Part shown: positions 1 through 64,000 of the stretch, one piece after another
How the letters are laid out: every line of letters begins with the position of its first letter
Position numbering within the stretch: the stretch's first letter is position 1
DNA from: Syntrophomonadaceae bacterium
GTDB taxonomy: Bacteria; Bacillota; Dethiobacteria; DTU022; UBA8154
Length of the DNA: 64,000 bases
NCBI GenBank assembly: GCA_003563895.1
Contig: PWTK01000112.1
Location: 158 to 64,157 of the forward strand
Direction: 5' to 3'
The notes under the pieces: generated by a model
Seen by the model: only the letters and a program-made list of their open reading frames with translations
Database searches by the model: none
Told to the model about the DNA's origin: nothing
Position numbers and translations under genes: made by a program

Positions 1-99
1 GGACCCTGGACGAATGCCGGTGCCGGGAAACGCTGCCCGCGGCCCGGGCATCCCCTGCGCCTGAAAGGTCGGGGCTTCCCCAAACCTTCCACCGCTGCC

Positions 100-195
100 C
101 AAGAAAATTCGCTTCGCTCATAACATAACGAAAACAGCTTTTTCCTGCTCCCCCAAAATTACCATTATTTAGAGGTTTTATAAATTCCTATGCAT
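100..195 (+). repeat. Family-B interspersed repeat, copy 1 (about 95-bp unit CAAGAAAATTCGCTTCGCTCATAACATAACGAAAACAGCTTTTTCCTGC...TTTATAAATTCCTATGCAT)
   Basis: Near-identical to 423-519 and to the two tandem units at 60076-60261. Aligned by eye. Confidence 0.85.
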
Positions 196-239
196 AAATC
201 AATTACAGCCAAATCAATCACACCCAAGTCAATTGCCCC

Positions 240-268
240 TTAATTTTTGTTTCCAACTGTGCTATAAT
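240..268 (+). promoter_or_regulatory. Candidate sigma-A promoter with extended -10 (TGCTATAAT)
   Basis: TGCTATAAT at 260-268 and a weak -35 TTAATT 17 nt upstream. It would read through the repeat composite toward the gene at 792. Confidence 0.3.
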
Positions 269-299
269 GAAAGCGTCGCCATCAAGGATTTTCCAAAAA

Positions 300-583
300 G
301 TCTGCTTTGAAATTAGCGCATCACCATTTTCAGGCTTCTGATGGTGAAGCGAAGCTTCATGATGGTCTCATTTTGATTCAAGTGTTGCTGTTCAGCGAAA
401 ACAGCTTTTCTCCTCCCGAATTCAAGAAAAATCGCTTCGCTCATAACATAACGAAAACAGCTTTTTCCTGCTCTCCCAAAATTACCATTATCTTAGAGGT
501 TTTATAAACTCCTATGCATCAAGGAAATGGAGAAAGAAATGAAACAAGAAAAAAAGAGCATTTGAAGCGTTTAACAATACTTG
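300..583 (-). repeat. Composite repeat: family-A element (two halves, 583-520 and 422-366) interrupted by a family-B unit (519-423) and followed by a family-D module (365-300)
   Basis: The reverse complement aligns to the intact A copy at 41816-41932 on both sides of the B unit. CATGAAGCTTCGCTTCACCATCAG is shared with the D copies at 35203, 42068 and 45290. Confidence 0.8.
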
Positions 584-791
584 TAAATTTAGCCTGTAGA
601 AATGACGGGAAAACCAATAAGTCGTCGCTGCGGAAAGCAAGCATGCGGTAGGTTTCAAGGCAGCCATTGAGGCGTATTATTTCAAAAAGCTCATTTTCCA
701 ACCCGCGGCAGCGCAATTAAAACGCAGCGTTATGGCGTGTGCTTGCAAAAGCCGTCTTATTTGAAACCCAGCGGAAATAAGGGGGGAGAAC

Positions 792-1769
792 ATGGGACCC
801 ATCACCCATATGATGGTCGGGGTGGGGGTAGGTGCGCTTTCAGGGCAAACGGTCACACCTTACAACCCCATTTACTGTGCGACAGTGATGGGGGCGCTCA
901 CACCGGACTTGGATATCGTTACCATGCTGAGAAGCAACCTCAATCTTATCCGCCATCACCGCGGGGCCACGCACTCCCTGGGCGGCATCATTGTGCTGGC
1001 AGCGATTATTTCAGGCATTCTCTACGTTGATTTCGGCGGGTCCATCCTGGTTTACTTCTTATGGGCCCTGGCCGGGGCCCTATCCCACATCTTGCTGGAT
1101 TACCTGAACTCATACGGCACACGCCTTCTCTGGCCCTTTTCTTCCTATCCTTTTGCCGGAAACCTGCTCATGTTTAAAGACCCCTGCCTGACGGCCTTTT
1201 TCGTCCCCATCCTCTTTTTCTACCGCTCGCCTTTCTGGCCTGCGGTGGCCGCTTTTGGCCTCGGGCTGATCTATATCCTGCTGCGCTGGAAAATGCGCAC
1301 CCGGGTGGAGGGAATGCTGAAAGAAAAGTACGGCCTCTCTCCCGGCAGGGAGAAGCTGGCCGTCATGCCCGCCCTGAACGGGGCGGGTAGCTGGGATTTC
1401 CTGATCGAAGGGCCGCGGGAGATCATGCTGGGAACGCTCAATTTCTTTGGCGGCAAGATCGAAAATATCCGTTCGCTGGAGAGAAAAATCCACACGCCAT
1501 TGATTAAAAAAGCCCTGCATTCAGTGCCCGGCCGACTTTTCCGGCAGTTCACCTCCTATTATCACATTCACTCCTGGGAGGAGAAGGAAAAATATTTCGT
1601 CAAACTGATGGACCTGCGCTACAAAAATAAATCGGACTTCCTTTACAAGGCCACTCTTGTCTTCGACAAACAGCATTCCCTGGAGGAGGCTTATTTCCAC
1701 CGCCTCAGCGAGGCCGTTGAAGCCATCCCTGTGAAAAACGATGACGGGGGAACTACCTCCGCCACGTAA
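792..1769 (+). CDS. Membrane-bound metal-dependent hydrolase, YdjM/DUF457-like, with C-terminal extension
   Basis: 325-aa ORF. The N-terminus MGPITHMMVGVGVGAL and repeated His/Asp-containing TM helices are typical of the DUF457 family. RBS GGGGGGAG lies upstream. Confidence 0.65.
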   Translation: MGPITHMMVGVGVGALSGQTVTPYNPIYCATVMGALTPDLDIVTMLRSNLNLIRHHRGATHSLGGIIVLAAIISGILYVDFGGSILVYFLWALAGALSHILLDYLNSYGTRLLWPFSSYPFAGNLLMFKDPCLTAFFVPILFFYRSPFWPAVAAFGLGLIYILLRWKMRTRVEGMLKEKYGLSPGREKLAVMPALNGAGSWDFLIEGPREIMLGTLNFFGGKIENIRSLERKIHTPLIKKALHSVPGRLFRQFTSYYHIHSWEEKEKYFVKLMDLRYKNKSDFLYKATLVFDKQHSLEEAYFHRLSEAVEAIPVKNDDGGTTSAT

Positions 1770-1787
1770 CCGAAGTTCTCAAACCCC

Positions 1788-1850
1788 CGGACAAACAGAA
1801 AAGGCCCCGACCTGCGCCGGCGGCCTTTTCTGTTTGTCCCATCTTTTTGG
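1788..1850 (+). terminator. Rho-independent terminator (18-bp perfect stem)
   Basis: GGACAAACAGAAAAGGCC (1788-1805) pairs with GGCCTTTTCTGTTTGTCC (1822-1839), followed by CATCTTTTT. Confidence 0.8.
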
Positions 1851-2005
1851 CGGCCCGCCGCCGGGCGAAAAAGGCTGCAGGGAGTGGGGGGCTCGCGGGG
1901 TGGAGGGTTGACGGCTCCCTTTTTGCCAATTGGCACTTTTGGGGAAACCAGCGGCAATCCTCTCTTCACCACCGTTCCCAGGCAGTCGGCTGCGGTCAAG
2001 GGCTG

Positions 2006-2236
2006 CTATTCCATTTCCTTTTTTCTTTTGATAAGCTTGTAAAGGGAGAGCACAAAAAAAACGATCATCGCCAGGTAAAAGAGGGGAGTCAGCAGCAGGA
2101 TGGGTGCGAGCAGCAGTGCGAGCAGCAGCATCCCCAGCCCTGCAAAGAACAGCAGGTAGTAGCGGAGTTCGCCCATGCGGGGCCAAAAAATGATCACAAG
2201 CAAAATGAGGATGGAAACGATAAGATCCATGCGCAA
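2006..2236 (-). CDS. Small hydrophobic membrane protein, unknown function
   Basis: 76-aa ORF, almost entirely hydrophobic (2-3 TM), with a KRKK tail. It starts 19 nt downstream of the MATE gene on the same strand. Confidence 0.4.
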   Translation of the reverse strand: MRMDLIVSILILLVIIFWPRMGELRYYLLFFAGLGMLLLALLLAPILLLTPLFYLAMIVFFVLSLYKLIKRKKEME

Positions 2237-2254
2237 GATCCACCTGCCGCGGGT

Positions 2255-3691
2255 TTAATTTCGCTGCACCCTCTCCACCAGCACGCCTTTTCCTTTGCGG
2301 CCGGCCATCAGGGAGCGAATGGAGTGATGAATCCAGGTGGCGCTGATCACGCCGTAAACCACGTTGGCCGCCAAAACGGCCGTCCAGGCGCCCAGCGGCC
2401 CTATTTCCAGCACGACGGCGATCACATAGGCCCAGGTTAACTGGACGCCAATAAACCGAACCAGGACGTTCACCAGCGCCGGCTTGCCGTTGCCCATGCC
2501 CTGAAACGCCGCATTGGCCAGCATCCCCACCGCTAAAAAGGCATAACCGATGGCTGTTATGCGCAGGTATTGAACGCCGAATTCCAACACTTGGGGATCG
2601 CTGGTGAAAGCCCTCATCAAGTAAGGAGCCATGAGGATGACCCCCAGCCCGAAGGCCCCCATGGTGAGAAAAATAAAATTGCGGCCCTGGAAAATAATCT
2701 CTTTTACCCGGTCCAGCTTAAAGGCCCCATAGTTTTGCCCCACCATGACCACGGTCCCCGCGGAAAGCCCGACAAGAGGCAGAATGACCAGGGCTTCCAG
2801 CCGGAAGCCCACCCCGAAGGCGGCAACCAGGGCTTCCCCCTGCGGCATCAGCATGAGAATGCGGTTAAACAGGAAAAGCGAGATGGACAGAAACCCCTGG
2901 GTGAGAGAAGCCGGAAAACCGACGGCGATGGTGTCGCGCACGTAACGGAACTGGAAAGAAAAACGACGAAAATCCAGGGTAAAGATCCCTTTTCCACGCC
3001 GATAATAATCGAGGGCGTACAGGCACCCGATCAACCAGGCCAGGGCCGTCGCCAGCGCCGCTCCCTGGATCTCCAGGCGGGGGAAAAACCACGGGCCGAA
3101 GATGAAAAGGGGGTCCAGCACGATGTTGCTGATGCTGGAGATCAGCAGCATGCGCATGGAAATGCGGGTAAACCCTTCACCGCGCAGCGTGCCTTCCAGG
3201 ACATGCAGGAGGTACTTGGCCGTGGAAGCCAAAAGCAGAATGCTCACGTAGGCCTTGGCCATTTCTGCAACCGCGCCGGAGGCGCCCATGAAATTGATGA
3301 CGGCAGGAGCCGCTGCGTAGCCGACCACCGTGATCAATAGCCCCAGGCCCAGCGCCATCACCACCCCGTGCTTGGCCGACGCCGCGGCAAAATCTCTCTC
3401 CCCGGACCCGATGCAGCGCGCCACCAGGGAGCTCACGCCAATGGTCAGCCCGGCCCCCAAAGCGATCAGCAAGATGAAGATGGGAAAGGTAAACCCCATC
3501 GCCGACAGCGCTTCACTCCCCAGGCGCGAGACGAAAAAGGTATCCACCACGTTGAACACGGTGAGGGAAAACATGGCGATCAGGATGGGATAAGAAACTT
3601 TCAGCAGCGCTGGCAGAATGGGCGCATTAAGCAGGTCAACCTCGGGCTGTTTCTCCGTCCTCCGGGAATCTTTTCTTTGGGCTCCGGACAT
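2255..3691 (-). CDS. MATE family efflux transporter
   Basis: 478-aa ORF with a 12-TM profile. N-terminal LLKVSYPILIAMFSLTVFNVVDTFFVSRLG is the typical MatE repeat signature. Confidence 0.85.
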   Translation of the reverse strand: MSGAQRKDSRRTEKQPEVDLLNAPILPALLKVSYPILIAMFSLTVFNVVDTFFVSRLGSEALSAMGFTFPIFILLIALGAGLTIGVSSLVARCIGSGERDFAAASAKHGVVMALGLGLLITVVGYAAAPAVINFMGASGAVAEMAKAYVSILLLASTAKYLLHVLEGTLRGEGFTRISMRMLLISSISNIVLDPLFIFGPWFFPRLEIQGAALATALAWLIGCLYALDYYRRGKGIFTLDFRRFSFQFRYVRDTIAVGFPASLTQGFLSISLFLFNRILMLMPQGEALVAAFGVGFRLEALVILPLVGLSAGTVVMVGQNYGAFKLDRVKEIIFQGRNFIFLTMGAFGLGVILMAPYLMRAFTSDPQVLEFGVQYLRITAIGYAFLAVGMLANAAFQGMGNGKPALVNVLVRFIGVQLTWAYVIAVVLEIGPLGAWTAVLAANVVYGVISATWIHHSIRSLMAGRKGKGVLVERVQRN

Positions 3692-3939
3692 GAAAATTAT
3701 TCCCCCCGATACTGGACAGCCGCCACTCTTACCATTATCCCACCCCCATCCCCTCCTGTCAACGCGGAAGAAAAGCCTTCTTCCCTTGACAAAGGAGGGC
3801 CGGGAAATATATTATTAACAGGTAAAATAATTGCATCGGTGAAATTTTTGCCCTGCTGATCATTGCTTCGCAAAAAACGCATCATACAAAGGAGGGACTT
3901 CCTTCGGGCTTTTTTTCAGGAAAAAGGCTCGACAATAAC

Positions 3940-6201
3940 ATGGAGAACAGGACAAACGCCTTAGACCTTCGCCCGATCCTGCAGCCAGAAAGCATCGCCA
4001 TCCTGGGAGCGACGCCGGATGCAAGAAAGCCAAACGGAATTCCGCTTTTCATGCTCCGCCAGTATGGCTATGCGGGAGAAATCTTTCCGGTCAACCCGAA
4101 TTACGGCGAGATCGATGGACTTCCCTGCTATCCCAGCATCTTCGAAGTGCCTTCTGAAAGCATCGATCTGGCTATCATCGGCGTGGCGGCCGCCAGCACG
4201 CTGGAAGTCCTTCAGCAGTGCGCCGCGAAAGGGGTCAGGGGGGCGATAGTCTTTACCTCCGGTTTCGCCGAAGCCGGGGAGACGGGGAGCGGCCTGCAGG
4301 AAGAGATCTTTCGGCTCTCCAGGGAAAGCGGGATGCGCATCCTCGGGCCCAACTGCGTCGGTATCATCAACCGCTCGCATAAGCTGTGGGCCTCTTTTGC
4401 CATGCCTCTCCTTTACCACCACCGCTACTATGAGCAAGCTTTTCACCTTATTTCTCAAAGCGGCTTTTTCGGCCAGACGATGTTCCAGATGGCCGCACGC
4501 GAAGGCCTTCTCTTCGACCAGTTTATCAGCGTGGGAAACGAAGCCGACCTCGCCCTGCCCCACTTTCTGGACCACATGGCCGGTTCTCGCCCCGGCCAGG
4601 CGAATATTATCGCCTGTTACATCGAGGGGCTCAAGGAGAAGGACGGTGCCCTCTTTAAAATAAGCGCCGAAAAAGCGCTGGAAAACGATAAGGTTGTGGC
4701 CGCCATCAAAGTCGGCCAGACCGAAGCAGCCGCTCGGGCGGCTTCCTCGCACACGGCCGCCCTGACCGGGTCCGATGAAGTGTACGACGCCTTTTTCCGC
4801 CAGAAGGGCATCATCCGCATGCCCGGGACAGAACAGATAATCCCCCTGTTAATCATCGCCGCTGCCGACAGGTTTCCTCCAGGCAAGAACACGGCCGTCA
4901 TCTCCGACTCGGGGGGCGGTGCCGTGCTCCTGGCCGAAAAATGCCAGCTCTACGGCCTGGAGCTGGCGTCCTTTCAAGAAGAAACCACCGAGAAACTGCA
5001 GGCCCTTCTGCCTTACTTTGCCGCCGCGAACAACCCGGTCGACCTGACGGCCCAGATCTTGACCCAGCCGGAGATCCTCTATCAAAGCCTGGAACTGGTG
5101 GAACGCGATCCCAATGTTGATCAATTGGTGCTGAATTTTGGCATAAACCCCGCTGGGAGCGGGGATGAAATGGTGCGGAGCATCGCCCAGATATATGCAG
5201 GGAGCGACAAGCCCATGATCGCCATCTGCTGGCCCTTTGGAGACGAAGCGTCTATCATACCGCTGCTCGAATCCCTGCGGAAATCCGGCCTCCCGGTTTT
5301 CCATGAAATGGACGACTGCATCTGGGCCCTGGGCGCGCTCAACCGGCGGCAGGAAAGGATCAGGCATTACCAAAAGCCGCCCTTTTGGAAACCGGGCGCG
5401 GAACAAAAGCGGGCGAGGGAGTTGCTGCAGGAGTATCGCCGGAGCCTTTTGCCGGAACACCTCAACGCCCCGGCAGAAGTCAAAGCCGGCACCCAACTAC
5501 AGGCTCAGGGGGAGAAATCCTTTTCCGTCAGCGAATACCAGCTGAAAAAGATGCTTTCAGCGTACGGCATCCCAACGGCGCCGGAGCGGCTTGTCCACAA
5601 CAGTGAAAAGGCCCTGCAGGCAGCTGAAGCGCTGGGTTACCCGGTGGCACTGAAAGTTGTTTCACCGGCGGTCGCGCATAAAACGGAGATCGGTGGGCTG
5701 AAGCTGAACCTGGACAGCGAGGCTGCCGTAACAAGCGCATTTGACGAGCTTGCCTCCAGGCTGGAGCTTTCCGCATCGGGTTCCCCCGCCGAGGGCATCC
5801 TGGTCCAGAAAATGCTTTCCGGCGCCGTTGAAGTCATCGTCGGCGTAAAAAAAGACCCCGTCTTTGGGCCTGTCATTCTCTGCGGCCTGGGGGGGATCTT
5901 TGTGGAAGTCCTCGAAGACATTTCCCTGCGGGTGGTTCCCATCTCCCGCCAGGACGCCGGGGAAATGCTGCAGGAGCTGCGTTCATTTGAAATTCTCCGC
6001 GGTGTCCGGGGGAAAGAGCCGGCCGACATAGAAGCGCTGATTGACGTCCTGTTGAACGTCTCCCGCCTGGCGCAGGAAGTCGAGGGCCTGGAAGAGCTGG
6101 ACATCAACCCGTTAATGGTTTACCCCGAGGGTCGCGGGGCGACAGCGGTAGATGCCTGGGGCATTTGGAGCTCCGCCCCCGACGAAAGCGGCACACCGTG
6201 A
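3940..6201 (+). CDS. ADP-forming acyl-CoA (acetyl-CoA) synthetase, fused alpha/beta type
   Basis: 753-aa ORF. N-terminal CoA-binding domain (SIAILGATPD...GYAGEIFPVNP), succinyl-CoA-synthetase-like ligase domain and C-terminal ATP-grasp (YGIPTAP...GYPVALKVVSP). Confidence 0.8.
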   Translation: MENRTNALDLRPILQPESIAILGATPDARKPNGIPLFMLRQYGYAGEIFPVNPNYGEIDGLPCYPSIFEVPSESIDLAIIGVAAASTLEVLQQCAAKGVRGAIVFTSGFAEAGETGSGLQEEIFRLSRESGMRILGPNCVGIINRSHKLWASFAMPLLYHHRYYEQAFHLISQSGFFGQTMFQMAAREGLLFDQFISVGNEADLALPHFLDHMAGSRPGQANIIACYIEGLKEKDGALFKISAEKALENDKVVAAIKVGQTEAAARAASSHTAALTGSDEVYDAFFRQKGIIRMPGTEQIIPLLIIAAADRFPPGKNTAVISDSGGGAVLLAEKCQLYGLELASFQEETTEKLQALLPYFAAANNPVDLTAQILTQPEILYQSLELVERDPNVDQLVLNFGINPAGSGDEMVRSIAQIYAGSDKPMIAICWPFGDEASIIPLLESLRKSGLPVFHEMDDCIWALGALNRRQERIRHYQKPPFWKPGAEQKRARELLQEYRRSLLPEHLNAPAEVKAGTQLQAQGEKSFSVSEYQLKKMLSAYGIPTAPERLVHNSEKALQAAEALGYPVALKVVSPAVAHKTEIGGLKLNLDSEAAVTSAFDELASRLELSASGSPAEGILVQKMLSGAVEVIVGVKKDPVFGPVILCGLGGIFVEVLEDISLRVVPISRQDAGEMLQELRSFEILRGVRGKEPADIEALIDVLLNVSRLAQEVEGLEELDINPLMVYPEGRGATAVDAWGIWSSAPDESGTP

Positions 6202-6299
6202 TAAAGGTCCGATTGGGGTATCCGCTTAACCGGAGTTGTGATATACGATTGGCATGGATTACCCCCCCTGATGGCGCACACGACCCGAGGCCCGCAGGT

Positions 6300-6540
6300 G
6301 GGTTTCAGGCTTGGTTCACAGACCGATGCAGACCGCCTGGATTATCTGGACCGGCTGCGATGGACCAGGGGCTTCGTCTGCCAAACCTGCAGCCATAATG
6401 GGAGTTTGGGGCTGGGATATTACCACTCAGTCCGGTTGAGTGGATTCCCCAAAGGTGCGAAATACTCCTGCACGACAAGGCTGTTCAAATCGATGGAGTG
6501 CAGGCAGGGGGTTCTTTTCATCCGGGAGAGCCGGGAGCGC
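6300..6540 (+). pseudogene. Remnant of an IS1595-family transposase (N-terminal zinc-ribbon only)
   Basis: The ORF fragment reads DRLDYLDRLRWTRGFVCQTCSHNG...YSC, matching the C..YL..LRWP.GF.CP.CG pattern of the IS1595 transposase zinc-ribbon domain. No DDE domain follows. Confidence 0.4.
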
Positions 6541-6630
6541 CTATCTTCTCCCGGCCTCCCAAAAGCGGGTCCATTTTCACACGAGACGATGCAGCTATGA
6601 GCCTGCAGGCCTCGCCTGAGGAGCTGAGGC

Positions 6631-7287
6631 TCAGCGCCCGCAGGGGCACTTGGAGCCGAAAAGGCGATCGAAAAAACCCTGTTTTTTGTAATTTGCCAGC
6701 TCCTCCGGAGCCCTTTCGCGGATGAGCTCATAGCAGCGGTTGCAGAGGGATTCTCCCACCGCTTCGATCAATTCTTCCGGAAGGCCCTTGGCTTTGAGCT
6801 TTTTCTTCCGGGAGGGTACTGCAATCTCGGCTTCATTTACCGCATCATCCGCGGCAACCACCAGGCCCAGTTCACCTTTGAACGAAGGGGAATCCACCGT
6901 GGTAAAACTCAACCCTTTTTCCCTGGCTTCCCGGATATATTCCGAGGCCGCTGTCAGCTCAACCGCCCGGCTGACCACCAACTTCGATGCCCGGGGGTGG
7001 GACATGGCTTCCAAAATTTCTGGATAGGTACCGTTTCCTTCTACCTGCTCCACCGTTAAGGCCCGGATGAGCCTCTCCCGGAACTCTCCCAGGTGGTGCT
7101 GTCTCTCTTTCCGGCGCAGTTGAAAAGGGCCCCGCGCCCCTGCCTGCAGGGTCTTTTCCAGCTTGCTTTTACCGGACCATTTTTGCAGGGCTTCTCTTTC
7201 CACTGCTTCCCCTTCACCTGCGCCCGCCGTATTATTTTTGCTTCCACCCGCCAACCTTTCCGAGTTGTTCTTTCCCTTTTTCGGCAT
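6631..7287 (-). CDS. YueI/DUF1694-like protein with Lys/Gly-rich N-terminus and Cys-rich C-terminus
   Basis: 218-aa ORF. HLGEFRERLIRALTVEQV resembles the LGTFRERV..ALT motif I recall for YueI. C-terminal C-x2-C ... C-x-C. Confidence 0.4.
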   Translation of the reverse strand: MPKKGKNNSERLAGGSKNNTAGAGEGEAVEREALQKWSGKSKLEKTLQAGARGPFQLRRKERQHHLGEFRERLIRALTVEQVEGNGTYPEILEAMSHPRASKLVVSRAVELTAASEYIREAREKGLSFTTVDSPSFKGELGLVVAADDAVNEAEIAVPSRKKKLKAKGLPEELIEAVGESLCNRCYELIRERAPEELANYKKQGFFDRLFGSKCPCGR

Positions 7288-7342
7288 TTTGTTCTCGATC
7301 CGCCCTTTGTCTTTTCGCTTTGAATTTTTTTCGGCTCTAAAA

Positions 7343-7375
7343 CACCCGCGGACAGGATTTTATCCCTGTCCGCCT
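7343..7375 (-). terminator. Hairpin plus U-tract (terminator or attenuator) 55 nt upstream of the 6631-7287 gene and 410 nt downstream of atpC
   Basis: Minus strand reads GCGGACAGGGAT-AAA-ATCCTGTCCGC followed by GGGUGUUUUAGAG. Confidence 0.55.
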
Positions 7376-7782
7376 GCAGGTGGAAATCTCTTCCGGCCGC
7401 TGCCGGGTTATTAACCCTGGTTTTCCCTGAAACCGCATGCCGGAAAGGGTTGCCCGCCCTAATTCGCGGGGTGGGCTGGTTCTTCAGCGAAAGATTAAAC
7501 GAATTCTGAACCGTCGCCGGCCATGGAGGCAATTCCATCGTCTCCCTTTTTAAAAACATGGATACACATCCTGCGGGGGACTGCCCCCTTGCCTTCGCCT
7601 CGCTGCGGTGACGCTCGAACTAGCTCCATGGTGGTGCCAAGTGTATTTTCCGCTGTAAACCTGGAAAGGTTTTTGCTGAAAATGCTTCGCCCCCGACGTT
7701 ATGCCGCAATAAGGATGGCCCACGGAACCAGTCAACCTGCCGGCCATGGCAATGCAGGCTCTTTTCCGGTCCGAAGCGGTTG

Positions 7783-8202
7783 TCAACTCTTCCACTTTTC
7801 CGCCGCCTGGATCCGTGCCAGGGCCCTGAGCAGGGCGCTGTTGGCCCGCAGCACGTCGATGCCGGGGTCTTCCTCTCTCCTGGAAAGGCGGTCTTCGGCC
7901 CTTTTTTTGGCCTCGTAAGCCCGCTCAACATCGATCTCTTCCGGCAGTTCGGCCGAATCGGTGAGCACGGTTACCTGGTCGGGCTTGATCTCGGCGAAGC
8001 CTCCTCCGCTCACGGCTATGGGGTAAAAGATATCGCCTTTTCTCACCCGCAGGACGCTCACTTTGAGGGGAGTCACCAAGGGCGTGTGTTCATATAAAAT
8101 GCCCAGCTCACCTTCAACGCCGTGCGCGATCACCATCCTCACGCTGTCGTCATAAACCACGCGCTCCGGGGTAACAATGCGCAGCTGTATCTCCTTGCTC
8201 AT
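7783..8202 (-). CDS. atpC: F1 ATP synthase epsilon subunit
   Basis: 139 aa, LRIVTPERVVYD... Last gene of the atp operon, directly after atpD. Confidence 0.95.
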   Translation of the reverse strand: MSKEIQLRIVTPERVVYDDSVRMVIAHGVEGELGILYEHTPLVTPLKVSVLRVRKGDIFYPIAVSGGGFAEIKPDQVTVLTDSAELPEEIDVERAYEAKKRAEDRLSRREEDPGIDVLRANSALLRALARIQAAEKWKS

Positions 8203-8233
8203 ACTCTTTTCCCCCGTCTCTTCTCCGGGCTCC

Positions 8234-9691
<1,458 letters not shown>

Positions 9692-10627
9692 TTACGATCT
9701 GCCCAGCGCTTCTGACGTGTTGACGATTTCCAGGATCTCCTGGGTGATGGCCGCCTGGCGGGCCTTGTTATACTTCAGGGTCAGTTCGTGGATCATGTCC
9801 TTGGCGTTGTCGCTGGCCATTCTCATGGCGGTCATGCGGGCGCCGAACTCCGAGGCTTTGGCCTCCAGCAGGGAGGTAAAAATGAGGCTGTAGAGAAAGC
9901 GGGGCAGGAAAGCATCAAGTACGGCGGCCGGTTCCGGCTCAAACCTGTAAAGGTAATCTTCTTCCCGCTCCGCACCTTCCGTCGTTTCTTTTTCTTCTTT
10001 TTTGGCTTGTCGCTCTTCCTCGTCCCGGGCAGCTGCCTCTTCCCGGAAAATGCCACTGCTCATGGGCAGAAGCGGTTGGCATGTCGGCCGCTGGATCATG
10101 GGATTGACGTATTCGTTGTATACGGCATAGATTTCGCCGGCCGTGCCGTCCAGGAAAAGCTGCTGCAGGTACGCGCCCATCTCCTGGGCGCGAATAAAGG
10201 CCGGGCGATCTTCGATGTCCAGGTATTCCCCGATGATGTTGTAGTCGCGCCGGCGAAAATGTTCCCGGGCCTTGCGGCCGACCGCCACGATCTGCACCTC
10301 TTCCCGGGGCAGGCCTTTCGTTTCCTGCATGGTGAGGCGCAAAACGTTGGTGTTGTAGCTCCCGCACAGCCCCCGGTCGGAGGTGAAGACCACGTAACAT
10401 TTCTTCACCGATTCGGGGGGTTCCATGAGCGGATGCCCGATGTTTCCGGAATAGAGCAGCACGCGACCGATGGCTTCTTTGATGCTGCCGGCATAGGGGC
10501 GAGCGGCGGAGGCCCGCTCTTCCGCCCGGCGCAGCTTGGCCGCCGCGACCATCTCCATGGCCCGGGTGATCTTCTGGGTGCTCTGTACGCTGCGGATGCG
10601 CCTTTTAATTTCCCGCATTCCTCTCAA
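9692..10627 (-). CDS. atpG: F1 ATP synthase gamma subunit (with acidic insertion)
   Basis: 311 aa. N-terminus MREIKRRIRSVQSTQKITRAMEMVAAAKLRRA and C-terminus ITQEILEIV. Extra charged stretch at about residues 193-224. Confidence 0.95.
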   Translation of the reverse strand: MRGMREIKRRIRSVQSTQKITRAMEMVAAAKLRRAEERASAARPYAGSIKEAIGRVLLYSGNIGHPLMEPPESVKKCYVVFTSDRGLCGSYNTNVLRLTMQETKGLPREEVQIVAVGRKAREHFRRRDYNIIGEYLDIEDRPAFIRAQEMGAYLQQLFLDGTAGEIYAVYNEYVNPMIQRPTCQPLLPMSSGIFREEAAARDEEERQAKKEEKETTEGAEREEDYLYRFEPEPAAVLDAFLPRFLYSLIFTSLLEAKASEFGARMTAMRMASDNAKDMIHELTLKYNKARQAAITQEILEIVNTSEALGRS

Positions 10628-10670
10628 TCTTCATCCCACCACCTTTACGAAAAAACCCGCTGCTCCGGCA

Positions 10671-12227
<1,557 letters not shown>

Positions 12228-12313
12228 TCACCCACTTTTCATCGTGTTCTTCGCCCGGACAAGACCGGACCCCTTTCCTTTCGGGGAGAAGTGAGCCTTG
12301 TCGAAAACCGGGC

Positions 12314-12856
12314 TCAAAAAGATTCAGCGATCAGCCGCTGGTAGAGCCGGTGCAGCTGGCCGGTGACGCTGGCATCGAAAACCTTTTCGCCCAGCCGGAT
12401 GACAAAGCCGCCCTTCAGCGCGGGGTCAAGCTGCTCCTCCAGCTCGATCCGCTTCCCCGTGCTTTCCTGGAGCAAAGCAGTGAGCTTCGATTTCTGCTCT
12501 TCTTCCAGGGGCATGGGGGTGACGACCACGGCCGTGGCGATGTTCTTCGCTTTTTTCACCATCGTTCTGAACTCTTCTTCGACCAGGGGCAGCAGGCTGA
12601 ACCTCTTTTTTTCCACCAGGAGCAACAAAAAGTTTTGAAATTGCGGCGCATAATATTCAGAGATTCGCTGGGCCGTCTCTTTTTTCAAGTCCAGCCTGAC
12701 CGGGTAATAGAAAAGAAAGTTTTTGATCTCCTTGTTCTCTTCCAGAAACGCATTCAGGTGATCAAAGTGTTCCTGCGCTTTCTCCAGAGTTTCATCGCTC
12801 GCCAAGGCATTGAACAACGCCTGCGCGTACTTTTTGGCGATCCCTTTCGGCATCAT
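12314..12856 (-). CDS. atpH: F1 ATP synthase delta (OSCP) subunit
   Basis: 180 aa. Position between atpF and atpA, OSCP-like sequence. Confidence 0.9.
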   Translation of the reverse strand: MMPKGIAKKYAQALFNALASDETLEKAQEHFDHLNAFLEENKEIKNFLFYYPVRLDLKKETAQRISEYYAPQFQNFLLLLVEKKRFSLLPLVEEEFRTMVKKAKNIATAVVVTPMPLEEEQKSKLTALLQESTGKRIELEEQLDPALKGGFVIRLGEKVFDASVTGQLHRLYQRLIAESF

Positions 12857-13353
12857 GAGGCGCTTCTCACCTCTTCCAGGTACCGATCAACCAGCTGTTT
12901 TTGAGCCGCCGCGTCAATTTTGGTCTCGATGATCCGCTCGGCGATCCCGACCGAAATAAAGGCCAGTTCGTCTTTCAGCTCCTTGAAGACTTTTTCCTTT
13001 TCGAGCTGCAGCTCTTCTTTGGCCTTGGCGATGAGCTGTTCCCCCTGCTCCTTGGCATCGCGCTTGCCCTGTGCAATGATCTCGTCGCGCTGCCGGGCGG
13101 CCTGGTTGACGATTTCTCGGGCCTCTTGCCTGGCCGCGGCGATTTTTTGTTCGTAATCGCGGCGGAGTTTCTCTGCTTCTTCCCGCTCCCGGGCCGCATT
13201 GTTGATGTTTTCTTCGATGGACTGCTGGCGATTCCTGACGAAATTGCTCAAGGGCTTGTAGAGAAAGCGGCGGATGAGCAGGTAAAGCACGACCATGTTA
13301 AAAACTTGCCACAGCAGGGTGTAGTTTATGGTGATAATGTCTCCATTTTCCAT
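12853..13353 (-). CDS. atpF: Fo ATP synthase b subunit
   Basis: 166 aa. One N-terminal TM then a long charged coiled coil. 4-nt overlap with atpH. Confidence 0.9.
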   Translation of the reverse strand: MENGDIITINYTLLWQVFNMVVLYLLIRRFLYKPLSNFVRNRQQSIEENINNAAREREEAEKLRRDYEQKIAAARQEAREIVNQAARQRDEIIAQGKRDAKEQGEQLIAKAKEELQLEKEKVFKELKDELAFISVGIAERIIETKIDAAAQKQLVDRYLEEVRSAS

Positions 13354-13417
13354 CCCGATCCCCCCTTCCTTCTAAAAAACAACTTCAAGACCGTGGCACA
13401 CGCTGAGCCACCGCTTT

Positions 13418-13693
<276 letters not shown>

Positions 13694-13732
13694 TCATCTC
13701 CTTTAAACAATTTGGTTTTATTTATTCAGAAT

Positions 13733-14344
<612 letters not shown>

Positions 14345-15010
14345 TTATTCCATGGCCAGGGTAATGTAGGTCATGGTCAGCATGACGAAAATAAAGGTCT
14401 GGATAAGGCCGGCAAAAACATCAAAGTACAGGTGGCCGACGAGGGGGAAAAGCATCGGGAGAAACATGTAAATCATGAGCATGATAACCACGCTGCCCAG
14501 CATATTCCCGAAGAGGCGGAAGCTGAGGGAAATGGGCTGGGCCAGTTCGCTGATGAGATTCAGGGGAAACAGAAAGGGAAGGGGTTGGAAAAACCCCTTG
14601 ACATAGCCGAACTTTTTCGCCTTGAAGCCGAAAAACTGGACCATGAAAAAGGTCATCAGCGACAGCGCAAAGGTGGTGTTTAAATCGGCGGTGGGCTGCC
14701 TGACCGCTACCAGGCCGGTCAGGTTGGCCAGGGCCAGGTACAAAGCCAGGGCCAGCATGTACGGGGCAAAATAGCGCTTGTCCCTGCCCATGGTGCTGTC
14801 CCCCAGCCAGTGCACCCCCTCCAGGATCAGCTCCACGATGAGCTGCAAAGCGCCGGGAACCGCCTTCAAACCCCGCACGACGAAAATAGAGAAAGCAACG
14901 AGTATCGCCATGATCGCCCAGGTGGTCACCACGGTGTTGGTGATGATCGGCTGCCCGTCGATGGTGATGTAATTCCTGATGGCCATATCCGTGATATCGA
15001 TTCCGTTCAT
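14345..15010 (-). CDS. atpB: Fo ATP synthase a subunit
   Basis: 221 aa. Conserved stator Arg in SLSFRLFGNMLG. Confidence 0.95.
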   Translation of the reverse strand: MNGIDITDMAIRNYITIDGQPIITNTVVTTWAIMAILVAFSIFVVRGLKAVPGALQLIVELILEGVHWLGDSTMGRDKRYFAPYMLALALYLALANLTGLVAVRQPTADLNTTFALSLMTFFMVQFFGFKAKKFGYVKGFFQPLPFLFPLNLISELAQPISLSFRLFGNMLGSVVIMLMIYMFLPMLFPLVGHLYFDVFAGLIQTFIFVMLTMTYITLAME

Positions 15011-15083
15011 AAGTTACGGCAGAACACCTTTCCCCCCTTCTCATTGAAAAAACGCTTGCTCCTCGCTATGTAAAACTACCCTT

Positions 15084-15473
15084 TCAGGTTTTCCTCGGGT
15101 TGAACCGGCGCCGAAAGATGTCGACGAAATTCCCGCCGAGGATGACCGCCTTGGGGATGAGCAGCCCCACCACCGCCCATACGAAATTCATGTCGGCCCT
15201 CTGTATGGCAATTAGCAGCACAACAAAGAAAAGGGCGTAGCGGATGAAATAATGAGCCGTCACGAAAACGCGGGCCCGGTGGGGGTTCATCTGCACGGAT
15301 TTTTCCAGGGTGGATGCCAGCAAAAAAAAATTCAATGCCGCCATCAGCGTTCCAAAAGTGAGCCCATAAGCCCCGGACAGATCCCATCTGGCCAGCAGAA
15401 ACGCCAATAGGACCGCGTACAGCAGCAAAAACTGCTTCACCAGCTGCACTTTCAGCGATCTCAATTTTTCCAT
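15084..15473 (-). CDS. atpI: ATP synthase protein I
   Basis: 129 aa, 4 TM. Position upstream of atpB. Confidence 0.8.
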   Translation of the reverse strand: MEKLRSLKVQLVKQFLLLYAVLLAFLLARWDLSGAYGLTFGTLMAALNFFLLASTLEKSVQMNPHRARVFVTAHYFIRYALFFVVLLIAIQRADMNFVWAVVGLLIPKAVILGGNFVDIFRRRFNPRKT

Positions 15474-15489
15474 GGCAAACTGCGGATCC

Positions 15490-15687
15490 TCACTTTTTCA
15501 ACAGCATTTTATAGGCCTGCATGCTGCCACCTATCAGGCCCAGCAGCATCCCGCCTATGGTGAGCAGCAAGGGATAACCGATGTAACCGGAGAGAAAGCG
15601 GCCCACCAGGAGGCCTACCAGGGCCGGACCGATAATGACCAGTCCCAGCTGGCCCACCAATGCCAGCGCTCGTAAGTTTTTCCACAT
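15490..15687 (-). CDS. atpZ: AtpZ-like small membrane protein (putative F0F1 accessory subunit)
   Basis: 65 aa, 2 TM. First gene of the operon, as in many Firmicutes. Confidence 0.65.
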   Translation of the reverse strand: MWKNLRALALVGQLGLVIIGPALVGLLVGRFLSGYIGYPLLLTIGGMLLGLIGGSMQAYKMLLKK

Positions 15688-15839
15688 GCTCCCTTTCCTC
15701 TCCCCGGCAGTATGAGCCCAACCCTCTTACACTCGCTCAGCTTACCTCGTTTCTAATTCGTCAACGAACCTGAAAACCCTTTTAAACATTTTTTTAAATT
15801 AAAAAATCCCGGTTGCCGTATTATTAACACCCGCTTACA

Positions 15840-17018
15840 TTACCGCTCAACAATCGTGGCGCAGCCCTGTCCTCCACCGATGCAGAGCGTGGTTAACCCC
15901 AGGGAAGCGTTCTGCCTGAGCATGCCATAGAGCAGTGTCACGAAAATGCGCGCTCCACTTGCCCCGATGGGGTGGCCCAGGGCAATGGCCCCGCCGGTCG
16001 GGTTGGTTTTTTCCGGGTCAAGGTTCAGCTCCCGCATCACGGAGATGGCCTGAGAGGCAAAGGCTTCGTTGGCCTCTACCAGGTCCATGTCTTCTATCGT
16101 AAGGCCCGCCTTCTGCAAAGCCTTGCGTGTGGCCGGGATGGGACCCGTTCCCATGATGCGCGGCTCTACCGCGGCAGAGGCATAGCTGCGAATGGCCGCC
16201 AGGGGCTTCAATCCTAACTCGCCGGCCTTTTCTTCCGACATTAAGACAACCGCCGCTGCACCGTCGTTGATCCCCGATGCGTTGCCGGCCGTGACGGTGC
16301 CGTCTTTCTTAAAGGCCGGCCGCAGCTTCTGCAGTGCTTCCAGGGTGGTGCCTCGCCTGGGATGTTCATCGGTGTCGAAAACGATGGGATCGCCCTTGCG
16401 CTGGGGGATGTTGACGGGGACGATTTCCTCCTTGAAAAGACCCTCATCGATGGCTTTAATGGCCCTTTCCTGGCTGGTCAGGGCAAACCGGTCCTGCTCT
16501 TCCCGGCTGATGCCGAAATCGGCAGCGATGTTTTCTGCCGTTATCCCCATATGGGTATCTCCAAAGGCGCACCAGAGGCCGTCTTTTATCATGCTGTCCA
16601 CCAACTGCGTGTCGCCCATCCTGCCGCCCCAACGGGCCGCCTCTGTCAGGTAAGGTGCCCTGCCCATGTTTTCCATCCCGCCGGCCACCACCACATCCGC
16701 ATCCCCCAGCATGATGGCCTGCACGCCCAGGTTGATCGCTTTCAGCCCTGAAGCGCAAACCTTGTTCACGGTATAAGCGGGAACAGTTACGTCCAGCCCT
16801 GCCTTTAAGGTAGATTGGCGGGCCGGATTCTGACCCAAACCCGCTTGCAGCACATTCCCCAGGATGACTTCCTCCACCAGGTCTTTGGAAACCCCCGCCC
16901 TGTCCAGCGCTTCCTTGACAACAATTGCTCCCAGTTCCGTAACCGGCACAGCATTCAGGGTTCCTCCAAAAGTGCCTACCGCGGTGCGAACAGCCGATAC
17001 AACTACTGCTTTTTTCAC
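15840..17018 (-). CDS. Acetyl-CoA C-acetyltransferase (thiolase)
   Basis: Active-site [11 protein letters not shown] and C-terminal CIGGGQG. I prefer the GTG start at 17018, 7 nt after GGGAGGG; the ORF track starts at 17036. Confidence 0.95.
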
Positions 17019-17064
17019 AATACAGCCCTCCCGCAACTTTTTTTAAAAGCTCATTTTAAAAGAT

Positions 17065-17185
17065 GCATTGTTGACAGCGCAATTGCTTTCAAATGCTTTT
17101 TTCTTGTTTCATTTCTTTTCTCATTTAAAATTCGGGTGGATAAAAGCTGTTTTCGCTGAACATCAACACTTGAATTAAAATGAGC
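17065..17185 (+). repeat. Family-A interspersed repeat (about 120 bp)
   Basis: Aligns to 41816-41932 (TTGACAGC...CAAATGCTTTTTTCTTGTTTCATTTCTTT...ATTCGGGNGGATAAAAGCTGTTTTCGCTGAACATCAACACTTGAATTAAAATGAG). Imperfect 9-bp terminal inverted repeat. Confidence 0.8.
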
Positions 17186-17575
17186 TTAATTAATGTTCCA
17201 GCCCGTGCTCCCCGCAAATAATCGGGACAGCACGGCCGGGTCTTCAATTCCATTCCTTAACCTTTTGAAATGCTCCCTCCCGGGCCGGCCCTGGGGGGCG
17301 CGGCCTTGAGGCCGGGTCGGCATCGCCCTGGGCGGACGCCCTTGCCGCCGTTCGGCGGCGCTGTTACCGGGGCAGGGTCCGCCGGACCACCCCTTCCTCC
17401 CTATGCGCGCCGGGCCTTTCAACCGCCCGAGAAGCACACCGTGGAGCCCGTGTTTTTCGCCGACAGGCTGGCGCTGGTGCCCTCGCTTATCCCCCCTTTT
17501 TGCGGAAACGCGGCAGTGCACCCGCCTTTGGCCAGGGCGCCGTTCTCCGCCGCTCCATCCCTTCGGCTGCCCGGG

Positions 17576-18046
17576 CTATTTTCCAAAACCCGTCCCTTCC
17601 TGCTCTTCTTTCAGTCCGACCACCGGCACCCCTCCGCTTTCAAAAAACTGGCGCGCCAACTCGTCGGGATAATCCTGCTGCAGCACAATTTTTTTCACGC
17701 CCGCGTTTACCAGCATGCGGGCACAGAGAGAACAGGGATGGTGGGTACAGTATAGAATAGCCCCCTGAATGGATATGCCGTGCAGGGCTGCCTGGATGAT
17801 GGCATTTTGCTCCGCATGCAGGCCGCGGCACAGCTCGTGGCGCTCGCCCGACGGTATTTTTTTCTCCTCGCGCAGGCACCCCGTCTCCAGGCAGTGAGGA
17901 AGCCCGCTCGGAGCCCCGTTATACCCGGTGGTGAGGAGTCTTTTCTCCTTGACCAGCACCGCGCCTACCTTTCTCCGCAGACAGGTCGAACGCCCCGCCA
18001 CCACGGCTGCAATTTCCATAAAATAGCTGTCCCAGGAAGGCCTCAC
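17576..18046 (-). CDS. comEB: dCMP deaminase (ComEB family)
   Basis: Zinc motifs HAEQNA and PCSLCA. The N-terminal 58 aa of the 214-aa ORF look non-coding, so I propose the GTG at 18046. The start is uncertain. Confidence 0.85.
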
Positions 18047-18216
18047 TGCACACCCACATCCCCGTCGCCCGGCAAAAAAGAGATGCCGGCAAAAATTTTC
18101 TAGAAGCGCAGCGCCGCCCGAGAACCTGCCAGCATGATTTGCTCCCCGGGCATTGGCGAGCCGGTTTTGCGTCACAAAAGGAAGCGGTTCACCTGGCGCT
18201 GAACCCCGGCCTCCGA

Positions 18217-18855
18217 TCAATCCGTCCCATAAAGCCTGTCGCCGGCATCCCCGAGCCCGGGCACAATAAAGGCGTCGGCGTTGAGTTGTTTGTCAATGTC
18301 TCCCAGGTACACTTCCACATCCGGGTGCATTTCGCACAACGCATCGATTCCCTCCCGGGCACCGATAAGGGTGATATACTTCACCCGGGGCGCCCCCCGC
18401 TCTTTCAAGGAGTTCACCGCGGCGATGGCCGTCCCACCGGTAGCGATCATGACATCCAGTATGAAGCACTCCCTCTGGTCCACGTCCGAAGGGAATTTGC
18501 GGAAGTACTCCACGGGAGAGAGGGTCAGTGGATCGCGGAAAAATCCCAGGTGCCCCACCTTGGCCATGGGCACCATGCGCAGCGCGGCATTCAACATGAC
18601 CAGGCCTGAACGCAGAATCGGGATAAAAAGGACATTGGTGTCGGAGAGCACCTTCCCCTTCCCCAGGCTGACCGGGGTCCTTACCTCGACGGTGGTCAGT
18701 TTAAAAGAGCGCGTGGCCTCGTAGAGGAGGAGGATGGTGATCTCCTCCACGATGCTTCGGAACTCCTTGGTAATGGTTTTTTCCTGCCTGCAGTACGTCA
18801 GCTTGTGCTGCACCAGGGGGTGCTGGATTTGAAAAACATTTTTCATTGCCGGCAT
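18217..18855 (-). CDS. upp: Uracil phosphoribosyltransferase
   Basis: 212 aa with a PRPP-binding loop ([11 protein letters not shown]); full-length match to the Upp family. Confidence 0.97.
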
Positions 18856-18880
18856 TCACCGCCTTTGCTGAAATGAAAAA

Positions 18881-20143
18881 TCAGTCTGCAGCGCCCTCGT
18901 AAAGAGGGAATTCCACGCAGAGCTCCTTAACCTCTTTTTTCACACCGGCCAATTCCTCGGGATCGTTTTTCCTCTCGATCGCCCGGTTGATCAGACCGGC
19001 TATGACCTTCATTTCATTTTCTTTCATCCCACGCGAAGTCAAGGCCGGCGTTCCCAGCCTGATGCCGCTGGTAACCAGCGGGCTGTTGGGATCATAGGGG
19101 ATGGCGTTCTTGTTCACGGTAATGCCCAGTTCGTCCAGCAAATTTTCAGCGTCCCTGCCGCTGATGTTTTTGCTCCGCAAATCCAGCAAAAGAAGGTGAT
19201 TGTCGGTCCCCCCCGAAACCAGGTCAAAGCCCATCTGCCGGAGGCTTTCGGCCAGCACACGGGCATTCCGGACCACCTGAAGTTGATAATCCCTAAACCC
19301 TTTATCGGCGGCCTCCTTGAAGGAAATCGCCTTCGCCGCAATGACATGCATCAGGGGGCCGCCCTGCAGGCCGGGGAAAACGGCCTTATCGACGGCCCTG
19401 GCGTATTCCCGGCGGCAGAGGATCAACCCGCCCCGGGGGCCCCTTAAGGTCTTGTGCGTGGTGCTGGTAATGAATTCGGCATGGGGCACAGGCGAAGGGT
19501 GCACCTCCGCCGCCACCAGCCCGGCGATGTGGGCCATATCGACCATCAGGGCCGCACCAACCTCCCTGGCAATGGAGGCGAAAGAGGCAAAATCGATGGT
19601 CCGCGGGTAAGCGCTGGCGCCGGCCACGATCAGCCTGGGCCTGATTTGCAGCGCAATTTTCCTGACCTCATCCATATCGATGTAGCCGCTGGCGGGATCC
19701 ACGCCGTAGCTGTGAAAATTGAAATACATCCCGGAAATGTTCACGGGGCTTCCGTGGGTCAGGTGCCCCCCGTGGGCCAGGTCCATGCCCAGGACCACAT
19801 CTCCCAGCTGCAGAAAGGCCAGGTAAACGGCTAGGTTGGCCACCGCCCCGGCATGGGGCTGGACATTGGCATGCTCGGCGTCGAACAGCTCCTGCGCCCT
19901 CGAGCGTGCCAGTTCCTCCACCACATCCACGTACTTGCAGCCGCCGTAAAACCGCTGCCCCGGGTACCCCTCGGCATACTTGTTGGTCAGCACCGAACCC
20001 TGGGCGTGGAGGACGGCTTCGCTGGTGAAATTTTCCGAGGCGATCATTTCCAGTTTCTGCTGCTGCCTGCGTTTTTCATTCTCTATTGCTTCCGCAATTT
20101 CCGGATCAATGCGGCGGAGCAGCTCGTTTTCCCTAACCGGCAT
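18881..20143 (-). CDS. glyA: Serine hydroxymethyltransferase
   Basis: 420 aa, PLP-Lys motif [14 protein letters not shown]. Confidence 0.98.
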
Positions 20144-20232
20144 ACCCCGGCCCGGCCTCCATGGACCCGGGCCTGCACCACCTTTCTGTATAAAATGAAG
20201 TATACGAGGACTATCGGAACATGTGGCCCTTA

Positions 20233-20700
20233 TCAGGGAGATATTTTTGTGCCGTTTCTTTCTTCCTCCATCTTTTTGATTTTTTCAAGCCGCTTGCTGT
20301 GCCGGCCTCCCTCAAAGGGAACGGTCAGAAAAACCTCAACGACCTCCCGGGCAAGCCCTTCCCCGATCACCCTCGCCCCGAGGGCCAGGATGTTGGCGTC
20401 GTTGTGGGCACGCGCACAGGCCGCCGAAAAAGTGTCGTGGCAGAGAGCAGCCCGTATCCCTTTCAGCTTGTTGGCGGCGATGGCTGTCCCGATGCCGGTG
20501 CCGCAAACGATGATTCCGCAATCGAATCGGCCTTCCTGGACGGCCCGCGCCGCCTTCAGGGCAAAGTCCGGGTAGTCCACCGCCTCCTTATCATCAAAAG
20601 CTCCGCAGTCTTCGACCTGGAAGCCTTTTTTTTGGAGATGTTTTCTGAGGAGTTCCTTGAGCAAAAACCCGGCGTGGTCCGAAGCCAGAACGATTCTCAT
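20233..20700 (-). CDS. rpiB: Ribose-5-phosphate isomerase B
   Basis: 155 aa, [12 protein letters not shown]...[10 protein letters not shown] (RpiB/LacAB family). Confidence 0.95.
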
Positions 20701-20774
20701 CCCTTGATTCCTCGCTTTGCGTTGTTATTAAATAATTCGCTTTTTTCGAAAGTTCTCCTGCTGCTTTCCCCCAT

Positions 20775-21266
20775 TCATGCAAGTGAATCTTTTAACTTGG
20801 GGATCGCCTGGCGCAATTTCATTTTTATTGTTTGGGCCGTTTCCCGGTACTTTTCCAGCCCGGCGCCATAAGGATCGGGGACATCGTCTCCATCATTCCC
20901 GCAATATTCACCCAGCGTCCATGTTTTGCCCGCCGCTTCCGGATAGCGGAGTAAAATGAGGCGTCTTTGTTCTCCGGTCATGGTCAAAATAACCGCGGCT
21001 TCCTGGATGAGATCCTTTTTGATCGTTTGCGCCCGGTGATAGGGGAGTTTCGCCCCTTCTTCTGCCAGTACCGTTAACGCGTTCTTTGAGGCGGGCATCT
21101 CCTCCACCGCGTCCGTACCGGCCGATGCTGCCTCTACTCGGGGGTTCCTTTGGTTCTCTTCCGCACCGCCCATTTCACGCCACATTTTTTGGAACAGCCC
21201 CTGGGCCATTACACTGCGGCACGTGTTTCCGCTGCAGACAAACAGGATTCGCAGCTGCTCCCTCAT
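20775..21266 (-). CDS. ywlE: Low-molecular-weight protein arginine/tyrosine phosphatase (YwlE-like)
   Basis: CSGNTCRS P-loop (C-x5-R-S). The ATG at 21266 (MREQLRILFVCSGN) avoids overlap with tsaC; the ORF track starts at 21473. Confidence 0.85.
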   Translation of the reverse strand: MREQLRILFVCSGNTCRSVMAQGLFQKMWREMGGAEENQRNPRVEAASAGTDAVEEMPASKNALTVLAEEGAKLPYHRAQTIKKDLIQEAAVILTMTGEQRRLILLRYPEAAGKTWTLGEYCGNDGDDVPDPYGAGLEKYRETAQTIKMKLRQAIPKLKDSLA

Positions 21267-21454
21267 CCAGCTCACCTCCTCGCCGGTTTTTGCTTGTCGC
21301 TTCGTCAGCGCGAAGAAGCAGGCACCGCGGCAGGCCGGGCCGGGATTTGCAAAAAGGGAAAACGGCCCGGCCACCTTCGCCGAGGCAGGCGCGGGAATTA
21401 TCCCCTCCCGGGGAAAGGCTCCGGGAAAACGGCACCGTTTCGCAGGAAACCCCT

Positions 21455-22570
21455 TTATCCCTCCGCATCCCATCGGAGGATCCCGCTGGCGGCTTTACGC
21501 AGCCTGTTCATGATGGCTTTCCCTATTTCGCGGTCATCAAACCCTTCGGCCACGATGGCTTCAACGCCCTGGGCATCCAACCCCCGCAGAGCGCCAAAAA
21601 GTCGCTCTGCCAGGCGCTCCGGCTCTGCCCGGGAACCCAGCACGACAATGCACGTGCCGGCATCTTCCAAAAGAGCAGGGGGCAGCGTTTCATACATTTC
21701 CCGGGAAATAAGCAAGCCCAATTTTTTGCCCTGCCCCAAAAAACTTTCGCCCAGCGCTGCGATTTGCTGCCGCTGGTATTCCTCTTTCCCCTCCACCAAA
21801 AGGAGCGGGGACCGGGTTGCGTAGTGCCTGTATTTCATCCCCGGGGAAAGGGGGGCATCAATCGCATCCCCCGTTCCTGCAGGCCCTTTTCCCTCCGCCG
21901 TGGCATCCAGGACTTCCGCTTTCAGTTCCGCGCGCAGCGCTTCAAGGGTTACGCCTCCGGGGCGAAGCAAAACGGGGGGCTCGGAAAGCAGGCTCAAAAC
22001 GGTGGACTCCAAACCCAGCGGGCAGGGCCCGCCGTCCAGTACGGCATCGATTTTCCCTGCCATATCGTCCAAAACGTGGGCGGCCCTGGTGGGGCTGGGG
22101 CGGCCGGACAGGTTGGCGCTGGGCGCGGCCACGGGCACCCCTGCCGCTTTGATCAGCTCCAGGGCCAGCGGATGCGCCGGCACGCGCACGGCCACGGAAG
22201 AGAGGCCGGCCGTTGTGATATACGGGACCACCTTTTTTTTGGGCAGCACCAGCGTCAGGGGGCCCGGCCAAAAGCGGCGCGCCAGTATTTCGAAGCTGGG
22301 CGGGGCTCCGCTCACAACCCGTTTCACCTCTTCCGGCCCGGCCAGATGCACAATGAGGGGGTTATCAGGAGGTCTGCCCTTGGCCTGAAAGATTTTTCCT
22401 ACGGCCCCGGGGTTTAACGCATCCGCTCCCAGCCCATAAACGGTTTCCGTGGGGAAAGCCACCAGTCCACCTCTTCGCAAAATACCCGCCGCACAGGAAA
22501 GGGCTTGCTTTTCCCTTCCCGCTTCCAGCGCGTTGAGGAGTTTTGTTCCCGAAATCGTTTTCCAGACCAC
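21455..22570 (-). CDS. tsaC: L-threonylcarbamoyladenylate synthase (TsaC/Sua5 long form)
   Basis: 371 aa. GGLVAFPTETVYGLGADA YrdC domain plus Sua5 C-terminal domain. Confidence 0.9.
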   Translation of the reverse strand: MVWKTISGTKLLNALEAGREKQALSCAAGILRRGGLVAFPTETVYGLGADALNPGAVGKIFQAKGRPPDNPLIVHLAGPEEVKRVVSGAPPSFEILARRFWPGPLTLVLPKKKVVPYITTAGLSSVAVRVPAHPLALELIKAAGVPVAAPSANLSGRPSPTRAAHVLDDMAGKIDAVLDGGPCPLGLESTVLSLLSEPPVLLRPGGVTLEALRAELKAEVLDATAEGKGPAGTGDAIDAPLSPGMKYRHYATRSPLLLVEGKEEYQRQQIAALGESFLGQGKKLGLLISREMYETLPPALLEDAGTCIVVLGSRAEPERLAERLFGALRGLDAQGVEAIVAEGFDDREIGKAIMNRLRKAASGILRWDAEG

Positions 22571-22699
22571 CGCTTGTTCAGCCTCCCGTTTTCTGCCACA
22601 AGTATATCATACTTCTTCTGTTCCCCCCAAACCTCCTGCGAAAGCGGGCATCAATGCGGCCGGCTTTTCAGGAATTGATCGTTTCACCTTTTTTGATAT

Positions 22700-22708
22700 C
22701 TGGTATAA
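22700..22708 (+). promoter_or_regulatory. Extended -10 box (TGGTATAAT) upstream of larB
   Basis: TGGTATAAT lies 38 nt before the larB ATG. The -35 is weak. Confidence 0.45.
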
Positions 22709-22745
22709 TAAGAAAAACACTGCCGCACTCGAAAGGAGAGGAACC

Positions 22746-23528
22746 ATGCATCAGCATACCCTCCGCCGGCTGCTGGAAGAGCTCCGCCAGGGGAACCTTT
22801 CGGTGGAAAAAGCGCTGGAACACCTGCGGAACCTGCCCTATGAAGACCTGGGGTTTGCCAAGGTAGATCACCACCGCCCGCTGCGCAAGGGATTCCCCGA
22901 AGTGATCTACTGCCCCGGCAAAACGACGGCACAGGTTTTAAGAATCATGGAGGAACTCGTTTCCTATCCGGGAAATATCCTGGCCACCCGGGCCGAAGAA
23001 GCGCTTTTTGCAGAAGTGTCAAAAATATTCCCGGAAGCCCGCTACAACCCTCTTTCCCGCAGCATTGCCATCTGCAGGGACGACCGGATCTACGGATACG
23101 GCACCATCCTGGTGATTTCCGCAGGGACCTCAGACATCCCGGTAGCGGAGGAAGCCTATGTCACCTGCGAGATCATGGGCAACAGGGTGGAAAAAATTTA
23201 TGATGTAGGCGTAGCCGGCATCCACCGTCTGCTGAGCCATGCGGACAAAATTCACTAGGCCAGCGCCATTATCTGTGTGGCCGGCATGGAAGGCGCCCTG
23301 CCCAGCGTGGTGGGAGGGCTTGCGGGATGCCCCATCATCGCAGTCCCTACCAGTATCGGCTATGGGGCTCACCTGGAGGGGATCGCCCCGCTGTTGACCA
23401 TGCTTAACAGTTGTGCCGCGGGGGTTTCCGTGGTCAACATCGACAACGGTTTCGGGGCTGGGTACAGCGCCGCCCTCATCAACCGGGCCCACAGCTGTCC
23501 CCAATGTGGAGGTGAACAGGGCGCATGA
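22746..23528 (+). pseudogene. larB: LarB (nickel-pincer cofactor carboxylase/hydrolase) interrupted by one in-frame TAG at 23256-23258
   Basis: ATG at 22746 after AAAGGAGAGG. GFPEVIYCPGKT and SAGTSDIPVAEEA lie before the TAG; [13 protein letters not shown] and NIDNGFGAG lie after it in the same frame (23277-23256 = 21 nt). Confidence 0.8.
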
Positions 23529-24826
23529 CGAAAAAAGAGCTCTACCTGGAATGCTCCGCCGGGGCCGCAGGGAACATGATCGCGGCCGCCCTCCTCGACT
23601 GCGGCCTTTCCCTGGAAAGCTGGAAAAAGCGGCTCCAGCAACTGCCGCTGGGCGGCTATGAGCTCCTGGCCCACAGGGTCGACAAGCAGGGCATCAGCTC
23701 CCTGCAGGTCAAATTCAAAGCCGAAAAGAACCAGCCGGAGCGCCGCCTCCCTGAAATCGAAGGGATCATTCGAAACGCCCCCCTCTCTTCCTTCGTCCGC
23801 GAAAAAAGCATTTCCGCCTTTCGGCTGCTGGCCCGGGCCGAAGCGAGGGTCCACGGAGTAGCTGTGGACCAGGTGCATTTTCACGAATTAGGCGCCGTGG
23901 ACGCCATACTGGATATTGTGGGCAGCCTTTTAGCCCTGGAAATGCTGGAGATCGACCGCACCAGCGCTTCGGCGCTGCCGCTGGGTAAGGGGTGGGTAGA
24001 TACAAGCCACGGCCGCCTTCCCCTACCTGCGCCCGCTACAGCGGAAATCCTGAAGGAATGTTCCATCCCCTGCTACGGCATCCCGGTAGAGGGAGAAACG
24101 GTCACCCCCACAGGGGCAGCCCTGCTGGGCACCATTAGCCTGGATTTTATCAATTTCCCGCCGCTGCGCATCGAAGCCATTGGCTGCGGTGCGGGAGAAA
24201 GGGAACACGAATATCCAAACATTCTGCGGGCCTTCCTGGGAACTTCCCTGTCGCCCGGCTGGCCCGCTTCAGGAGGGAAGGGGTGGGAATGGAGGGAGAC
24301 GGAGAGAGAAGGGACCGGAGAAAACGGTTCGACAGGGTCCGAGAGGACCGGCAGCCCGGGAACAGGCCGACTCACGGCAGAACCGCTGACAATACTGGAG
24401 GCCAACATCGATGATCTCAACCCGGAGATCTACGAACACGTGATGGAGCAACTTTTCAATGAAGGTGCGCTGGATGCCTACCTCACCCCCATACAAATGA
24501 AAAAAAACAGGCCGGCCATCAAGATCACCGTCCTGTCGCATCCCCATGATGCTCATCGGCTGGGGCAGGTGCTGCTCCGGGAAACTACCACCCTGGGCTA
24601 CAGGAGATACTATGCCGAAAAAAACATGCTTCCCCGCACGCGCTTCACCGTGGAAACGCCCTGGGGACCGGTTTACGTCAAGGCCGGGGGGGAACCGCCT
24701 CACTATGAAAACATCGCCCCCGAATACGGGGACTGCCTCAAGATCGCCCGGGAGCAGGGAGTGCCCCTGAAAAAAATATACCAGACCGTATGGAAAATAC
24801 TGGGCGGCATGGCCAGCAGCGGCTGA
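23525..24826 (+). CDS. larC: LarC (nickel insertion protein for the pincer cofactor), single-ORF form
   Basis: 433 aa, N-terminus [17 protein letters not shown] overlap with larB. Low-complexity Gly/Glu/Thr linker at about residues 240-285. Confidence 0.9.
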
Positions 24827-24956
24827 GTGCGGGCTGAAACAAACGCCGCACCGGCAAATGAGGTGGTATTTCTCCGGCGTTTTTACATCGCCCGGCCGGC
24901 CTGAAGCGAAAAGGCACCAGCCCTGCCCGCCGGGAATGGGTGCAGACGGAAGCGTC

Positions 24957-25751
24957 CTAATCCTTTTCCTCCAGGGACGAGTTCAGATCCAGGGTAACGT
25001 AGGTAAAACCCCGCTTTTGCAGGGCAATAGCAATTTCCTGGCGTTTTTCGACGGCTTTCTCCAGCATATGGCTCTCCGTTTCCAGGCGGGCAATCTCTCC
25101 GTGAAAACGCACCTTTAGTTTTTCGAAACCCAGGGAGCGCAGGTATTCCTCCGAGTGTTCGACCTGTTCCAGCTTGGGGAGGGTAAGGGGCTCGCCGTAA
25201 GGGAAGCGGGTTGCCAGGCAGGGCGCAGCGGGCTTCTTCCAGGTCGGTAGGCCTTCCTTCCGGGAAAGGGCGCGGATCTCCTTTTTCCTCAGGCCGACTT
25301 CCTGCAGGGGAGAGCGCACATTGTATTCAAGCGCCGCCTTCATCCCCGGGCGCATCCTCTCCTCGTCATCCCGGTTGCTGCCGTCAAGCACCAGCTGCAA
25401 ACCCTCTTCCCGGGCCAGCCTGCTGAAACGGCCGTAAAGCATCTGCCGGCAGAGGTAGCACCGATGAGGGGGGTTCGCCCTGAATTCCGCGTTCTCCAGC
25501 TCTTTGCTCTCCAGCAGCCGATGCTCCGCCCCCAGCTGCCGGGCATACTCTTTGGCCTGCTCGATCTCCTTCAGGGGATGGAGCGGGGAGATTGCCGTTA
25601 CCGCCAAAACCCTTCCCTGCACCGCCCCTAACGCCTTGGCCAGCAGGTACGTGCTGTCCACTCCGCCGGAAAAAGCCACCAAAACGTCTTTCATCTGCCC
25701 CAATATGCTTATTAACTGCTTTTCTTTTTCCTGCGCTGCATTTACGTCCAT
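24957..25751 (-). CDS. larE: LarE (ATP-dependent sacrificial sulfur transferase, PP-loop ATPase)
   Basis: PP-loop AFSGGVDS and Cys loop PCLATRFPYG. ATG at 25751 after AAGGAAGGGA; the ORF track starts at 25841. Confidence 0.9.
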   Translation of the reverse strand: MDVNAAQEKEKQLISILGQMKDVLVAFSGGVDSTYLLAKALGAVQGRVLAVTAISPLHPLKEIEQAKEYARQLGAEHRLLESKELENAEFRANPPHRCYLCRQMLYGRFSRLAREEGLQLVLDGSNRDDEERMRPGMKAALEYNVRSPLQEVGLRKKEIRALSRKEGLPTWKKPAAPCLATRFPYGEPLTLPKLEQVEHSEEYLRSLGFEKLKVRFHGEIARLETESHMLEKAVEKRQEIAIALQKRGFTYVTLDLNSSLEEKD

Positions 25752-25861
25752 CTCTGGGAAACTCCCTTCCTTAAGACTGAATATTTTGAATGTGTGCTGA
25801 GAAAAAGCGGCCAAACCCGGGGGACCGTCCGCGGCCGGCACTCCACATGATGCCCCGGCGA

Positions 25862-26359
25862 TTAGTGCGGGTCATCTCCGCCTTCTTCTCCGCTTTCCGG
25901 TCGTGCATTTGCTCCGCCGGGCCACTTCTTCTCCAAAGCCTGGCAGCGGCTGCAGTACCCGTAAAAATGCAGGTTGTGGTTGATGATGTGAAACCGGTAT
26001 TGCTGCTCGATGGTTTCTTCCAGCTGGTGCAGCAGGTCCTCTTCCACTTCGAAAATCTCGTAACAATGCACGCACACCAGGTGATGATGGTGATGGTCTT
26101 CCAGGCCCACTCCCCGCTGGATCTCGTAACGGTTTCGCCCGTCCCCAAAGTGCATCTTGTGCAGCAACCCCAGTTCTTCCAGCAGATCCAGGGTGCGGTA
26201 AATGGTTGCCAGGCCGATTTCCGCCCCCTTTTCCCTGCTGAACTGAAATACTTCCTCGGCGCTCAGGTGTTTTTCCCTGTGCTCCAGGAAAATTTGCAAT
26301 ATCATTTTTCGCTGTGGGGTAAGGCGGTGCTCTTTAAAGTGCCTTTCGATTTCCCGCAT
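25862..26359 (-). CDS. Fur-family metalloregulator
   Basis: HTH region (GLATIYRTLDLLEELGL), HHHHH, and C-x2-C pairs (CVHC, CSRC). ATG at 26359. Confidence 0.85.
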   Translation of the reverse strand: MREIERHFKEHRLTPQRKMILQIFLEHREKHLSAEEVFQFSREKGAEIGLATIYRTLDLLEELGLLHKMHFGDGRNRYEIQRGVGLEDHHHHHLVCVHCYEIFEVEEDLLHQLEETIEQQYRFHIINHNLHFYGYCSRCQALEKKWPGGANARPESGEEGGDDPH

Positions 26360-26412
26360 TTTTCTTTCCACAGAACAACCCCCTTGTTGGGCAACACATC
26401 CATCAGAGGGCC

Positions 26413-28017
26413 TCAATGCTCACCCAGGACAATCTGGGCCAGGTTAGTCGCGTGGTCGGCAATCCTTTCCAGATTGCTCAGTATATCCAGGTAAATGACT
26501 CCGGCAGCGGGTAAGCATTCGCCCCTGGTCACCCGGTCGATGTGGTTGTTGCGCAGCTGCCTTTCCATACTGTCCACCACATCGTCTTCCAGCACGACTT
26601 TCCGGGCCAGCTCCTCGTTTTCTTCGATAAAGGCCTTGATGGCCTTTTCCATCATTTCGTCCACCTTTTCGTAGAGGGAGTAGACCTCCCTTTTCGCGGT
26701 ATCCGTAATATTCAATTTCTCATCCAGGGCCATCTCCGCCAGCTCCAGCACGTTCTGTGAGTGGTCCCCTATACGCTCCAGGTCGTTGGCCGCGCTCATC
26801 AAACCTGAAACCACCGCGGTCTGCTGGCGGGTCAGGGAGTGCTGGGATAGTTCCTGCAAAAAGAGATAGATCTCCGTCTCCAGGCCGTCGATGAGCTCTT
26901 CTTTTTGCATCACCTGGTTGATCTTTTTGCGGTCATTTTTGTGAAAGACGTCTATGGCCTCGCCCACCATTTCCTTGGCCACGGTGGCCATACGCGCCAT
27001 CTCCTGCCGGGCAGCCTTAATCCCGGCTTCCGGAGCCTTGAGGATCCTCTTGTCCAGGTACTTGGGGCCGAGTTCGACCGCCACTTCTTCCCCGGGGACC
27101 AGGATTTCTACCAGGCGCACGAAAAGCTTGAAAAAGGGGAAAAACACCAGCGTGTTCAGCACGTTGAAAAAGGTATGAGCGTTCGCCGTCTGCCGGGCAA
27201 CGGTGTAACCGGTATCGACGACCAAATCGGTAAAAGGGCCCAGAAAGATCAGGATCACTCCGACCCCGAGCAGGTTGAACAGGATATGGGCAGCGGCGGC
27301 CCGCCTGGCCGACAGGGAAGTCCCCAGCCCGGCGATAATTACGGTGATGCAGGTGCCGACATTTGTGCCCAGGATGAGCGGAATGGCCGCTTCCAGGGTT
27401 ACCAGTTCCTGCAGCGTCAGCGCAATGATGATCCCGGTTACCCCACTGCTGCTTTGAATGGCGGCAGTAAAAAGGGAGGAAAACAAAATCGCCAGCAGGG
27501 GATTCTCGGCGAACCGCACCAGCAGCTCCAAAAACATTGGGCTTTCCCGCAGGGGGTGCATCGCCTCGGACATGGTCATCAAGCCCAAAAAAAGCAGTCC
27601 AAACCCCAGAATTGCCTGTCCCAGGTAACGGTAAAGCTTGCGCCGGCCGAAAAAATTTAACAGTCCGCCCACGCCGATGGCGGGGAGGGCCAGGAAGTCC
27701 AGCTCAAAAGAGATGACCTGGGCTGTGATGGTGGTCCCGATGTTGGCGCCCATGATGGCACCGACCGCCTGAGAGAGATTCATCAGGCCGGCGTTAACAA
27801 AACCCACCAGCATCACGGTGGTGGTGCTGCTGCTCTGCACCAGGACCGTCACTACGATACCCGTCAGCACCCCGATCGCCGGCTTGGTGGTTAAAATCTC
27901 CAGGATACGCCTGAGTCTGTCCCCCGCCACTTTCTGCATACCTGAAGCCATCATTTGGAGGCCGAAGAGAAAAAGCCCCAACCCCCCCAGCATCCCAATG
28001 ACGACAAAAATGTCCAT
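26413..28017 (-). CDS. Na+/phosphate cotransporter family protein with C-terminal PhoU-like domain
   Basis: 534 aa. NptA-type repeats (QSSSTTTVM, QSSSGVTGI) plus two PhoU repeats. Confidence 0.9.
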   Translation of the reverse strand: MDIFVVIGMLGGLGLFLFGLQMMASGMQKVAGDRLRRILEILTTKPAIGVLTGIVVTVLVQSSSTTTVMLVGFVNAGLMNLSQAVGAIMGANIGTTITAQVISFELDFLALPAIGVGGLLNFFGRRKLYRYLGQAILGFGLLFLGLMTMSEAMHPLRESPMFLELLVRFAENPLLAILFSSLFTAAIQSSSGVTGIIIALTLQELVTLEAAIPLILGTNVGTCITVIIAGLGTSLSARRAAAAHILFNLLGVGVILIFLGPFTDLVVDTGYTVARQTANAHTFFNVLNTLVFFPFFKLFVRLVEILVPGEEVAVELGPKYLDKRILKAPEAGIKAARQEMARMATVAKEMVGEAIDVFHKNDRKKINQVMQKEELIDGLETEIYLFLQELSQHSLTRQQTAVVSGLMSAANDLERIGDHSQNVLELAEMALDEKLNITDTAKREVYSLYEKVDEMMEKAIKAFIEENEELARKVVLEDDVVDSMERQLRNNHIDRVTRGECLPAAGVIYLDILSNLERIADHATNLAQIVLGEH

Positions 28018-28396
28018 TACTACATAGTCCTCCTGCGTTATATCTGATGAACCTAATGAGTAATTCTCTATTTATGAGGCATATCCTTTTTCAGAAACCC
28101 ACCCCGTGCGTATTCCCACAATAAAAGTTAGTGAATTATTTCACTATATGATGTAAACTTTTTTTTAGTTTAGCACATTTAACGCCCGATGAAAATAATG
28201 AAAAACGATGAAAAACGATAAACACAATACCGAATTTTACAAAGGGCTCGCCTGGCACTCCTTCCCAAGACATGTGGGCAGAACCTTCTGCAGCCATGGG
28301 CAAACCGCACGCACCCCAACCCGCTTAAGGAGAACCCCTGTTAATTGTCAAAGCTGGGGCTGAATCGCCGCATGATTGATGCGCAAAGTAAAAAAC

Positions 28397-28548
28397 CAGG
28401 CTATCAAAGATGCTCAGGATGACAATGAAAGAAATCCCGCAAAAAAAGTGGTTTAAAAGGTCACGCTTACAAAAAGGCCTTGATCTGCTAAAAAGCTGTA
28501 TTTGGGGGCCACTCAACAAGAATTCCCTGAGTTAAGTTGCCCGTCATG
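28397..28548 (+). repeat. Family-C interspersed repeat, copy C1 (about 150 bp)
   Basis: CAGGCTATC...CTCAGGATGACAATGAAAGAAATCCCGC...GGTCACGCTTACAAAAAGGCCTTGATCTGCTAAAAAGCTGTATTTGGG...CAACAAGAATTCCCTGAGTTAAG...TCATG. Aligns to 29615-29767, 41659-41810 and 62567-62851. Confidence 0.9.
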
Positions 28549-28556
28549 AGTAAAAA

Positions 28557-28585
28557 TTGGCCCCTAAACCCAGGTATGTTATAAT
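28557..28585 (+). promoter_or_regulatory. Sigma-A promoter for nikR (TTGGCC-17-TATAAT with TG extension)
   Basis: TTGGCC at 28557-28562, a 17-nt spacer, then TGTTATAAT at 28577-28585. This implies a leader of about 265 nt. Confidence 0.65.
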
Positions 28586-28646
28586 AATCTCAGGTTCAGC
28601 GAGAAATACTTTCAATTCCGGGCAGCGCGGGCAAACGCGCCGGCTG

Positions 28647-28684
28647 GTTTGCAACCAAGTGCTCTCTGACACAGATTAAGTGCT
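28647..28684 (+). repeat. Two exact 17-bp direct repeats (AAGTGCTCTCTGACACA) with 21-bp period in the nikR leader
   Basis: 28647-28663 and 28668-28684 are identical. Confidence 0.9.
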
Positions 28685-28854
28685 CTCTGACACAAATATC
28701 GTTGCGAATGGGAGCTGTTAGAAGCAATGATTTTCAGGCAAAAGGCGAGACTTTTCGTGGAAAAAACAAGTCACCGTAATGATGTTTTGAGCCCCAAAGC
28801 CCTTTTTACGGTCTTGGGAGACAGAAGACGGCCCAACCTGGAGGAGGACAGCGT

Positions 28855-29274
28855 ATGACAGACCTGGTGCGTTTTGGGGTGTCCATCGGGGAAAAATTGC
28901 TAGAAAGATTTGACAGTCACATCGTGCAAAAAAAAGGCTATGCCAACCGCTCGGAAGCAATACGAGACCTGATACGCAATCAACTCGTAGAGTCGGAGTG
29001 GGAAAGCGAAGAGGAGGTAGCCGGAACCATCACCCTTATTTACGACCATCACGTGCGCGGGTTAAGCGAAACCCTTCTGGAAACACAGCACGATTATCAC
29101 CACCTCATCCTTTCGAACATGCACCTGCACCTGGATCACCACAACTGCCTGGAGGTGCTGGCCGTTAAAGGGATTGCCAACGAAGTGCGGCCTCTCGCCG
29201 AACGCCTGATCAGCACAAAGGGCGTCAAGCACGGGCGGCTCACCATCACGTCCACAGGCAAACACCTGGGTTGA
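28855..29274 (+). CDS. nikR: Nickel-responsive regulator NikR
   Basis: 139 aa. Ribbon-helix-helix N-terminus (RFGVSIGEKLLERFD...GYANRSEAIRDLIR) and His-rich metal-binding domain (HDYHH, HLHLDHHNCLEV). Confidence 0.9.
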   Translation: MTDLVRFGVSIGEKLLERFDSHIVQKKGYANRSEAIRDLIRNQLVESEWESEEEVAGTITLIYDHHVRGLSETLLETQHDYHHLILSNMHLHLDHHNCLEVLAVKGIANEVRPLAERLISTKGVKHGRLTITSTGKHLG

Positions 29275-29367
29275 TGGAGAAATGCCGTAAACCGGCGGGT
29301 CTCTCAGGCGGAAGAGGGGGAACAGCGGCACCGCAGGGCGGAGGGTCCTGGATCGGTGGGGCTGAGG

Positions 29368-29400
29368 AAAAAAAACGGGGCAACTATGCTCCAATGCCCC
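29368..29400 (-). terminator. Rho-independent terminator (minus strand; possibly bidirectional)
   Basis: Minus strand reads GGGGCA-12 nt loop-UGCCCC-G-UUUUUUUU. It lies about 100 nt after the nikR stop and 570 nt after the prmC stop. Confidence 0.7.
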
Positions 29401-29614
29401 TTCGCACTTCTGAACATAATTATAGCTGCAAGCGTGGTCCACCGGAGATGACTAATATTAAATGAATACCAGGCACAATAATGATTGTCGTGCGATACAA
29501 CATGTCACTGGTTTTATGTTTTAGAGCAGTCAGCAGCAGCCTGCGGTCGAATCCCTGCACCAAACGGGGCCATATTGCCGGTCATCGTGTAAGCTCCGCT
29601 GCTTTTTGATTTTT

Positions 29615-29767
29615 CAGGCTATCGGGCTTGCTCAGGATGACAATGAAAGAAATCCCGCAAAAAAAGAGGTTTTAAAATGTCACACTTACAAAAAGGCCTT
29701 GATCTGCTAAAAAGCTGTATTTTAGGGCCACTCAACAAGAATTCCCTGAGTTAAGCTGATAATCATG
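29615..29767 (+). repeat. Family-C interspersed repeat, copy C2
   Basis: Closest relative of C1. They share CAGGCTATC, GAAATCCCGC and GGCCTTGATCTGCTAAAAAGCTG, where C3 and C4 differ. Confidence 0.9.
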
Positions 29768-29968
29768 TTGATTTTTTTGAAACCGCCACTTCGAAATCCA
29801 GCATCCAGCGCAACGGTCCAACAGAGCCCGGCTCCGGAAGCGGCGGACGGCAGGGAAAAGCAGGCCCGCTGTTCGCCCTTATTTTCATGGTCCCTTCAGG
29901 CCTTTCGGGTATGCCGCTGGGAAATCTCACGAATGCGTGACCTTGCTTTTCCAGGGCGCAGGCGGCCG

Positions 29969-30862
29969 TCAGCCCGCCGGCAGTGCCCGGTCCAGGGTGA
30001 ATAAAAGCACCCGTTCCGTGCCGGCATAATCCTTCTTAATGGCTACTTCCCATTCCGCCGGGATTTCCTTCGCCAGGGAGATGACAGGCACGGCTTGGCC
30101 CTGGCCGATTTCCAGGGCCAGCAGGCCGGGGACAAAAAGCCTGCCCTGGATGCCGGAAATAATCGTGCGGAAAGCGTCAAGGCCGTCTTCCCCGCCGTAG
30201 AGCGCACCGGGGGGTTCTTTCTTGACTTCCTGGGAAAGGTGGGCGAGCATCTCCAGGGAAATATAGGGGGGGTTTGAAATCACCGCATGGAAACGCTCCC
30301 GCACCGGTACGGCCTCCCAAAAGCTGCCGCCCAGCAGCCGCAGCCGTTCCGATACGCCGTGCTGCTCCGCATTCCTGGCGGCAAGGCGCAGGGCCTCCTT
30401 TTCCAGGTCTACCGCCGTCACTTCAGCCCCGGGAAGGTAGTAAGCCAGCGAAATGGCGATATTTCCGCAGCCCGTGCCCAGATCCAGCAGCCGCAGCCCT
30501 TCCCCGCGGGAAGAATCGGAGTAATGGTCTTCAACCCACTTGATGGTCCACTCCACCAGGTGCTCCGTTTCCGGCCGCGGGATCAGCACCCCCGGATGAA
30601 CAATAAAGGAAAGGCCCATGAATTCCTTCCGGCCGGTCACATATGCCAGTGGCTCCCCCTGTGCCCTTCTCTCCAAAAGGTTCCAGTACTGCTGGCGGCC
30701 CAACTCCGACAGCCGCTCCTCCCCCCGGCAATAGAGATATATCCTTTCCCGCTTCAGCAAAAAAGAAAGGAGAAGCTCCGCTTCACTGCGTGGATACTCC
30801 AGTCCGCAGCTGCGCAAAAAATAAGCAGCCTCACGCAGGGCCTGCTTGATGTTTATTTCCAT
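29969..30862 (-). CDS. prmC: Release-factor glutamine N5-methyltransferase
   Basis: 297 aa, SAM motif LDLGTGCG and NPPY (VISNPPYIS). Downstream of prfA. Confidence 0.92.
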   Translation of the reverse strand: MEINIKQALREAAYFLRSCGLEYPRSEAELLLSFLLKRERIYLYCRGEERLSELGRQQYWNLLERRAQGEPLAYVTGRKEFMGLSFIVHPGVLIPRPETEHLVEWTIKWVEDHYSDSSRGEGLRLLDLGTGCGNIAISLAYYLPGAEVTAVDLEKEALRLAARNAEQHGVSERLRLLGGSFWEAVPVRERFHAVISNPPYISLEMLAHLSQEVKKEPPGALYGGEDGLDAFRTIISGIQGRLFVPGLLALEIGQGQAVPVISLAKEIPAEWEVAIKKDYAGTERVLLFTLDRALPAG

Positions 30863-30941
30863 CGTCTACACCCGCACAGTTGATGGTTGCTTCTTCCGGG
30901 TTTTTCGGACGGGAGTTTCGACCCCCTTACTGCAGGCACCG

Positions 30942-32009
30942 CTACAGTGCTTCCTTAAGTTGCTCGGCCCTCTCATGGGCCGTTAAGGCTTCGATCAATT
31001 CCTCCAGCTCCCCTTCCAACACCCGGTCGAGCTTGTGCAGCGTCAGCCCGATGCGGTGGTCCGTCACCCGGTTCTGCGGATAATTGTAGGTGCGTATCCG
31101 CTCGCTGCGGTCCCCTGTACCCACCTGGCTGCGCCTCTTTTCCGCCTGTTCTTTTTCCTGCTCTGCAATGAGCCGGTCCAGAAGCCTGGCCCGCAGCACC
31201 CTCATCGCCTTCTCGCGGTTTTTGAGCTGGGATTTTTCGTCCTGGCAGGAGACGACCGTATTGGTCGGGTGGTGGGTGATGCGAACCGCAGAATGGGTGG
31301 TGTTCACGCTCTGACCGCCGGGGCCTGTAGCACAAAAGGTATCGACCCTCAGCTCCTGCGGGTTAATGGAGAGTTCCACTTCTTCGGCCTCGGGCAGCAC
31401 GGCGACCGTTGCCGTCGAGGTATGGATGCGCCCCCCGGACTCGGTGGTGGGAATGCGCTGCACGCGGTGAACCCCGCTTTCAAATTTTAACCGGCTGTAG
31501 GCGCCTCTGCCCTTGATGGAAAACACGATTTCTTTGACCCCGCCCATGTCGGTCGGGTGGGAATCCAGGATTTCTGTGATCCACTGCCTGTTTTCGCTGT
31601 AGCGCAGGTATATGCGCAGCAGGTTGGCGGCAAAAAGAGCCGCCTCTTCCCCGCCGGCGCCGGCCCTGATCTCCATGATCACGTCTTTTTCATCGTTTGG
31701 ATCCCGGGGTATCAGCAACCGTTTCAGCTGCTCCTCTATTTTTTCTTTTTGCTCCTGCAGCTCGGCGATCTCCTCCTGCAGGTACGCCTGCATCTCTTCA
31801 TCCTGCTTTTCCTTCAAGAGTTCCCCGGCGGCCTCAATATCCTGCGTTACCTTTTTCAACCGCCGGTATGTCTCGACCGTTTGTGAAAGGTCCGCATGCT
31901 CCATGGTGAGTTTCTTCCATTTTTCCTGGTCCTTCATCACTTCCGGATCGCTCAGCTTCTCTTCCAGGAGCTCGTAATGCTCTTCGATGGCTTTTAATTT
32001 ATCCCACAT
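30942..32009 (-). CDS. prfA: Peptide chain release factor 1
   Basis: 355 aa, GGQ motif ([10 protein letters not shown]) and RF1-type PTT tripeptide region ([14 protein letters not shown]). Confidence 0.98.
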
Positions 32010-32950
32010 TCCGCGACCTGTTCACCTCCTTCAACCGGCTCCTCCGCTGCACGGCTGTCGCCTGCGGGGGAATGTTCCTCCTCGGTCGGCAGAACCGCTT
32101 TCAGGGCCCTGAGGGCCACTTCCATCTGTTCATCGCCCGGCACCCGGGTGGTGAGCTTCTGCAGCCACAAGCCCGGCTGCGAAATGAGCCGCGTCAGGAA
32201 ATTGTCTTTAAGCCCTGCAAATCGGATGGCTTCGTAAGAAATGCCGGCCACCAGGGGCAGCAGTGAAAGCCGGAGCAGGATGCGCTGCCAGACCCCCGGC
32301 CAGCCAAAAAAGGAAAACAGCAGGATGCTGGTCACCATGACAATCAGCAGGAAACTGGTCCCGCACCGCCTGTGCTGGGTGCTGAAGCGGCGGGCATTCT
32401 CCACGGTCAGAGGAACACCGGACTCATAGCAGGCTATCGCCCGGTGTTCGGCCCCGTGATACTCGAAAACCCGGCTCACTTCCCCCCAGCGCGATATCAG
32501 GTAAACATAGCCCAAAAACAGCCCCAATCGGATGCCGCCTTCCCCCAAGTTTAATAAAAAGGGGGCTTCCACGTTCTGGCGGAGAAAATTCATGAGCACC
32601 GTGGGCAGCAGGATAAACAGCCCGATCCCGGCCGCCAGGGAAATAACCAGCGTCAGGGGCAGTTCCCACCCCTTCAGCTCTTCCTCTTCTTCCTCCAGCA
32701 CCTCCTCGGCGGAGGTGGAAAGCGACCGAAAACCCAGGATGAGGGCTTCTACAAAAGCCAGCATTCCCCGCAGCAGAGGCCATTTTAAAATGGGATAGCG
32801 CTCTCCCAGGGATTGGAAATCCTTCTGCCTGACCACGATGCTGCCTTCACCTTTATTCAAGGCGATGGCGACCGCAGAGCGGTTGCGCATCATCACCCCT
32901 TCGATCACGGCCTGCCCGCCCAAGTGGACGTTTGGATTGTTTTTCTTCAT
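31994..32950 (-). CDS. DUF1385 (YqhQ-like) membrane protein
   Basis: [14 protein letters not shown]-terminus and [13 protein letters not shown] motif. ATG at 32950; the ORF track starts at 32995. Confidence 0.8.
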
Positions 32951-33009
32951 TTCGGACACCTGTCCCCGTTTTCGTGCGCTGCACAAGAGCAGCACCGATT
33001 TTCTCCTGG

Positions 33010-33038
33010 AAAAAAACAGGGCTTCGAGAAGCCCTGTT
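33010..33038 (-). terminator. Rho-independent terminator of rpmE
   Basis: Minus strand reads CAGGGCU-UCUCGA-AGCCCUG followed by UUUUUUU. Confidence 0.85.
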
Positions 33039-33060
33039 CGCAGTCGTTTAATCTTCCTGG

Positions 33061-33261
33061 CTATTCCCGGCCGTATTTGCGCTTGAATCTCTCGACACGC
33101 CCACCGCTGTCCACGAACTTCTGTTTACCGGTGAAAAAAGGATGGCAGTTGGAGCAAATCTCTACCTTCAATTCTTCCCTGGTGGATCCGGCTTCAAACG
33201 TGGTGCCGCAGGCACATCGAATAGTGGTTTTCACATACTCGGGGTGGATCTCCTTTTTCAT
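33061..33261 (-). CDS. rpmE: 50S ribosomal protein L31 (Zn-ribbon type A)
   Basis: 66 aa, MKKEIHPEY..., C-x-C ... C-x2-C. Confidence 0.97.
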
Positions 33262-33393
33262 CTCGGGCTCACCTCTTTCCTTCCTTGCTGGTTCCCTTCA
33301 TCGGTTTAATGCACGATATATCATAACACAAAAGCAAGGGGCTTGGCAACACCAAATAGCGCGCGCAGAATGGGGGTCTATCCCGGCAACCCG

Positions 33394-34638
33394 TTACAGG
33401 TTATGCAGGTTTTTTAAGAAAGTGGCGTTGTCTTTGGTCCTTTTCAGCCTTTCAATGAAGGCTTCCAGGAATTCGGAGGAGGAGGTGATATTCATGGAGC
33501 GGCGGAGGGCCCACATAAGCTCAAGCGTGTCTTTGTCCAACAGCAGTTCCTCCCGGCGGGTGCCTGAGCGCGTGATGTCGATGGCCGGGAAGATCCTCCG
33601 CTCGGCCAGCTTGCGGTCCAGGTGGAGCTCCATGTTGCCCGTTCCCTTGAACTCTTCGTAAATCACATCGTCCATGCGGCTGCCGGTTTCCACCAGCGTG
33701 GTCCCCAGGATGGTTAAGCTGCCCCCCTCTTCGATGTTGCGGGCCGCCCCGAAAAAGCGTTTCGGTTTGTGAAAGGCGGCCGGATCAATGCCGCCGGAAA
33801 GCGTCCTGCCGCTGGGTGGGTTCACCAGGTTGTAAGCGCGGGTCAGGCGGGTGATGCTGTCCAAAAGGATGACTACGTGCAGTTCCTGTTCCACCATCCG
33901 CTGGGCCCGTTCCAGCACCAATTCGGCCAGCCGGATGTGGTTTTCCGGTTTCTCGTCAAAGGTAGAGCTGAGCACCTCTCCTTCCACCGAACGCTGCATA
34001 TCCGTAACCTCCTCCGGCCTTTCGTCGATCAAAAGGACGATCAGCCGCAGAAACGGGTAATTTCTCGTCAGGCTGTTGGCGATCATTTTCAGCAAAAACG
34101 TTTTCCCCGCCTTGGGAGGAGAAACGATCAGCCCGCGCTGCCCCTTGCCGATGGGCATCATCAAGTCGATAATGCGGGTGGCGTACTCTCCGGAGTCCTT
34201 CTCCAGCTTCAGCTGTTCATCGGGATGGATGGGGGTTAACTCGCTAAAAGGGGGACGTTGAGCGGCCTTTTCCGGGTCTGCGTTGTTCACCAATTCCACG
34301 TGCAGCAGTGCGTAATAGCGCTCGTTTTCCTTCGGTGGGCGCACCCTCCCAGAAACCAGGTCGCCGGTGCGCAGCCCAAAACGGCGGATCTGCGAAGCGG
34401 AAATGTAGATGTCGTCGTCGTGGGGGAGGTAGTTCACCCGGCGGAGAAAGCCGTACCCGTCCGGCATGATCTCCAGCACGCCTTCCGCAAAAATAAAGCC
34501 CTCCGACTCGGTCTCCTGCTTGAGTATCGCATAGATGAGATCTTTTTTCTTCATGGAGCTTACGCCCTTCAGTTCAACTTCCTTCGCCATGCGCTGCAGC
34601 TCTTCCAGGTTCATGGTTTCCAGTTCGCCCAGATTCAT
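33394..34638 (-). CDS. rho: Transcription termination factor Rho
   Basis: Walker A PPKAGKT and an N-terminal RNA-binding domain. The ATG at 34638 ([14 protein letters not shown]) follows GGGGGA; the ORF track starts at 34689. Confidence 0.97.
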
Positions 34639-34663
34639 AAGGTCCCCCACTTTCTTCCTTAAT

Positions 34664-35089
34664 TCAACTTCGGTAATAGAGAAAAACAAAGGTGAACAGG
34701 TAAATCCCCAGGGCGGAGTTGCCCAGCATGGCTATACTCAATAACGCCGTTAAAGCCAGCCTCTTTTTGCGGACTGTCACCAGAGGGCCCGGCCCCTGCA
34801 CGATATCAATGAGGGCAATGATCGTCAGATTGAACAGCACGCTGCCGAAGATGTTCCCGCCGGCCAGGTCGGGAGCATCGATTACCACCGCCCTGCGCGA
34901 GGTGACCAGCTCCGGCAGGGAAGTAGCCAGGGGCAGCAGCAGGGCTCCCGCCCAGGCGCTGCTGAGGCCGAGGCCCGAAGAAATTTTTTCGGCGTTTCGG
35001 GCCAGCTGCGTTCCCGCCAGCAAGATGGCTGCCGCGCTGATGATAAAGAGGAAAGAGTTCTCCAGCATTATGCCCTGCACGCCCCACAT
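34664..35089 (-). CDS. Ca2+/cation antiporter (CaCA/YrbG) family, N-terminal half only (one alpha-repeat)
   Basis: 141 aa with [10 protein letters not shown] and [12 protein letters not shown] (alpha-1 repeat). There is no second alpha-repeat, and rho starts 25 nt downstream. Confidence 0.6.
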
Positions 35090-35202
35090 AACAAATTTTT
35101 TGCGATTTGGCCCTCCTGCTAAAACTTAGTGCACAATAACATCATAACAGTGACGCATTATTTTACACAAAACCCTTTATTGTACCAGTATCATTAGTTT
35201 CC

Positions 35203-35301
35203 AAAGAGACATCCATGAAGCTTCGTTTCACCATCAGAAGGACGAAAATGTTCCCTTTCAAACAGGAAATTCATAGCGGCGGAGTTGCATTTTCAGGGTA
35301 G
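35203..35301 (+). repeat. Family-D repeat module, copy D2
   Basis: AAAGAGACATCCATGAAGCTTCGTTTCACCATCAGAAGGACGAAAATG...TTGCATTTTCAGGGTAG. Compare 45285-45386. Confidence 0.8.
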
Positions 35302-35433
35302 TTTCCAAAGAAATATATGACATTATGTTTGTGTTTAAGAAGCACTTAGGCATCATTAACCCTGCAGGGACTGCATCATCCGGCCATTCCCGACCGGTAT
35401 TTTCCCGCACCTGCCCACGGCGGGAACAATCAA

Positions 35434-36099
35434 CTAGATGCTTTCACTGCTCCGGCTTTTCCCCCAATCGGCCAGAAATTTTTCGATCCCGCGGTCTGTT
35501 AGGGGATGGACGGCCATCTGCTGCAAGACGGAAAAGGGTACTGTCGCTATGTGGGCGCCCGCTGCCGCCACCTCGTGGACGTGGCGGGGATGCCGGATGC
35601 TGGCGGCAATGATCCTGGACTCCAGGCCCTGCACCTCAAATACGTCCACCATCTCTTCCACCAGCCCGACCCCGTCCCAGCCAATGTCATCCACTCGCCC
35701 AATAAAGGGGCTGATGTATGCCGCGCCTGCGCGGGCCGCCAGCAGGGCCTGGTTCACGGAAAAAACCAGCGTCACGTTACAGCGCACCTTATCTTCTCCA
35801 CGCCCCAGTTCGTAAACTGCCTTCAGGCCTTCGCCTCCCATCGGGATTTTTACCACGATGTTGGGCGCGATGGCGGCGAGGCGGCGGGCCTCTTCCACCA
35901 TCCCCCCTGCCTCGGTGCTGAGCACCTCTACGCTCACCGGGCCGCCCTCAACCAGGCTGCAGATGCCCTTTACCAGTTCGTTAAAAGGCTCCTTTTCCTT
36001 GGACATGAGGGAGGGATTGGTCGTCACGCCACCGATGACACCCCAGGAAGAAGCTTCTTCAATTTCTTTCAAGTTCGCCGAGTCCAGGAAAAACTCCAT
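35434..36099 (-). CDS. tal: Transaldolase / fructose-6-phosphate aldolase (family 3B)
   Basis: 221 aa, [15 protein letters not shown]...GVTTNPSL and the Schiff-base Lys region (VVKIP). Confidence 0.93.
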
Positions 36100-36579
36100 T
36101 GCTCTTCCCCCTTCTCAGTTGGTAGGCACAGATGCCTGCTTCCGCTTCGCCGAAGCAGGCAGAGAGCTTTTCATATTTCCAATTCACCGCCCGGCCCGCC
36201 CGCGGCAGCGCTATCCGGGCAGGGATGACACCTTTTCTTCCGGCCAACCCCTTTACCGCTGCCCCTTCCAGATACTTCACTCGAACAATACACACCGCAG
36301 AAACACCCGAACGACTCCGGTTGGCAGAGGGGCGGCACCCCATGCGGCAGACCCCCGGGGTGCAGGCACAAATCTTTTTCTTAGATTTATCTTGCCTCCC
36401 GCGCAGGGGAGCAGAGATGAAACAAGGACAAACCTCCGTGATGCGGGTTTTTCCGGTCCTTTTCCGCTCCAAGGAAATAAGCAGGTGTTCCCGCATTCAG
36501 GTGGGGCTGTTGCCGCAAATGGGCGGGATTGAGGTGAAAGCATTTCCGGCAAACTCTCCGCTGAAGCAGCCCACCCAGC

Positions 36580-37245
36580 CTAGAGGGGCGGCACATCGGT
36601 TATGCTTTCCAGGGCCTGTATCAAGAAGGGAATGACGAAAACAATCGCCAGCAGCAGGAAAAGAATGACGGCAACCAACAGCGCAATCAAAGGCATAAAA
36701 TAGACGAGCAGCGCGCGCGCAGAAGAGAACCCGTGAACGACTTTCAAACCGTACACTTTGAGCAGGAGGGACCATAAGAAAGCGCCCAGGACAAAAATAC
36801 CCATCAGGTCGATCACTGTGTACCTCGAGATCAGCCCTCCCAGGGCGACCACCAGGTAAGGGAGTTGAGCGTATCCGAGCACCGCTCCCAACTTGTAAGC
36901 CGACCCCGTGCCGCCAAATAGGGTGGCCACAAAGTTCAGCACGGCCACGCCCAGCAAAAACAGAAGCGGCCCGAAGACGATGTGCAGCAGAACCGTCAGA
37001 ATTGGAAATGCGCGGGACAGGGCTTCCAGCAGTTCCATGCGTACCATGGAAGCCAGATCTGGAGGGAGATCCAACAGCCCGTTCACCTGCTGGGAGAGGT
37101 GGATGCTGCTTAGTGATACCACAAGTGCAACCATCAAGTAAACGAGCAGCCCGTGCCAGAGGCTGTTGTTTTTCGCTACCCGGGAGAGACCCTTGCGGGG
37201 ATTGAAGAGTACTTCAGAAAAGTCTTCAGGAAAGCTTTTCAGCAT
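36580..37245 (-). CDS. Yip1-domain-like polytopic membrane protein
   Basis: 221 aa, 5 TM. The family assignment is by overall pattern only. Confidence 0.45.
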   Translation of the reverse strand: MLKSFPEDFSEVLFNPRKGLSRVAKNNSLWHGLLVYLMVALVVSLSSIHLSQQVNGLLDLPPDLASMVRMELLEALSRAFPILTVLLHIVFGPLLFLLGVAVLNFVATLFGGTGSAYKLGAVLGYAQLPYLVVALGGLISRYTVIDLMGIFVLGAFLWSLLLKVYGLKVVHGFSSARALLVYFMPLIALLVAVILFLLLAIVFVIPFLIQALESITDVPPL

Positions 37246-37379
37246 AGGCTCTCCTTTCCAGCGCTGAGAGAGCAGCCCGCTGGTAAATGATGTAAGAAGA
37301 AGGGTGCGGAAACAATCCGGGATCAGGTGCTTTGATGCAGAAATTTTCCTGTCTAAATCTTATTCTCCCTGAAGGGAGT

Positions 37380-39032
37380 TTAATCCTGCCTCCCCTCCCT
37401 TAAATAAGCCTCTTTTTCATAACCGTGCAGCAGGGAGCGGCCGATAAAATCCCGGAAGAGCGGATGGGGCTTGTTCGGCCGGGATTTAAACTCTGCGTGG
37501 AACTGGGTGGCGACAAACCAGGGATGGTCCTGCAGCTCGATGATCTCGACGAAACGGTCATCGGGGGAGGTGCCGGAAAATAACACGCCGAACCTTTCGA
37601 GCAATTCCCTGTAATGATTGTTGAATTCATAGCGGTGCCGGTGCCTTTCGTAAACGAACTCTTCCCGATACGCATCAAACGCTCTGCTGTTCTCGGAAAG
37701 CTTGCAGGGGTAAAGGCCCAGCCTCATTGTGCCTCCCTTGTAGGTGATGTCCTTCTGGTCCGGCATGAGATCCAGTATGGGGTAAGGGGTTTCGGGATCA
37801 AATTCCATGGAATTGGCCTTTTCCAGGCGGCACAGGTTCCGGGCAAATTCAATCACAGCACAGTGCATGCCCAGACAAATGCCGAGAAAAGGAAGTTCCT
37901 TCTCCCGGGCATGCTGCACGGCCCGGATTTTCCCCTCGATGCCGCGGCTCCCAAAGCCACCGGGTATGATAATCCCGTGCACCCCTTCAAATGCCCGTTC
38001 CAGTTCCCCGGGGAGCATCTCCTCCAGCTGCTCTGCTTCAATCCAGCGCATCTCCACGCTGGCATCGTGATATATGCCGGCGTGAGAAAGGGCTTCGATA
38101 ACGCTGAGATAGGCATCTTTCAGGGCCGTATATTTGCCCACCAGGGCGATGGTGACCTCGTCTTTGACGCTGTTGAACTTCCACACCATCTCCTCCCAGC
38201 TCTGCAGGTCGGCCTCATGCATCTCGAGGCCGAGTTTCTCCAGGGTGATCATGTCCAGGCCCTCTTCTTTTAAGAAGAGGGGCACCTGGTAAATGTTCGG
38301 CACGCTGCGGTTTTCAACCACTTCACGCGGCTTGATGTCGCAGAAGAGGGCGATCTTGTCCCTGATGTCCTCTCCCAGGGTGTGCTCGGTGCGGCAGACG
38401 ATAATGTCCGGCTGGATACCGATGCTGCGCAGCTCTTTCACGCTGTGCTGGGTGGGCTTGGTCTTCAGCTCTCCGGACGGCTCCAAAAACGGCATCAGCG
38501 TCACGTGGATGTAGCAAACGTTTTCCTTCCCCAGGTCCGTTTTCATCTGGCGGATCGCTTCCAGGAAGGGCAGCCCCTCGATGTCCCCGACCGTTCCGCC
38601 GATTTCGCAGATCACCACATCTACCTCGGCTTCCCTGCCCACCTGTTTAATGCTGTCCTTGATCTGGTTGGTGATATGGGGAATTACCTGGACCGTGCCT
38701 CCCAGGAAATCACCGCTGCGTTCGCGGTTGATTACGGACCAGTAGATCTTGCCTGCCGTTACGTTGTTGTTTTTGGTCAGGTTAAAATCGATAAAGCGTT
38801 CGTAATGGCCCAGGTCAAGGTCTGTTTCCGCGCCGTCGTCGGTCACAAATACCTCGCCGTGCTGGTAAGGATTCATGGTGCCGGGGTCGATGTTGATATA
38901 GGGATCCAGCTTCTGAATGCTGACCCTGTAGCCGCGGCTTTTCAAAAGGCACCCCAAAGATGCTGCAGTAATTCCTTTGCCCAGAGAAGAAACCACACCG
39001 CCCGTGATGAAGACATATTTTACCCGTCTCAT
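37380..39032 (-). CDS. pyrG: CTP synthase
   Basis: [16 protein letters not shown] and glutaminase Cys (LGICLGMH). ATG at 39032; the ORF track starts at 39122. Confidence 0.98.
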
Positions 39033-39210
39033 GCAATTCTCTCCCTTGTCCAAAATCGAGTCCTGTCCAAGCTGCCGACATCCCGCCCGCTTAGAGGAGG
39101 GCGGACAGGCGAAAGAAATCAATCAACCCTCAAACCGTACCTGCATCAACTGGCCGGATTGCCTGAACAAATAGGCTGCCGCGCTCATTTCGGTAATCCT
39201 TCGACCTCCC

Positions 39211-40038
39211 TCAATCTTCCAGCAAACGCTGCACGAAGCGAGGGAGGGCAAAGGAGCTGCGGTGAACCTGGGGAGTGTAGTATCTGGTATCCTCAACCAC
39301 ACAGGGGTTTGCCGGCTCGAGGGGGTCGTACCGCTTCGAGCCGAGCATAAAGCTCCACAGGCCGCTGGGATAGCTGGGGACGGAAGCCAGGTAAAGGTAG
39401 CGCAGGGGAAAGATTCCCTTTATGCGGCGGTAAACCGTGCTGATAAGCGCAGCGTTAAAAAAGGGAGATTCTGTCTGCGCCACCATCAGCCCGTCTTCTT
39501 TTAGTGCCCGGAAGGTACTTTCGTAAAAAGAGGAGCCAAAAAGCCCCACCGCCGGCCCAACCGGTTCGGTAGAGTCCACGATCACCACGTCAAAAAAGGA
39601 GCGGTGCTGGCGGACAAAATCCACCCCGTCCGAATACTCGATCTTCACCCGCGGATCTTCCAGGGAATCGCTGAGCTCGGGCAGATAACTCCTGGACGCT
39701 TCCACCACCCGCGGATCGATCTCCACCAGCGTCACCTCTTCCAGCTGGGGGTGTTTTAACAATTCCCGGATGGTACCTCCGTCTCCTCCGCCCACCACCA
39801 AAACGTTTGCCGGTGAGGCGTGGGTCAGCATGGGCACGTGGGCGATCATCTCGTGGTAAACGAACTCGTCCATTTCGGTCGCCTGAACCATGCCGTCCAG
39901 CACCAACATGCGCCCAAACCGGAAGGTATCCAGCACCGCCAGGTCCTGGTAATGCGTTTTCACCCGGTAAAGGGTTCTCTTCACCTTGCAGGAGAGCGCC
40001 ACGTCCGGCGTTTGTTTTTCCGTAAACCAGAGCTCCAT
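39211..40038 (-). CDS. speE: Spermidine synthase
   Basis: 275 aa, VLVVGGGDGGTIREL. Full-length family match. Confidence 0.95.
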   Translation of the reverse strand: MELWFTEKQTPDVALSCKVKRTLYRVKTHYQDLAVLDTFRFGRMLVLDGMVQATEMDEFVYHEMIAHVPMLTHASPANVLVVGGGDGGTIRELLKHPQLEEVTLVEIDPRVVEASRSYLPELSDSLEDPRVKIEYSDGVDFVRQHRSFFDVVIVDSTEPVGPAVGLFGSSFYESTFRALKEDGLMVAQTESPFFNAALISTVYRRIKGIFPLRYLYLASVPSYPSGLWSFMLGSKRYDPLEPANPCVVEDTRYYTPQVHRSSFALPRFVQRLLED

Positions 40039-40166
40039 GGTTCACCCTCCTGAAGTGACCGTTTTCTCTTGATCCGGGAAGCAGACACCAGGTGGAAAGA
40101 AAAGCAGTTAATTAAAAAGCGGCTTATTAAACTCCAATGTTGATATTGTCTTTAAATGGATCGGGG

Positions 40167-40204
40167 TTATTGCTGCATAACAAAGTTGTTGCTGCATAAC
40201 AAAG
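40167..40204 (+). repeat. Tandem 19-bp direct repeat (TTRTTGCTGCATAACAAAG x2) upstream of speE
   Basis: 40167-40185 and 40186-40204 differ at one position. Confidence 0.9.
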
Positions 40205-40439
40205 GAATGAAGCGGGTAATGAAGCAAATTGATCATCAACAATGGTTTTTAAAATGGCCGTAAAGGTTATCCCTGAAAATGATGTTTTCCTTCCAACCCA
40301 TTAGCAGTATGCTTCAAAAAACCGCTTCTGCAAGAGCCGGAAGACTGTTCAAGTTGGGTGAAATACCGGTGTTACAGAATATATGCCAAACAAATGGCCG
40401 GCCCCAAAAAGCGCGTTCAACGGCAAAAAGAGTTACGGG

Positions 40440-41099
40440 TCAAATTCTCGTCAAAAAGGGGTTATAGCGCTTCTCTTCCCCTACCGTGGTCGAGGGGCCG
40501 TGACCGGGGAAAACCTTTGTGTCATCGGGATAGACCAGGATTTTTGTTTTAATGCTTTCGATCAGCTGCGAAAAAGAGCCCCCCGGCAGGTCCGTGCGGC
40601 CGATGGATCCGGCAAATAGCGTGTCCCCGGTAAAAATGGCGCCGCCATCCTTCAAGGCGAGGGAGATCCCCCCCGGCGTATGGCCGGGAGTTTCAAGCAC
40701 CTTTAAATCCAGCGTTCCCGCTGTTAAGACATCCCCCTCGCGCACCGCCTGGTCGACGGGGGCCAGCTTCCCCTGTCCCATAAAGAGGGCCAGGGTAGCC
40801 TGCGGGCTGCGGTAGAGGGTCTTGTCCGCTTCGTGCCCCACCAGCGGGACTGCAAATTCCTTTTTCAATTCCGCATTGGCGCCCACATGGTCGATATGCC
40901 CGTGGGTATTGATAATAAATTTTACCGCCAGCTCCAACTCTTGAAGGCGCTTGATAATGGAAGCCCCTTCGGAGCCGGGATCGATCACAAACCCCTCCCG
41001 GGTTTCCGGACATCCCAGCAGGTAGCAGTTCGAGGCAAAAGCGCTTACTTCCATTCTTTCCAGAATCAATTTGCCGCCCTCCCTGGGCCTCAAAAACAC
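40440..41099 (-). CDS. MBL-fold metallo-hydrolase (hydroxyacylglutathione-hydrolase-like)
   Basis: 219 aa, THGHIDHVG motif and later TPGHTPG. Confidence 0.85.
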   Translation of the reverse strand: MFLRPREGGKLILERMEVSAFASNCYLLGCPETREGFVIDPGSEGASIIKRLQELELAVKFIINTHGHIDHVGANAELKKEFAVPLVGHEADKTLYRSPQATLALFMGQGKLAPVDQAVREGDVLTAGTLDLKVLETPGHTPGGISLALKDGGAIFTGDTLFAGSIGRTDLPGGSFSQLIESIKTKILVYPDDTKVFPGHGPSTTVGEEKRYNPFLTRI

Positions 41100-41233
41100 A
41101 AAAGGGCTTATCCCCCTTTGCCTGAGAAGTTTTTCTGCACCTGTTCAGGGGTCAAAGTTTGTGGGGAGCGCTGCCGCGCGGACGGTCCGAGCGTCACCGC
41201 ACCGAAGCGGGGCAAAGGGAGATTCCCCCGAAA

Positions 41234-41398
41234 GAGGTGTGCCCTCCATGCCCTGAAATAATGACATTCTTCCGTGGGAGGTGTGTCCCCCCCTATCTTG
41301 AAAAATGACCTGAAAGATGACATTCCTCTGAAGGGTTGTGTACTCCCACCTTGAAAAATAACCCCCCGCAGAAAGTGTGTCCCCATACCTCAAAAAGG
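41234..41398. repeat. Four degenerate tandem repeats (unit about 38-55 bp: GGTGTGTCCCC...CTTGAAAAATRAC)
   Basis: Units begin at about 41234, 41278, 41333 and 41372. The shared cores are GTGTG(T/C)(C/A)C and (C/T)TGAAA(A/T)A. Confidence 0.7.
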
Positions 41399-41658
41399 AG
41401 AAGATGGAACGGCCCACTGTGGCACGCGTATTATGCCTGGCCAGTTTCGTGCTTCCATGATATTTTCAGGGCACACCCGTCAAGCGGATTTGGATTTCAG
41501 GTTATCTATTTTTATTATACATCACAGCCTTGTTTCCCTTTTTTTACGTCAAATTTCATCCCGATTTTGTTTTTGTGCACCTTACCTTTGACCAAAAATC
41601 ACGCCGCGCAGTTCGCACCCGGGGTCCCCGCAGTTTTCATGGCTCCTTATAACAGAAT

Positions 41659-41810
41659 CAGACTATCAGTTTACTCAGGATGACAATGAAAGAAGTCCCG
41701 CAAAAATAGAGTTTTAAAAGGTCACACTTACAAAAAAGGTCTTGATCTTCTAAAGATGTATTTGGGAGGCCACCCAACAAGAATTCCCTGAGTTAAGTTG
41801 ATAGTCATGT
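41659..41810 (+). repeat. Family-C interspersed repeat, copy C3
   Basis: Aligns over its full length with C1, C2 and C4. Belongs to the CAGACTATC / GAAGTCCCGC subfamily with C4. Confidence 0.9.
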
Positions 41811-41815
41811 AACAG

Positions 41816-41932
41816 AAGTGTTGACAGCTTCAAATGCTCTTTTTTCTTGTTTCATTTCTTTCTCCATTTTCTTAATTCGGGAGGATAAAAGCTTTTTTCG
41901 CCGAACATCGACACTTGTATTAAAAAGAGACA
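41816..41932 (+). repeat. Family-A interspersed repeat (intact reference copy)
   Basis: Terminal inverted repeat AAGTGTTGA (41817-41825) and TCGACACTT (41909-41917). Aligns with 17065-17185, 45178-45290 and the split copy at 366-583. Confidence 0.85.
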
Positions 41933-42067
41933 TTTTCAAAAAGTCCCCTGTATACCCAAATGCTGAAACTGCGAGGAATAGATTGTGGTTCTTACTGCGC
42001 AAAAAAGTAATAAAACGGGCAGTGAAGCAAATTGGTTCCATGAACTATGCTTTTCAAAAGAAACAGC

Positions 42068-42225
42068 CGGGAAGCTTCGCTTCCCCATCAGATGGGGGAA
42101 AATAGGCCCACCCCGGGCAAAGAGTCAATCACAAGCGACTTGCACTTTCAGAGTGGGCCCCGGCCCCCCTAAAAGGGGGGGCACCATCAGAAGGATGAAA
42201 TGGAAGTGCCTTATTTTCAGAGCAG
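42068..42225 (+). repeat. Family-D modules (two partial copies, D3a and D3b)
   Basis: GGGAAGCTTCGCTTCCCCATCAGATGGGGGAAAAT...CCCACCCCGGGCAAAGAGTCAATCACAAGCGACTTGCACTTTCAGAGTGG, then GCACCATCAGAAGGATGAAATGG...TTATTTTCAGAGCAG. Confidence 0.75.
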
Positions 42226-42253
42226 CCTTCGAGAAAATTGCCCCCCTTGCGGC

Positions 42254-43429
42254 CTATTGGTTTTCCACCTCGTCCAGGCAGGACCTGATGTAGTTTTCCA
42301 TCTGCTGGAATTCAATCAGGAAGGCGTCGTGGCCGTGGGGAGACTGAAGCTCTTCGTAGCGGGCATCCACCCCGCAGCGCCTCATTTCAACCCCCAGGCC
42401 GCGCACCTCCCGGGGATAGAAAAGAATATCCGAGCTGATCCCCATCAAAAATACTTTGGAGCGGATGCGGCGGAGCGCCCCTTCGAAGGAGGTACAGCCC
42501 CTTCCCAGATCGTGAAGATCCATGGCCTTGCTCAGATACAGGTAGGTGTTCGGATCGAAGCGGCGGGTCAATTTCTCGCCCTGGTGGTCCAGGTAGCTTT
42601 CCACCGCGAACGGCTCAAAAAAGGCAAAGGGGTGGGTCTCTGCGGCCCGCTGCAGTGCCCTGCCGAAACGCCTCTCAAAGGATTCGTTGCTGCGGTAAGT
42701 GATGGTGGCAATAATCCGGGCCAGTGACAGCCCCTCGTGGGGAAAATCTCTGCCGTAATAACGGCCCTTCTGCCAGGCCGGGTCGCTCATGATCGCCCTT
42801 CGAGCCGCCTGGTTAAAGGCTATGCCGATGGGCGAAAAGCGGCCTGAACAGGCGACAGCGATGGCGCTTCCCACCATGTGGGGATACATTGCGGCCCATT
42901 CCAGCGCCTGCATTCCCCCCATGGAACCGCCTGCTGCGGCAACCAGTTCTTTCACCCCCAGGTGATCCAGCAATCTCTTCTGGGCCCGCACCATGTCCTT
43001 GATGGTCACCACCGGGAAATTCATGCCGTAGTGCTGCCCCCTTTTGGGGTCAAGGGAGGAGGGCCCGGTTGTCCCGTAACAACCTCCAAGCAGGTTGCTG
43101 CATATGACGAAGTAGCGGTCCGTATCAAAGGCCCTGCCGGGGCCTACCAGCGGCTCCCACCAGCCCCTTTCTTTTTCCGGCCGGGGCGGCTCGCCCACCA
43201 GCGACCCACCCGTCAGTGCATGGGCGATATAGATGGCATTGTTTCCTGCAGAAGAAAGCCTGCCGTAAGTCTGGTAATTGATTGTCACGGGGCCCAGGGG
43301 CACCCCGCTTTCCAGGAAAAAATGATCCGGCGGTTCGGCAAAACGGAATGTTCTCTCCCCCTCATAAGCGGGATAGAGGCTTTCCAGTTGGGCCGGGAAA
43401 AACGGGTCCCTCTCGTTCAGCATGTTCAC
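42254..43429 (-). CDS. metX: Homoserine O-acetyltransferase
   Basis: 391 aa. Alpha/beta-hydrolase nucleophile motif GGSMGGMQALEW. TAG stop. Confidence 0.93.
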   Translation of the reverse strand: MNMLNERDPFFPAQLESLYPAYEGERTFRFAEPPDHFFLESGVPLGPVTINYQTYGRLSSAGNNAIYIAHALTGGSLVGEPPRPEKERGWWEPLVGPGRAFDTDRYFVICSNLLGGCYGTTGPSSLDPKRGQHYGMNFPVVTIKDMVRAQKRLLDHLGVKELVAAAGGSMGGMQALEWAAMYPHMVGSAIAVACSGRFSPIGIAFNQAARRAIMSDPAWQKGRYYGRDFPHEGLSLARIIATITYRSNESFERRFGRALQRAAETHPFAFFEPFAVESYLDHQGEKLTRRFDPNTYLYLSKAMDLHDLGRGCTSFEGALRRIRSKVFLMGISSDILFYPREVRGLGVEMRRCGVDARYEELQSPHGHDAFLIEFQQMENYIRSCLDEVENQ

Positions 43430-44745
43430 CTCTCAACACCTCCCGGCTGCGCTGCCAGGGCTGCTTGCAGGTCGGCGATCAGGTCTTCCGGATCTTCCAG
43501 CCCGATGGAGAGCCGCACCAGATCTTCCGTCACTCCGGCTTCCCTCCGCTCTTCCTCCGAAAGCTGCTGGTGGGTGGTCCCTGCAGGGTGGATCACCAGG
43601 GAACGGGCGTCGCCCACGTTGGCCAGCAGCGAAAACAGCTCCAGCGCGTCTATAAAACGTCTTGCCCTGTTGATGCCATCTGCACCATCTGCCCCCGCCA
43701 GACCAAATGTCACAATCGAACCCGGCCCGCGAGGGGTTTGGCGCTTTGCCTGGTCAAAGTAAGGGTTGCCCGAAAGACCCGGGTAGTTAACCCACTTGAC
43801 CGCGGGGTGATGATCCAGGAACTGCGCTATGCGGAGGGCGTTTTTGACGTGCTTCTCCATCCTCAGCGAAAGGGTTTCCAGGCCCTGCAGGAACAAAAAC
43901 GCGTTAAAAGGGCTCATGGCCGGTCCCAAATCGCGCAGCATCTTCACCCTGGCCCGCGCGATAAAAGCCCCCGGGCCAAATTTTTCCGCATAACTCACCC
44001 CGTGGTAAGAAGGGTCGGGCTCGACCAGCGCCGGATAGCGCTCGCGGTGAAGTTGCCAGGGAAAGCTGCCCCCGTCAACGATAAGGCCGCCCAAGGAAGT
44101 CCCGTGGCCGCCAATATACTTGGTGGCCGAGTAAACCACAATGTTTGCTCCCCACTCCAGGGGGCGGTGCAGGCAGGGGGTCAACAGGGTGTTGTCGACG
44201 ATCAGCGGTACTCCCACCTCGCCGGCCAGCGCAGCCAGGCCTTCCAGGTCCGGCAGATCCAGCCGGGGGTTGCTGAGGCTCTCCACATAAAAGGCCTTGG
44301 TACGCTTCCCCACCAGCGGCGCGAAGTGCTCCCGGTCGCCCTGGGGCGAAAAGTGCACCCGGATGCCCATCTCGGGCAGCGTGTGACGGAAAAGGTTGTA
44401 GGTGCCGCCGTAAAGACCGGTCGATGAAACAATCTCATCGCCGACCCGGCATAGGTTCAAAACGGAGAGGGCTACGGCAGACTGGCCGGAAGCGAGGGCC
44501 AGCGCCCCCACCCCATCTTCCAGCGCGCTGATGCGTTCCTCCAAAGCTCCCAGGGTGGGATTCATAATGCGCGTGTAAATGTTTCCTTCTTCTTCCAGGG
44601 CAAAAAGCCTTTCAGCGTGCGCGGCATCCTGGAAAACATACGACGTCGTCTGGTAAATGGGCACGGCCCTGGCACCGGTAGACTTGTCGGGACCGCCCCC
44701 CACATGCACGCTTTTCGTATCAAAAGCCGCCTTTCGCAAATCCAT
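43426..44745 (-). CDS. metY: O-acetylhomoserine sulfhydrylase
   Basis: 439 aa, PLP-Lys motif YSATKYIGGHG. 4-nt overlap with metX. Confidence 0.93.
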   Translation of the reverse strand: MDLRKAAFDTKSVHVGGGPDKSTGARAVPIYQTTSYVFQDAAHAERLFALEEEGNIYTRIMNPTLGALEERISALEDGVGALALASGQSAVALSVLNLCRVGDEIVSSTGLYGGTYNLFRHTLPEMGIRVHFSPQGDREHFAPLVGKRTKAFYVESLSNPRLDLPDLEGLAALAGEVGVPLIVDNTLLTPCLHRPLEWGANIVVYSATKYIGGHGTSLGGLIVDGGSFPWQLHRERYPALVEPDPSYHGVSYAEKFGPGAFIARARVKMLRDLGPAMSPFNAFLFLQGLETLSLRMEKHVKNALRIAQFLDHHPAVKWVNYPGLSGNPYFDQAKRQTPRGPGSIVTFGLAGADGADGINRARRFIDALELFSLLANVGDARSLVIHPAGTTHQQLSEEERREAGVTEDLVRLSIGLEDPEDLIADLQAALAAQPGGVER

Positions 44746-44950
44746 TTCGACATTCCCCCTTTTTTGCTAATGGTTCCTTCAGACACAGACGAGACGAAAC
44801 CGAACGACTGCGAGCTTGCGTGCGCCCTCAAGCGTTCCCTGCTGAAAATCTTACTTCCGCTGCAGGCCCGAATTTGACGGGCCCCGCCGGTCAGGGAAAC
44901 AGAATCGGCGCAGGAGCGGCAGCCGGCGGCTGTCAAGCCAGGTCCTATAC

Positions 44951-44983
44951 AAAAAAACCCTCTTCCGCGATTTCAGAAGAGGA
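44951..44983 (-). terminator. Expression-platform terminator of the SAM-I riboswitch
   Basis: Minus strand reads CCUCUUC-UGAAAUCGCG-GAAGAGG-G-UUUUUUU. Confidence 0.85.
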
Positions 44984-45004
44984 TCGATCTCTTTTGTTAT
45001 CCCC

Positions 45005-45103
45005 TCCTTATCTTCCAGGATTCCATCCTGCCGGAATTGGCACCGAATCAGGTCCGGTTGCCGGGCTTCACAGGGCCGTTCCCTCCGCCGCTCTGGATAA
45101 GGA
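45005..45103 (-). ncRNA. SAM-I (S-box) riboswitch controlling metY-metX
   Basis: Minus strand reads CUUAUCCAGAGCGGCGGAGGGAACGGCCCUGUGAAGCCCGGCAACC...GGUGCCAAUUCCGGCAG...GAAGAUAAG. P1 and the conserved cores match the S-box consensus. Confidence 0.92.
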
Positions 45104-45177
45104 AAAACCTTATTTTTTGTAAATCGTTATCGTTCAACCGTGCAGCACGGGTTTTTGAGGTTGGCTCTTTTTAAAGG

Positions 45178-45386
45178 CATTGTTGATAGCTTTAAAGACC
45201 CTTTATTGCTTACCTCATTTCGTTTTCCATTTTCTTGTTCGAGGACACAGCACCTAAACTCCAAACAATATCAACACTTAAATTGAAAAGAGACATCCAT
45301 GAAGCTTCGCTTCACCATCAGGCGGATGAAAATATACCCACCCCGGGCAGCGCGTCAATCAAAAGCGTCTTGCATTTTCAGGGTAG
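45178..45386 (+). repeat. Diverged family-A element fused to family-D module (copy D4)
   Basis: CATTGTTGATAGC...ATCAACACTTAAATTGAAAAGAGACATCCATGAAGCTTCGCTTCACCATCAGGCGGATGAAAAT...CCCACCCCGGGCAGCGCGTCAATCAAAAGCGTCTTGCATTTTCAGGGTAG. Confidence 0.8.
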
Positions 45387-45727
45387 CGTTGAGGTTAAAC
45401 AGCTGCAGCAATTTTAACAGCGAGTTTGGCTTTTTAAAAATCAATATGGTTGATGTTAACCTATAATTCACGTTTTGTCAATATTTATAGTGTATCCTGT
45501 TATAATTATTTTTTCAGTAATTAATATGGTTTTAATAGTATAAATGGAAAGCTTATTGTTTTTAAAGAGGCCCACCGAAAACAGCCAACATTTTTCCATT
45601 CCTTCAACCGGCCCTGAAATATAAAACCCTTCACCGACAATTGAGCCTGCTATGCCTCTGGCGGCTTCGTCCTCATGTATTCCCTTTCCATATCAACAGC
45701 AACAAAAGATAACCACTGCAAGCGACT

Positions 45728-46464
45728 TCATGAACTGAAATCTTGCGATATACGCTTCAACATCCAAAAGGCAAACAGCAAAATGAAAGGGGTGGCCAGG
45801 TGGGTGAGGGTAAAAAAACCTGCCCCCCAGGACTCGTTTACGTATCCCCAAAGATAGAGAGGGTTTTCCCGGAACGTTTCTTCAATAACCCCTCTCAAAA
45901 GGGAATAGTAGACGACAAACCCCCAGAAAAGCATGCCCGGTTTCTTTTCTATCTTGCTGGCCAAGATATGGTGGACAAGCAGACAAGCCAAGCCGATAAG
46001 GGAGCCGTAAACCTGGGCCGGGTGACGCTCAAAAAACAAGGCTGCCGCAGGCCGGCCCAAAATTTCCTGGTTGAAAATATTGGCAATCCTTACCAGGGTG
46101 TAACCGATGCAGATTCCCGGAACAGCCAGGTCGAGCAGGATCCCCATCCGGAGACGGCGGCGTGCCGCAACAATCCAGGCTGCCGCCATCCCCCCCAGCA
46201 GCCCTCCGTGGAAGGCAAGCCCACCGCGGTCGATGCGTATGGCCTCCAGGGGTTGGTGGGCGAAGTCGGAAAGGTTTGTCAAAACATAAATCAGCCGGGC
46301 CCCTGCAAGTCCCCCGACCACCACAAAACACACAATGTCCACAGCGCTTCCTCATTTAACCCCTCTTTCACACCATTTTTAATCAACAAATAACAACCTG
46401 TAAGAAAAGAAAGCGCCATCATAAAGCCGTACCAGTGAACGGTAAAAGGCCCCAGCGAAAACAT
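45728..46464 (-). pseudogene. lgt: Prolipoprotein diacylglyceryl transferase with a 1-nt frameshift at about 46339
   Basis: The N-terminal 42 codons (MFSLGPFTVHWYGFMMALSFLTG...LNEEALW) are in one frame from the ATG at 46464. The rest (DIVCFVVVGGLAGARLIYVL...) follows in the -1 frame. TGGAC is found where TGGGAC would restore a continuous Lgt. Confidence 0.8.
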
Positions 46465-46609
46465 TATCGGATCGATCCCCTCTATATAGATGAGCGCTCA
46501 CCTCTTTTATCAAATATTACTAATTCAATTGCTATTATAACATTTATATACATTCATTTTAACCTGCTGCCTGGCTTAAAGACAAGGCCTGCTCGGCTTT
46601 TCGTTGTAT

Positions 46610-46830
46610 GGGTAGTCGGTTAGCTCCACCCAACTATTCACAATACGTTGTATCCAATGCATTTATCATTTTCGGTGGCCGATTGAACAAATTCGGCGTC
46701 CATTAAGTAATAATTCTACATATTTCTGATAGGAATTTTGGGGGTCAGCTCCCATTCTACGCTCTTATGTTCTGCAATGGAAGACTTTCGCCTGGAGCGT
46801 ATCATAGGTGGAGCTAACCGACTACCCCGT
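46610..46830. mobile_element. 221-bp MITE-like element (family E) with perfect 21-bp terminal inverted repeats and 10-bp target-site duplication
   Basis: GGGTAGTCGGTTAGCTCCACC (46610-46630) is the exact reverse complement of 46807-46827. TTCGTTGTAT occurs at 46600-46609 and 46831-40. No ORF lies inside. Confidence 0.85.
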
Positions 46831-46909
46831 TTCGTTGTATTTTTGCCCGGCTTTTTTCAAAACATCCCGCCAGCAGCACAATTATAATGCCACACCTTTT
46901 CCTGTTGTG

Positions 46910-46918
46910 TGGTATAAT
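46910..46918 (+). promoter_or_regulatory. Extended -10 box (TGGTATAAT) upstream of the cysK-like gene
   Basis: TGGTATAAT lies about 50 nt upstream of the proposed TTG start. The -35 is poor. Confidence 0.4.
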
Positions 46919-46970
46919 GTGTGATATAATGAACGAAAAGCAAATGCTTTTTCCGGGGGGTGTATTTTTC

Positions 46971-47948
46971 TTGAAGGAAAATTTGTTGGCAACCATCGGC
47001 CAAACACCGCTTGTTCGCATCCAGCGGCTTTGCCCGAATCCCCAGGTTACCATGGCCGTTAAGCTGGAAGGGGCCAATCCCGGAGGCAGCGTGAAAGACC
47101 GCATCGCCTATTATATGATCCTTATGGCCGAAAAAACGGGGCAGCTTACCCGCGACAAGATCATTTTGGAGCCTTCAAGCGGCAATACCGGTATCGGCCT
47201 GGCTTTGGTAGCCGCCGTTAAGGGCTACCGGCTGGTGATTACCATGTCCGAGTGGATGAGCGAAGAGCGCCGGAAGACCATGGAAGCGCTGGGAGCGGAG
47301 ATCCTGCTGACTCCCGGAGAAGAGGGGACCGACGGGGCCATCGAAAAGGCTTATGAAATCTACAGCCAAAACCCTTCCCTCTATTTCATGCCCAACCAGT
47401 TCTCCAACCCCAACAACGCTCTGGCCCATTACGAAACCACCGCCCTGGAGCTGTGGGAGCAGACCGACGGGCGGATCACCCATTTTGTGGCCGGCATGGG
47501 AACCACCGGCACCCTGATGGGCTGCTCCAGGAGGCTGAAGGAATTCAACCCGGAGATTCAGATCCTGGGCGTGGAACCTTACAAGTGCCACAAAATACAG
47601 GGGCTGAAAAACATGCAGGAAGCCATCGTTCCCGACATCTACAACCCCTCCTGCCTGGACCAGAAAATAAATGTTTACGACGAAGACGCCTTCCAGATGG
47701 CCAAGCGCCTGGCCAAGGAAGAGGGCATCCTGTCGGGCATGAGCGCAGGGGCTTCCTTTCATGTGGCCTACGAGCTGGCCCTAAAGCTGGATGAAGGCTT
47801 CATCGTCACCATCATTCCCGACCGCGGTGAGAAATACATGTCGACCCCGCTCTACTGCCTGGAGCCCTGCGAACACCGCAGCGAAAGCTGCCTTCTGCGC
47901 GATTTCTTTTCTGCCTCGGGCAGAGGTGAATTTGATGGCCCAACATAA
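46971..47948 (+). CDS. Cysteine synthase family PLP enzyme (CysK/CysM-like)
   Basis: PLP-Lys motif NPGGSVKDR and SSGNTGIGLA. I propose the TTG at 46971 (MKENLLATIGQTPLV) after GGGGGGTG; the ORF track starts at 46887. Confidence 0.85.
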   Translation: MKENLLATIGQTPLVRIQRLCPNPQVTMAVKLEGANPGGSVKDRIAYYMILMAEKTGQLTRDKIILEPSSGNTGIGLALVAAVKGYRLVITMSEWMSEERRKTMEALGAEILLTPGEEGTDGAIEKAYEIYSQNPSLYFMPNQFSNPNNALAHYETTALELWEQTDGRITHFVAGMGTTGTLMGCSRRLKEFNPEIQILGVEPYKCHKIQGLKNMQEAIVPDIYNPSCLDQKINVYDEDAFQMAKRLAKEEGILSGMSAGASFHVAYELALKLDEGFIVTIIPDRGEKYMSTPLYCLEPCEHRSESCLLRDFFSASGRGEFDGPT

Positions 47949-49098
47949 TACTGAGTTCGTTTTTTATCTGCCCACCCGCGTGGTCTTCGGCAGCACTGCA
48001 CTGGATCAACTGGTCGGGGCATTAAAGGAACTACCCGCTTGGCGGGTGCTGGTCGTTACCGACCCCGGCATCATCCGGGCTGGACTCCTGGAGCCGCTAA
48101 CCCGGCGCTTGGAAAAACAAGGCATTGCTTACGAGATCTTCAGTGAGGTGGAACCAAACCCCAAAGATTACCAGGTCCGGCACGGTGCCCAAAATGCGGA
48201 GGCCTTCGGCGCCCAGGCCCTTGTAGCCCTTGGCGGTGGAAGCCCCATTGACTGCGCCAAGGCGATGGGCGTGCTCATGGCCCATCACACCCGAGACCTC
48301 GCTCGCTTTTACGGGAAAGATGCCGTCTATCAACCTTCGCCGCCCCTTTTTACCGTACCCACCACGGCCGGCACGGGAAGCGAGGTCACTTTCTCCTCCG
48401 TTATTACCGATACCTCAGAGAAAAGCAAGTTTACCATCAAAAGCCCTCTGCTGGCGCCCAGGGCGGCTTTCATGGACCCGGGGCTCACCGCGGGGATGCC
48501 CCCCGATCTGACCGCTTATACCGGCATGGACGCCCTGACCCATGCCGTGGAAGCCTACACCGCGAAAGCGGCCAACCCTTTCAGCGACCTGTTTGCGCTG
48601 CGGGCGGCAGCGCTCATCGGAACGCACCTCTACCGGGCCTTTCACTGCGGCAGCGACCCCGAGGCCAGGGCGGGGATGTTGCTGAGCAGCCTTCTCGGGG
48701 GCATGGCGTTCAGCCAATCCGATGTGGCCTCCGTGCACTGCCTGGCCGAATCCCTGGGAAGCGTCAGCGACGCCCCCCACGGTGCCTGTAACGCCGTGCT
48801 GCTTCCTTACGTGATGGAATTTAACATGCCCTGCTGCGTGCAGAAATATGCCGATATTGCCCGAGCGCTGGGTGTCAGCTTTAACGGCGAAGAGGAAGGA
48901 GCGCGGGCGGCGGTGGTTGTGACGCGGGAAATGGCCCGGGAACTCCGGCTCCCACCGCTAAAGCAGCTGGGCATAAAAGAAGAAAGCTTGCCGAAAGCGG
49001 CGGAGCTTTCGACAGGCAATATTTCCACCAAAAGCAATCCCCGCCCCATGGGGCGGGAAGACTACCTGGATATCTTGAAGAAGGCCTACGGGTCATGA
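47935..49098 (+). CDS. Iron-containing alcohol dehydrogenase
   Basis: GGGSPIDCAKA and a His cluster (HAVEAYT, HCLAESLG). The ATG at 47935 overlaps the cysK-like stop by 14 nt. Confidence 0.9.
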   Translation: MAQHNTEFVFYLPTRVVFGSTALDQLVGALKELPAWRVLVVTDPGIIRAGLLEPLTRRLEKQGIAYEIFSEVEPNPKDYQVRHGAQNAEAFGAQALVALGGGSPIDCAKAMGVLMAHHTRDLARFYGKDAVYQPSPPLFTVPTTAGTGSEVTFSSVITDTSEKSKFTIKSPLLAPRAAFMDPGLTAGMPPDLTAYTGMDALTHAVEAYTAKAANPFSDLFALRAAALIGTHLYRAFHCGSDPEARAGMLLSSLLGGMAFSQSDVASVHCLAESLGSVSDAPHGACNAVLLPYVMEFNMPCCVQKYADIARALGVSFNGEEEGARAAVVVTREMARELRLPPLKQLGIKEESLPKAAELSTGNISTKSNPRPMGREDYLDILKKAYGS

Positions 49099-49343
49099 GG
49101 AGCTTTCAACATGCACCGCGCTGCCAAGGCAGGCTTATGCCCCTGCCGGATGCACCCCATGGAAAAAAAGAGGCGCCGAGGGGCCCCAGTTTTTCTTCAC
49201 TATTTTTGAAGAAACGCGGTGCAGTATATTTTTCACCAGGTTGGCTATCCAGTTCATATCTGAGCAGCCGCCAATATTCTTGGCGTCTTAAGTAATCAGA
49301 GATCGTTTTTCTGTCCCCGTTTTTACAGACGCTCAATCTCTTT

Positions 49344-49820
49344 TTAGCGGTGATACGGCTCCCCCCGGAGGATTTTAAAGGAGCGGTAAAGCTGTTCCAG
49401 GATAATAATGCGGGCCAGGCGGTGGGGAAAAGTCAGTTCGGACAGAGAGAGCAGAAGATCGGCCCGCTTTTTGATATCCGGCGCCAGGCCCAGCGGTCCC
49501 CCGATCACGATGTCCAGCTTGCCCTTCCCGGCGTTCAGCAGCCCGTCCAGGTAAGACGCCAGCCCGATGGAGGTCATTTTAAGCCCTTCGGATGAGAGCG
49601 CCAACAGGTGGGCTTCATCCCGCAGCTGCCGACTGATGGCCTGGGCCTCCTCTTCCAGTGCCTTGCGAATGGCGGCTTCTCCCCCACCCTCCTCTTTGGC
49701 CTCGGCCAGCTCGGTCGTCTTGAGCCGGGCATACGGCCTTAATCGCTCCTGGTAATGGGCCGCACCCTCCTTGTAAAAAGGTTCTTTGATTTTTCCCACA
49801 GCGATAAGATGAATATTCAT
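49344..49820 (-). CDS. rlmH: 23S rRNA (pseudouridine1915-N3)-methyltransferase
   Basis: 159 aa from the ATG at 49820 (MNIHLIAVGKIKEPF...). SPOUT C-terminus IIGGPLGL...LSLSELTFPH. Confidence 0.93.
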   Translation of the reverse strand: MNIHLIAVGKIKEPFYKEGAAHYQERLRPYARLKTTELAEAKEEGGGEAAIRKALEEEAQAISRQLRDEAHLLALSSEGLKMTSIGLASYLDGLLNAGKGKLDIVIGGPLGLAPDIKKRADLLLSLSELTFPHRLARIIILEQLYRSFKILRGEPYHR

Positions 49821-50111
49821 ATTCCACCCCACAGCAAAGCTGCGGAATAACTTACCGCAGCTTCCCTTTTCCGACAGCACCGACGGAGCCGTTGGTGCTG
49901 ATTGCCCTGCCGAAACGAACTCGGAACGGGTGAATCCCAATGCAAGCCTCTCGGGCAAACCTGCCGGCCCGGCTGGCAGCACACCTGCCAGTCGTTTCAG
50001 TTCGTTTGCTTCCCGGCCGGCGGCAGGGGACACAGAGCCCATTGGCTCATCGCGATCGGTTTGATTGTTCAAACGCTCCCCGGTGCAGCTGAACTGGCGC
50101 CGGCTCACGCT

Positions 50112-51056
50112 CTATTCCGCTTTGCCCAGCTCCGCCTTTTCCAAGCCTGAAAGATCCTCCAAAAGAGAGGGAAGCACACCCGTGATCTCCCCCCGTTCCT
50201 GCAGGCTTTGCACCAACCTCTCGCGTTTTTCGCCCACCACCAGCGCCGGCACCGGATTGCGGGTGTGGCCTTTTGTGGTCAGGTTTTCCAGGTTGCCGTG
50301 GTCGCTGGTCAGCAGCAGCAGCTTTTCCGATATATCCATGTGCTCCACCACTGCACTCAAGAAGCTGTCCAACGTGGCAATCACGTCCCTCGCCATCTCT
50401 TCGTCTCCATCGTGTCCGGCGAGGTCCGTGAGAAAGTGCTCATAAAGGGTGAGATGATAGTCCTTTGCCAGGGAGACCAGGCGCCTGCCGGCTTCCCGGG
50501 GCGTAATGAGCGGGACGTCGTACTCCATTTTTTGCAGGTAGTGATGCGTGATATCCATGTAGACCGCCCGGCCTTCTTCCAGGTCTTCCAGGGTGCGAAA
50601 ACAGTTCCCTCCATACAGGTTGATGAGCGTGGAACAGGAAAAACGCCTCCCCTGGCCTTTCTCCAGCAAGTCGAAAAATTCCGGGCGGTACGCGTTGGCA
50701 AAGGTTCCCCGAAGGCCTCTGCCCTTCAGCTGCCGGAACATCCCTTTGCCGGCCAGGATTTTTTTAAGGCTCTCGGTGGGAAAGCCGTTCAGGTGGCGGT
50801 TAATGACCTGTGCCGCATTCACGCCGGTAAAGAGAGCCGTCTGCCCCGTCGCACTCTGGGGCAACCCCTCCACCCCCAGGGTGGCGTCCAGCCCCAGCAG
50901 GGATGCGATTTCGTAATCCTGGCCGGAAGCGGCGGCGGTCAAGGGGCGGCCCCCCAGTATTTTTTTTAAAAAAACCGTTTCGGTCGTATAAAAGGGGTTG
51001 GTGTGGTCCTCGGAACCAAGGCCCACACCGTCCACAAAGATAAATATGATGGACAT
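50112..51056 (-). CDS. Alkaline-phosphatase-superfamily metalloenzyme (phosphopentomutase/iPGM-like)
   Basis: 314 aa. N-terminal FVDGVGLG metal site and C-terminal TSDHGN motif. Confidence 0.6.
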   Translation of the reverse strand: MSIIFIFVDGVGLGSEDHTNPFYTTETVFLKKILGGRPLTAAASGQDYEIASLLGLDATLGVEGLPQSATGQTALFTGVNAAQVINRHLNGFPTESLKKILAGKGMFRQLKGRGLRGTFANAYRPEFFDLLEKGQGRRFSCSTLINLYGGNCFRTLEDLEEGRAVYMDITHHYLQKMEYDVPLITPREAGRRLVSLAKDYHLTLYEHFLTDLAGHDGDEEMARDVIATLDSFLSAVVEHMDISEKLLLLTSDHGNLENLTTKGHTRNPVPALVVGEKRERLVQSLQERGEITGVLPSLLEDLSGLEKAELGKAE

Positions 51057-51070
51057 GATGCTAAACTCCT

Positions 51071-52249
51071 CTAATATTCTAGCTCTTCGGGCATCTTATC
51101 CAGGATTAACGTCAGGGCGATCTCTTCGCCGGCACGGTTGACGGTTACCTCGATTTCCTGGCCAGCTTCCATCTCGAGCAGCTTCTGCTGCAGCGCCGCC
51201 ACATCTTCGATTCTTTCGCCATCCATACGGATAATCACGTCCTGGACTTCCATGCCTGCCTGCTGGGCCGGCCCCCCGCTTACCAGGTCTTCTACCAGCA
51301 CCCCGTAATCCAGGTCAATGTTCATTCTTTCGGCATCCAGCGGTGTAAAATTGCTGATATAGACGCCCATCCAGGGCCGGATAACCCGGCCTTCCTGGAT
51401 CAGTTCGCTCGTAATTTCCTGGACCGTGTTGCTGGGGATGGCAAAGCCCATTCCTTCCACCCCGGGGAGCGTAATCTTGGCCGTGTTGATCCCGATCACC
51501 TTGCCGTCGATATTGACCAGGGCCCCGCCGCTGTTGCCCTCGTTAATGGCCGCATCCGTCTGCACAAAGGTAAACTGCTGTCCCTGGATGTTCACCGAAC
51601 GTTCGGGAGCGCTGACGACGCCCAGGGTGACCGTTTGCTGAAATTCTAGCCCCAAGGGATTCCCGATAGCGATGGCCGGTTCTCCGGCGCTCAACTCGTC
51701 CGAATCGGACAGCTCGATGGCCGGAAGGTCGTCTTTGTCAACGCGCAGCACGGCCAGGTCGGTGGGCGGGTCGGCCCCCACTACCTCTGCCGTAATTTCT
51801 TCTCCCGTCCCCAGGGTCACCACAATTTCCTGGGCATTCTGGATCACATGATAGTTGGTGACGATGTATCCGTCGCTGTCGATAATGACTCCAGAACCGG
51901 CAGCCCGCTCCTGCATGCGCCGCTCGCCCCAGATATCCTGCACAGCGGCATAGTTGCTGATCCCTACGACGGAAGGCTTGGCGTCACTAGCCGCCGCGAC
52001 AACGGCTTCGTAGTACTCGCGCGCTTCCGGAGACACCTCTGGGGCTTGCTGGACATTGTCTTCACCCACACCGATCTCCGGCGCAGGCGCGTCAGGTGCG
52101 TCTTCGTTGTTCAGGATAGCCCCAAAGACGCCCATGAAAAAAAACAGCAGGACCGCCGTCAACAAGGCCCCGACCGCACCCCCCAGCAGTGCGCTTTTGA
52201 ATGAGGAACGCCGGGGACGTTCTTCAAAGTCGCTGTAAAAGTTTCGCAT
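51071..52249 (-). CDS. htrA: HtrA/DegP-family serine protease with N-terminal TM anchor and PDZ domain
   Basis: 392 aa. Trypsin-like His, Asp and Ser (TNYHV, DLAVLRV, GNSGGAL) and a C-terminal PDZ. Confidence 0.9.
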   Translation of the reverse strand: MRNFYSDFEERPRRSSFKSALLGGAVGALLTAVLLFFFMGVFGAILNNEDAPDAPAPEIGVGEDNVQQAPEVSPEAREYYEAVVAAASDAKPSVVGISNYAAVQDIWGERRMQERAAGSGVIIDSDGYIVTNYHVIQNAQEIVVTLGTGEEITAEVVGADPPTDLAVLRVDKDDLPAIELSDSDELSAGEPAIAIGNPLGLEFQQTVTLGVVSAPERSVNIQGQQFTFVQTDAAINEGNSGGALVNIDGKVIGINTAKITLPGVEGMGFAIPSNTVQEITSELIQEGRVIRPWMGVYISNFTPLDAERMNIDLDYGVLVEDLVSGGPAQQAGMEVQDVIIRMDGERIEDVAALQQKLLEMEAGQEIEVTVNRAGEEIALTLILDKMPEELEY

Positions 52250-52490
52250 AACAATCCCTCCATAAACAAACGGTCCGGGAACCCACTCGCACGGGGTCTG
52301 CCCCTTTCTGCCAGGGGCCGCTTGATCGCTGCAGGCCGCGGCGCAAAAGTGTCAGGGTCCAAAAACGCCGGGTCCTCCCGCAAAACCCGTCTTTGTTTCT
52401 TTCTAGTGTATTACATTTTTCCCGCCAAGTAAAGAGCCCCCTCACACCTGGCCTGCACTCCGAAAATAAGCGCCAGGCGCCGCAAAATAG

Positions 52491-52643
52491 TTTCGTGACA
52501 GTTCGTGACTGGAGATTCGTAACAGGGGACGGTTCTTCTGTCATCTTTTTTCTGACAGCGTTCCGTGACAGGGGACGGCAGGCCGTGTGATAAGCTGCAG
52601 CAAAACATGCAAATAAGTCAGCGCCTTCGTCACAGGGGAGGGG
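52491..52643 (+). repeat. Five same-orientation copies of TTCGTGACAG(GGGACGG) upstream of htrA
   Basis: TTTCGTGACAG 52491, TTCGTGACTGG 52502, ATTCGTAACAGGGGACGG 52515, TTCCGTGACAGGGGACGG 52561, CTTCGTCACAGGGGAGGG 52625. Confidence 0.8.
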
Positions 52644-52902
52644 AACAAGATCGAAAATTGCCGTGCGTAGAAGTACCAGCAGCGTGTGAACTGAGCTAGG
52701 GGCATTAATGGCGCAAAACACACTAAGAAAAACAACCCCCAAGGGAATCACGGATAAGCTGGACCGCCAGGCCATTTTATTCTAAAGGAATGAAAGGGAT
52801 AAATTAAACCGCCCCTCCGTTCAATAAAAGCTGAAGTTTGACATCCGAACATTTTAACGAAAATTTTACTGCATCTTAATAGGGCAGCAAGGAAAACACG
52901 TC

Positions 52903-52948
52903 GAAAAAAAAGCCGACAGGTGCTTTTTAAGCACCTGTTTATTATTTT
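52903..52948. terminator. Bidirectional rho-independent terminator
   Basis: ACAGGTGC-TTTTTAA-GCACCTGT is flanked by A8 on the left and TTATTATTTT on the right. The minus-strand reading gives a stem followed by CGGCUUUUUUUU. Confidence 0.8.
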
Positions 52949-52979
52949 CATATATATCTGCTCACCGGGGGAGATTGGA

Positions 52980-53189
52980 ATGCCCAAACCAAAAATCTTT
53001 CCTGCAGCACTCCCAGTGGTTTTGTTAACCGGGGCCCTGTTGTTAACAGGTTGTGCGCAGGAGCATGGCTTAGCCTGGACACAGCCAGTGCTCCAAGGAA
53101 CTCTTGCCAGCATGAGGGCTGTACCTGCTGTTTTGCATTTATCATCGGCTGCAGGGAGTATCAGGCAAAGACAAAACCGGGGCCTCTGA
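52980..53189 (+). CDS. Putative small lipoprotein (69 aa)
   Basis: ATG after GGGGGAGATTGGA. Signal peptide with lipobox LLLTGC (MPKPKIFPAALPVVLLTGALLLTGCAQ). No recognisable family. Confidence 0.35.
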   Translation: MPKPKIFPAALPVVLLTGALLLTGCAQEHGLAWTQPVLQGTLASMRAVPAVLHLSSAAGSIRQRQNRGL

Positions 53190-53313
53190 GTGCGCACTTT
53201 AAGGAAGATGGCATCAAAAATTCCCGGCGTTCGATTCAGCTCAACCTCGCCAGGCTTCTCCAAGCCGTTTCTCCCTTCCGGGCGAAGCGGGCAAATTATT
53301 TCCCGGGAAATAA

Positions 53314-54588
53314 TCACTCCGTCTCGGCAAGGCGTTCCAGGTTTACCCCCAGCTTCCGAAAGCGGCTTTCAATACTTTCATATCCCCGATCGATATGTTC
53401 GAGCCCGCGCAAATAGGTCTCCCCCTGTGAAATCAATCCGGCGATGACGAAGGCCGCCCCTCCTCGCAGGTCCATGGCACTGATGGGCGCGCCTGTCAGT
53501 TGTGACCCGCCTTCAATGATGGCCGTCCTGCCCTCCAGCTTGATTTGAGCGCCCATTTTTTTCAGCTCTTCCACGTGCCGGAAGCGCCTCTCGAACACAT
53601 TTTCAGAGACGATACTCGTCCCCGGGGCCCGTGTTAAGAGCACCATCATGGGGGGCTGCAGATCGGTGGGAAAGCCGGGGTAGGGAAAGGTCTTGATATC
53701 GGTGGGCGCCAGCCCGTTGGGAGCCTTGATGCGGACCCAGTCCGGTCCCACTTCCACGCCTGCACCCACCTCTTTCAGCTTGGCGATCACCGGGTCCAGG
53801 TGCTTCGGGATAACCCCTTCCACCAGCGCGTCCCCGTAGGTGGCCGCGGCGGCGATCATGAAGGTGCCCGCTTCGATGCGGTCGGGGATTACGCAGTGCT
53901 CGACGCTGCGCAGCTCTTTCGCGCCTTCGATCTTGATCACGTCCGTGCCCGCCCCCCTGACCTGGGCGCCCATGGCGTTCAAAAAATTGGCGACATCCAC
54001 GATTTCCGGCTCCTTGGCTGCATTTTCGATTACGGTCTTGCCCTCCGCGCGCGAAGCAGCCAGCATGATATTGATGGTGGCCCCCACACTTACCACATCC
54101 AGGTATATGTAAGCGCCCTGCAGTTTCTTCGCTTTGATCTTTACAATGCCGTGCTCCAGCTCCACGGTGGCCCCCAGCGCAGTAAACCCCTTTATATGCT
54201 GGTCGATGGGGCGCGGGCCAAGGTCGCAGCCCCCCGGCATCGGAATTTCCACTTGCAAAAACCGGCCCAGCAGGCTCCCCATCAGGTAGTAGGAAGCTCT
54301 GAGCTTATTGATCATCATGCCCGGCGGAGTGTGGCTGTTGACGTTCGTGGGGTCGATCAGCAGGTTTCTCTCGTTCGCTTCATCTTCAATGACATCTGCT
54401 CCGAGGGCTTTGAGGATTTCGATAAGCTTGTTGATATCCGTGATTCGCGGCAGGTTCGTAATTTTGACCGGATTGTTTTCAGCCAGAACGGATGCCGGCA
54501 GAATGGCAACGGCGGCGTTCTTGGCCCCGCTCACATTGATGCGACCGGAAATCCGCTGCTGTCCATTGATAACCAGTAGTTCGGACAA
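53314..54588 (-). CDS. murA: UDP-N-acetylglucosamine 1-carboxyvinyltransferase
   Basis: 424 aa, active-site loop PGGCDLGPRPID. Confidence 0.97.
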   Translation of the reverse strand: MSELLVINGQQRISGRINVSGAKNAAVAILPASVLAENNPVKITNLPRITDINKLIEILKALGADVIEDEANERNLLIDPTNVNSHTPPGMMINKLRASYYLMGSLLGRFLQVEIPMPGGCDLGPRPIDQHIKGFTALGATVELEHGIVKIKAKKLQGAYIYLDVVSVGATINIMLAASRAEGKTVIENAAKEPEIVDVANFLNAMGAQVRGAGTDVIKIEGAKELRSVEHCVIPDRIEAGTFMIAAAATYGDALVEGVIPKHLDPVIAKLKEVGAGVEVGPDWVRIKAPNGLAPTDIKTFPYPGFPTDLQPPMMVLLTRAPGTSIVSENVFERRFRHVEELKKMGAQIKLEGRTAIIEGGSQLTGAPISAMDLRGGAAFVIAGLISQGETYLRGLEHIDRGYESIESRFRKLGVNLERLAETE

Positions 54589-54632
54589 TCAAGAAGGGCC
54601 TCCTTTCCTCTGCTGGGTGTTCTGTTGGGCGT

Positions 54633-55544
54633 TCATCTTTCCAGGTGCCCGGTAAAAGCATTGATATAGAATACTTCGCCATTATCCAGGCGAATCCTCC
54701 ATACGGGGGGAATTTCCCAGCGCTGGGCATCGTACTCAGGGCTGTAATACCCCAGAGACATCTCTTTCACCGCTGTCGGGGTCGGCGCTTCCCCGTAGCC
54801 CTCTAGAAAACGCAGTAAAGCCGCCAGGGGGGAGATCACCTCCCTTTCACCTTCGGCCAACTCCAGCGGCGCGAGGGGGAAAAAACGCGCCGTCCACTCG
54901 TGCTGCCCCACCTTTGCCCGCAAGTAACCCGCAAAAAGGGGAACCTCTTCGTGTTCCTGGTGGTAATGCAGCACCAGCTCCTCTTCCCCTTCCTGCTTGT
55001 AATCAAAAACAAAGCGCTCCAGGAGAACCGCCTCTTCGATAAACTTTTCTACGGCCGCTTCCGTCTCTTCCAAAGCCGCAGCAACCTCGGCATCGGGATC
55101 CGCCCGCTTTTTTATCTTGATAATCCCTTCCTGCTCAAAGGCGATCTCCAGGCCGTTCAACTCGAAAACCTCTCCGCCGTTTTCAGTGTTTCCTGCAGCG
55201 AATGCTTCCCATTCGGTTAATCCTTCGCCTTCAGGGAGGCCGGCTGTGAGAATTTCTACGATCTCTTCCGGCCCATAATGCTGCGGTTCCACCACCAGGT
55301 GGGCCATTCTTACCCTTCCCTGGGGAAGCGGGTCATTCAAAACCAGGTTTGCTTCGGACAGCGCTTCTTCCAGACGAGAAGCATCCCCTTCTCCCAGGAA
55401 AGGCGGCAGGTGTCCCCCCTCTTCCTGCCACAGCTGGTGAAACAAAAACACGTTCAGAATTAAGAAGGCACAGATCAGCACCGTTTTTGCCCTGGAAATA
55501 TCCACCAGTCCCTCACCTGCCTCCCCGCTGCCGTATCCCGGCAA
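54633..55544 (-). CDS. yycI: YycI-like WalK regulatory protein
   Basis: 303 aa. N-terminal DISRAKTVLICAFLILNVFLF TM anchor typical of YycI. Position after yycH. Confidence 0.7.
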   Translation of the reverse strand: MPGYGSGEAGEGLVDISRAKTVLICAFLILNVFLFHQLWQEEGGHLPPFLGEGDASRLEEALSEANLVLNDPLPQGRVRMAHLVVEPQHYGPEEIVEILTAGLPEGEGLTEWEAFAAGNTENGGEVFELNGLEIAFEQEGIIKIKKRADPDAEVAAALEETEAAVEKFIEEAVLLERFVFDYKQEGEEELVLHYHQEHEEVPLFAGYLRAKVGQHEWTARFFPLAPLELAEGEREVISPLAALLRFLEGYGEAPTPTAVKEMSLGYYSPEYDAQRWEIPPVWRIRLDNGEVFYINAFTGHLER

Positions 55545-55586
55545 AAGACTTGATCCGACCTTTCTATCCTAACCGGACTGCGCCCC

Positions 55587-57128
55587 TCAATCCCGGGCAC
55601 CGCTCAAAACTTCCAGCGTCGACCAGTGCAGGTAAATCGTCTCCATTCCTTCAAACGCTATCTTCCACGCCGGCACCGCCTGTTCAGTGCGCCGCGCCTG
55701 ATCCAGCAGGTAAACGGGGCGAAGGGCGTGCAGGACGAGTTCGTTTCCCTCCAGCTTATCCCCATGCTCAAGAACGGCACGGCAGAGGGCTTCTTTGTGG
55801 GAGCGAAAGAGCTGGCGGTCAGAGGTCTCCTCACCGATCTCGTAGAAGTATCGCCGGTAATAGGTGATCCCCTGCTCAGTCAGGATCATTTCATCGATAC
55901 CTCCCTCCCCTTCAAAGGGGAGTCCCCGGTAAAACAGGCGCCATTCCAAGCTGTAAGATCTCCCCCGCCGTTCCGCTTTTACCAGGTACAGCTCCTCCTG
56001 CCATCCGCCGTAAAGGCCCAGGCTTTCGATCGCCTGCTGCAGTGCGGCGCTGTATGAAATCTGTTCCCCCCCATGCTCCAAGCGCGGGGCGGCATACTCC
56101 ATGAGCCCGTGGGGATAAACCCGCAGGCCCCTCTCGCCGTCGGTGAAGTACCGTGCCCCATCGCGCTCTTCAATTTGGCGAGCCATGGACATATCGTAAA
56201 AGAACGCCCTCACCAGTTGTTCCTTGTCGATGCTTCCCGCATTCACGCCCACCGGTGCGGCCCAGAGATCTCCTGCCGGGGCGTATAGCTCACCGGGCAC
56301 CGCGATCTCCAACACCCGCGGTTGCTCGGTTCCACCCTCCCCTTCACCGTCCAGATCGCCGACCGGCCCTTCCGTTTCCTCTTCCTCTTCTGCCGCAGCC
56401 CCTCCTTCACCTTCATTCTCCGCCTCGGGAATGTCCTGCCCTTCAACGGGATCGTTTTCGTAAAACTCGCAGGATTCGCCATGCAGGGCCAGGTAAAAGG
56501 TGTCGGATAAAATGTGTTGAGGAGCGCCATCCTGTACCTCCAGCATTTCCAGTAAGTCATCCTCTTTTTCAGGCGGCACCGGCACCCAAAAAATTTCCTC
56601 CCCTTCAAAGCTCAGGTAATACTGCCCTTCTTCCTGGAACAAAATGGCTACATCGATGGATACGTCCTCCAGGCCGCCCTGCATGGAAAAGAAATCGGCC
56701 GGCACCGGGGGATCGAAAATAAGGCGCAGCACTTCCTGGAACTCTCCCGGGGGACGTTCTCCCAGTGGAACGGGGTCCAGCTCCTGCAGGCCTTCGCTTT
56801 CGAGAAAGCTCCTTTGGATTTCCTTGATGCCCTCCCACAGTTCGAGCATTCCCTCATCGCCCCGGCGCACCAGAAGGGGCTCCTCTTCATGGTAAAAGAG
56901 TGCATGGGAGGGCTGCAGAATCTCTTCATAAGCCGGAGGCGGGGTGAAGTACATGCGTTCATAGCGGGGTATCGCTCCTTCTTCCAGGGGCGGCTTGCCG
57001 AACCAAAGCCGGTAGGTGAGGAAAATGCTCAGCCCGATCAGCGAGATGAGGAGGATAGATTTTAGTATTTCCCTGGACATATATCGATCCCTCTTGATTT
57101 TTTTTGGAGACAGCCCCGCTCCGCTCAC
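55587..57128 (-). CDS. yycH: YycH-like WalK regulatory protein (with acidic insertion)
   Basis: 513 aa. REILKSILLISLIGLSIFLTYRLW anchor typical of YycH. 4-nt overlap with walK. Confidence 0.7.
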   Translation of the reverse strand: MSGAGLSPKKIKRDRYMSREILKSILLISLIGLSIFLTYRLWFGKPPLEEGAIPRYERMYFTPPPAYEEILQPSHALFYHEEEPLLVRRGDEGMLELWEGIKEIQRSFLESEGLQELDPVPLGERPPGEFQEVLRLIFDPPVPADFFSMQGGLEDVSIDVAILFQEEGQYYLSFEGEEIFWVPVPPEKEDDLLEMLEVQDGAPQHILSDTFYLALHGESCEFYENDPVEGQDIPEAENEGEGGAAAEEEEETEGPVGDLDGEGEGGTEQPRVLEIAVPGELYAPAGDLWAAPVGVNAGSIDKEQLVRAFFYDMSMARQIEERDGARYFTDGERGLRVYPHGLMEYAAPRLEHGGEQISYSAALQQAIESLGLYGGWQEELYLVKAERRGRSYSLEWRLFYRGLPFEGEGGIDEMILTEQGITYYRRYFYEIGEETSDRQLFRSHKEALCRAVLEHGDKLEGNELVLHALRPVYLLDQARRTEQAVPAWKIAFEGMETIYLHWSTLEVLSGARD

Positions 57129-58945
57129 CCTTCTGCCCTCTCCTGGCCCGTTTCAAAATGGCCTGTACGGGGCAGGCAGAAGGTGACGGACGTTCCCCTT
57201 TCCGGTTCGGGCTCCATCCCGATGGTCCCGCCGTGCGCCTCGATAATTTGCCTGGCAATGGGAAGCCCCAATCCACTGCCGCCCGATTCCCTGGAGCGCG
57301 TTTTGTCGACCCGGTAAAAGCGCTCAAACACCCGGTCGATCTCTTCCTCCGGAATGCCCACCCCCGTATCGCTAATGCTCACGCAGACCCGATCCTTTTC
57401 CGGCACCACCCGCACCTCAATTTGTCCCCCGTCGGGGGTAAACTTGAGGGCATTTTCCAGCAGGTTCAGCATCACCTGGCGAATGCCGTCCCGGTCGAGC
57501 AAGAGGTGGCAGTCGGCGTCTTTGGGATATACGGCCTCGAGCTCGATTTGCCGCGCTGCCGCTTCCAGCTCCACCTGTTCCATGCTCTCCCGGACCACCA
57601 GCATCATGTCCACCTCTTCTTTGCTCCAGCGGGTTTCCTGGTAGTCCATCTGGGAGAGGAGCAGCAGGTCGCGGACCATCTTCACCATACGGTCTGTCTC
57701 CTTTTCGAGCACCCGCAGGAAGCGGCCCCTTACGTCCGGGTCCTGCTGGGCACCGCCCAGAAGCGTCTCCACGTAATTTTTGAGCGTGGTCAGGGGGGTC
57801 TTCAGCTCGTGGGAGACGTTGGCCACGAACTCCTGCTGCATGCGGACATAAATTCTCTCGCTGGTAACATCGTGGATGACCACCAGCAGGCCCTGTTCTT
57901 CCCCGCTTTCCTTGAAAGGGGCAAAGTGCAGCTGAAAAACCCTTTCAGGGGAGGTGTCAAAATGGACTTCCTTCGTGTAGGGAGTGGAGCGACGCAGAAT
58001 CTCTTCCAGTTCATCGGGCTCGATAAAAACGCTCAGCACGCTCTTACCGGAAACCCCGAAATCTGCCGGGCTGCCGGCCCACTGCATGATTTTCCGGGCT
58101 GCCGGGTTGACGTGGATGATTTCCTGCCGTTTGTTCAGGGCCAGGATGCCGTCGGTCATGTAATTCAGTATCGCTTCCACCTTGGTTTTCTCCGCCGAGA
58201 TCTCTTCCAGGGTATCGTGCAGCCTCGCCGCCAGGTAGTTGAACATCTCCCCCAGGTCCCCGATCTCATCATCGGACTTCACTTCAATGGCCTGGGAAAA
58301 ACCCCCCCCGGCCATGGCCGCCGCTCGCGAGGTCACCTCTTTAATGGGCGCGGTAATGGTACGGGTGATCAAAAACCCGATCACGATGGCGATCCCCAAA
58401 ACAATCCCCCAGCCGGTGATCAGGATAAACTTGATCTCTTCCAGCGTATGGTAAATGTGCTCCAGGGAGCCCCGCAGGAAAACCACGCCCACCACGCTGG
58501 AGGCGTTTTTGACCGGATACGCCAGGTAATAACTCCTCATCCCGGTTTCGGGGTCAACGCGAATGTTTTCCACCTGGCTTCCGGCCAGGGCCATCAGGAT
58601 ATCATCCTGGACCACCCGGCCTCCCTCCACGAAGTGAGGGCCTCTTTCCGGTCCGGCCAGCAGCCTGCCATGGCGGTCCAGCACCAGCGTCTCCGTTTCA
58701 GACATCCCGCTGCTGAATTCCGCGATGAGAGAAGCGATATGCTCGCCCTGCTGCTGCTCTTCCTCCACCAAGTAGCGGCGAAGGAAGTTGCCCATAAGCT
58801 CAGCCTGCGCCTCCTGGCTGTCGGCAAAGTTTCGCAGGTAATAATTCTCCAGGGAATTCACCAAGTATACCCCGCTCAGCTGCATGGCAAAGAGAATGAG
58901 CAGGGAATATAAAAGAACCACTTTGCCCTGCATGCGCAAGCGCAT
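57125..58945 (-). CDS. walK: WalK-type sensor histidine kinase
   Basis: Two TM, HAMP, PAS, H-box FVANVSHELKTPLT and HATPase domain. The ATG at 58945 lies 9 nt after AAGGAGGA; the ORF track starts at 58993. Confidence 0.9.
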   Translation of the reverse strand: MRLRMQGKVVLLYSLLILFAMQLSGVYLVNSLENYYLRNFADSQEAQAELMGNFLRRYLVEEEQQQGEHIASLIAEFSSGMSETETLVLDRHGRLLAGPERGPHFVEGGRVVQDDILMALAGSQVENIRVDPETGMRSYYLAYPVKNASSVVGVVFLRGSLEHIYHTLEEIKFILITGWGIVLGIAIVIGFLITRTITAPIKEVTSRAAAMAGGGFSQAIEVKSDDEIGDLGEMFNYLAARLHDTLEEISAEKTKVEAILNYMTDGILALNKRQEIIHVNPAARKIMQWAGSPADFGVSGKSVLSVFIEPDELEEILRRSTPYTKEVHFDTSPERVFQLHFAPFKESGEEQGLLVVIHDVTSERIYVRMQQEFVANVSHELKTPLTTLKNYVETLLGGAQQDPDVRGRFLRVLEKETDRMVKMVRDLLLLSQMDYQETRWSKEEVDMMLVVRESMEQVELEAAARQIELEAVYPKDADCHLLLDRDGIRQVMLNLLENALKFTPDGGQIEVRVVPEKDRVCVSISDTGVGIPEEEIDRVFERFYRVDKTRSRESGGSGLGLPIARQIIEAHGGTIGMEPEPERGTSVTFCLPRTGHFETGQERAEG

Positions 58946-58947
58946 GA

Positions 58948-59637
58948 TCACGAAATCCTCCTTACGTAATAGCCGGCTCCGCGCTTGGTGCACAAATAGT
59001 GCGGCGAGCCGGGATCGTCCTCAATTTTTTCCCTCAGCCGCCTCACCGTCACGTCAACCGTTCTGTGGTCCCCAAAATAATCGTAGCCCCAAACCTCTTC
59101 CAGCAGCTTTTCCCTGCTGAACACGTATCCCATGTTCTTCATCAAAAAGGCCAGCAGGTTGAATTCCCGCGAAGTCAGATCAATGGGGCTGCCGTTTTTA
59201 AAAAGTTCCATCCGCCCCATGTCCAGAACCAGCTCGCCGCAGGTGAGGCTCTGGGGAGGTTTTTTCTGCATTTGAGACCGGCGAAGGGTGGCGCGAACCC
59301 TCGCCAGAAGCTCCCGGATGCTGAACGGTTTGGTAACGTAATCGTCTGCGCCCAACTCCAGCCCCAGCACTTTATCGATTTCCGCCTCCTTGGCCGTGAG
59401 CATAATAATTGGCACGTCCAGCTTCTGTCGAATTTCCCTGCACACCTGAAAGCCGTCCACCCGCGGCAGCATAATATCGAGCACGATCAGATCAGGCTGG
59501 TCCTCGAAGGCCAGCCGGAGCGCCTCTGCACCGTCATAGGCAACCCGCACCTGGAACCCTTCCTCTTCCAGGTTGTATTTTAAAATATCCGCGATGGGTT
59601 TCTCGTCGTCGATGACGAGGATCTTTCCCCTGTCCAT
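58948..59637 (-). CDS. walR: WalR-type OmpR-family response regulator
   Basis: 229 aa. Receiver domain ([16 protein letters not shown]) and winged-helix output domain ([14 protein letters not shown]). Confidence 0.93.
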
Positions 59638-59739
59638 TCGTTCCTTTTCGCTGCCTCCGCATCAGGAAGATTATAAAACTATATTCGTTTACATAACTTC
59701 ATTTCCCTGCCATGTTATGAATTTGTAGGGGCAGAACGC

Positions 59740-59766
59740 AAAAAAAAGTGGCCTCTAGGGGCCACT
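59740..59766 (-). terminator. Rho-independent terminator upstream of the walR promoter
   Basis: Minus strand reads AGUGGCC-CCUAGA-GGCCACU followed by U8. Confidence 0.85.
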
Positions 59767-60075
59767 TAAGAAGATATATTTTAAGAGGGGGTCAACTCTT
59801 GACAAAATCATAGCAGAGCCATGTTACAGCAATATTACAAAACAATCATTTTCCGGTTACAAATTAATTTTTTTCCCGAATTTTTACCCTCTGCTCGCCC
59901 TGTTTTGCAAATTAATCGGAGAGGAAGCGCTGCAGCGGGGTTCGCGCGGTGCCGGAGAGAGGAAACACGCCCGATCTTCCCGGGGGAGACCCAGATATCC
60001 GTTTAACCCTACAGCGAAAATTGCCGCCAGCGGGGGCACAAAGACGGTTCGAGTGTCACTGGAGCGAAGCGGGAC

Positions 60076-60270
60076 CAAGAAAATTCGCTTCGCTCATGAC
60101 ATAACGAAAACAACTTTTTCCTGCCACCACCAAAATTACCATTTTAAAGGTTTTATAAATTCCTATGCATCAGGAAAATTCGCTTCGTTCATGACTAAAA
60201 GAGCTTTTCCCTGCCTTCCCAGCATTACCAATTGTTGGGAGTTTTATAAGTTCCTATACGTCAAGAAAAA
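60076..60270 (+). repeat. Two tandem family-B units plus the first 9 nt of a third
   Basis: Units at 60076-60170 and 60171-60261 each start with CARGAAAATTCGCTTCG and end with CCTATRCRT. CAAGAAAAA follows the second unit. Confidence 0.85.
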
Positions 60271-60355
60271 GTTGATACGATCAGCAATGCTTTTAAAAAG
60301 GGTAAGACAAATAATAACATTGGCTTGCTGAAAAAGTATCGCACCGGCGGGCCGC

Positions 60356-60940
60356 TCAGGGAGCTCCCTGGATCATGCTCCTGCCCAGTGCACGCGCCTC
60401 CTGCAGCAGCTCCTCCCGCCGCCTGATTTCTCCAGCTTTTTCCAAGCCGCGGGCCAGGATTTCACCGGCAAAGTCCACGTTAAGCGCATCGAAGTAATAG
60501 CGTATGGTAAGCCTGGCACACTCGAAAAGGCGTGGGCCGCGCGTGGCCCCGACGGCCAGCAGGTATCCCCGGCCCTTCTCCGGGCCCGGCGGGGCTTCCA
60601 GGTAATACTTGCGCGCCCACATCGCCTGGGAACGATCGATCACCGCTTTGGCAACCCCGGAAATCGCGTAGAAATAAATGGGCGTGGCCAGCAGGATGTG
60701 CCCGGCCTTTTCCAGCAGGGGGTAAAGCTGCTGCATGTCGTCATTAATGACACAGCGGCCCTCATCGCTGCAGCCATCACAGGCCTGGCAGCTGCGAACC
60801 TTCAGGTTGTTGAGGACAATCATTTGGGTTTCCCCCCCGGCTTCCCTGGCGCCTTCCAACACTTCTTCCAGCAGAATGGTTGAGTTGGCCTCTTTCCGCG
60901 GGCTTCCGGCCAACCCCAAAACAAATCTTGCCTGACGCAT
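60356..60940 (-). CDS. Iron-sulfur flavoprotein / NADPH-dependent FMN reductase family
   Basis: 194 aa. GSPRKEANS flavodoxin-like start and Cys cluster C-x2-C-x2-C-x5-C (CQACDGCSDEGRC). Confidence 0.8.
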   Translation of the reverse strand: MRQARFVLGLAGSPRKEANSTILLEEVLEGAREAGGETQMIVLNNLKVRSCQACDGCSDEGRCVINDDMQQLYPLLEKAGHILLATPIYFYAISGVAKAVIDRSQAMWARKYYLEAPPGPEKGRGYLLAVGATRGPRLFECARLTIRYYFDALNVDFAGEILARGLEKAGEIRRREELLQEARALGRSMIQGAP

Positions 60941-60967
60941 TTTCTTTTCCCTCCTTTTTGAGAATCG

Positions 60968-61006
60968 AAAGCCGCTTCCCCCTACCGGGAAAGCGGCTTT
61001 TTTGTT
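60968..61006. terminator. Hairpin terminator between the M23 peptidase and flavoprotein genes
   Basis: AAGCCGCTT (60969-60977) pairs with AAGCGGCTT (60991-60999). T6 follows on the plus side and TTTCGATTCTC on the minus side. Confidence 0.6.
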
Positions 61007-61057
61007 TGCGTACTTTTCCGACGGCTGGCATGGAGATTGTTTGCCTGACCTGAAAGG

Positions 61058-62449
61058 TTAAAAGAAATTAATCGGGTTAAGGGCCGTGCCGCTGCTCCCT
61101 CCCCGGCGGACCTCAAAGTGCAGGTGCGCGCCGGTGCTGTTGCCGGTGGAGCCGATCCGGCCGATCAGCTGCCCCCTTTCCACCGTTTCTCCCACGCGGA
61201 CCAGGTTGCTGGAGTTGTGCGCGTAGCGCGTATAGTAGTTTCCGTGCCGGATGACGAGGGTGAGGCCGTAGCCGCCGTCCCACCCGGAAAAAACCACCAC
61301 TCCGCTGTCGGCCGCCAGGATCCCGGTCCCCGTAGGAGCGGCGATGTCGATCCCGGCGTGAAAACGACCGTTGCGCATTCCAAAGCCGGACGTAAGCCGG
61401 CCCCCTCCCTGAACGGGCCAGGTATATGTGCCGCTTCCCCTGGTGGGGATTTTGGCGGTTCCCTTAACCACCACCCTGGGGCTGGGCTCTTCGAGCACGG
61501 TTTCATCAATTTTTTTGCGTTCAATTTCTTCACCGTTTTCGCGGGTGATCCGGTAGGTCACTTCCTTCAACCCATTGCTGCCTTCCGCCCCCACCCGGCT
61601 CCTTTGATACCACATGCTGCTGTCGTATGTATACTCGGTGCCGTAGGGTACCTCTTCCTCCACCTTCGCCCGCTCGACGGTGATCACGTTCACCAGGGGC
61701 TCCGCTGTGATATTGAGGCTCAGCTCCTCCCCTTCCCTGATTAGATCCCCGACCAGTTGAGGGTTGGCTTCCTGCAGTTCCTCCACGGACAGGTCGTACG
61801 CCCGGGCGATCTCCCACAGGGAGTCTCCCCGGGAGGCCAGGTGGGTTTCCCGCGAGGTCGCTTCCTGCAGCAGGAGGTTCGCCACCAGCTCGGCGGAACG
61901 GATCTCCTCCGGGTAACAGTAATGAGGCTTTGCCCTCACCTGCTCCTTCAGCCTGATGCTTTCCAGGGAAACCCTTTCCTGTTCCTCTGGAACGAAAGCA
62001 TCGCCCAGCAATTTCAACACTTCGGCCGCTTCTTTATCGGAGTCGAGGGGATAAATCTCCTGGCCATTAACGAGAAGCATGCGCGCCTCCACTTTGTAGC
62101 TCACCAAGCGCTGCAGTTGGGCATACACCTCGTCCCGCTGGTCCTCTTCCATTGGCCGGAAAACTTTTTCCACTTCTATCTCGGCCTCGAGCATCACGGG
62201 TTTCTCGTGGTGTTTTCTGGCCTCTTTTTCCAGCTCACCGAGAACCTCCTCCAGCGCTTCCCTCTCGGATAAGAGGCCCACTTCAACTCCTCCAGCATAA
62301 ACCGCATAAAAATAACCTGTCAGGTGCAGGTAAAGGCTCAATGCACCCCAGAGGGGGACGGCGCTCAGCACCAGGAACAGGAGACAGGCGAACCGCCTTT
62401 CCCTCCGCAGGCTTTGATATATATTTTTCAGCGAGCGCAGCAAAACCAC
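61058..62449 (-). CDS. Secreted LysM / G5 / M23-family peptidoglycan endopeptidase
   Basis: 463 aa. N-terminal TM, LysM (GDSLWEIARAYDLSVEELQEANP), a G5-like segment, and M23 motifs HAGIDIAAP and GAHLHFEV. The start is uncertain by a few codons. Confidence 0.88.
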   Translation of the reverse strand: MVLLRSLKNIYQSLRRERRFACLLFLVLSAVPLWGALSLYLHLTGYFYAVYAGGVEVGLLSEREALEEVLGELEKEARKHHEKPVMLEAEIEVEKVFRPMEEDQRDEVYAQLQRLVSYKVEARMLLVNGQEIYPLDSDKEAAEVLKLLGDAFVPEEQERVSLESIRLKEQVRAKPHYCYPEEIRSAELVANLLLQEATSRETHLASRGDSLWEIARAYDLSVEELQEANPQLVGDLIREGEELSLNITAEPLVNVITVERAKVEEEVPYGTEYTYDSSMWYQRSRVGAEGSNGLKEVTYRITRENGEEIERKKIDETVLEEPSPRVVVKGTAKIPTRGSGTYTWPVQGGGRLTSGFGMRNGRFHAGIDIAAPTGTGILAADSGVVVFSGWDGGYGLTLVIRHGNYYTRYAHNSSNLVRVGETVERGQLIGRIGSTGNSTGAHLHFEVRRGGSSGTALNPINFF

Positions 62450-62469
62450 CTCCAGAAAATATTGAGACT

Positions 62470-62496
62470 TGTTAAAAAGTGTTAAGATGTTTTAAC
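62470..62496 (+). promoter_or_regulatory. WalR-box-like direct repeats (TGTTAA-N4-TGTTAA, then TGTTTT) upstream of the M23 peptidase gene
   Basis: TGTTAA at 62470-62475 and 62480-62485, 20-45 nt upstream of the start codon. Confidence 0.4.
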
Positions 62497-62566
62497 AGTA
62501 ATTTTAGTAATTCACTCTGGAAGGCGATTTCCCTGCCGGAGAAAAAAATATTTTATTTTGGTTTTT

Positions 62567-62851
62567 CAGACTATCGAGTTTGCTCAGGATGACAATAAAA
62601 GAAGTCCCGCAAAAAAGAGGTTATAAAAGGTCACACTTACAAAAAGGTTTTGATCTCCTAAAGCTGGACACAGCCAGTGCCATAAAATTGAAATTCAAAA
62701 TGACCCCTTCTAAACGTAGCAAACATCATTGTTCACGCGATCGCAAGAAAAGTTTTTGCCAAATTTACAAAGAACTTGAGAATTAAGGGTCTAAAGCTGT
62801 GTTTGGGAGGCCACTCAACAAGAATTCCCTGAATTAAGTTGACCAGTCATG
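62567..62851 (+). repeat. Family-C repeat, copy C4, carrying a 124-bp nested insertion (62667-62790)
   Basis: C4 aligns to C3 on both sides of the insertion. CTAAAGCTG is present at 62658-62666 and 62791-62799. Confidence 0.85.
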
Positions 62852-62902
62852 TTGGTTTTTTCGTTTCTGTCGGCACCAGTGGGTTTGAAGGGGTTTGCGA
62901 AC

Positions 62903-64000
62903 CTAACCACCCAGGGGGAGGTGGCCGGCTGCAATGGTTTGGTCCCGCCTGGGCCCGACGGATACAAGCGCTATGGGGACATTTATCACCTCTTCAACGG
63001 CTTTCAAATATTGTTGAGCCTGGCGGGGGAGCAGCTCCATCCGACCCGTTTCGGTAACATCTTCTTCCCAGCCCGGCATGCTTTCGTAAACCGGATCGCA
63101 CTTTTCCAGGATCCCCAATCCGGCCGGGAATTCTTCCAGGCGCCGCCCTTCGCAGCGATAAGCCGTGGCAATTTTCACCTCGTCCAGCCCGGAAAGCACA
63201 TCGAACAGCGTGATGGCCAAGGAATTGAAACCGTTAATGCGTGCCGCATGGCGCAGGGCCACCCCGTCCAGCCATCCGATGCGTCGGGGCCGGCCGGTAG
63301 TGGTGCCGTATTCCCTGCCCCTTTCGCGGATCCGGTCCCCGATGATGTCCTTGAGTTCCGTGGGGAATGGCCCGTCTCCCACCCGTGTGGTGTAGGCCTT
63401 GGTGACCCCCATCACCCTGCTCACCCGGGACGGGGCCACGCCCAGCCCGGTGCAAATTCCGCCTGCCACGGGGTTGGAGGAGGTTACGTAAGGATATGTT
63501 CCGTGATCGATGTCCAGCATGGTGCCCTGGGCGCCTTCAAAAAGCACGCGGGCGCCCCTGTCCAGTTCGCGGTTTAGCAGCAGCGAGGTGTCGGTCAAGT
63601 ATGGTAGGAGTTCCCTGGCCGCGGCAAGGCACTCCTCCTCAATGCGGTTCACGGTGAACCCCTCTTCTCCGTAGACACCGGCAAACAACCGGTTTTTAAC
63701 CTCCAGGATAAAAGCCAGACGCAGCGCGAATTCTTTTTCGTCCAGCAGATCACCGGTGCGCAGCCCTTCGCGGAAGTATTTGTCCATGTAGGCGGGGCCG
63801 ACCCCCCGCATGGTGGTCCCGATCTTTTCTGCGCCCCTTGACTTTTCTTCCAACTCGTCCATTTTCTTGTGGTAGGGCATGATCAGGTGAGCCCGATCGC
63901 TGATAAATAACTTTTGGGGAACGATCCCGCGTCCCTGCAGAGCTTTCAACTCATCCAGGAGCACCGGGGGATCCAGGACCATCCCGTTTCCCAGGATGCA
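62903..64000 (-). CDS. purA: Adenylosuccinate synthase (5' end beyond the window)
   Basis: GTTMRGVGPAYMDK, TKAYTTRVGDGPFPTE and GTTTGRPRR. The reading frame stays open to position 64000. Confidence 0.95.
   Translation of the reverse strand, partial: CILGNGMVLDPPVLLDELKALQGRGIVPQKLFISDRAHLIMPYHKKMDELEEKSRGAEKIGTTMRGVGPAYMDKYFREGLRTGDLLDEKEFALRLAFILEVKNRLFAGVYGEEGFTVNRIEEECLAAARELLPYLTDTSLLLNRELDRGARVLFEGAQGTMLDIDHGTYPYVTSSNPVAGGICTGLGVAPSRVSRVMGVTKAYTTRVGDGPFPTELKDIIGDRIRERGREYGTTTGRPRRIGWLDGVALRHAARINGFNSLAITLFDVLSGLDEVKIATAYRCEGRRLEEFPAGLGILEKCDPVYESMPGWEEDVTETGRMELLPRQAQQYLKAVEEVINVPIALVSVGPRRDQTIAAGHLPLGG

Follow-up and report, generated by a model that had tools for sequence, protein, structure and literature searches.

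The larB gene of this Syntrophomonadaceae genome is interrupted by a single in-frame TAG that is private to one assembly and arises from C>A at position 23257, the middle base of a serine codon (TCG). Positions are those of the window, by which we mean the whole 64,000-nucleotide stretch of DNA analyzed. Given that a single base differs and that three near-identical assemblies read TCG at the site, the TAG is an ordinary error or a very young mutation, not a recoded codon. In either case, whether an artifact or a nascent pseudogene, larB here is an ordinary gene that carries a private nonsense base. The features on which this reading rests are as follows.

22734..22741, + strand: Shine-Dalgarno-like AGGAGAGG, separated from the larB ATG by 4 nt, read off the sequence
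22746..23528, + strand: larB frame, 260 codons plus a TGA stop, with one TAG interruption (NF033503 and 7MJ0 alignment)
23256..23258, + strand: in-frame TAG at codon 171, with A at its second position (23257), where three near-identical contigs have C (TCG, Ser)
23259..23525, + strand: larB 3' of the TAG, 89 codons, identical to the 260-aa uninterrupted LarB P0122 and including Cys223
23525..24826, + strand: larC, one uninterrupted ORF with LarC1 and LarC2 domains (TIGR00299, 199 bits; NF052512, 140 bits)
24957..25841, − strand: larE, with a TAG stop at 24957-24959 (TIGR00268, 304 bits)

The larB frame begins with the ATG at 22746 and stays open past the TAG to the TGA at 23526-23528. The read-through product matched the LarB model NF033503 at 294 bits (cut-off, 175) over residues 40-247, in a single stretch spanning the TAG, and residues 5-250 aligned with LarB of L. 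plantarum (PDB 7MJ0). PF00731 is recorded for the uninterrupted form, and the fold class is the PurE-like AIRC fold (NCBIfam NF033503). By these matches the gene is an ordinary larB, predicted to encode pyridinium-3,5-biscarboxylic acid mononucleotide synthase, which catalyzes the first step in the synthesis of the nickel-pincer nucleotide cofactor. A previous sequence-only reading had described a larB split by a single in-frame TAG with both halves conserved, and the one-stretch profile match bears this out. The C-terminal motifs that it quoted are present, and the larB TGA does overlap the larC ATG at 23525 (ATGA), as it had stated. Its placement of the TAG within a conserved frame also stands, but one correction is needed: what is lost is a variable-loop serine rather than a residue at a conserved position. 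Codon 171 falls between the HRL helix and the strand leading into AGMEGAL. The aligned residue differs among homologues (Ser, Q/R/K/D, or Gly), and position 171 is therefore regarded as variable; it would not be a site at which an unusual residue is selected. Cys223 (TGT, 23412-23414), which follows the TAG, aligns with Cys221 of L. plantarum LarB in 7MJ0. Cys221, part of an MLNSC motif, is presumably the catalytic cysteine. The 170-residue truncated product is without Cys223.

The genome containing the window is a 1.82-Mb, 114-contig metagenome-assembled genome (MAG) with an estimated completeness of 79.6%. In three parts of the window (444-6363, 16064-28440, and 29726-33685), foreign contigs were 99.9 to 100% identical to the MAG over 1.7 to 7 kb each, and several showed no difference from it at all. 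These contigs come from JGI metagenome 3300000362 and from four sequencing runs (SRR490150, SRR490155, SRR13089370, and SRR16248217). By these matches, the population is almost clonal across several samples and sequencing runs. The 170-aa N-terminal product shares a 90%-identity protein cluster with P0122, a 260-aa protein recorded from JGI and Logan assemblies. P0122 has Ser at 171 and otherwise, over 259 residues, does not differ from the LarB of the window. It is carried by three contigs.

L105, 6187 bp, Logan SRR13089370: carries P0122 and reads TCG
L106, 2505 bp, JGI metagenome 3300000362: carries P0122 and reads TCG
L107, 2406 bp, Logan SRR490150: carries P0122 and reads TCG

These contigs were 99.96 to 99.97% identical to the window over 2.4 to 6.2 kb, and TCG for TAG was the only difference common to all three. 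Besides 23257, L106 and L107 showed no difference from the window; L105 showed one more, private to itself, at 24544. Over 22.2 kb and eight foreign contigs, 23257 was the only site at which the window stood alone against several assemblies. Thus, the uninterrupted frame that characterizes LarB fails in the window, at codon 171, and holds in the three near-identical contigs. The sequence-only reading had proposed comparing larB among sister strains and had held that reads with a sense codon at 23256 would make the TAG a sequencing error. The near-identical assemblies carry the uninterrupted gene with TCG at the site, a result that comes from independently assembled contigs and not from raw reads. 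Since Logan and JGI contigs lose rare variants, they show that the C allele exists, but not that those samples lack the A allele.

The remainder of the pathway is intact, with only one base changed. larC overlaps larB, larE lies on the opposite strand 130 bp downstream, and neither gene is damaged. larC is one ORF of 433 codons that is matched by both the LarC1 and the LarC2 model; no frameshift is needed, unlike in the larC1/larC2 arrangement of L. plantarum. An intact larA homologue, which the sequence-only reading had suggested looking for, was found on contig C48: this LarA-family client gene scored 500 bits against NF052525, just below the 540-bit cut-off, and covered profile positions 4-425 of 426. 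No second larB was found in the genome. Because nothing but one base has been altered, the event must be either extremely recent or not real.

Between these two outcomes, we slightly favor the second. It is somewhat more probable than even that the A at 23257 does not represent the organism's population and is instead a consensus or sequencing artifact, or else a minority variant that entered the assembly. The change from C to A, which turns Ser171 (TCG) into TAG in this one assembly, is of a class typical of oxidized guanine. Under this explanation, the real gene would be the uninterrupted 260-codon form of the other assemblies. That larB is ordinary is favored by 23257 being the sole window-only site against several assemblies, together with the lack of decay in larC, larE, and the LarA-family gene. 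An artifact is disfavored by the 65-kb length of the contig, which implies decent coverage, and at such coverage a damage artifact rarely wins the consensus. We infer an artifact rather than a real young allele, giving the former a little over half of the weight and the latter most of the rest.

If the A is real, it would be a very young nonsense mutation in the sampled population, and larB would be a nascent pseudogene. A 170-residue product from which the catalytic cysteine is missing could not make the cofactor precursor, leaving LarC, LarE, and the LarA-family enzyme without substrate or cofactor. We put this possibility at clearly less than an even chance, though well within reach. It is consistent with the A being the consensus base deposited for a 65-kb contig and with Cys223 falling after the stop. 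However, a decaying gene sits uneasily with the absence of any further substitution in larB, larC, larE, or their flanks relative to the three other assemblies, and with an intact LarA-family client gene. In addition, the 170-aa product is recorded from this MAG only, whereas the full-length product is recorded from three samples.

Other interrupted genes in the assembly bear on the same choice. We scanned for split genes, defined by an in-frame stop with the same frame scoring best of the six on both sides, and removed ordinary adjacent genes. The scan yielded larB, a UvrD-like helicase, a 553-aa protein, an ADP-ribosylhydrolase-like gene, and two TGA cases. The ADP-ribosylhydrolase-like gene lies outside the window (C9, reverse-complement index 19680, 0-based; locus L121), and its best match was NF041672 at 315 bits, below the 490-bit cut-off. 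It is interrupted by a TAA in the MAG, where a Logan contig from SRR16248217 reads TAC (Tyr), the sole difference in 1.7 kb. Like the larB TAG, this TAA is therefore a C>A stop private to this assembly. Also outside the window, the UvrD/AddA-like helicase-nuclease of about 1084 codons (C9, reverse-complement index 6893, 0-based) is interrupted by a TAG within UvrD_C; its homologues, at 48% identity, are uninterrupted and have Glu at the stop column (YARAL-E-xRGIPY). In the 553-aa protein, which has no Pfam match and lies outside the window as well (C100, reverse-complement index 5126, 0-based), an in-frame TAG occupies a column where homologues at 66 to 82% identity, uninterrupted and about 546 to 559 aa long, have mostly Glu or else Ala. 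Searches for a near-identical copy of the helicase and of the 553-aa protein found none. Both TAGs fit a GAG>TAG change (G>T), with the ancestral codons taken from homologues only.

TAG thus accounts for three of the four non-selenocysteine (non-Sec) in-frame stops in the genome, a proportion that is unremarkable. From the genome's codon usage, 46% of one-step nonsense products are expected to be TAG and 45% to arise via G:C>T:A, and so the excess of TAG among broken genes needs no recoding. All four stops are G:C>T:A changes (two confirmed and two inferred), with a probability of about 0.02 to 0.04 under simple mutation spectra, which is mildly unusual only. C>A (G:C>T:A) is the class of change typical of oxidized guanine, whether as library damage or as real mutagenesis. 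The excess of G:C>T:A stops speaks against an artifact to the extent that it could equally reflect oxidative mutagenesis in vivo. Likewise, on the view that larB is a nascent pseudogene, the further private nonsense changes of the MAG (at least one, plus two likely ones, all in accessory genes) could stem from relaxed selection or from a lineage-specific bias toward oxidative-damage mutations. As regards a mutator lineage, an idea that we dropped, Fpg/MutM was not found in the incomplete (79.6%) assembly, which would be compatible with a real mutation, and MutY is intact, which speaks against one.

Comparison with more distant relatives gave no precedent for a stop at this position. Orthologues of larB were detected in 33 of 40 related genomes at 54 to 69% identity, and none of the 33 has a stop at the codon-171 column; the stops reported inside relatives' larB genes are natural C-terminal stops at the end of the alignment. 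The column holds Q, R, K, or D in the relatives and Gly in L. plantarum LarB, and an 83%-identical homologue (P0002) has Ser. Neither the 33 relatives nor about 7,900 homologues include a larB split at codon 171. Two separately translated polypeptides, which the sequence-only reading had allowed might be the norm among orthologues, were accordingly not seen in any of them.

This absence weighs against the proposal that LarB is made as two polypeptides, residues 1-170 plus a re-initiated C-terminal piece, or that low-level near-cognate read-through of UAG suffices. Potential restart codons do exist: an in-frame GTG (23277) and ATG (23286) follow the stop by 21 to 30 nt, the database calls an 80-aa ORF from the ATG, and the ATGA coupling to larC is kept. 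However, no Shine-Dalgarno motif precedes either the GTG at 23277 or the ATG at 23286, re-initiation would remove the strand ASAIICVAG of the PurE-like core, and near-identical strains have a single uninterrupted gene. Read-through is disfavored by the RNA as well: the 110 nt from the TAG folded like shuffled sequences (z-score, 0.10), giving no sign of a stimulatory structure, and no Rfam element matched after the TAG at E ≤ 1. We rejected a split, two-polypeptide LarB because no split orthologue and no internal ribosome-binding site were found, and we consider this explanation, read-through included, very improbable. Programmed read-through was rejected because the TAG is absent from orthologues and no unusual RNA structure follows it.

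The genome was also searched for the means to decode UAG as an amino acid. Two genes of the window bear on how TAG is used.

30942..32009, − strand: prfA, encoding release factor 1, which reads UAG and UAA; intact, with TAG as its own stop (TIGR00019, 528 bits; cut-off, 423)
42254..43429, − strand: metX, with a genuine TAG stop (NF001209, 451 bits, profile positions 19-377 of 381)

The sequence-only reading had cited the TAG of metX as a genuine stop, and coverage of the profile to position 377 of 381 agrees with this. Within the window, TAG closes larE, prfA, metX, and others, and genome-wide it closes about 19% of gene-like ORFs (361 of 1,888). Coding-like sequence followed 10% of TAG stops, compared with 13% for TGA and 14% for TAA, so TAG showed no excess. 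The same reading had suggested a search for pylTSBCD, and none of the pyrrolysine (Pyl) machinery sought turned up in this 79.6%-complete assembly, where absence is not proof. The best PylS score was 16.5 bits (cut-off, 178), in a search whose control, Methanosarcina acetivorans, scored above the cut-off; the best PylD score was 19.6 bits (cut-off, 150). ARAGORN found no tRNA with a CUA anticodon among an incomplete set of 29 tRNAs (including tRNA-Sec) and one tmRNA. Four MttB-family homologues contained no in-frame stop.

Decoding of the TAG by a pyrrolysyl-tRNA or another amber suppressor, with full-length LarB made and the machinery residing in the unassembled 20% of the genome, would draw on the incomplete state of the assembly, on the predominance of TAG among the non-Sec in-frame stops, and on the relatives. 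Of 41 relatives, 5 had a PylS above the curated cut-off: four in the same family (G001, G006, G012, and G013) and one in the same order (G035). With PylS in 4 of 24 same-family genomes, pyrrolysine decoding appears to be patchily distributed in the family. Against these points stand the TCG codon of the three near-identical assemblies and the sense codons of all orthologues, the sub-threshold PylS and PylD scores, the missing CUA tRNA, the uninterrupted MttB homologues, and the intact release factor 1. The routine use of TAG as a stop, the location of residue 171 in a variable loop, and the share of TAG expected from codon usage point the same way. We rejected pyrrolysine and other recoding on the grounds that the TAG is unconserved even in near-identical strains, that PylS, PylD, and a CUA tRNA were not found, that MttB genes lack stops, and that release factor 1 is intact. 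Because near-identical strains have TCG in place of TAG, this is not a programmed codon, and we conclude that nothing decodes it; we rate amber decoding as even less probable than two polypeptides. Of the four options that the sequence-only reading had listed, a recent nonsense mutation and a sequencing error survive, whereas pyrrolysine or other recoding and stop-codon read-through do not. One variant would have pylTSBCD in the unassembled fifth of the genome and a Pyl-tRNA that partly suppresses the private TAGs of larB, the UvrD-like helicase, and the 553-aa protein. Its probability is very low in our estimate, although if true it would mean that amber suppression buffers new nonsense mutations in a natural population.

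Taken together, these results make the larB TAG a clean negative: it resembles a recoding candidate in an anaerobic member of the Bacillota, yet it comes down to a single base private to one assembly. The database record with CDSs of 170 and 80 aa is best read as one larB with a premature stop or a base error, and the ability to make the nickel-pincer cofactor should probably still be credited to the organism.

The same genome provides a useful contrast between a private stop, that of larB, and a conserved stop associated with a hairpin. A CoA-transferase alpha-subunit-like gene outside the window (G000:C81:11580-12386, − strand; locus L124:1501-2307) has a TGA at residue 103, in the context EHT-x-PSLLAGLQAGAMG. 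Orthologues at 58 to 68% identity from three further genera have a TGA in exactly that column, and JGI and Logan assemblies also contain the 102-aa N-terminal fragment. The stop is followed, at a distance of about 19 nt, by a conserved hairpin (GGCUCCA-GGC-UGGAGCC); tRNA-Sec is encoded on contig C23, and distant paralogues have Asn at the TGA column. This gene is probably a selenoprotein gene with a genuine recoding pattern. In a peroxiredoxin-like gene, also outside the window (G000:C89, + strand, index 1365), a TGA falls inside an FTFV-x-PTE motif that we take to be the position of the peroxidatic Cys; this TGA presumably encodes Sec, as in the known type of Sec-peroxiredoxin. Like larB, the CoA-transferase-like gene looks split by one in-frame stop and is annotated as fragments in the database. 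Its stop, however, is kept across four genera and in other assemblies and is accompanied by a hairpin and a tRNA-Sec, whereas the larB TAG has none of these.

The likeness to the pyrrolysine genes mtmB, mtbB, and mttB of Pyl-decoding Bacillota and Methanosarcina is confined to an in-frame TAG amid well-conserved coding sequence. In those genes the TAG marks a catalytic position and is shared by orthologues, and pylTSBCD is present; in contrast, the larB TAG is private to one assembly and lies in a variable loop of a genome in which no Pyl genes or tRNA were found. The closest counterpart is the uninterrupted LarB P0122 of the same or nearly the same organism, which is identical in 259 of 260 codons and in flanking DNA and differs in having TCG (Ser) where codon 171 here is TAG. 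Among characterized proteins, LarB of L. plantarum (7MJ0, 7MJ1, 7MJ2, and 8SOQ) is of equal length and aligns end to end (residues 5-250 against 3-248; E = 1e-69). The two have in common the motif NIDNGFGA and one 18-residue motif, Cys221 there corresponds to Cys223 here, and in both organisms larB adjoins larC and larE. Codon 171 differs, encoding Gly in L. plantarum LarB and being TAG in the window, and so does larC: L. plantarum has a larC1/larC2 arrangement, whereas here a single uninterrupted ORF contains the two LarC domains.

What the first reader, a model, noticed from the sequence alone, without database searches (positions are those of the whole stretch)
46600..46840. Textbook MITE: 221 bp, perfect 21-bp terminal inverted repeats, 10-bp target-site duplication
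GGGTAGTCGGTTAGCTCCACC at 46610-46630 is exactly complementary to 46807-46827. TTCGTTGTAT flanks the element on both sides (46600-46609 and 46831-46840). The interior has no ORF and one small hairpin (GCCGA...TCGGC). It sits between lgt and the cysK-like promoter. A perfect TIR and an intact TSD indicate a recent transposition event, which implies an active cognate transposase somewhere in the genome.
Basis: seen in the sequence. Interest (0 to 1): 0.6.

Follow-up and report, generated by a model that had tools for sequence, protein, structure and literature searches.

The report
IS1595-type miniature transposon (MITE)
The 220-base segment between lgt and a cysK-like gene is an ordinary non-coding miniature transposon whose ends are identical to those of 1-kb IS1595-family insertion sequences found in many phyla, but this genome assembly holds no transposase that could move it.

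Summary
A perfect 21-nt inverted repeat lies at 46610-46630 and 46807-46827, and none is expected by chance. An exact direct repeat flanks it. That repeat is 11 nt long (TTTCGTTGTAT), not 10.

The MITE reading is supported, and the parent family is now identified. The terminal repeat core GGYAGTCGGTTAGCTCC occurs in more than 119 stretches from more than 15 phyla. In 13 of these it bounds 1.0-1.06-kb elements with a single ORF carrying Zn_ribbon_IS1595 and DDE_Tnp_IS1595. Those elements mostly make 8-bp target duplications, so the true duplication here is probably 8 bp inside the 11-nt repeat.

A sibling copy (94% identical) sits at another locus (C64) with a different 8-bp duplication. It carries a nested copy of an abundant 155-bp repeat. 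Its arms have decayed without compensating changes, which argues against a structured RNA.

The inference of an active cognate transposase in this genome is not supported. The 80%-complete assembly has no IS1595 DDE domain, only zinc-ribbon remnants inside other miniature elements.

Verdict: an ordinary new member of a known kind, of low interest.

The parts
46608..46830 (.). Whole miniature element under the 8-bp duplication model (ATGGGTAG...CTACCCCGT). The boundaries are uncertain by about 3 nt.
   Evidence: The ends of full-length relatives lie 0-3 nt outside the G run.
46599..46609 (.). Left copy of the 11-nt direct repeat TTTCGTTGTAT. The probable 8-bp target duplication is TTCGTTGT at 46600-46607.
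   Evidence: D3; 8-bp duplications in 12 of 16 relatives.
46610..46630 (+). Left terminal inverted repeat, GGGTAGTCGGTTAGCTCCACC.
   Evidence: It is identical to the ends of the full-length ISs L048, L075, L112, L121, L131 and L140.
46631..46806 (.). Non-coding interior of 176 nt. Apart from the C64 sibling, it has no detectable similarity to IS ends or to anything else.
   Evidence: folding z-score -0.34.
46716..46723 (.). CTACATAT, the unoccupied target site of the 155-bp repeat that is nested in the C64 sibling copy.
46807..46827 (-). Right terminal inverted repeat. The C run continues to 46828. This is tentatively the transposase-proximal (IRL) end of the ancestral IS.
   Evidence: In one search the IRL profile scored 31.7 bits on this end and 18.4 bits on the other. 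This is weak evidence.
46830..46840 (.). Right copy of the 11-nt direct repeat. The probable 8-bp duplication is at 46831-46838.
   Evidence: D3.
45728..46464 (-). Left neighbour, lgt, split over two reading frames.
46534..46562 (-). Promoter-like site for lgt (TTAAAA-17-TATAAT with an upstream TG), 46 nt from the element.
46971..47948 (+). Right neighbour, a CysK-like PLP enzyme. Two -10-like boxes at 46906-46929 lie about 80 nt downstream of the element.
   Evidence: (D2).

Best explanation
The segment at about 46608-46830 is a non-autonomous miniature inverted-repeat transposable element (MITE). It belongs to a lineage of the IS1595 family whose named relatives are ISCsp2 and ISRama1. Its two 21-nt arms are the sites recognised by that lineage's transposase, a protein with an N-terminal zinc ribbon and a DDE catalytic domain.

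A transposase supplied in trans cut the element at its G-run ends and joined it into a staggered cut in the AT-rich spacer between the divergent lgt and cysK-like promoters. Repair of the stagger produced the flanking duplication, most likely the 8 bp TTCGTTGT within the 11-nt repeat.

Shown:
- the arms and the direct repeat;
- identity of the arms with the ends of transposase-bearing ISs;
- a sibling copy elsewhere with its own duplication;
- the lack of coding capacity.

Inferred:
- the cut-and-join chemistry, from family membership;
- the 8-bp stagger;
- that the element now sits inert, because no cognate transposase is in the assembly.

The element lies upstream of both neighbouring promoter-like sites. 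It probably has little effect on either gene.
For: - Arms and repeat: a perfect 21-nt inverted repeat and an exact 11-nt direct repeat.
- Spread of the arm core: GGYAGTCGGTTAGCTCC gives more than 119 exact stretches across phyla.
- Full-length relatives: 13 pairs lie 1.0-1.06 kb apart and enclose a single ORF. Most of these frames are 317-346 aa. Four are shorter (177-268 aa) and look truncated.
- Transposase identity: the two ORFs scanned match PF12760 Zn_ribbon_IS1595, PF12762 DDE_Tnp_IS1595 and NF033547.
- Association with the transposase: 46 of 139 arm occurrences adjoin such a gene, and 42 more lie at a locus edge.
- Exact arm identity: six full-length copies carry the same 21-22 nt, GGGGTAGTCGGTTAGCTCCACC.
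- Duplication length: flanking duplications of these copies are 8 bp in 12 of 16 cases. This matches the family description (PMC8101967; PMC12561309).
- Sibling: the copy at C64:9514-9901 is about 94% identical and is flanked by TTTCATAT on both sides.
- Other members: four more miniature elements have this arm type, on C83, C28, C20 and C73. Two of them still hold the first ~45 transposase codons.
- Named relatives: ISCsp2 and ISRama1 have the arm core GGGGTAnnnnnTTAGCTCCA.
Against: - The interior shows no significant similarity to the IS ends beyond the arms. Origin by internal deletion of an IS is therefore not shown for this subfamily.
- Only two copies share this interior.
- No empty site could be found.
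- No cognate transposase is present in the assembly.
- The direct repeat is 11 nt, not the family-typical 8. The left G run is also one G shorter than the right, so the exact ends are not settled.
Confidence: 0.9

Rival explanations
1. A full-length IS1595-family element inserted here and was later reduced in place by internal deletion. On this reading the segment is a local remnant and was never mobile as a miniature element.
For: Other miniature elements in this genome (C73, C20) are plainly deletion derivatives that keep the transposase start. The IRL profile aligns weakly past the right arm.
Against: The same 176-nt interior occurs at C64 with a different 8-bp duplication. The short form itself must therefore have been copied to a new site at least once. 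The interior-only profile search is not significant.
Confidence: 0.05
2. The segment is a conserved structured RNA or regulatory hairpin. The long stem would be under selection for pairing, for example as a bidirectional terminator or insulator between lgt and the cysK-like gene.
For: The whole element folds far better than shuffles (z = -6.4).
Against: - That score comes only from the arms; the interior alone gives z = -0.34.
- There is no Rfam match at E <= 1.
- No terminator-like site was found.
- In the C64 sibling the 21-bp stem has three mismatches and two wobbles. None is compensated, and the small interior hairpin is also broken.
- The arm sequence is shared with transposase-bearing ISs in many phyla.
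Confidence: 0.02
3. The segment is an assembly artefact, that is, a fold-back or chimeric join in a metagenome-assembled genome.
For: The genome is a fragmented assembly of 114 contigs. A Logan contig of run SRR490155 stops 7 nt inside the right arm.
Against: That separately assembled contig reproduces the right arm, the right direct repeat and 4.1 kb of flank at 100% identity. An artefact would not produce a target duplication. It would also not explain a diverged sibling with its own duplication.
Confidence: 0.01

Closest known systems
IS1595 family insertion sequences, in particular the full-length ~1.0-1.06-kb elements found here (for example L075 in a Coriobacteriia MAG, L048 in an Actinomycetota MAG, L121 in Desulfobacterales and L131 in Marinamargulisbacteria) and the named ISCsp2 and ISRama1
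   Same: The ends are the same. The 21-22 nt GGGGTAGTCGGTTAGCTCCACC are identical to those of the unnamed full-length copies. The core architecture GGGGTAnnnnnTTAGCTCCA is shared with ISCsp2 and ISRama1. The ends start with GG, the targets are AT-rich, and the duplication is 8 bp in the sibling copy and in most relatives (PMC8101967).
   Different: There is no transposase gene, and the interior is unrelated. ISCsp2 and ISRama1 transposases are only about 50% identical to those of the elements with identical ends. Their inverted repeats also run 15-19 nt further outward.
Bacterial MITEs derived from DDE insertion sequences (for example Correia elements of Neisseria and RUP of Streptococcus pneumoniae; recalled from general knowledge, not tested here)
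   Same: The element is small and non-coding. It has terminal inverted repeats matching an IS, is flanked by a target duplication, lies between genes, and depends on a transposase supplied in trans.
   Different: The parent family is different (IS1595). The copy number is very low, with two copies of this interior and six elements of this arm type in 1.82 Mb. No regulatory role is evident.
Sibling miniature elements of the same genome that keep the transposase start (C73:~32990-33230, C20:29229-29484)
   Same: The arm type is the same (GGGGGTACGCGGTTAGCTCC, 2-3 differences in the 17-nt core). They are of similar size, about 245 bp, and are flanked by 8-10-nt direct repeats.
   Different: They still encode the first ~45 codons of the zinc-ribbon transposase. 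The window element has no recognisable coding remnant.

Membership tests
Bacterial MITE (non-autonomous element with terminal inverted repeats) | Short (under about 500 bp) and without coding capacity | tested here: met
   The element is 218-223 nt. The longest overlapping ORFs are 49 aa and 96 aa, and both run out of the element. No transposase similarity was found.
Bacterial MITE (non-autonomous element with terminal inverted repeats) | Terminal inverted repeats | tested here: met
   21 of 21 nt are complementary, and none is expected by chance.
Bacterial MITE (non-autonomous element with terminal inverted repeats) | Flanking target-site duplication | tested here: met
   An exact 11-nt direct repeat flanks the element. 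The sibling copy has its own 8-nt repeat.
Bacterial MITE (non-autonomous element with terminal inverted repeats) | More than one copy at unrelated loci | tested here: met
   The C64 copy is 93-96% identical. There are only two copies of this interior. Six elements of this arm type occur in the genome.
Bacterial MITE (non-autonomous element with terminal inverted repeats) | Ends match those of an autonomous IS | tested here: met
   The ends are identical to those of 1.0-1.06-kb elements encoding IS1595-family transposases.
Bacterial MITE (non-autonomous element with terminal inverted repeats) | Empty site in a related genome or population | not testable with these tools
   - There is no other species in the genus, and family relatives lack lgt next to the cysK-like gene.
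- The flank 22-mer is absent from the metagenome contigs.
- The neighbouring protein's 90% cluster has one member.
IS1595 family (as a non-autonomous derivative) | Ends begin with GG and are those bound by a Zn_ribbon_IS1595 + DDE_Tnp_IS1595 transposase | tested here: met
   Binding itself is inferred, not shown.
IS1595 family (as a non-autonomous derivative) | 8-bp target duplication | tested here: inconclusive
   The window copy has an 11-nt repeat that can contain an 8-bp duplication. The sibling copy has exactly 8 nt. Relatives have 8 nt in 12 of 16 cases, 9 nt in 2 and 11 nt in 2.
IS1595 family (as a non-autonomous derivative) | Cognate transposase present in the same genome | tested here: not met
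   There is no PF12762 match at E <= 1. tblastn finds only N-terminal fragments of 36-42 aa. The assembly is 79.6% complete, so absence from the real genome is not proven.
Structured non-coding RNA | Conserved structure with compensatory changes, or a match to a known family | tested here: not met
   There is no Rfam match. The interior folds like shuffles. Stem changes in the sibling are uncompensated. With only two sequences, this is a weak test of covariation.

The most novel reading that the evidence does not exclude
The element is still mobile. Its perfect arms would be kept intact by repeated trans-mobilisation, either from an IS1595-lineage transposase that failed to assemble or from one that visits on a plasmid or phage. 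That lineage keeps the same 17-22-nt ends across more than 15 phyla. It would be an unusually promiscuous IS that spawns unrelated-interior MITEs independently in many hosts.
Probability: 0.12. Interest if true: 0.35.

Novelty: new member of a known kind. Interest (0 to 1): 0.18.

Why it matters
It matters little on its own.
- It assigns a parent family to one of the many unannotated repeats in a poorly known Bacillota-like metagenome genome.
- It shows that this genome holds many decayed IS1595 derivatives but no autonomous copy in the assembly.
- It gives a relative order of events: the 220-nt element spread first, and the abundant 155-nt repeat then inserted into one copy.
- The very wide spread of the identical end sequence may interest people who curate IS databases.

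Tried and rejected
- Rfam scan of 46000-47400 at E <= 1: nothing.
- Parent IS in the own genome: none. There is no DDE_Tnp_IS1595 match, only zinc-ribbon fragments.
- Parent IS in the 32 family relatives: there was one arm hit, a decayed miniature element in G021. IS1595 transposases occur only in G017, and the one element (L162) where inverted repeats could be read has different ends, AACTGAATATCAAGTT.
- Empty site:
  - family relatives do not have lgt next to the cysK-like orthologue;
  - the flank 22-mer has no exact match in the metagenome contigs;
  - exact-protein look-ups found only one contig, from run SRR490155, and it is the same sequence;
  - the neighbour's 90% cluster has a single member.
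- Interior 20-mer in the metagenome contigs: three hits, all chance, with no wider similarity.
- Homology of the interior to IS ends: profiles of the 5' and 3' IS ends without the arm columns gave no hit. A possible decayed 'DYPxTYxxFV' remnant suggested is not significant and is not claimed.

Full report
**Observation**

The window shows GGGTAGTCGGTTAGCTCCACC at 46610-46630. Its exact reverse complement lies at 46807-46827. With up to three mismatches allowed, the 21-mer occurs only at these two places in 64 kb. None of 100 shuffles gave any match.

The flanking direct repeat is exact and 11 nt long, TTTCGTTGTAT at 46599-46609 and 46830-46840. The left copy abuts the arm. The right copy is 2 nt (CG) away from it.

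No ORF of note lies inside the element.
- lgt lies on the minus strand. It is split into two frames, 46291-46464 and 45728-46342.
- A PLP-dependent CysK-like gene lies on the plus strand. It probably starts at TTG 46971.

**What it is**

A search of the window's own assembly (1.82 Mb, 114 contigs, 79.6% complete) found a sibling at C64:9514-9901. An alignment shows about 94% identity over the whole element.

That sibling has its own flanking duplication, TTTCATAT on both sides. It also carries a 155-nt insertion flanked by a duplicated CTACATAT. The window copy has a single CTACATAT at 46716-46723, so it serves as the empty site for that nested insertion.

The inserted 155-nt sequence is a very abundant repeat, with more than 55 copies, many at contig ends. 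The 220-nt unit therefore exists at two unrelated loci with two different duplications. That is the signature of transposition of the short form itself.

**The parent family**

The arm core GGYAGTCGGTTAGCTCC was scanned over one genome per prokaryotic species. They come from Acidobacteriota, Actinomycetota, Planctomycetota, Desulfobacterota, Pseudomonadota, Bacillota, Chloroflexota and others.

Thirteen inverted pairs lie 1.0-1.06 kb apart and enclose one ORF. Most of these frames are 317-346 aa; four are shorter (177-268 aa) and look truncated. The two ORFs scanned match PF12760 (IS1595 zinc ribbon), PF12762 (ISXO2-like DDE domain) and NCBIfam NF033547, 'IS1595 family transposase'.

Of 139 arm occurrences:
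- 46 adjoin such a gene on the inward side;
- 42 lie too near a locus edge to tell;
- 51 have none, and these include MITE-sized pairs of 145-280 bp in other phyla.

Six full-length copies carry exactly the window's arm, GGGGTAGTCGGTTAGCTCCACC.

The nearest named elements are ISRama1 and ISCsp2, found by tblastn in the plasmid collection. Their transposases are about 50% identical at the amino-acid level. Their inverted repeats hold the same core pattern, GGGGTAnnnnnTTAGCTCCA, but extend 15-19 nt further outward.

**Target duplication**

Sixteen copies in other genomes and in this one have a detectable flanking repeat. It is exactly 8 nt in 12 of them, 9 nt in 2 and 11 nt in 2. This agrees with the published description of the family: 8-bp duplications, GG ends and an N-terminal zinc finger (PMC8101967; ISApl4 with AT-rich 8-bp repeats, PMC12561309).

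In these relatives the duplication lies 0-3 nt outside the G run. The simplest reading for the window copy has three parts:
- The duplication is the 8 bp TTCGTTGT, at 46600-46607 and 46831-46838.
- The element runs from 46608 to 46830.
- Three further flank bases match the element's terminal bases by chance, at roughly 1 in 64.

A real 10- or 11-bp stagger cannot be excluded. The left G run (GGG) is one G shorter than the right (GGGG), so the extreme tips are not perfectly symmetrical.

**Other members in this genome**

Six elements carry this arm type.
- The window copy and the C64 copy share one interior.
- C83:~10836-11062 has an unrelated interior and no clean duplication.
- C28:~6043-6191 has a third interior. 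It resembles a decayed element in one family relative, G021.
- C20:29229-29484 and C73:~32990-33230 still encode the first ~45 codons of the transposase and are plain internal-deletion derivatives.

A second arm type, GGGTATCCACTTAACCGG, occurs on C40 and at the end of C14. It is close to the ISRama1 ends.

The assembly has no match to the IS1595 DDE domain at E <= 1. tblastn with two full-length transposases finds only N-terminal fragments. There are about 10-25 zinc-ribbon fragments in frames of 22-178 aa, most of them 39-72 aa.

Among the 32 other species of the family, only G017 has IS1595 transposases. The one element whose inverted repeats could be read (L162) has different ends.

Insertion sequences often fail to assemble, and one zinc-ribbon frame runs off the end of contig C14. 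A full-length copy in the real genome is therefore not excluded, but it is not shown.

As for 'recent', the two copies differ at about 13 of 220 positions. All six arm differences between them are departures of the C64 copy from the IS consensus, and none are departures of the window copy. The window copy therefore left a functional lineage later than C64 did, or has simply been luckier. That supports 'younger than its sibling' but not 'recent' in absolute terms.

**Rivals**

A structured RNA is unlikely for these reasons:
- There is no Rfam match.
- The strong fold of the whole element (z = -6.4) vanishes when the arms are removed (z = -0.34).
- The sibling's stem carries three mismatches and two wobbles without compensation, and the small interior hairpin is broken there too.

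Decay in place of a full-length IS is contradicted by the second copy of the short form. An assembly artefact is contradicted by a separately assembled Logan contig. That contig reproduces the right arm, the right repeat and 4.1 kb of flank at 100% identity.

**What could not be done**

No empty site was found. The genus has a single species in the collection. Family relatives lack the lgt-cysK adjacency. The flank is absent from the metagenome contigs.

The interior has no significant similarity to IS ends. How this subfamily acquired its interior is unknown.

**Position and likely effect**

The element lies 46 nt upstream of a good promoter-like site for lgt (46562-46534, minus strand). It lies about 80 nt upstream of two -10-like boxes before the cysK-like gene (46906-46929). 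It interrupts neither. Any effect on expression is untested.

**Earlier notes of this scan**

Earlier notes had already flagged IS1595-derived miniature elements elsewhere in this genome, the lgt frameshift and the abundant ~153-bp MITE. My results agree with them. One note calls the organism a soda-lake Dethiobacteria-class bacterium. I did not verify that.

**Verdict**

The MITE reading is supported, and the parent is now assigned to the IS1595 family. The claim of an active partner in this genome is unsupported. This is an ordinary new member of a known kind.

Noticed in passing
G000:C64:9629-9783; window copies at about 28411-28539, 29614-29767, 41658-41809, 62566-62662 and 62793-62842: A ~155-nt repeat occurs in more than 55 copies in the 1.82-Mb assembly, many at contig ends. 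One copy is nested in the sibling of the finding and is flanked by a duplicated CTACATAT, so it is itself a transposed element.
   Followed up: partly
window 45728-46464 (minus strand): lgt is split into two overlapping frames, 46291-46464 and 45728-46342. Both match Pfam LGT. This is either a frameshift or an assembly error in a homopolymer run.
   Followed up: no
G000:C73:~32990-33230, C20:29229-29484, C40:~8450-8680, C14:1-250; window 6322-6396: The assembly has no IS1595 DDE domain but about 10-25 zinc-ribbon fragments. Several sit in ~245-bp miniature elements that keep the first ~45 transposase codons. A second arm type, GGGTATCCACTTAACCGG, resembles ISRama1.
   Followed up: partly
L028-L146 (genome-contig loci): The 17-nt end core is exactly conserved in more than 119 stretches from more than 15 phyla. 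The two transposases read in full (L043, L075) are visibly similar but not identical, and their identity was not measured. MITE-sized pairs of 145-280 bp with unrelated interiors occur in Planctomycetota, Desulfobacterota, Pseudomonadota and Marinobacter.
   Followed up: partly
L166 213-252/1295-1334; L167 208-242/1289-1323: In ISCsp2 and ISRama1 the inverted repeats extend 15-19 nt outside the G run (ACTGTAnAnATGnAA). In the lineage with the window's ends, by contrast, target duplications abut the G run.
   Followed up: no
window 46906-46970: The leader of the cysK-like gene has two tandem 12-nt units, each with a -10-like box (TGTGTGGTATAA and TGTGTGATATAA). A small hairpin follows (GAAAAGCAAATGCTTTTTC) before a G-rich ribosome-binding site.
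   Followed up: no
L165 (Logan contig SRR490155_161452) = window 46800-50948: A separately assembled contig is 100% identical and ends 7 nt inside the right arm of the element. The reason for the break is unknown; it could be a repeat, low coverage or a polymorphism.
   Followed up: no
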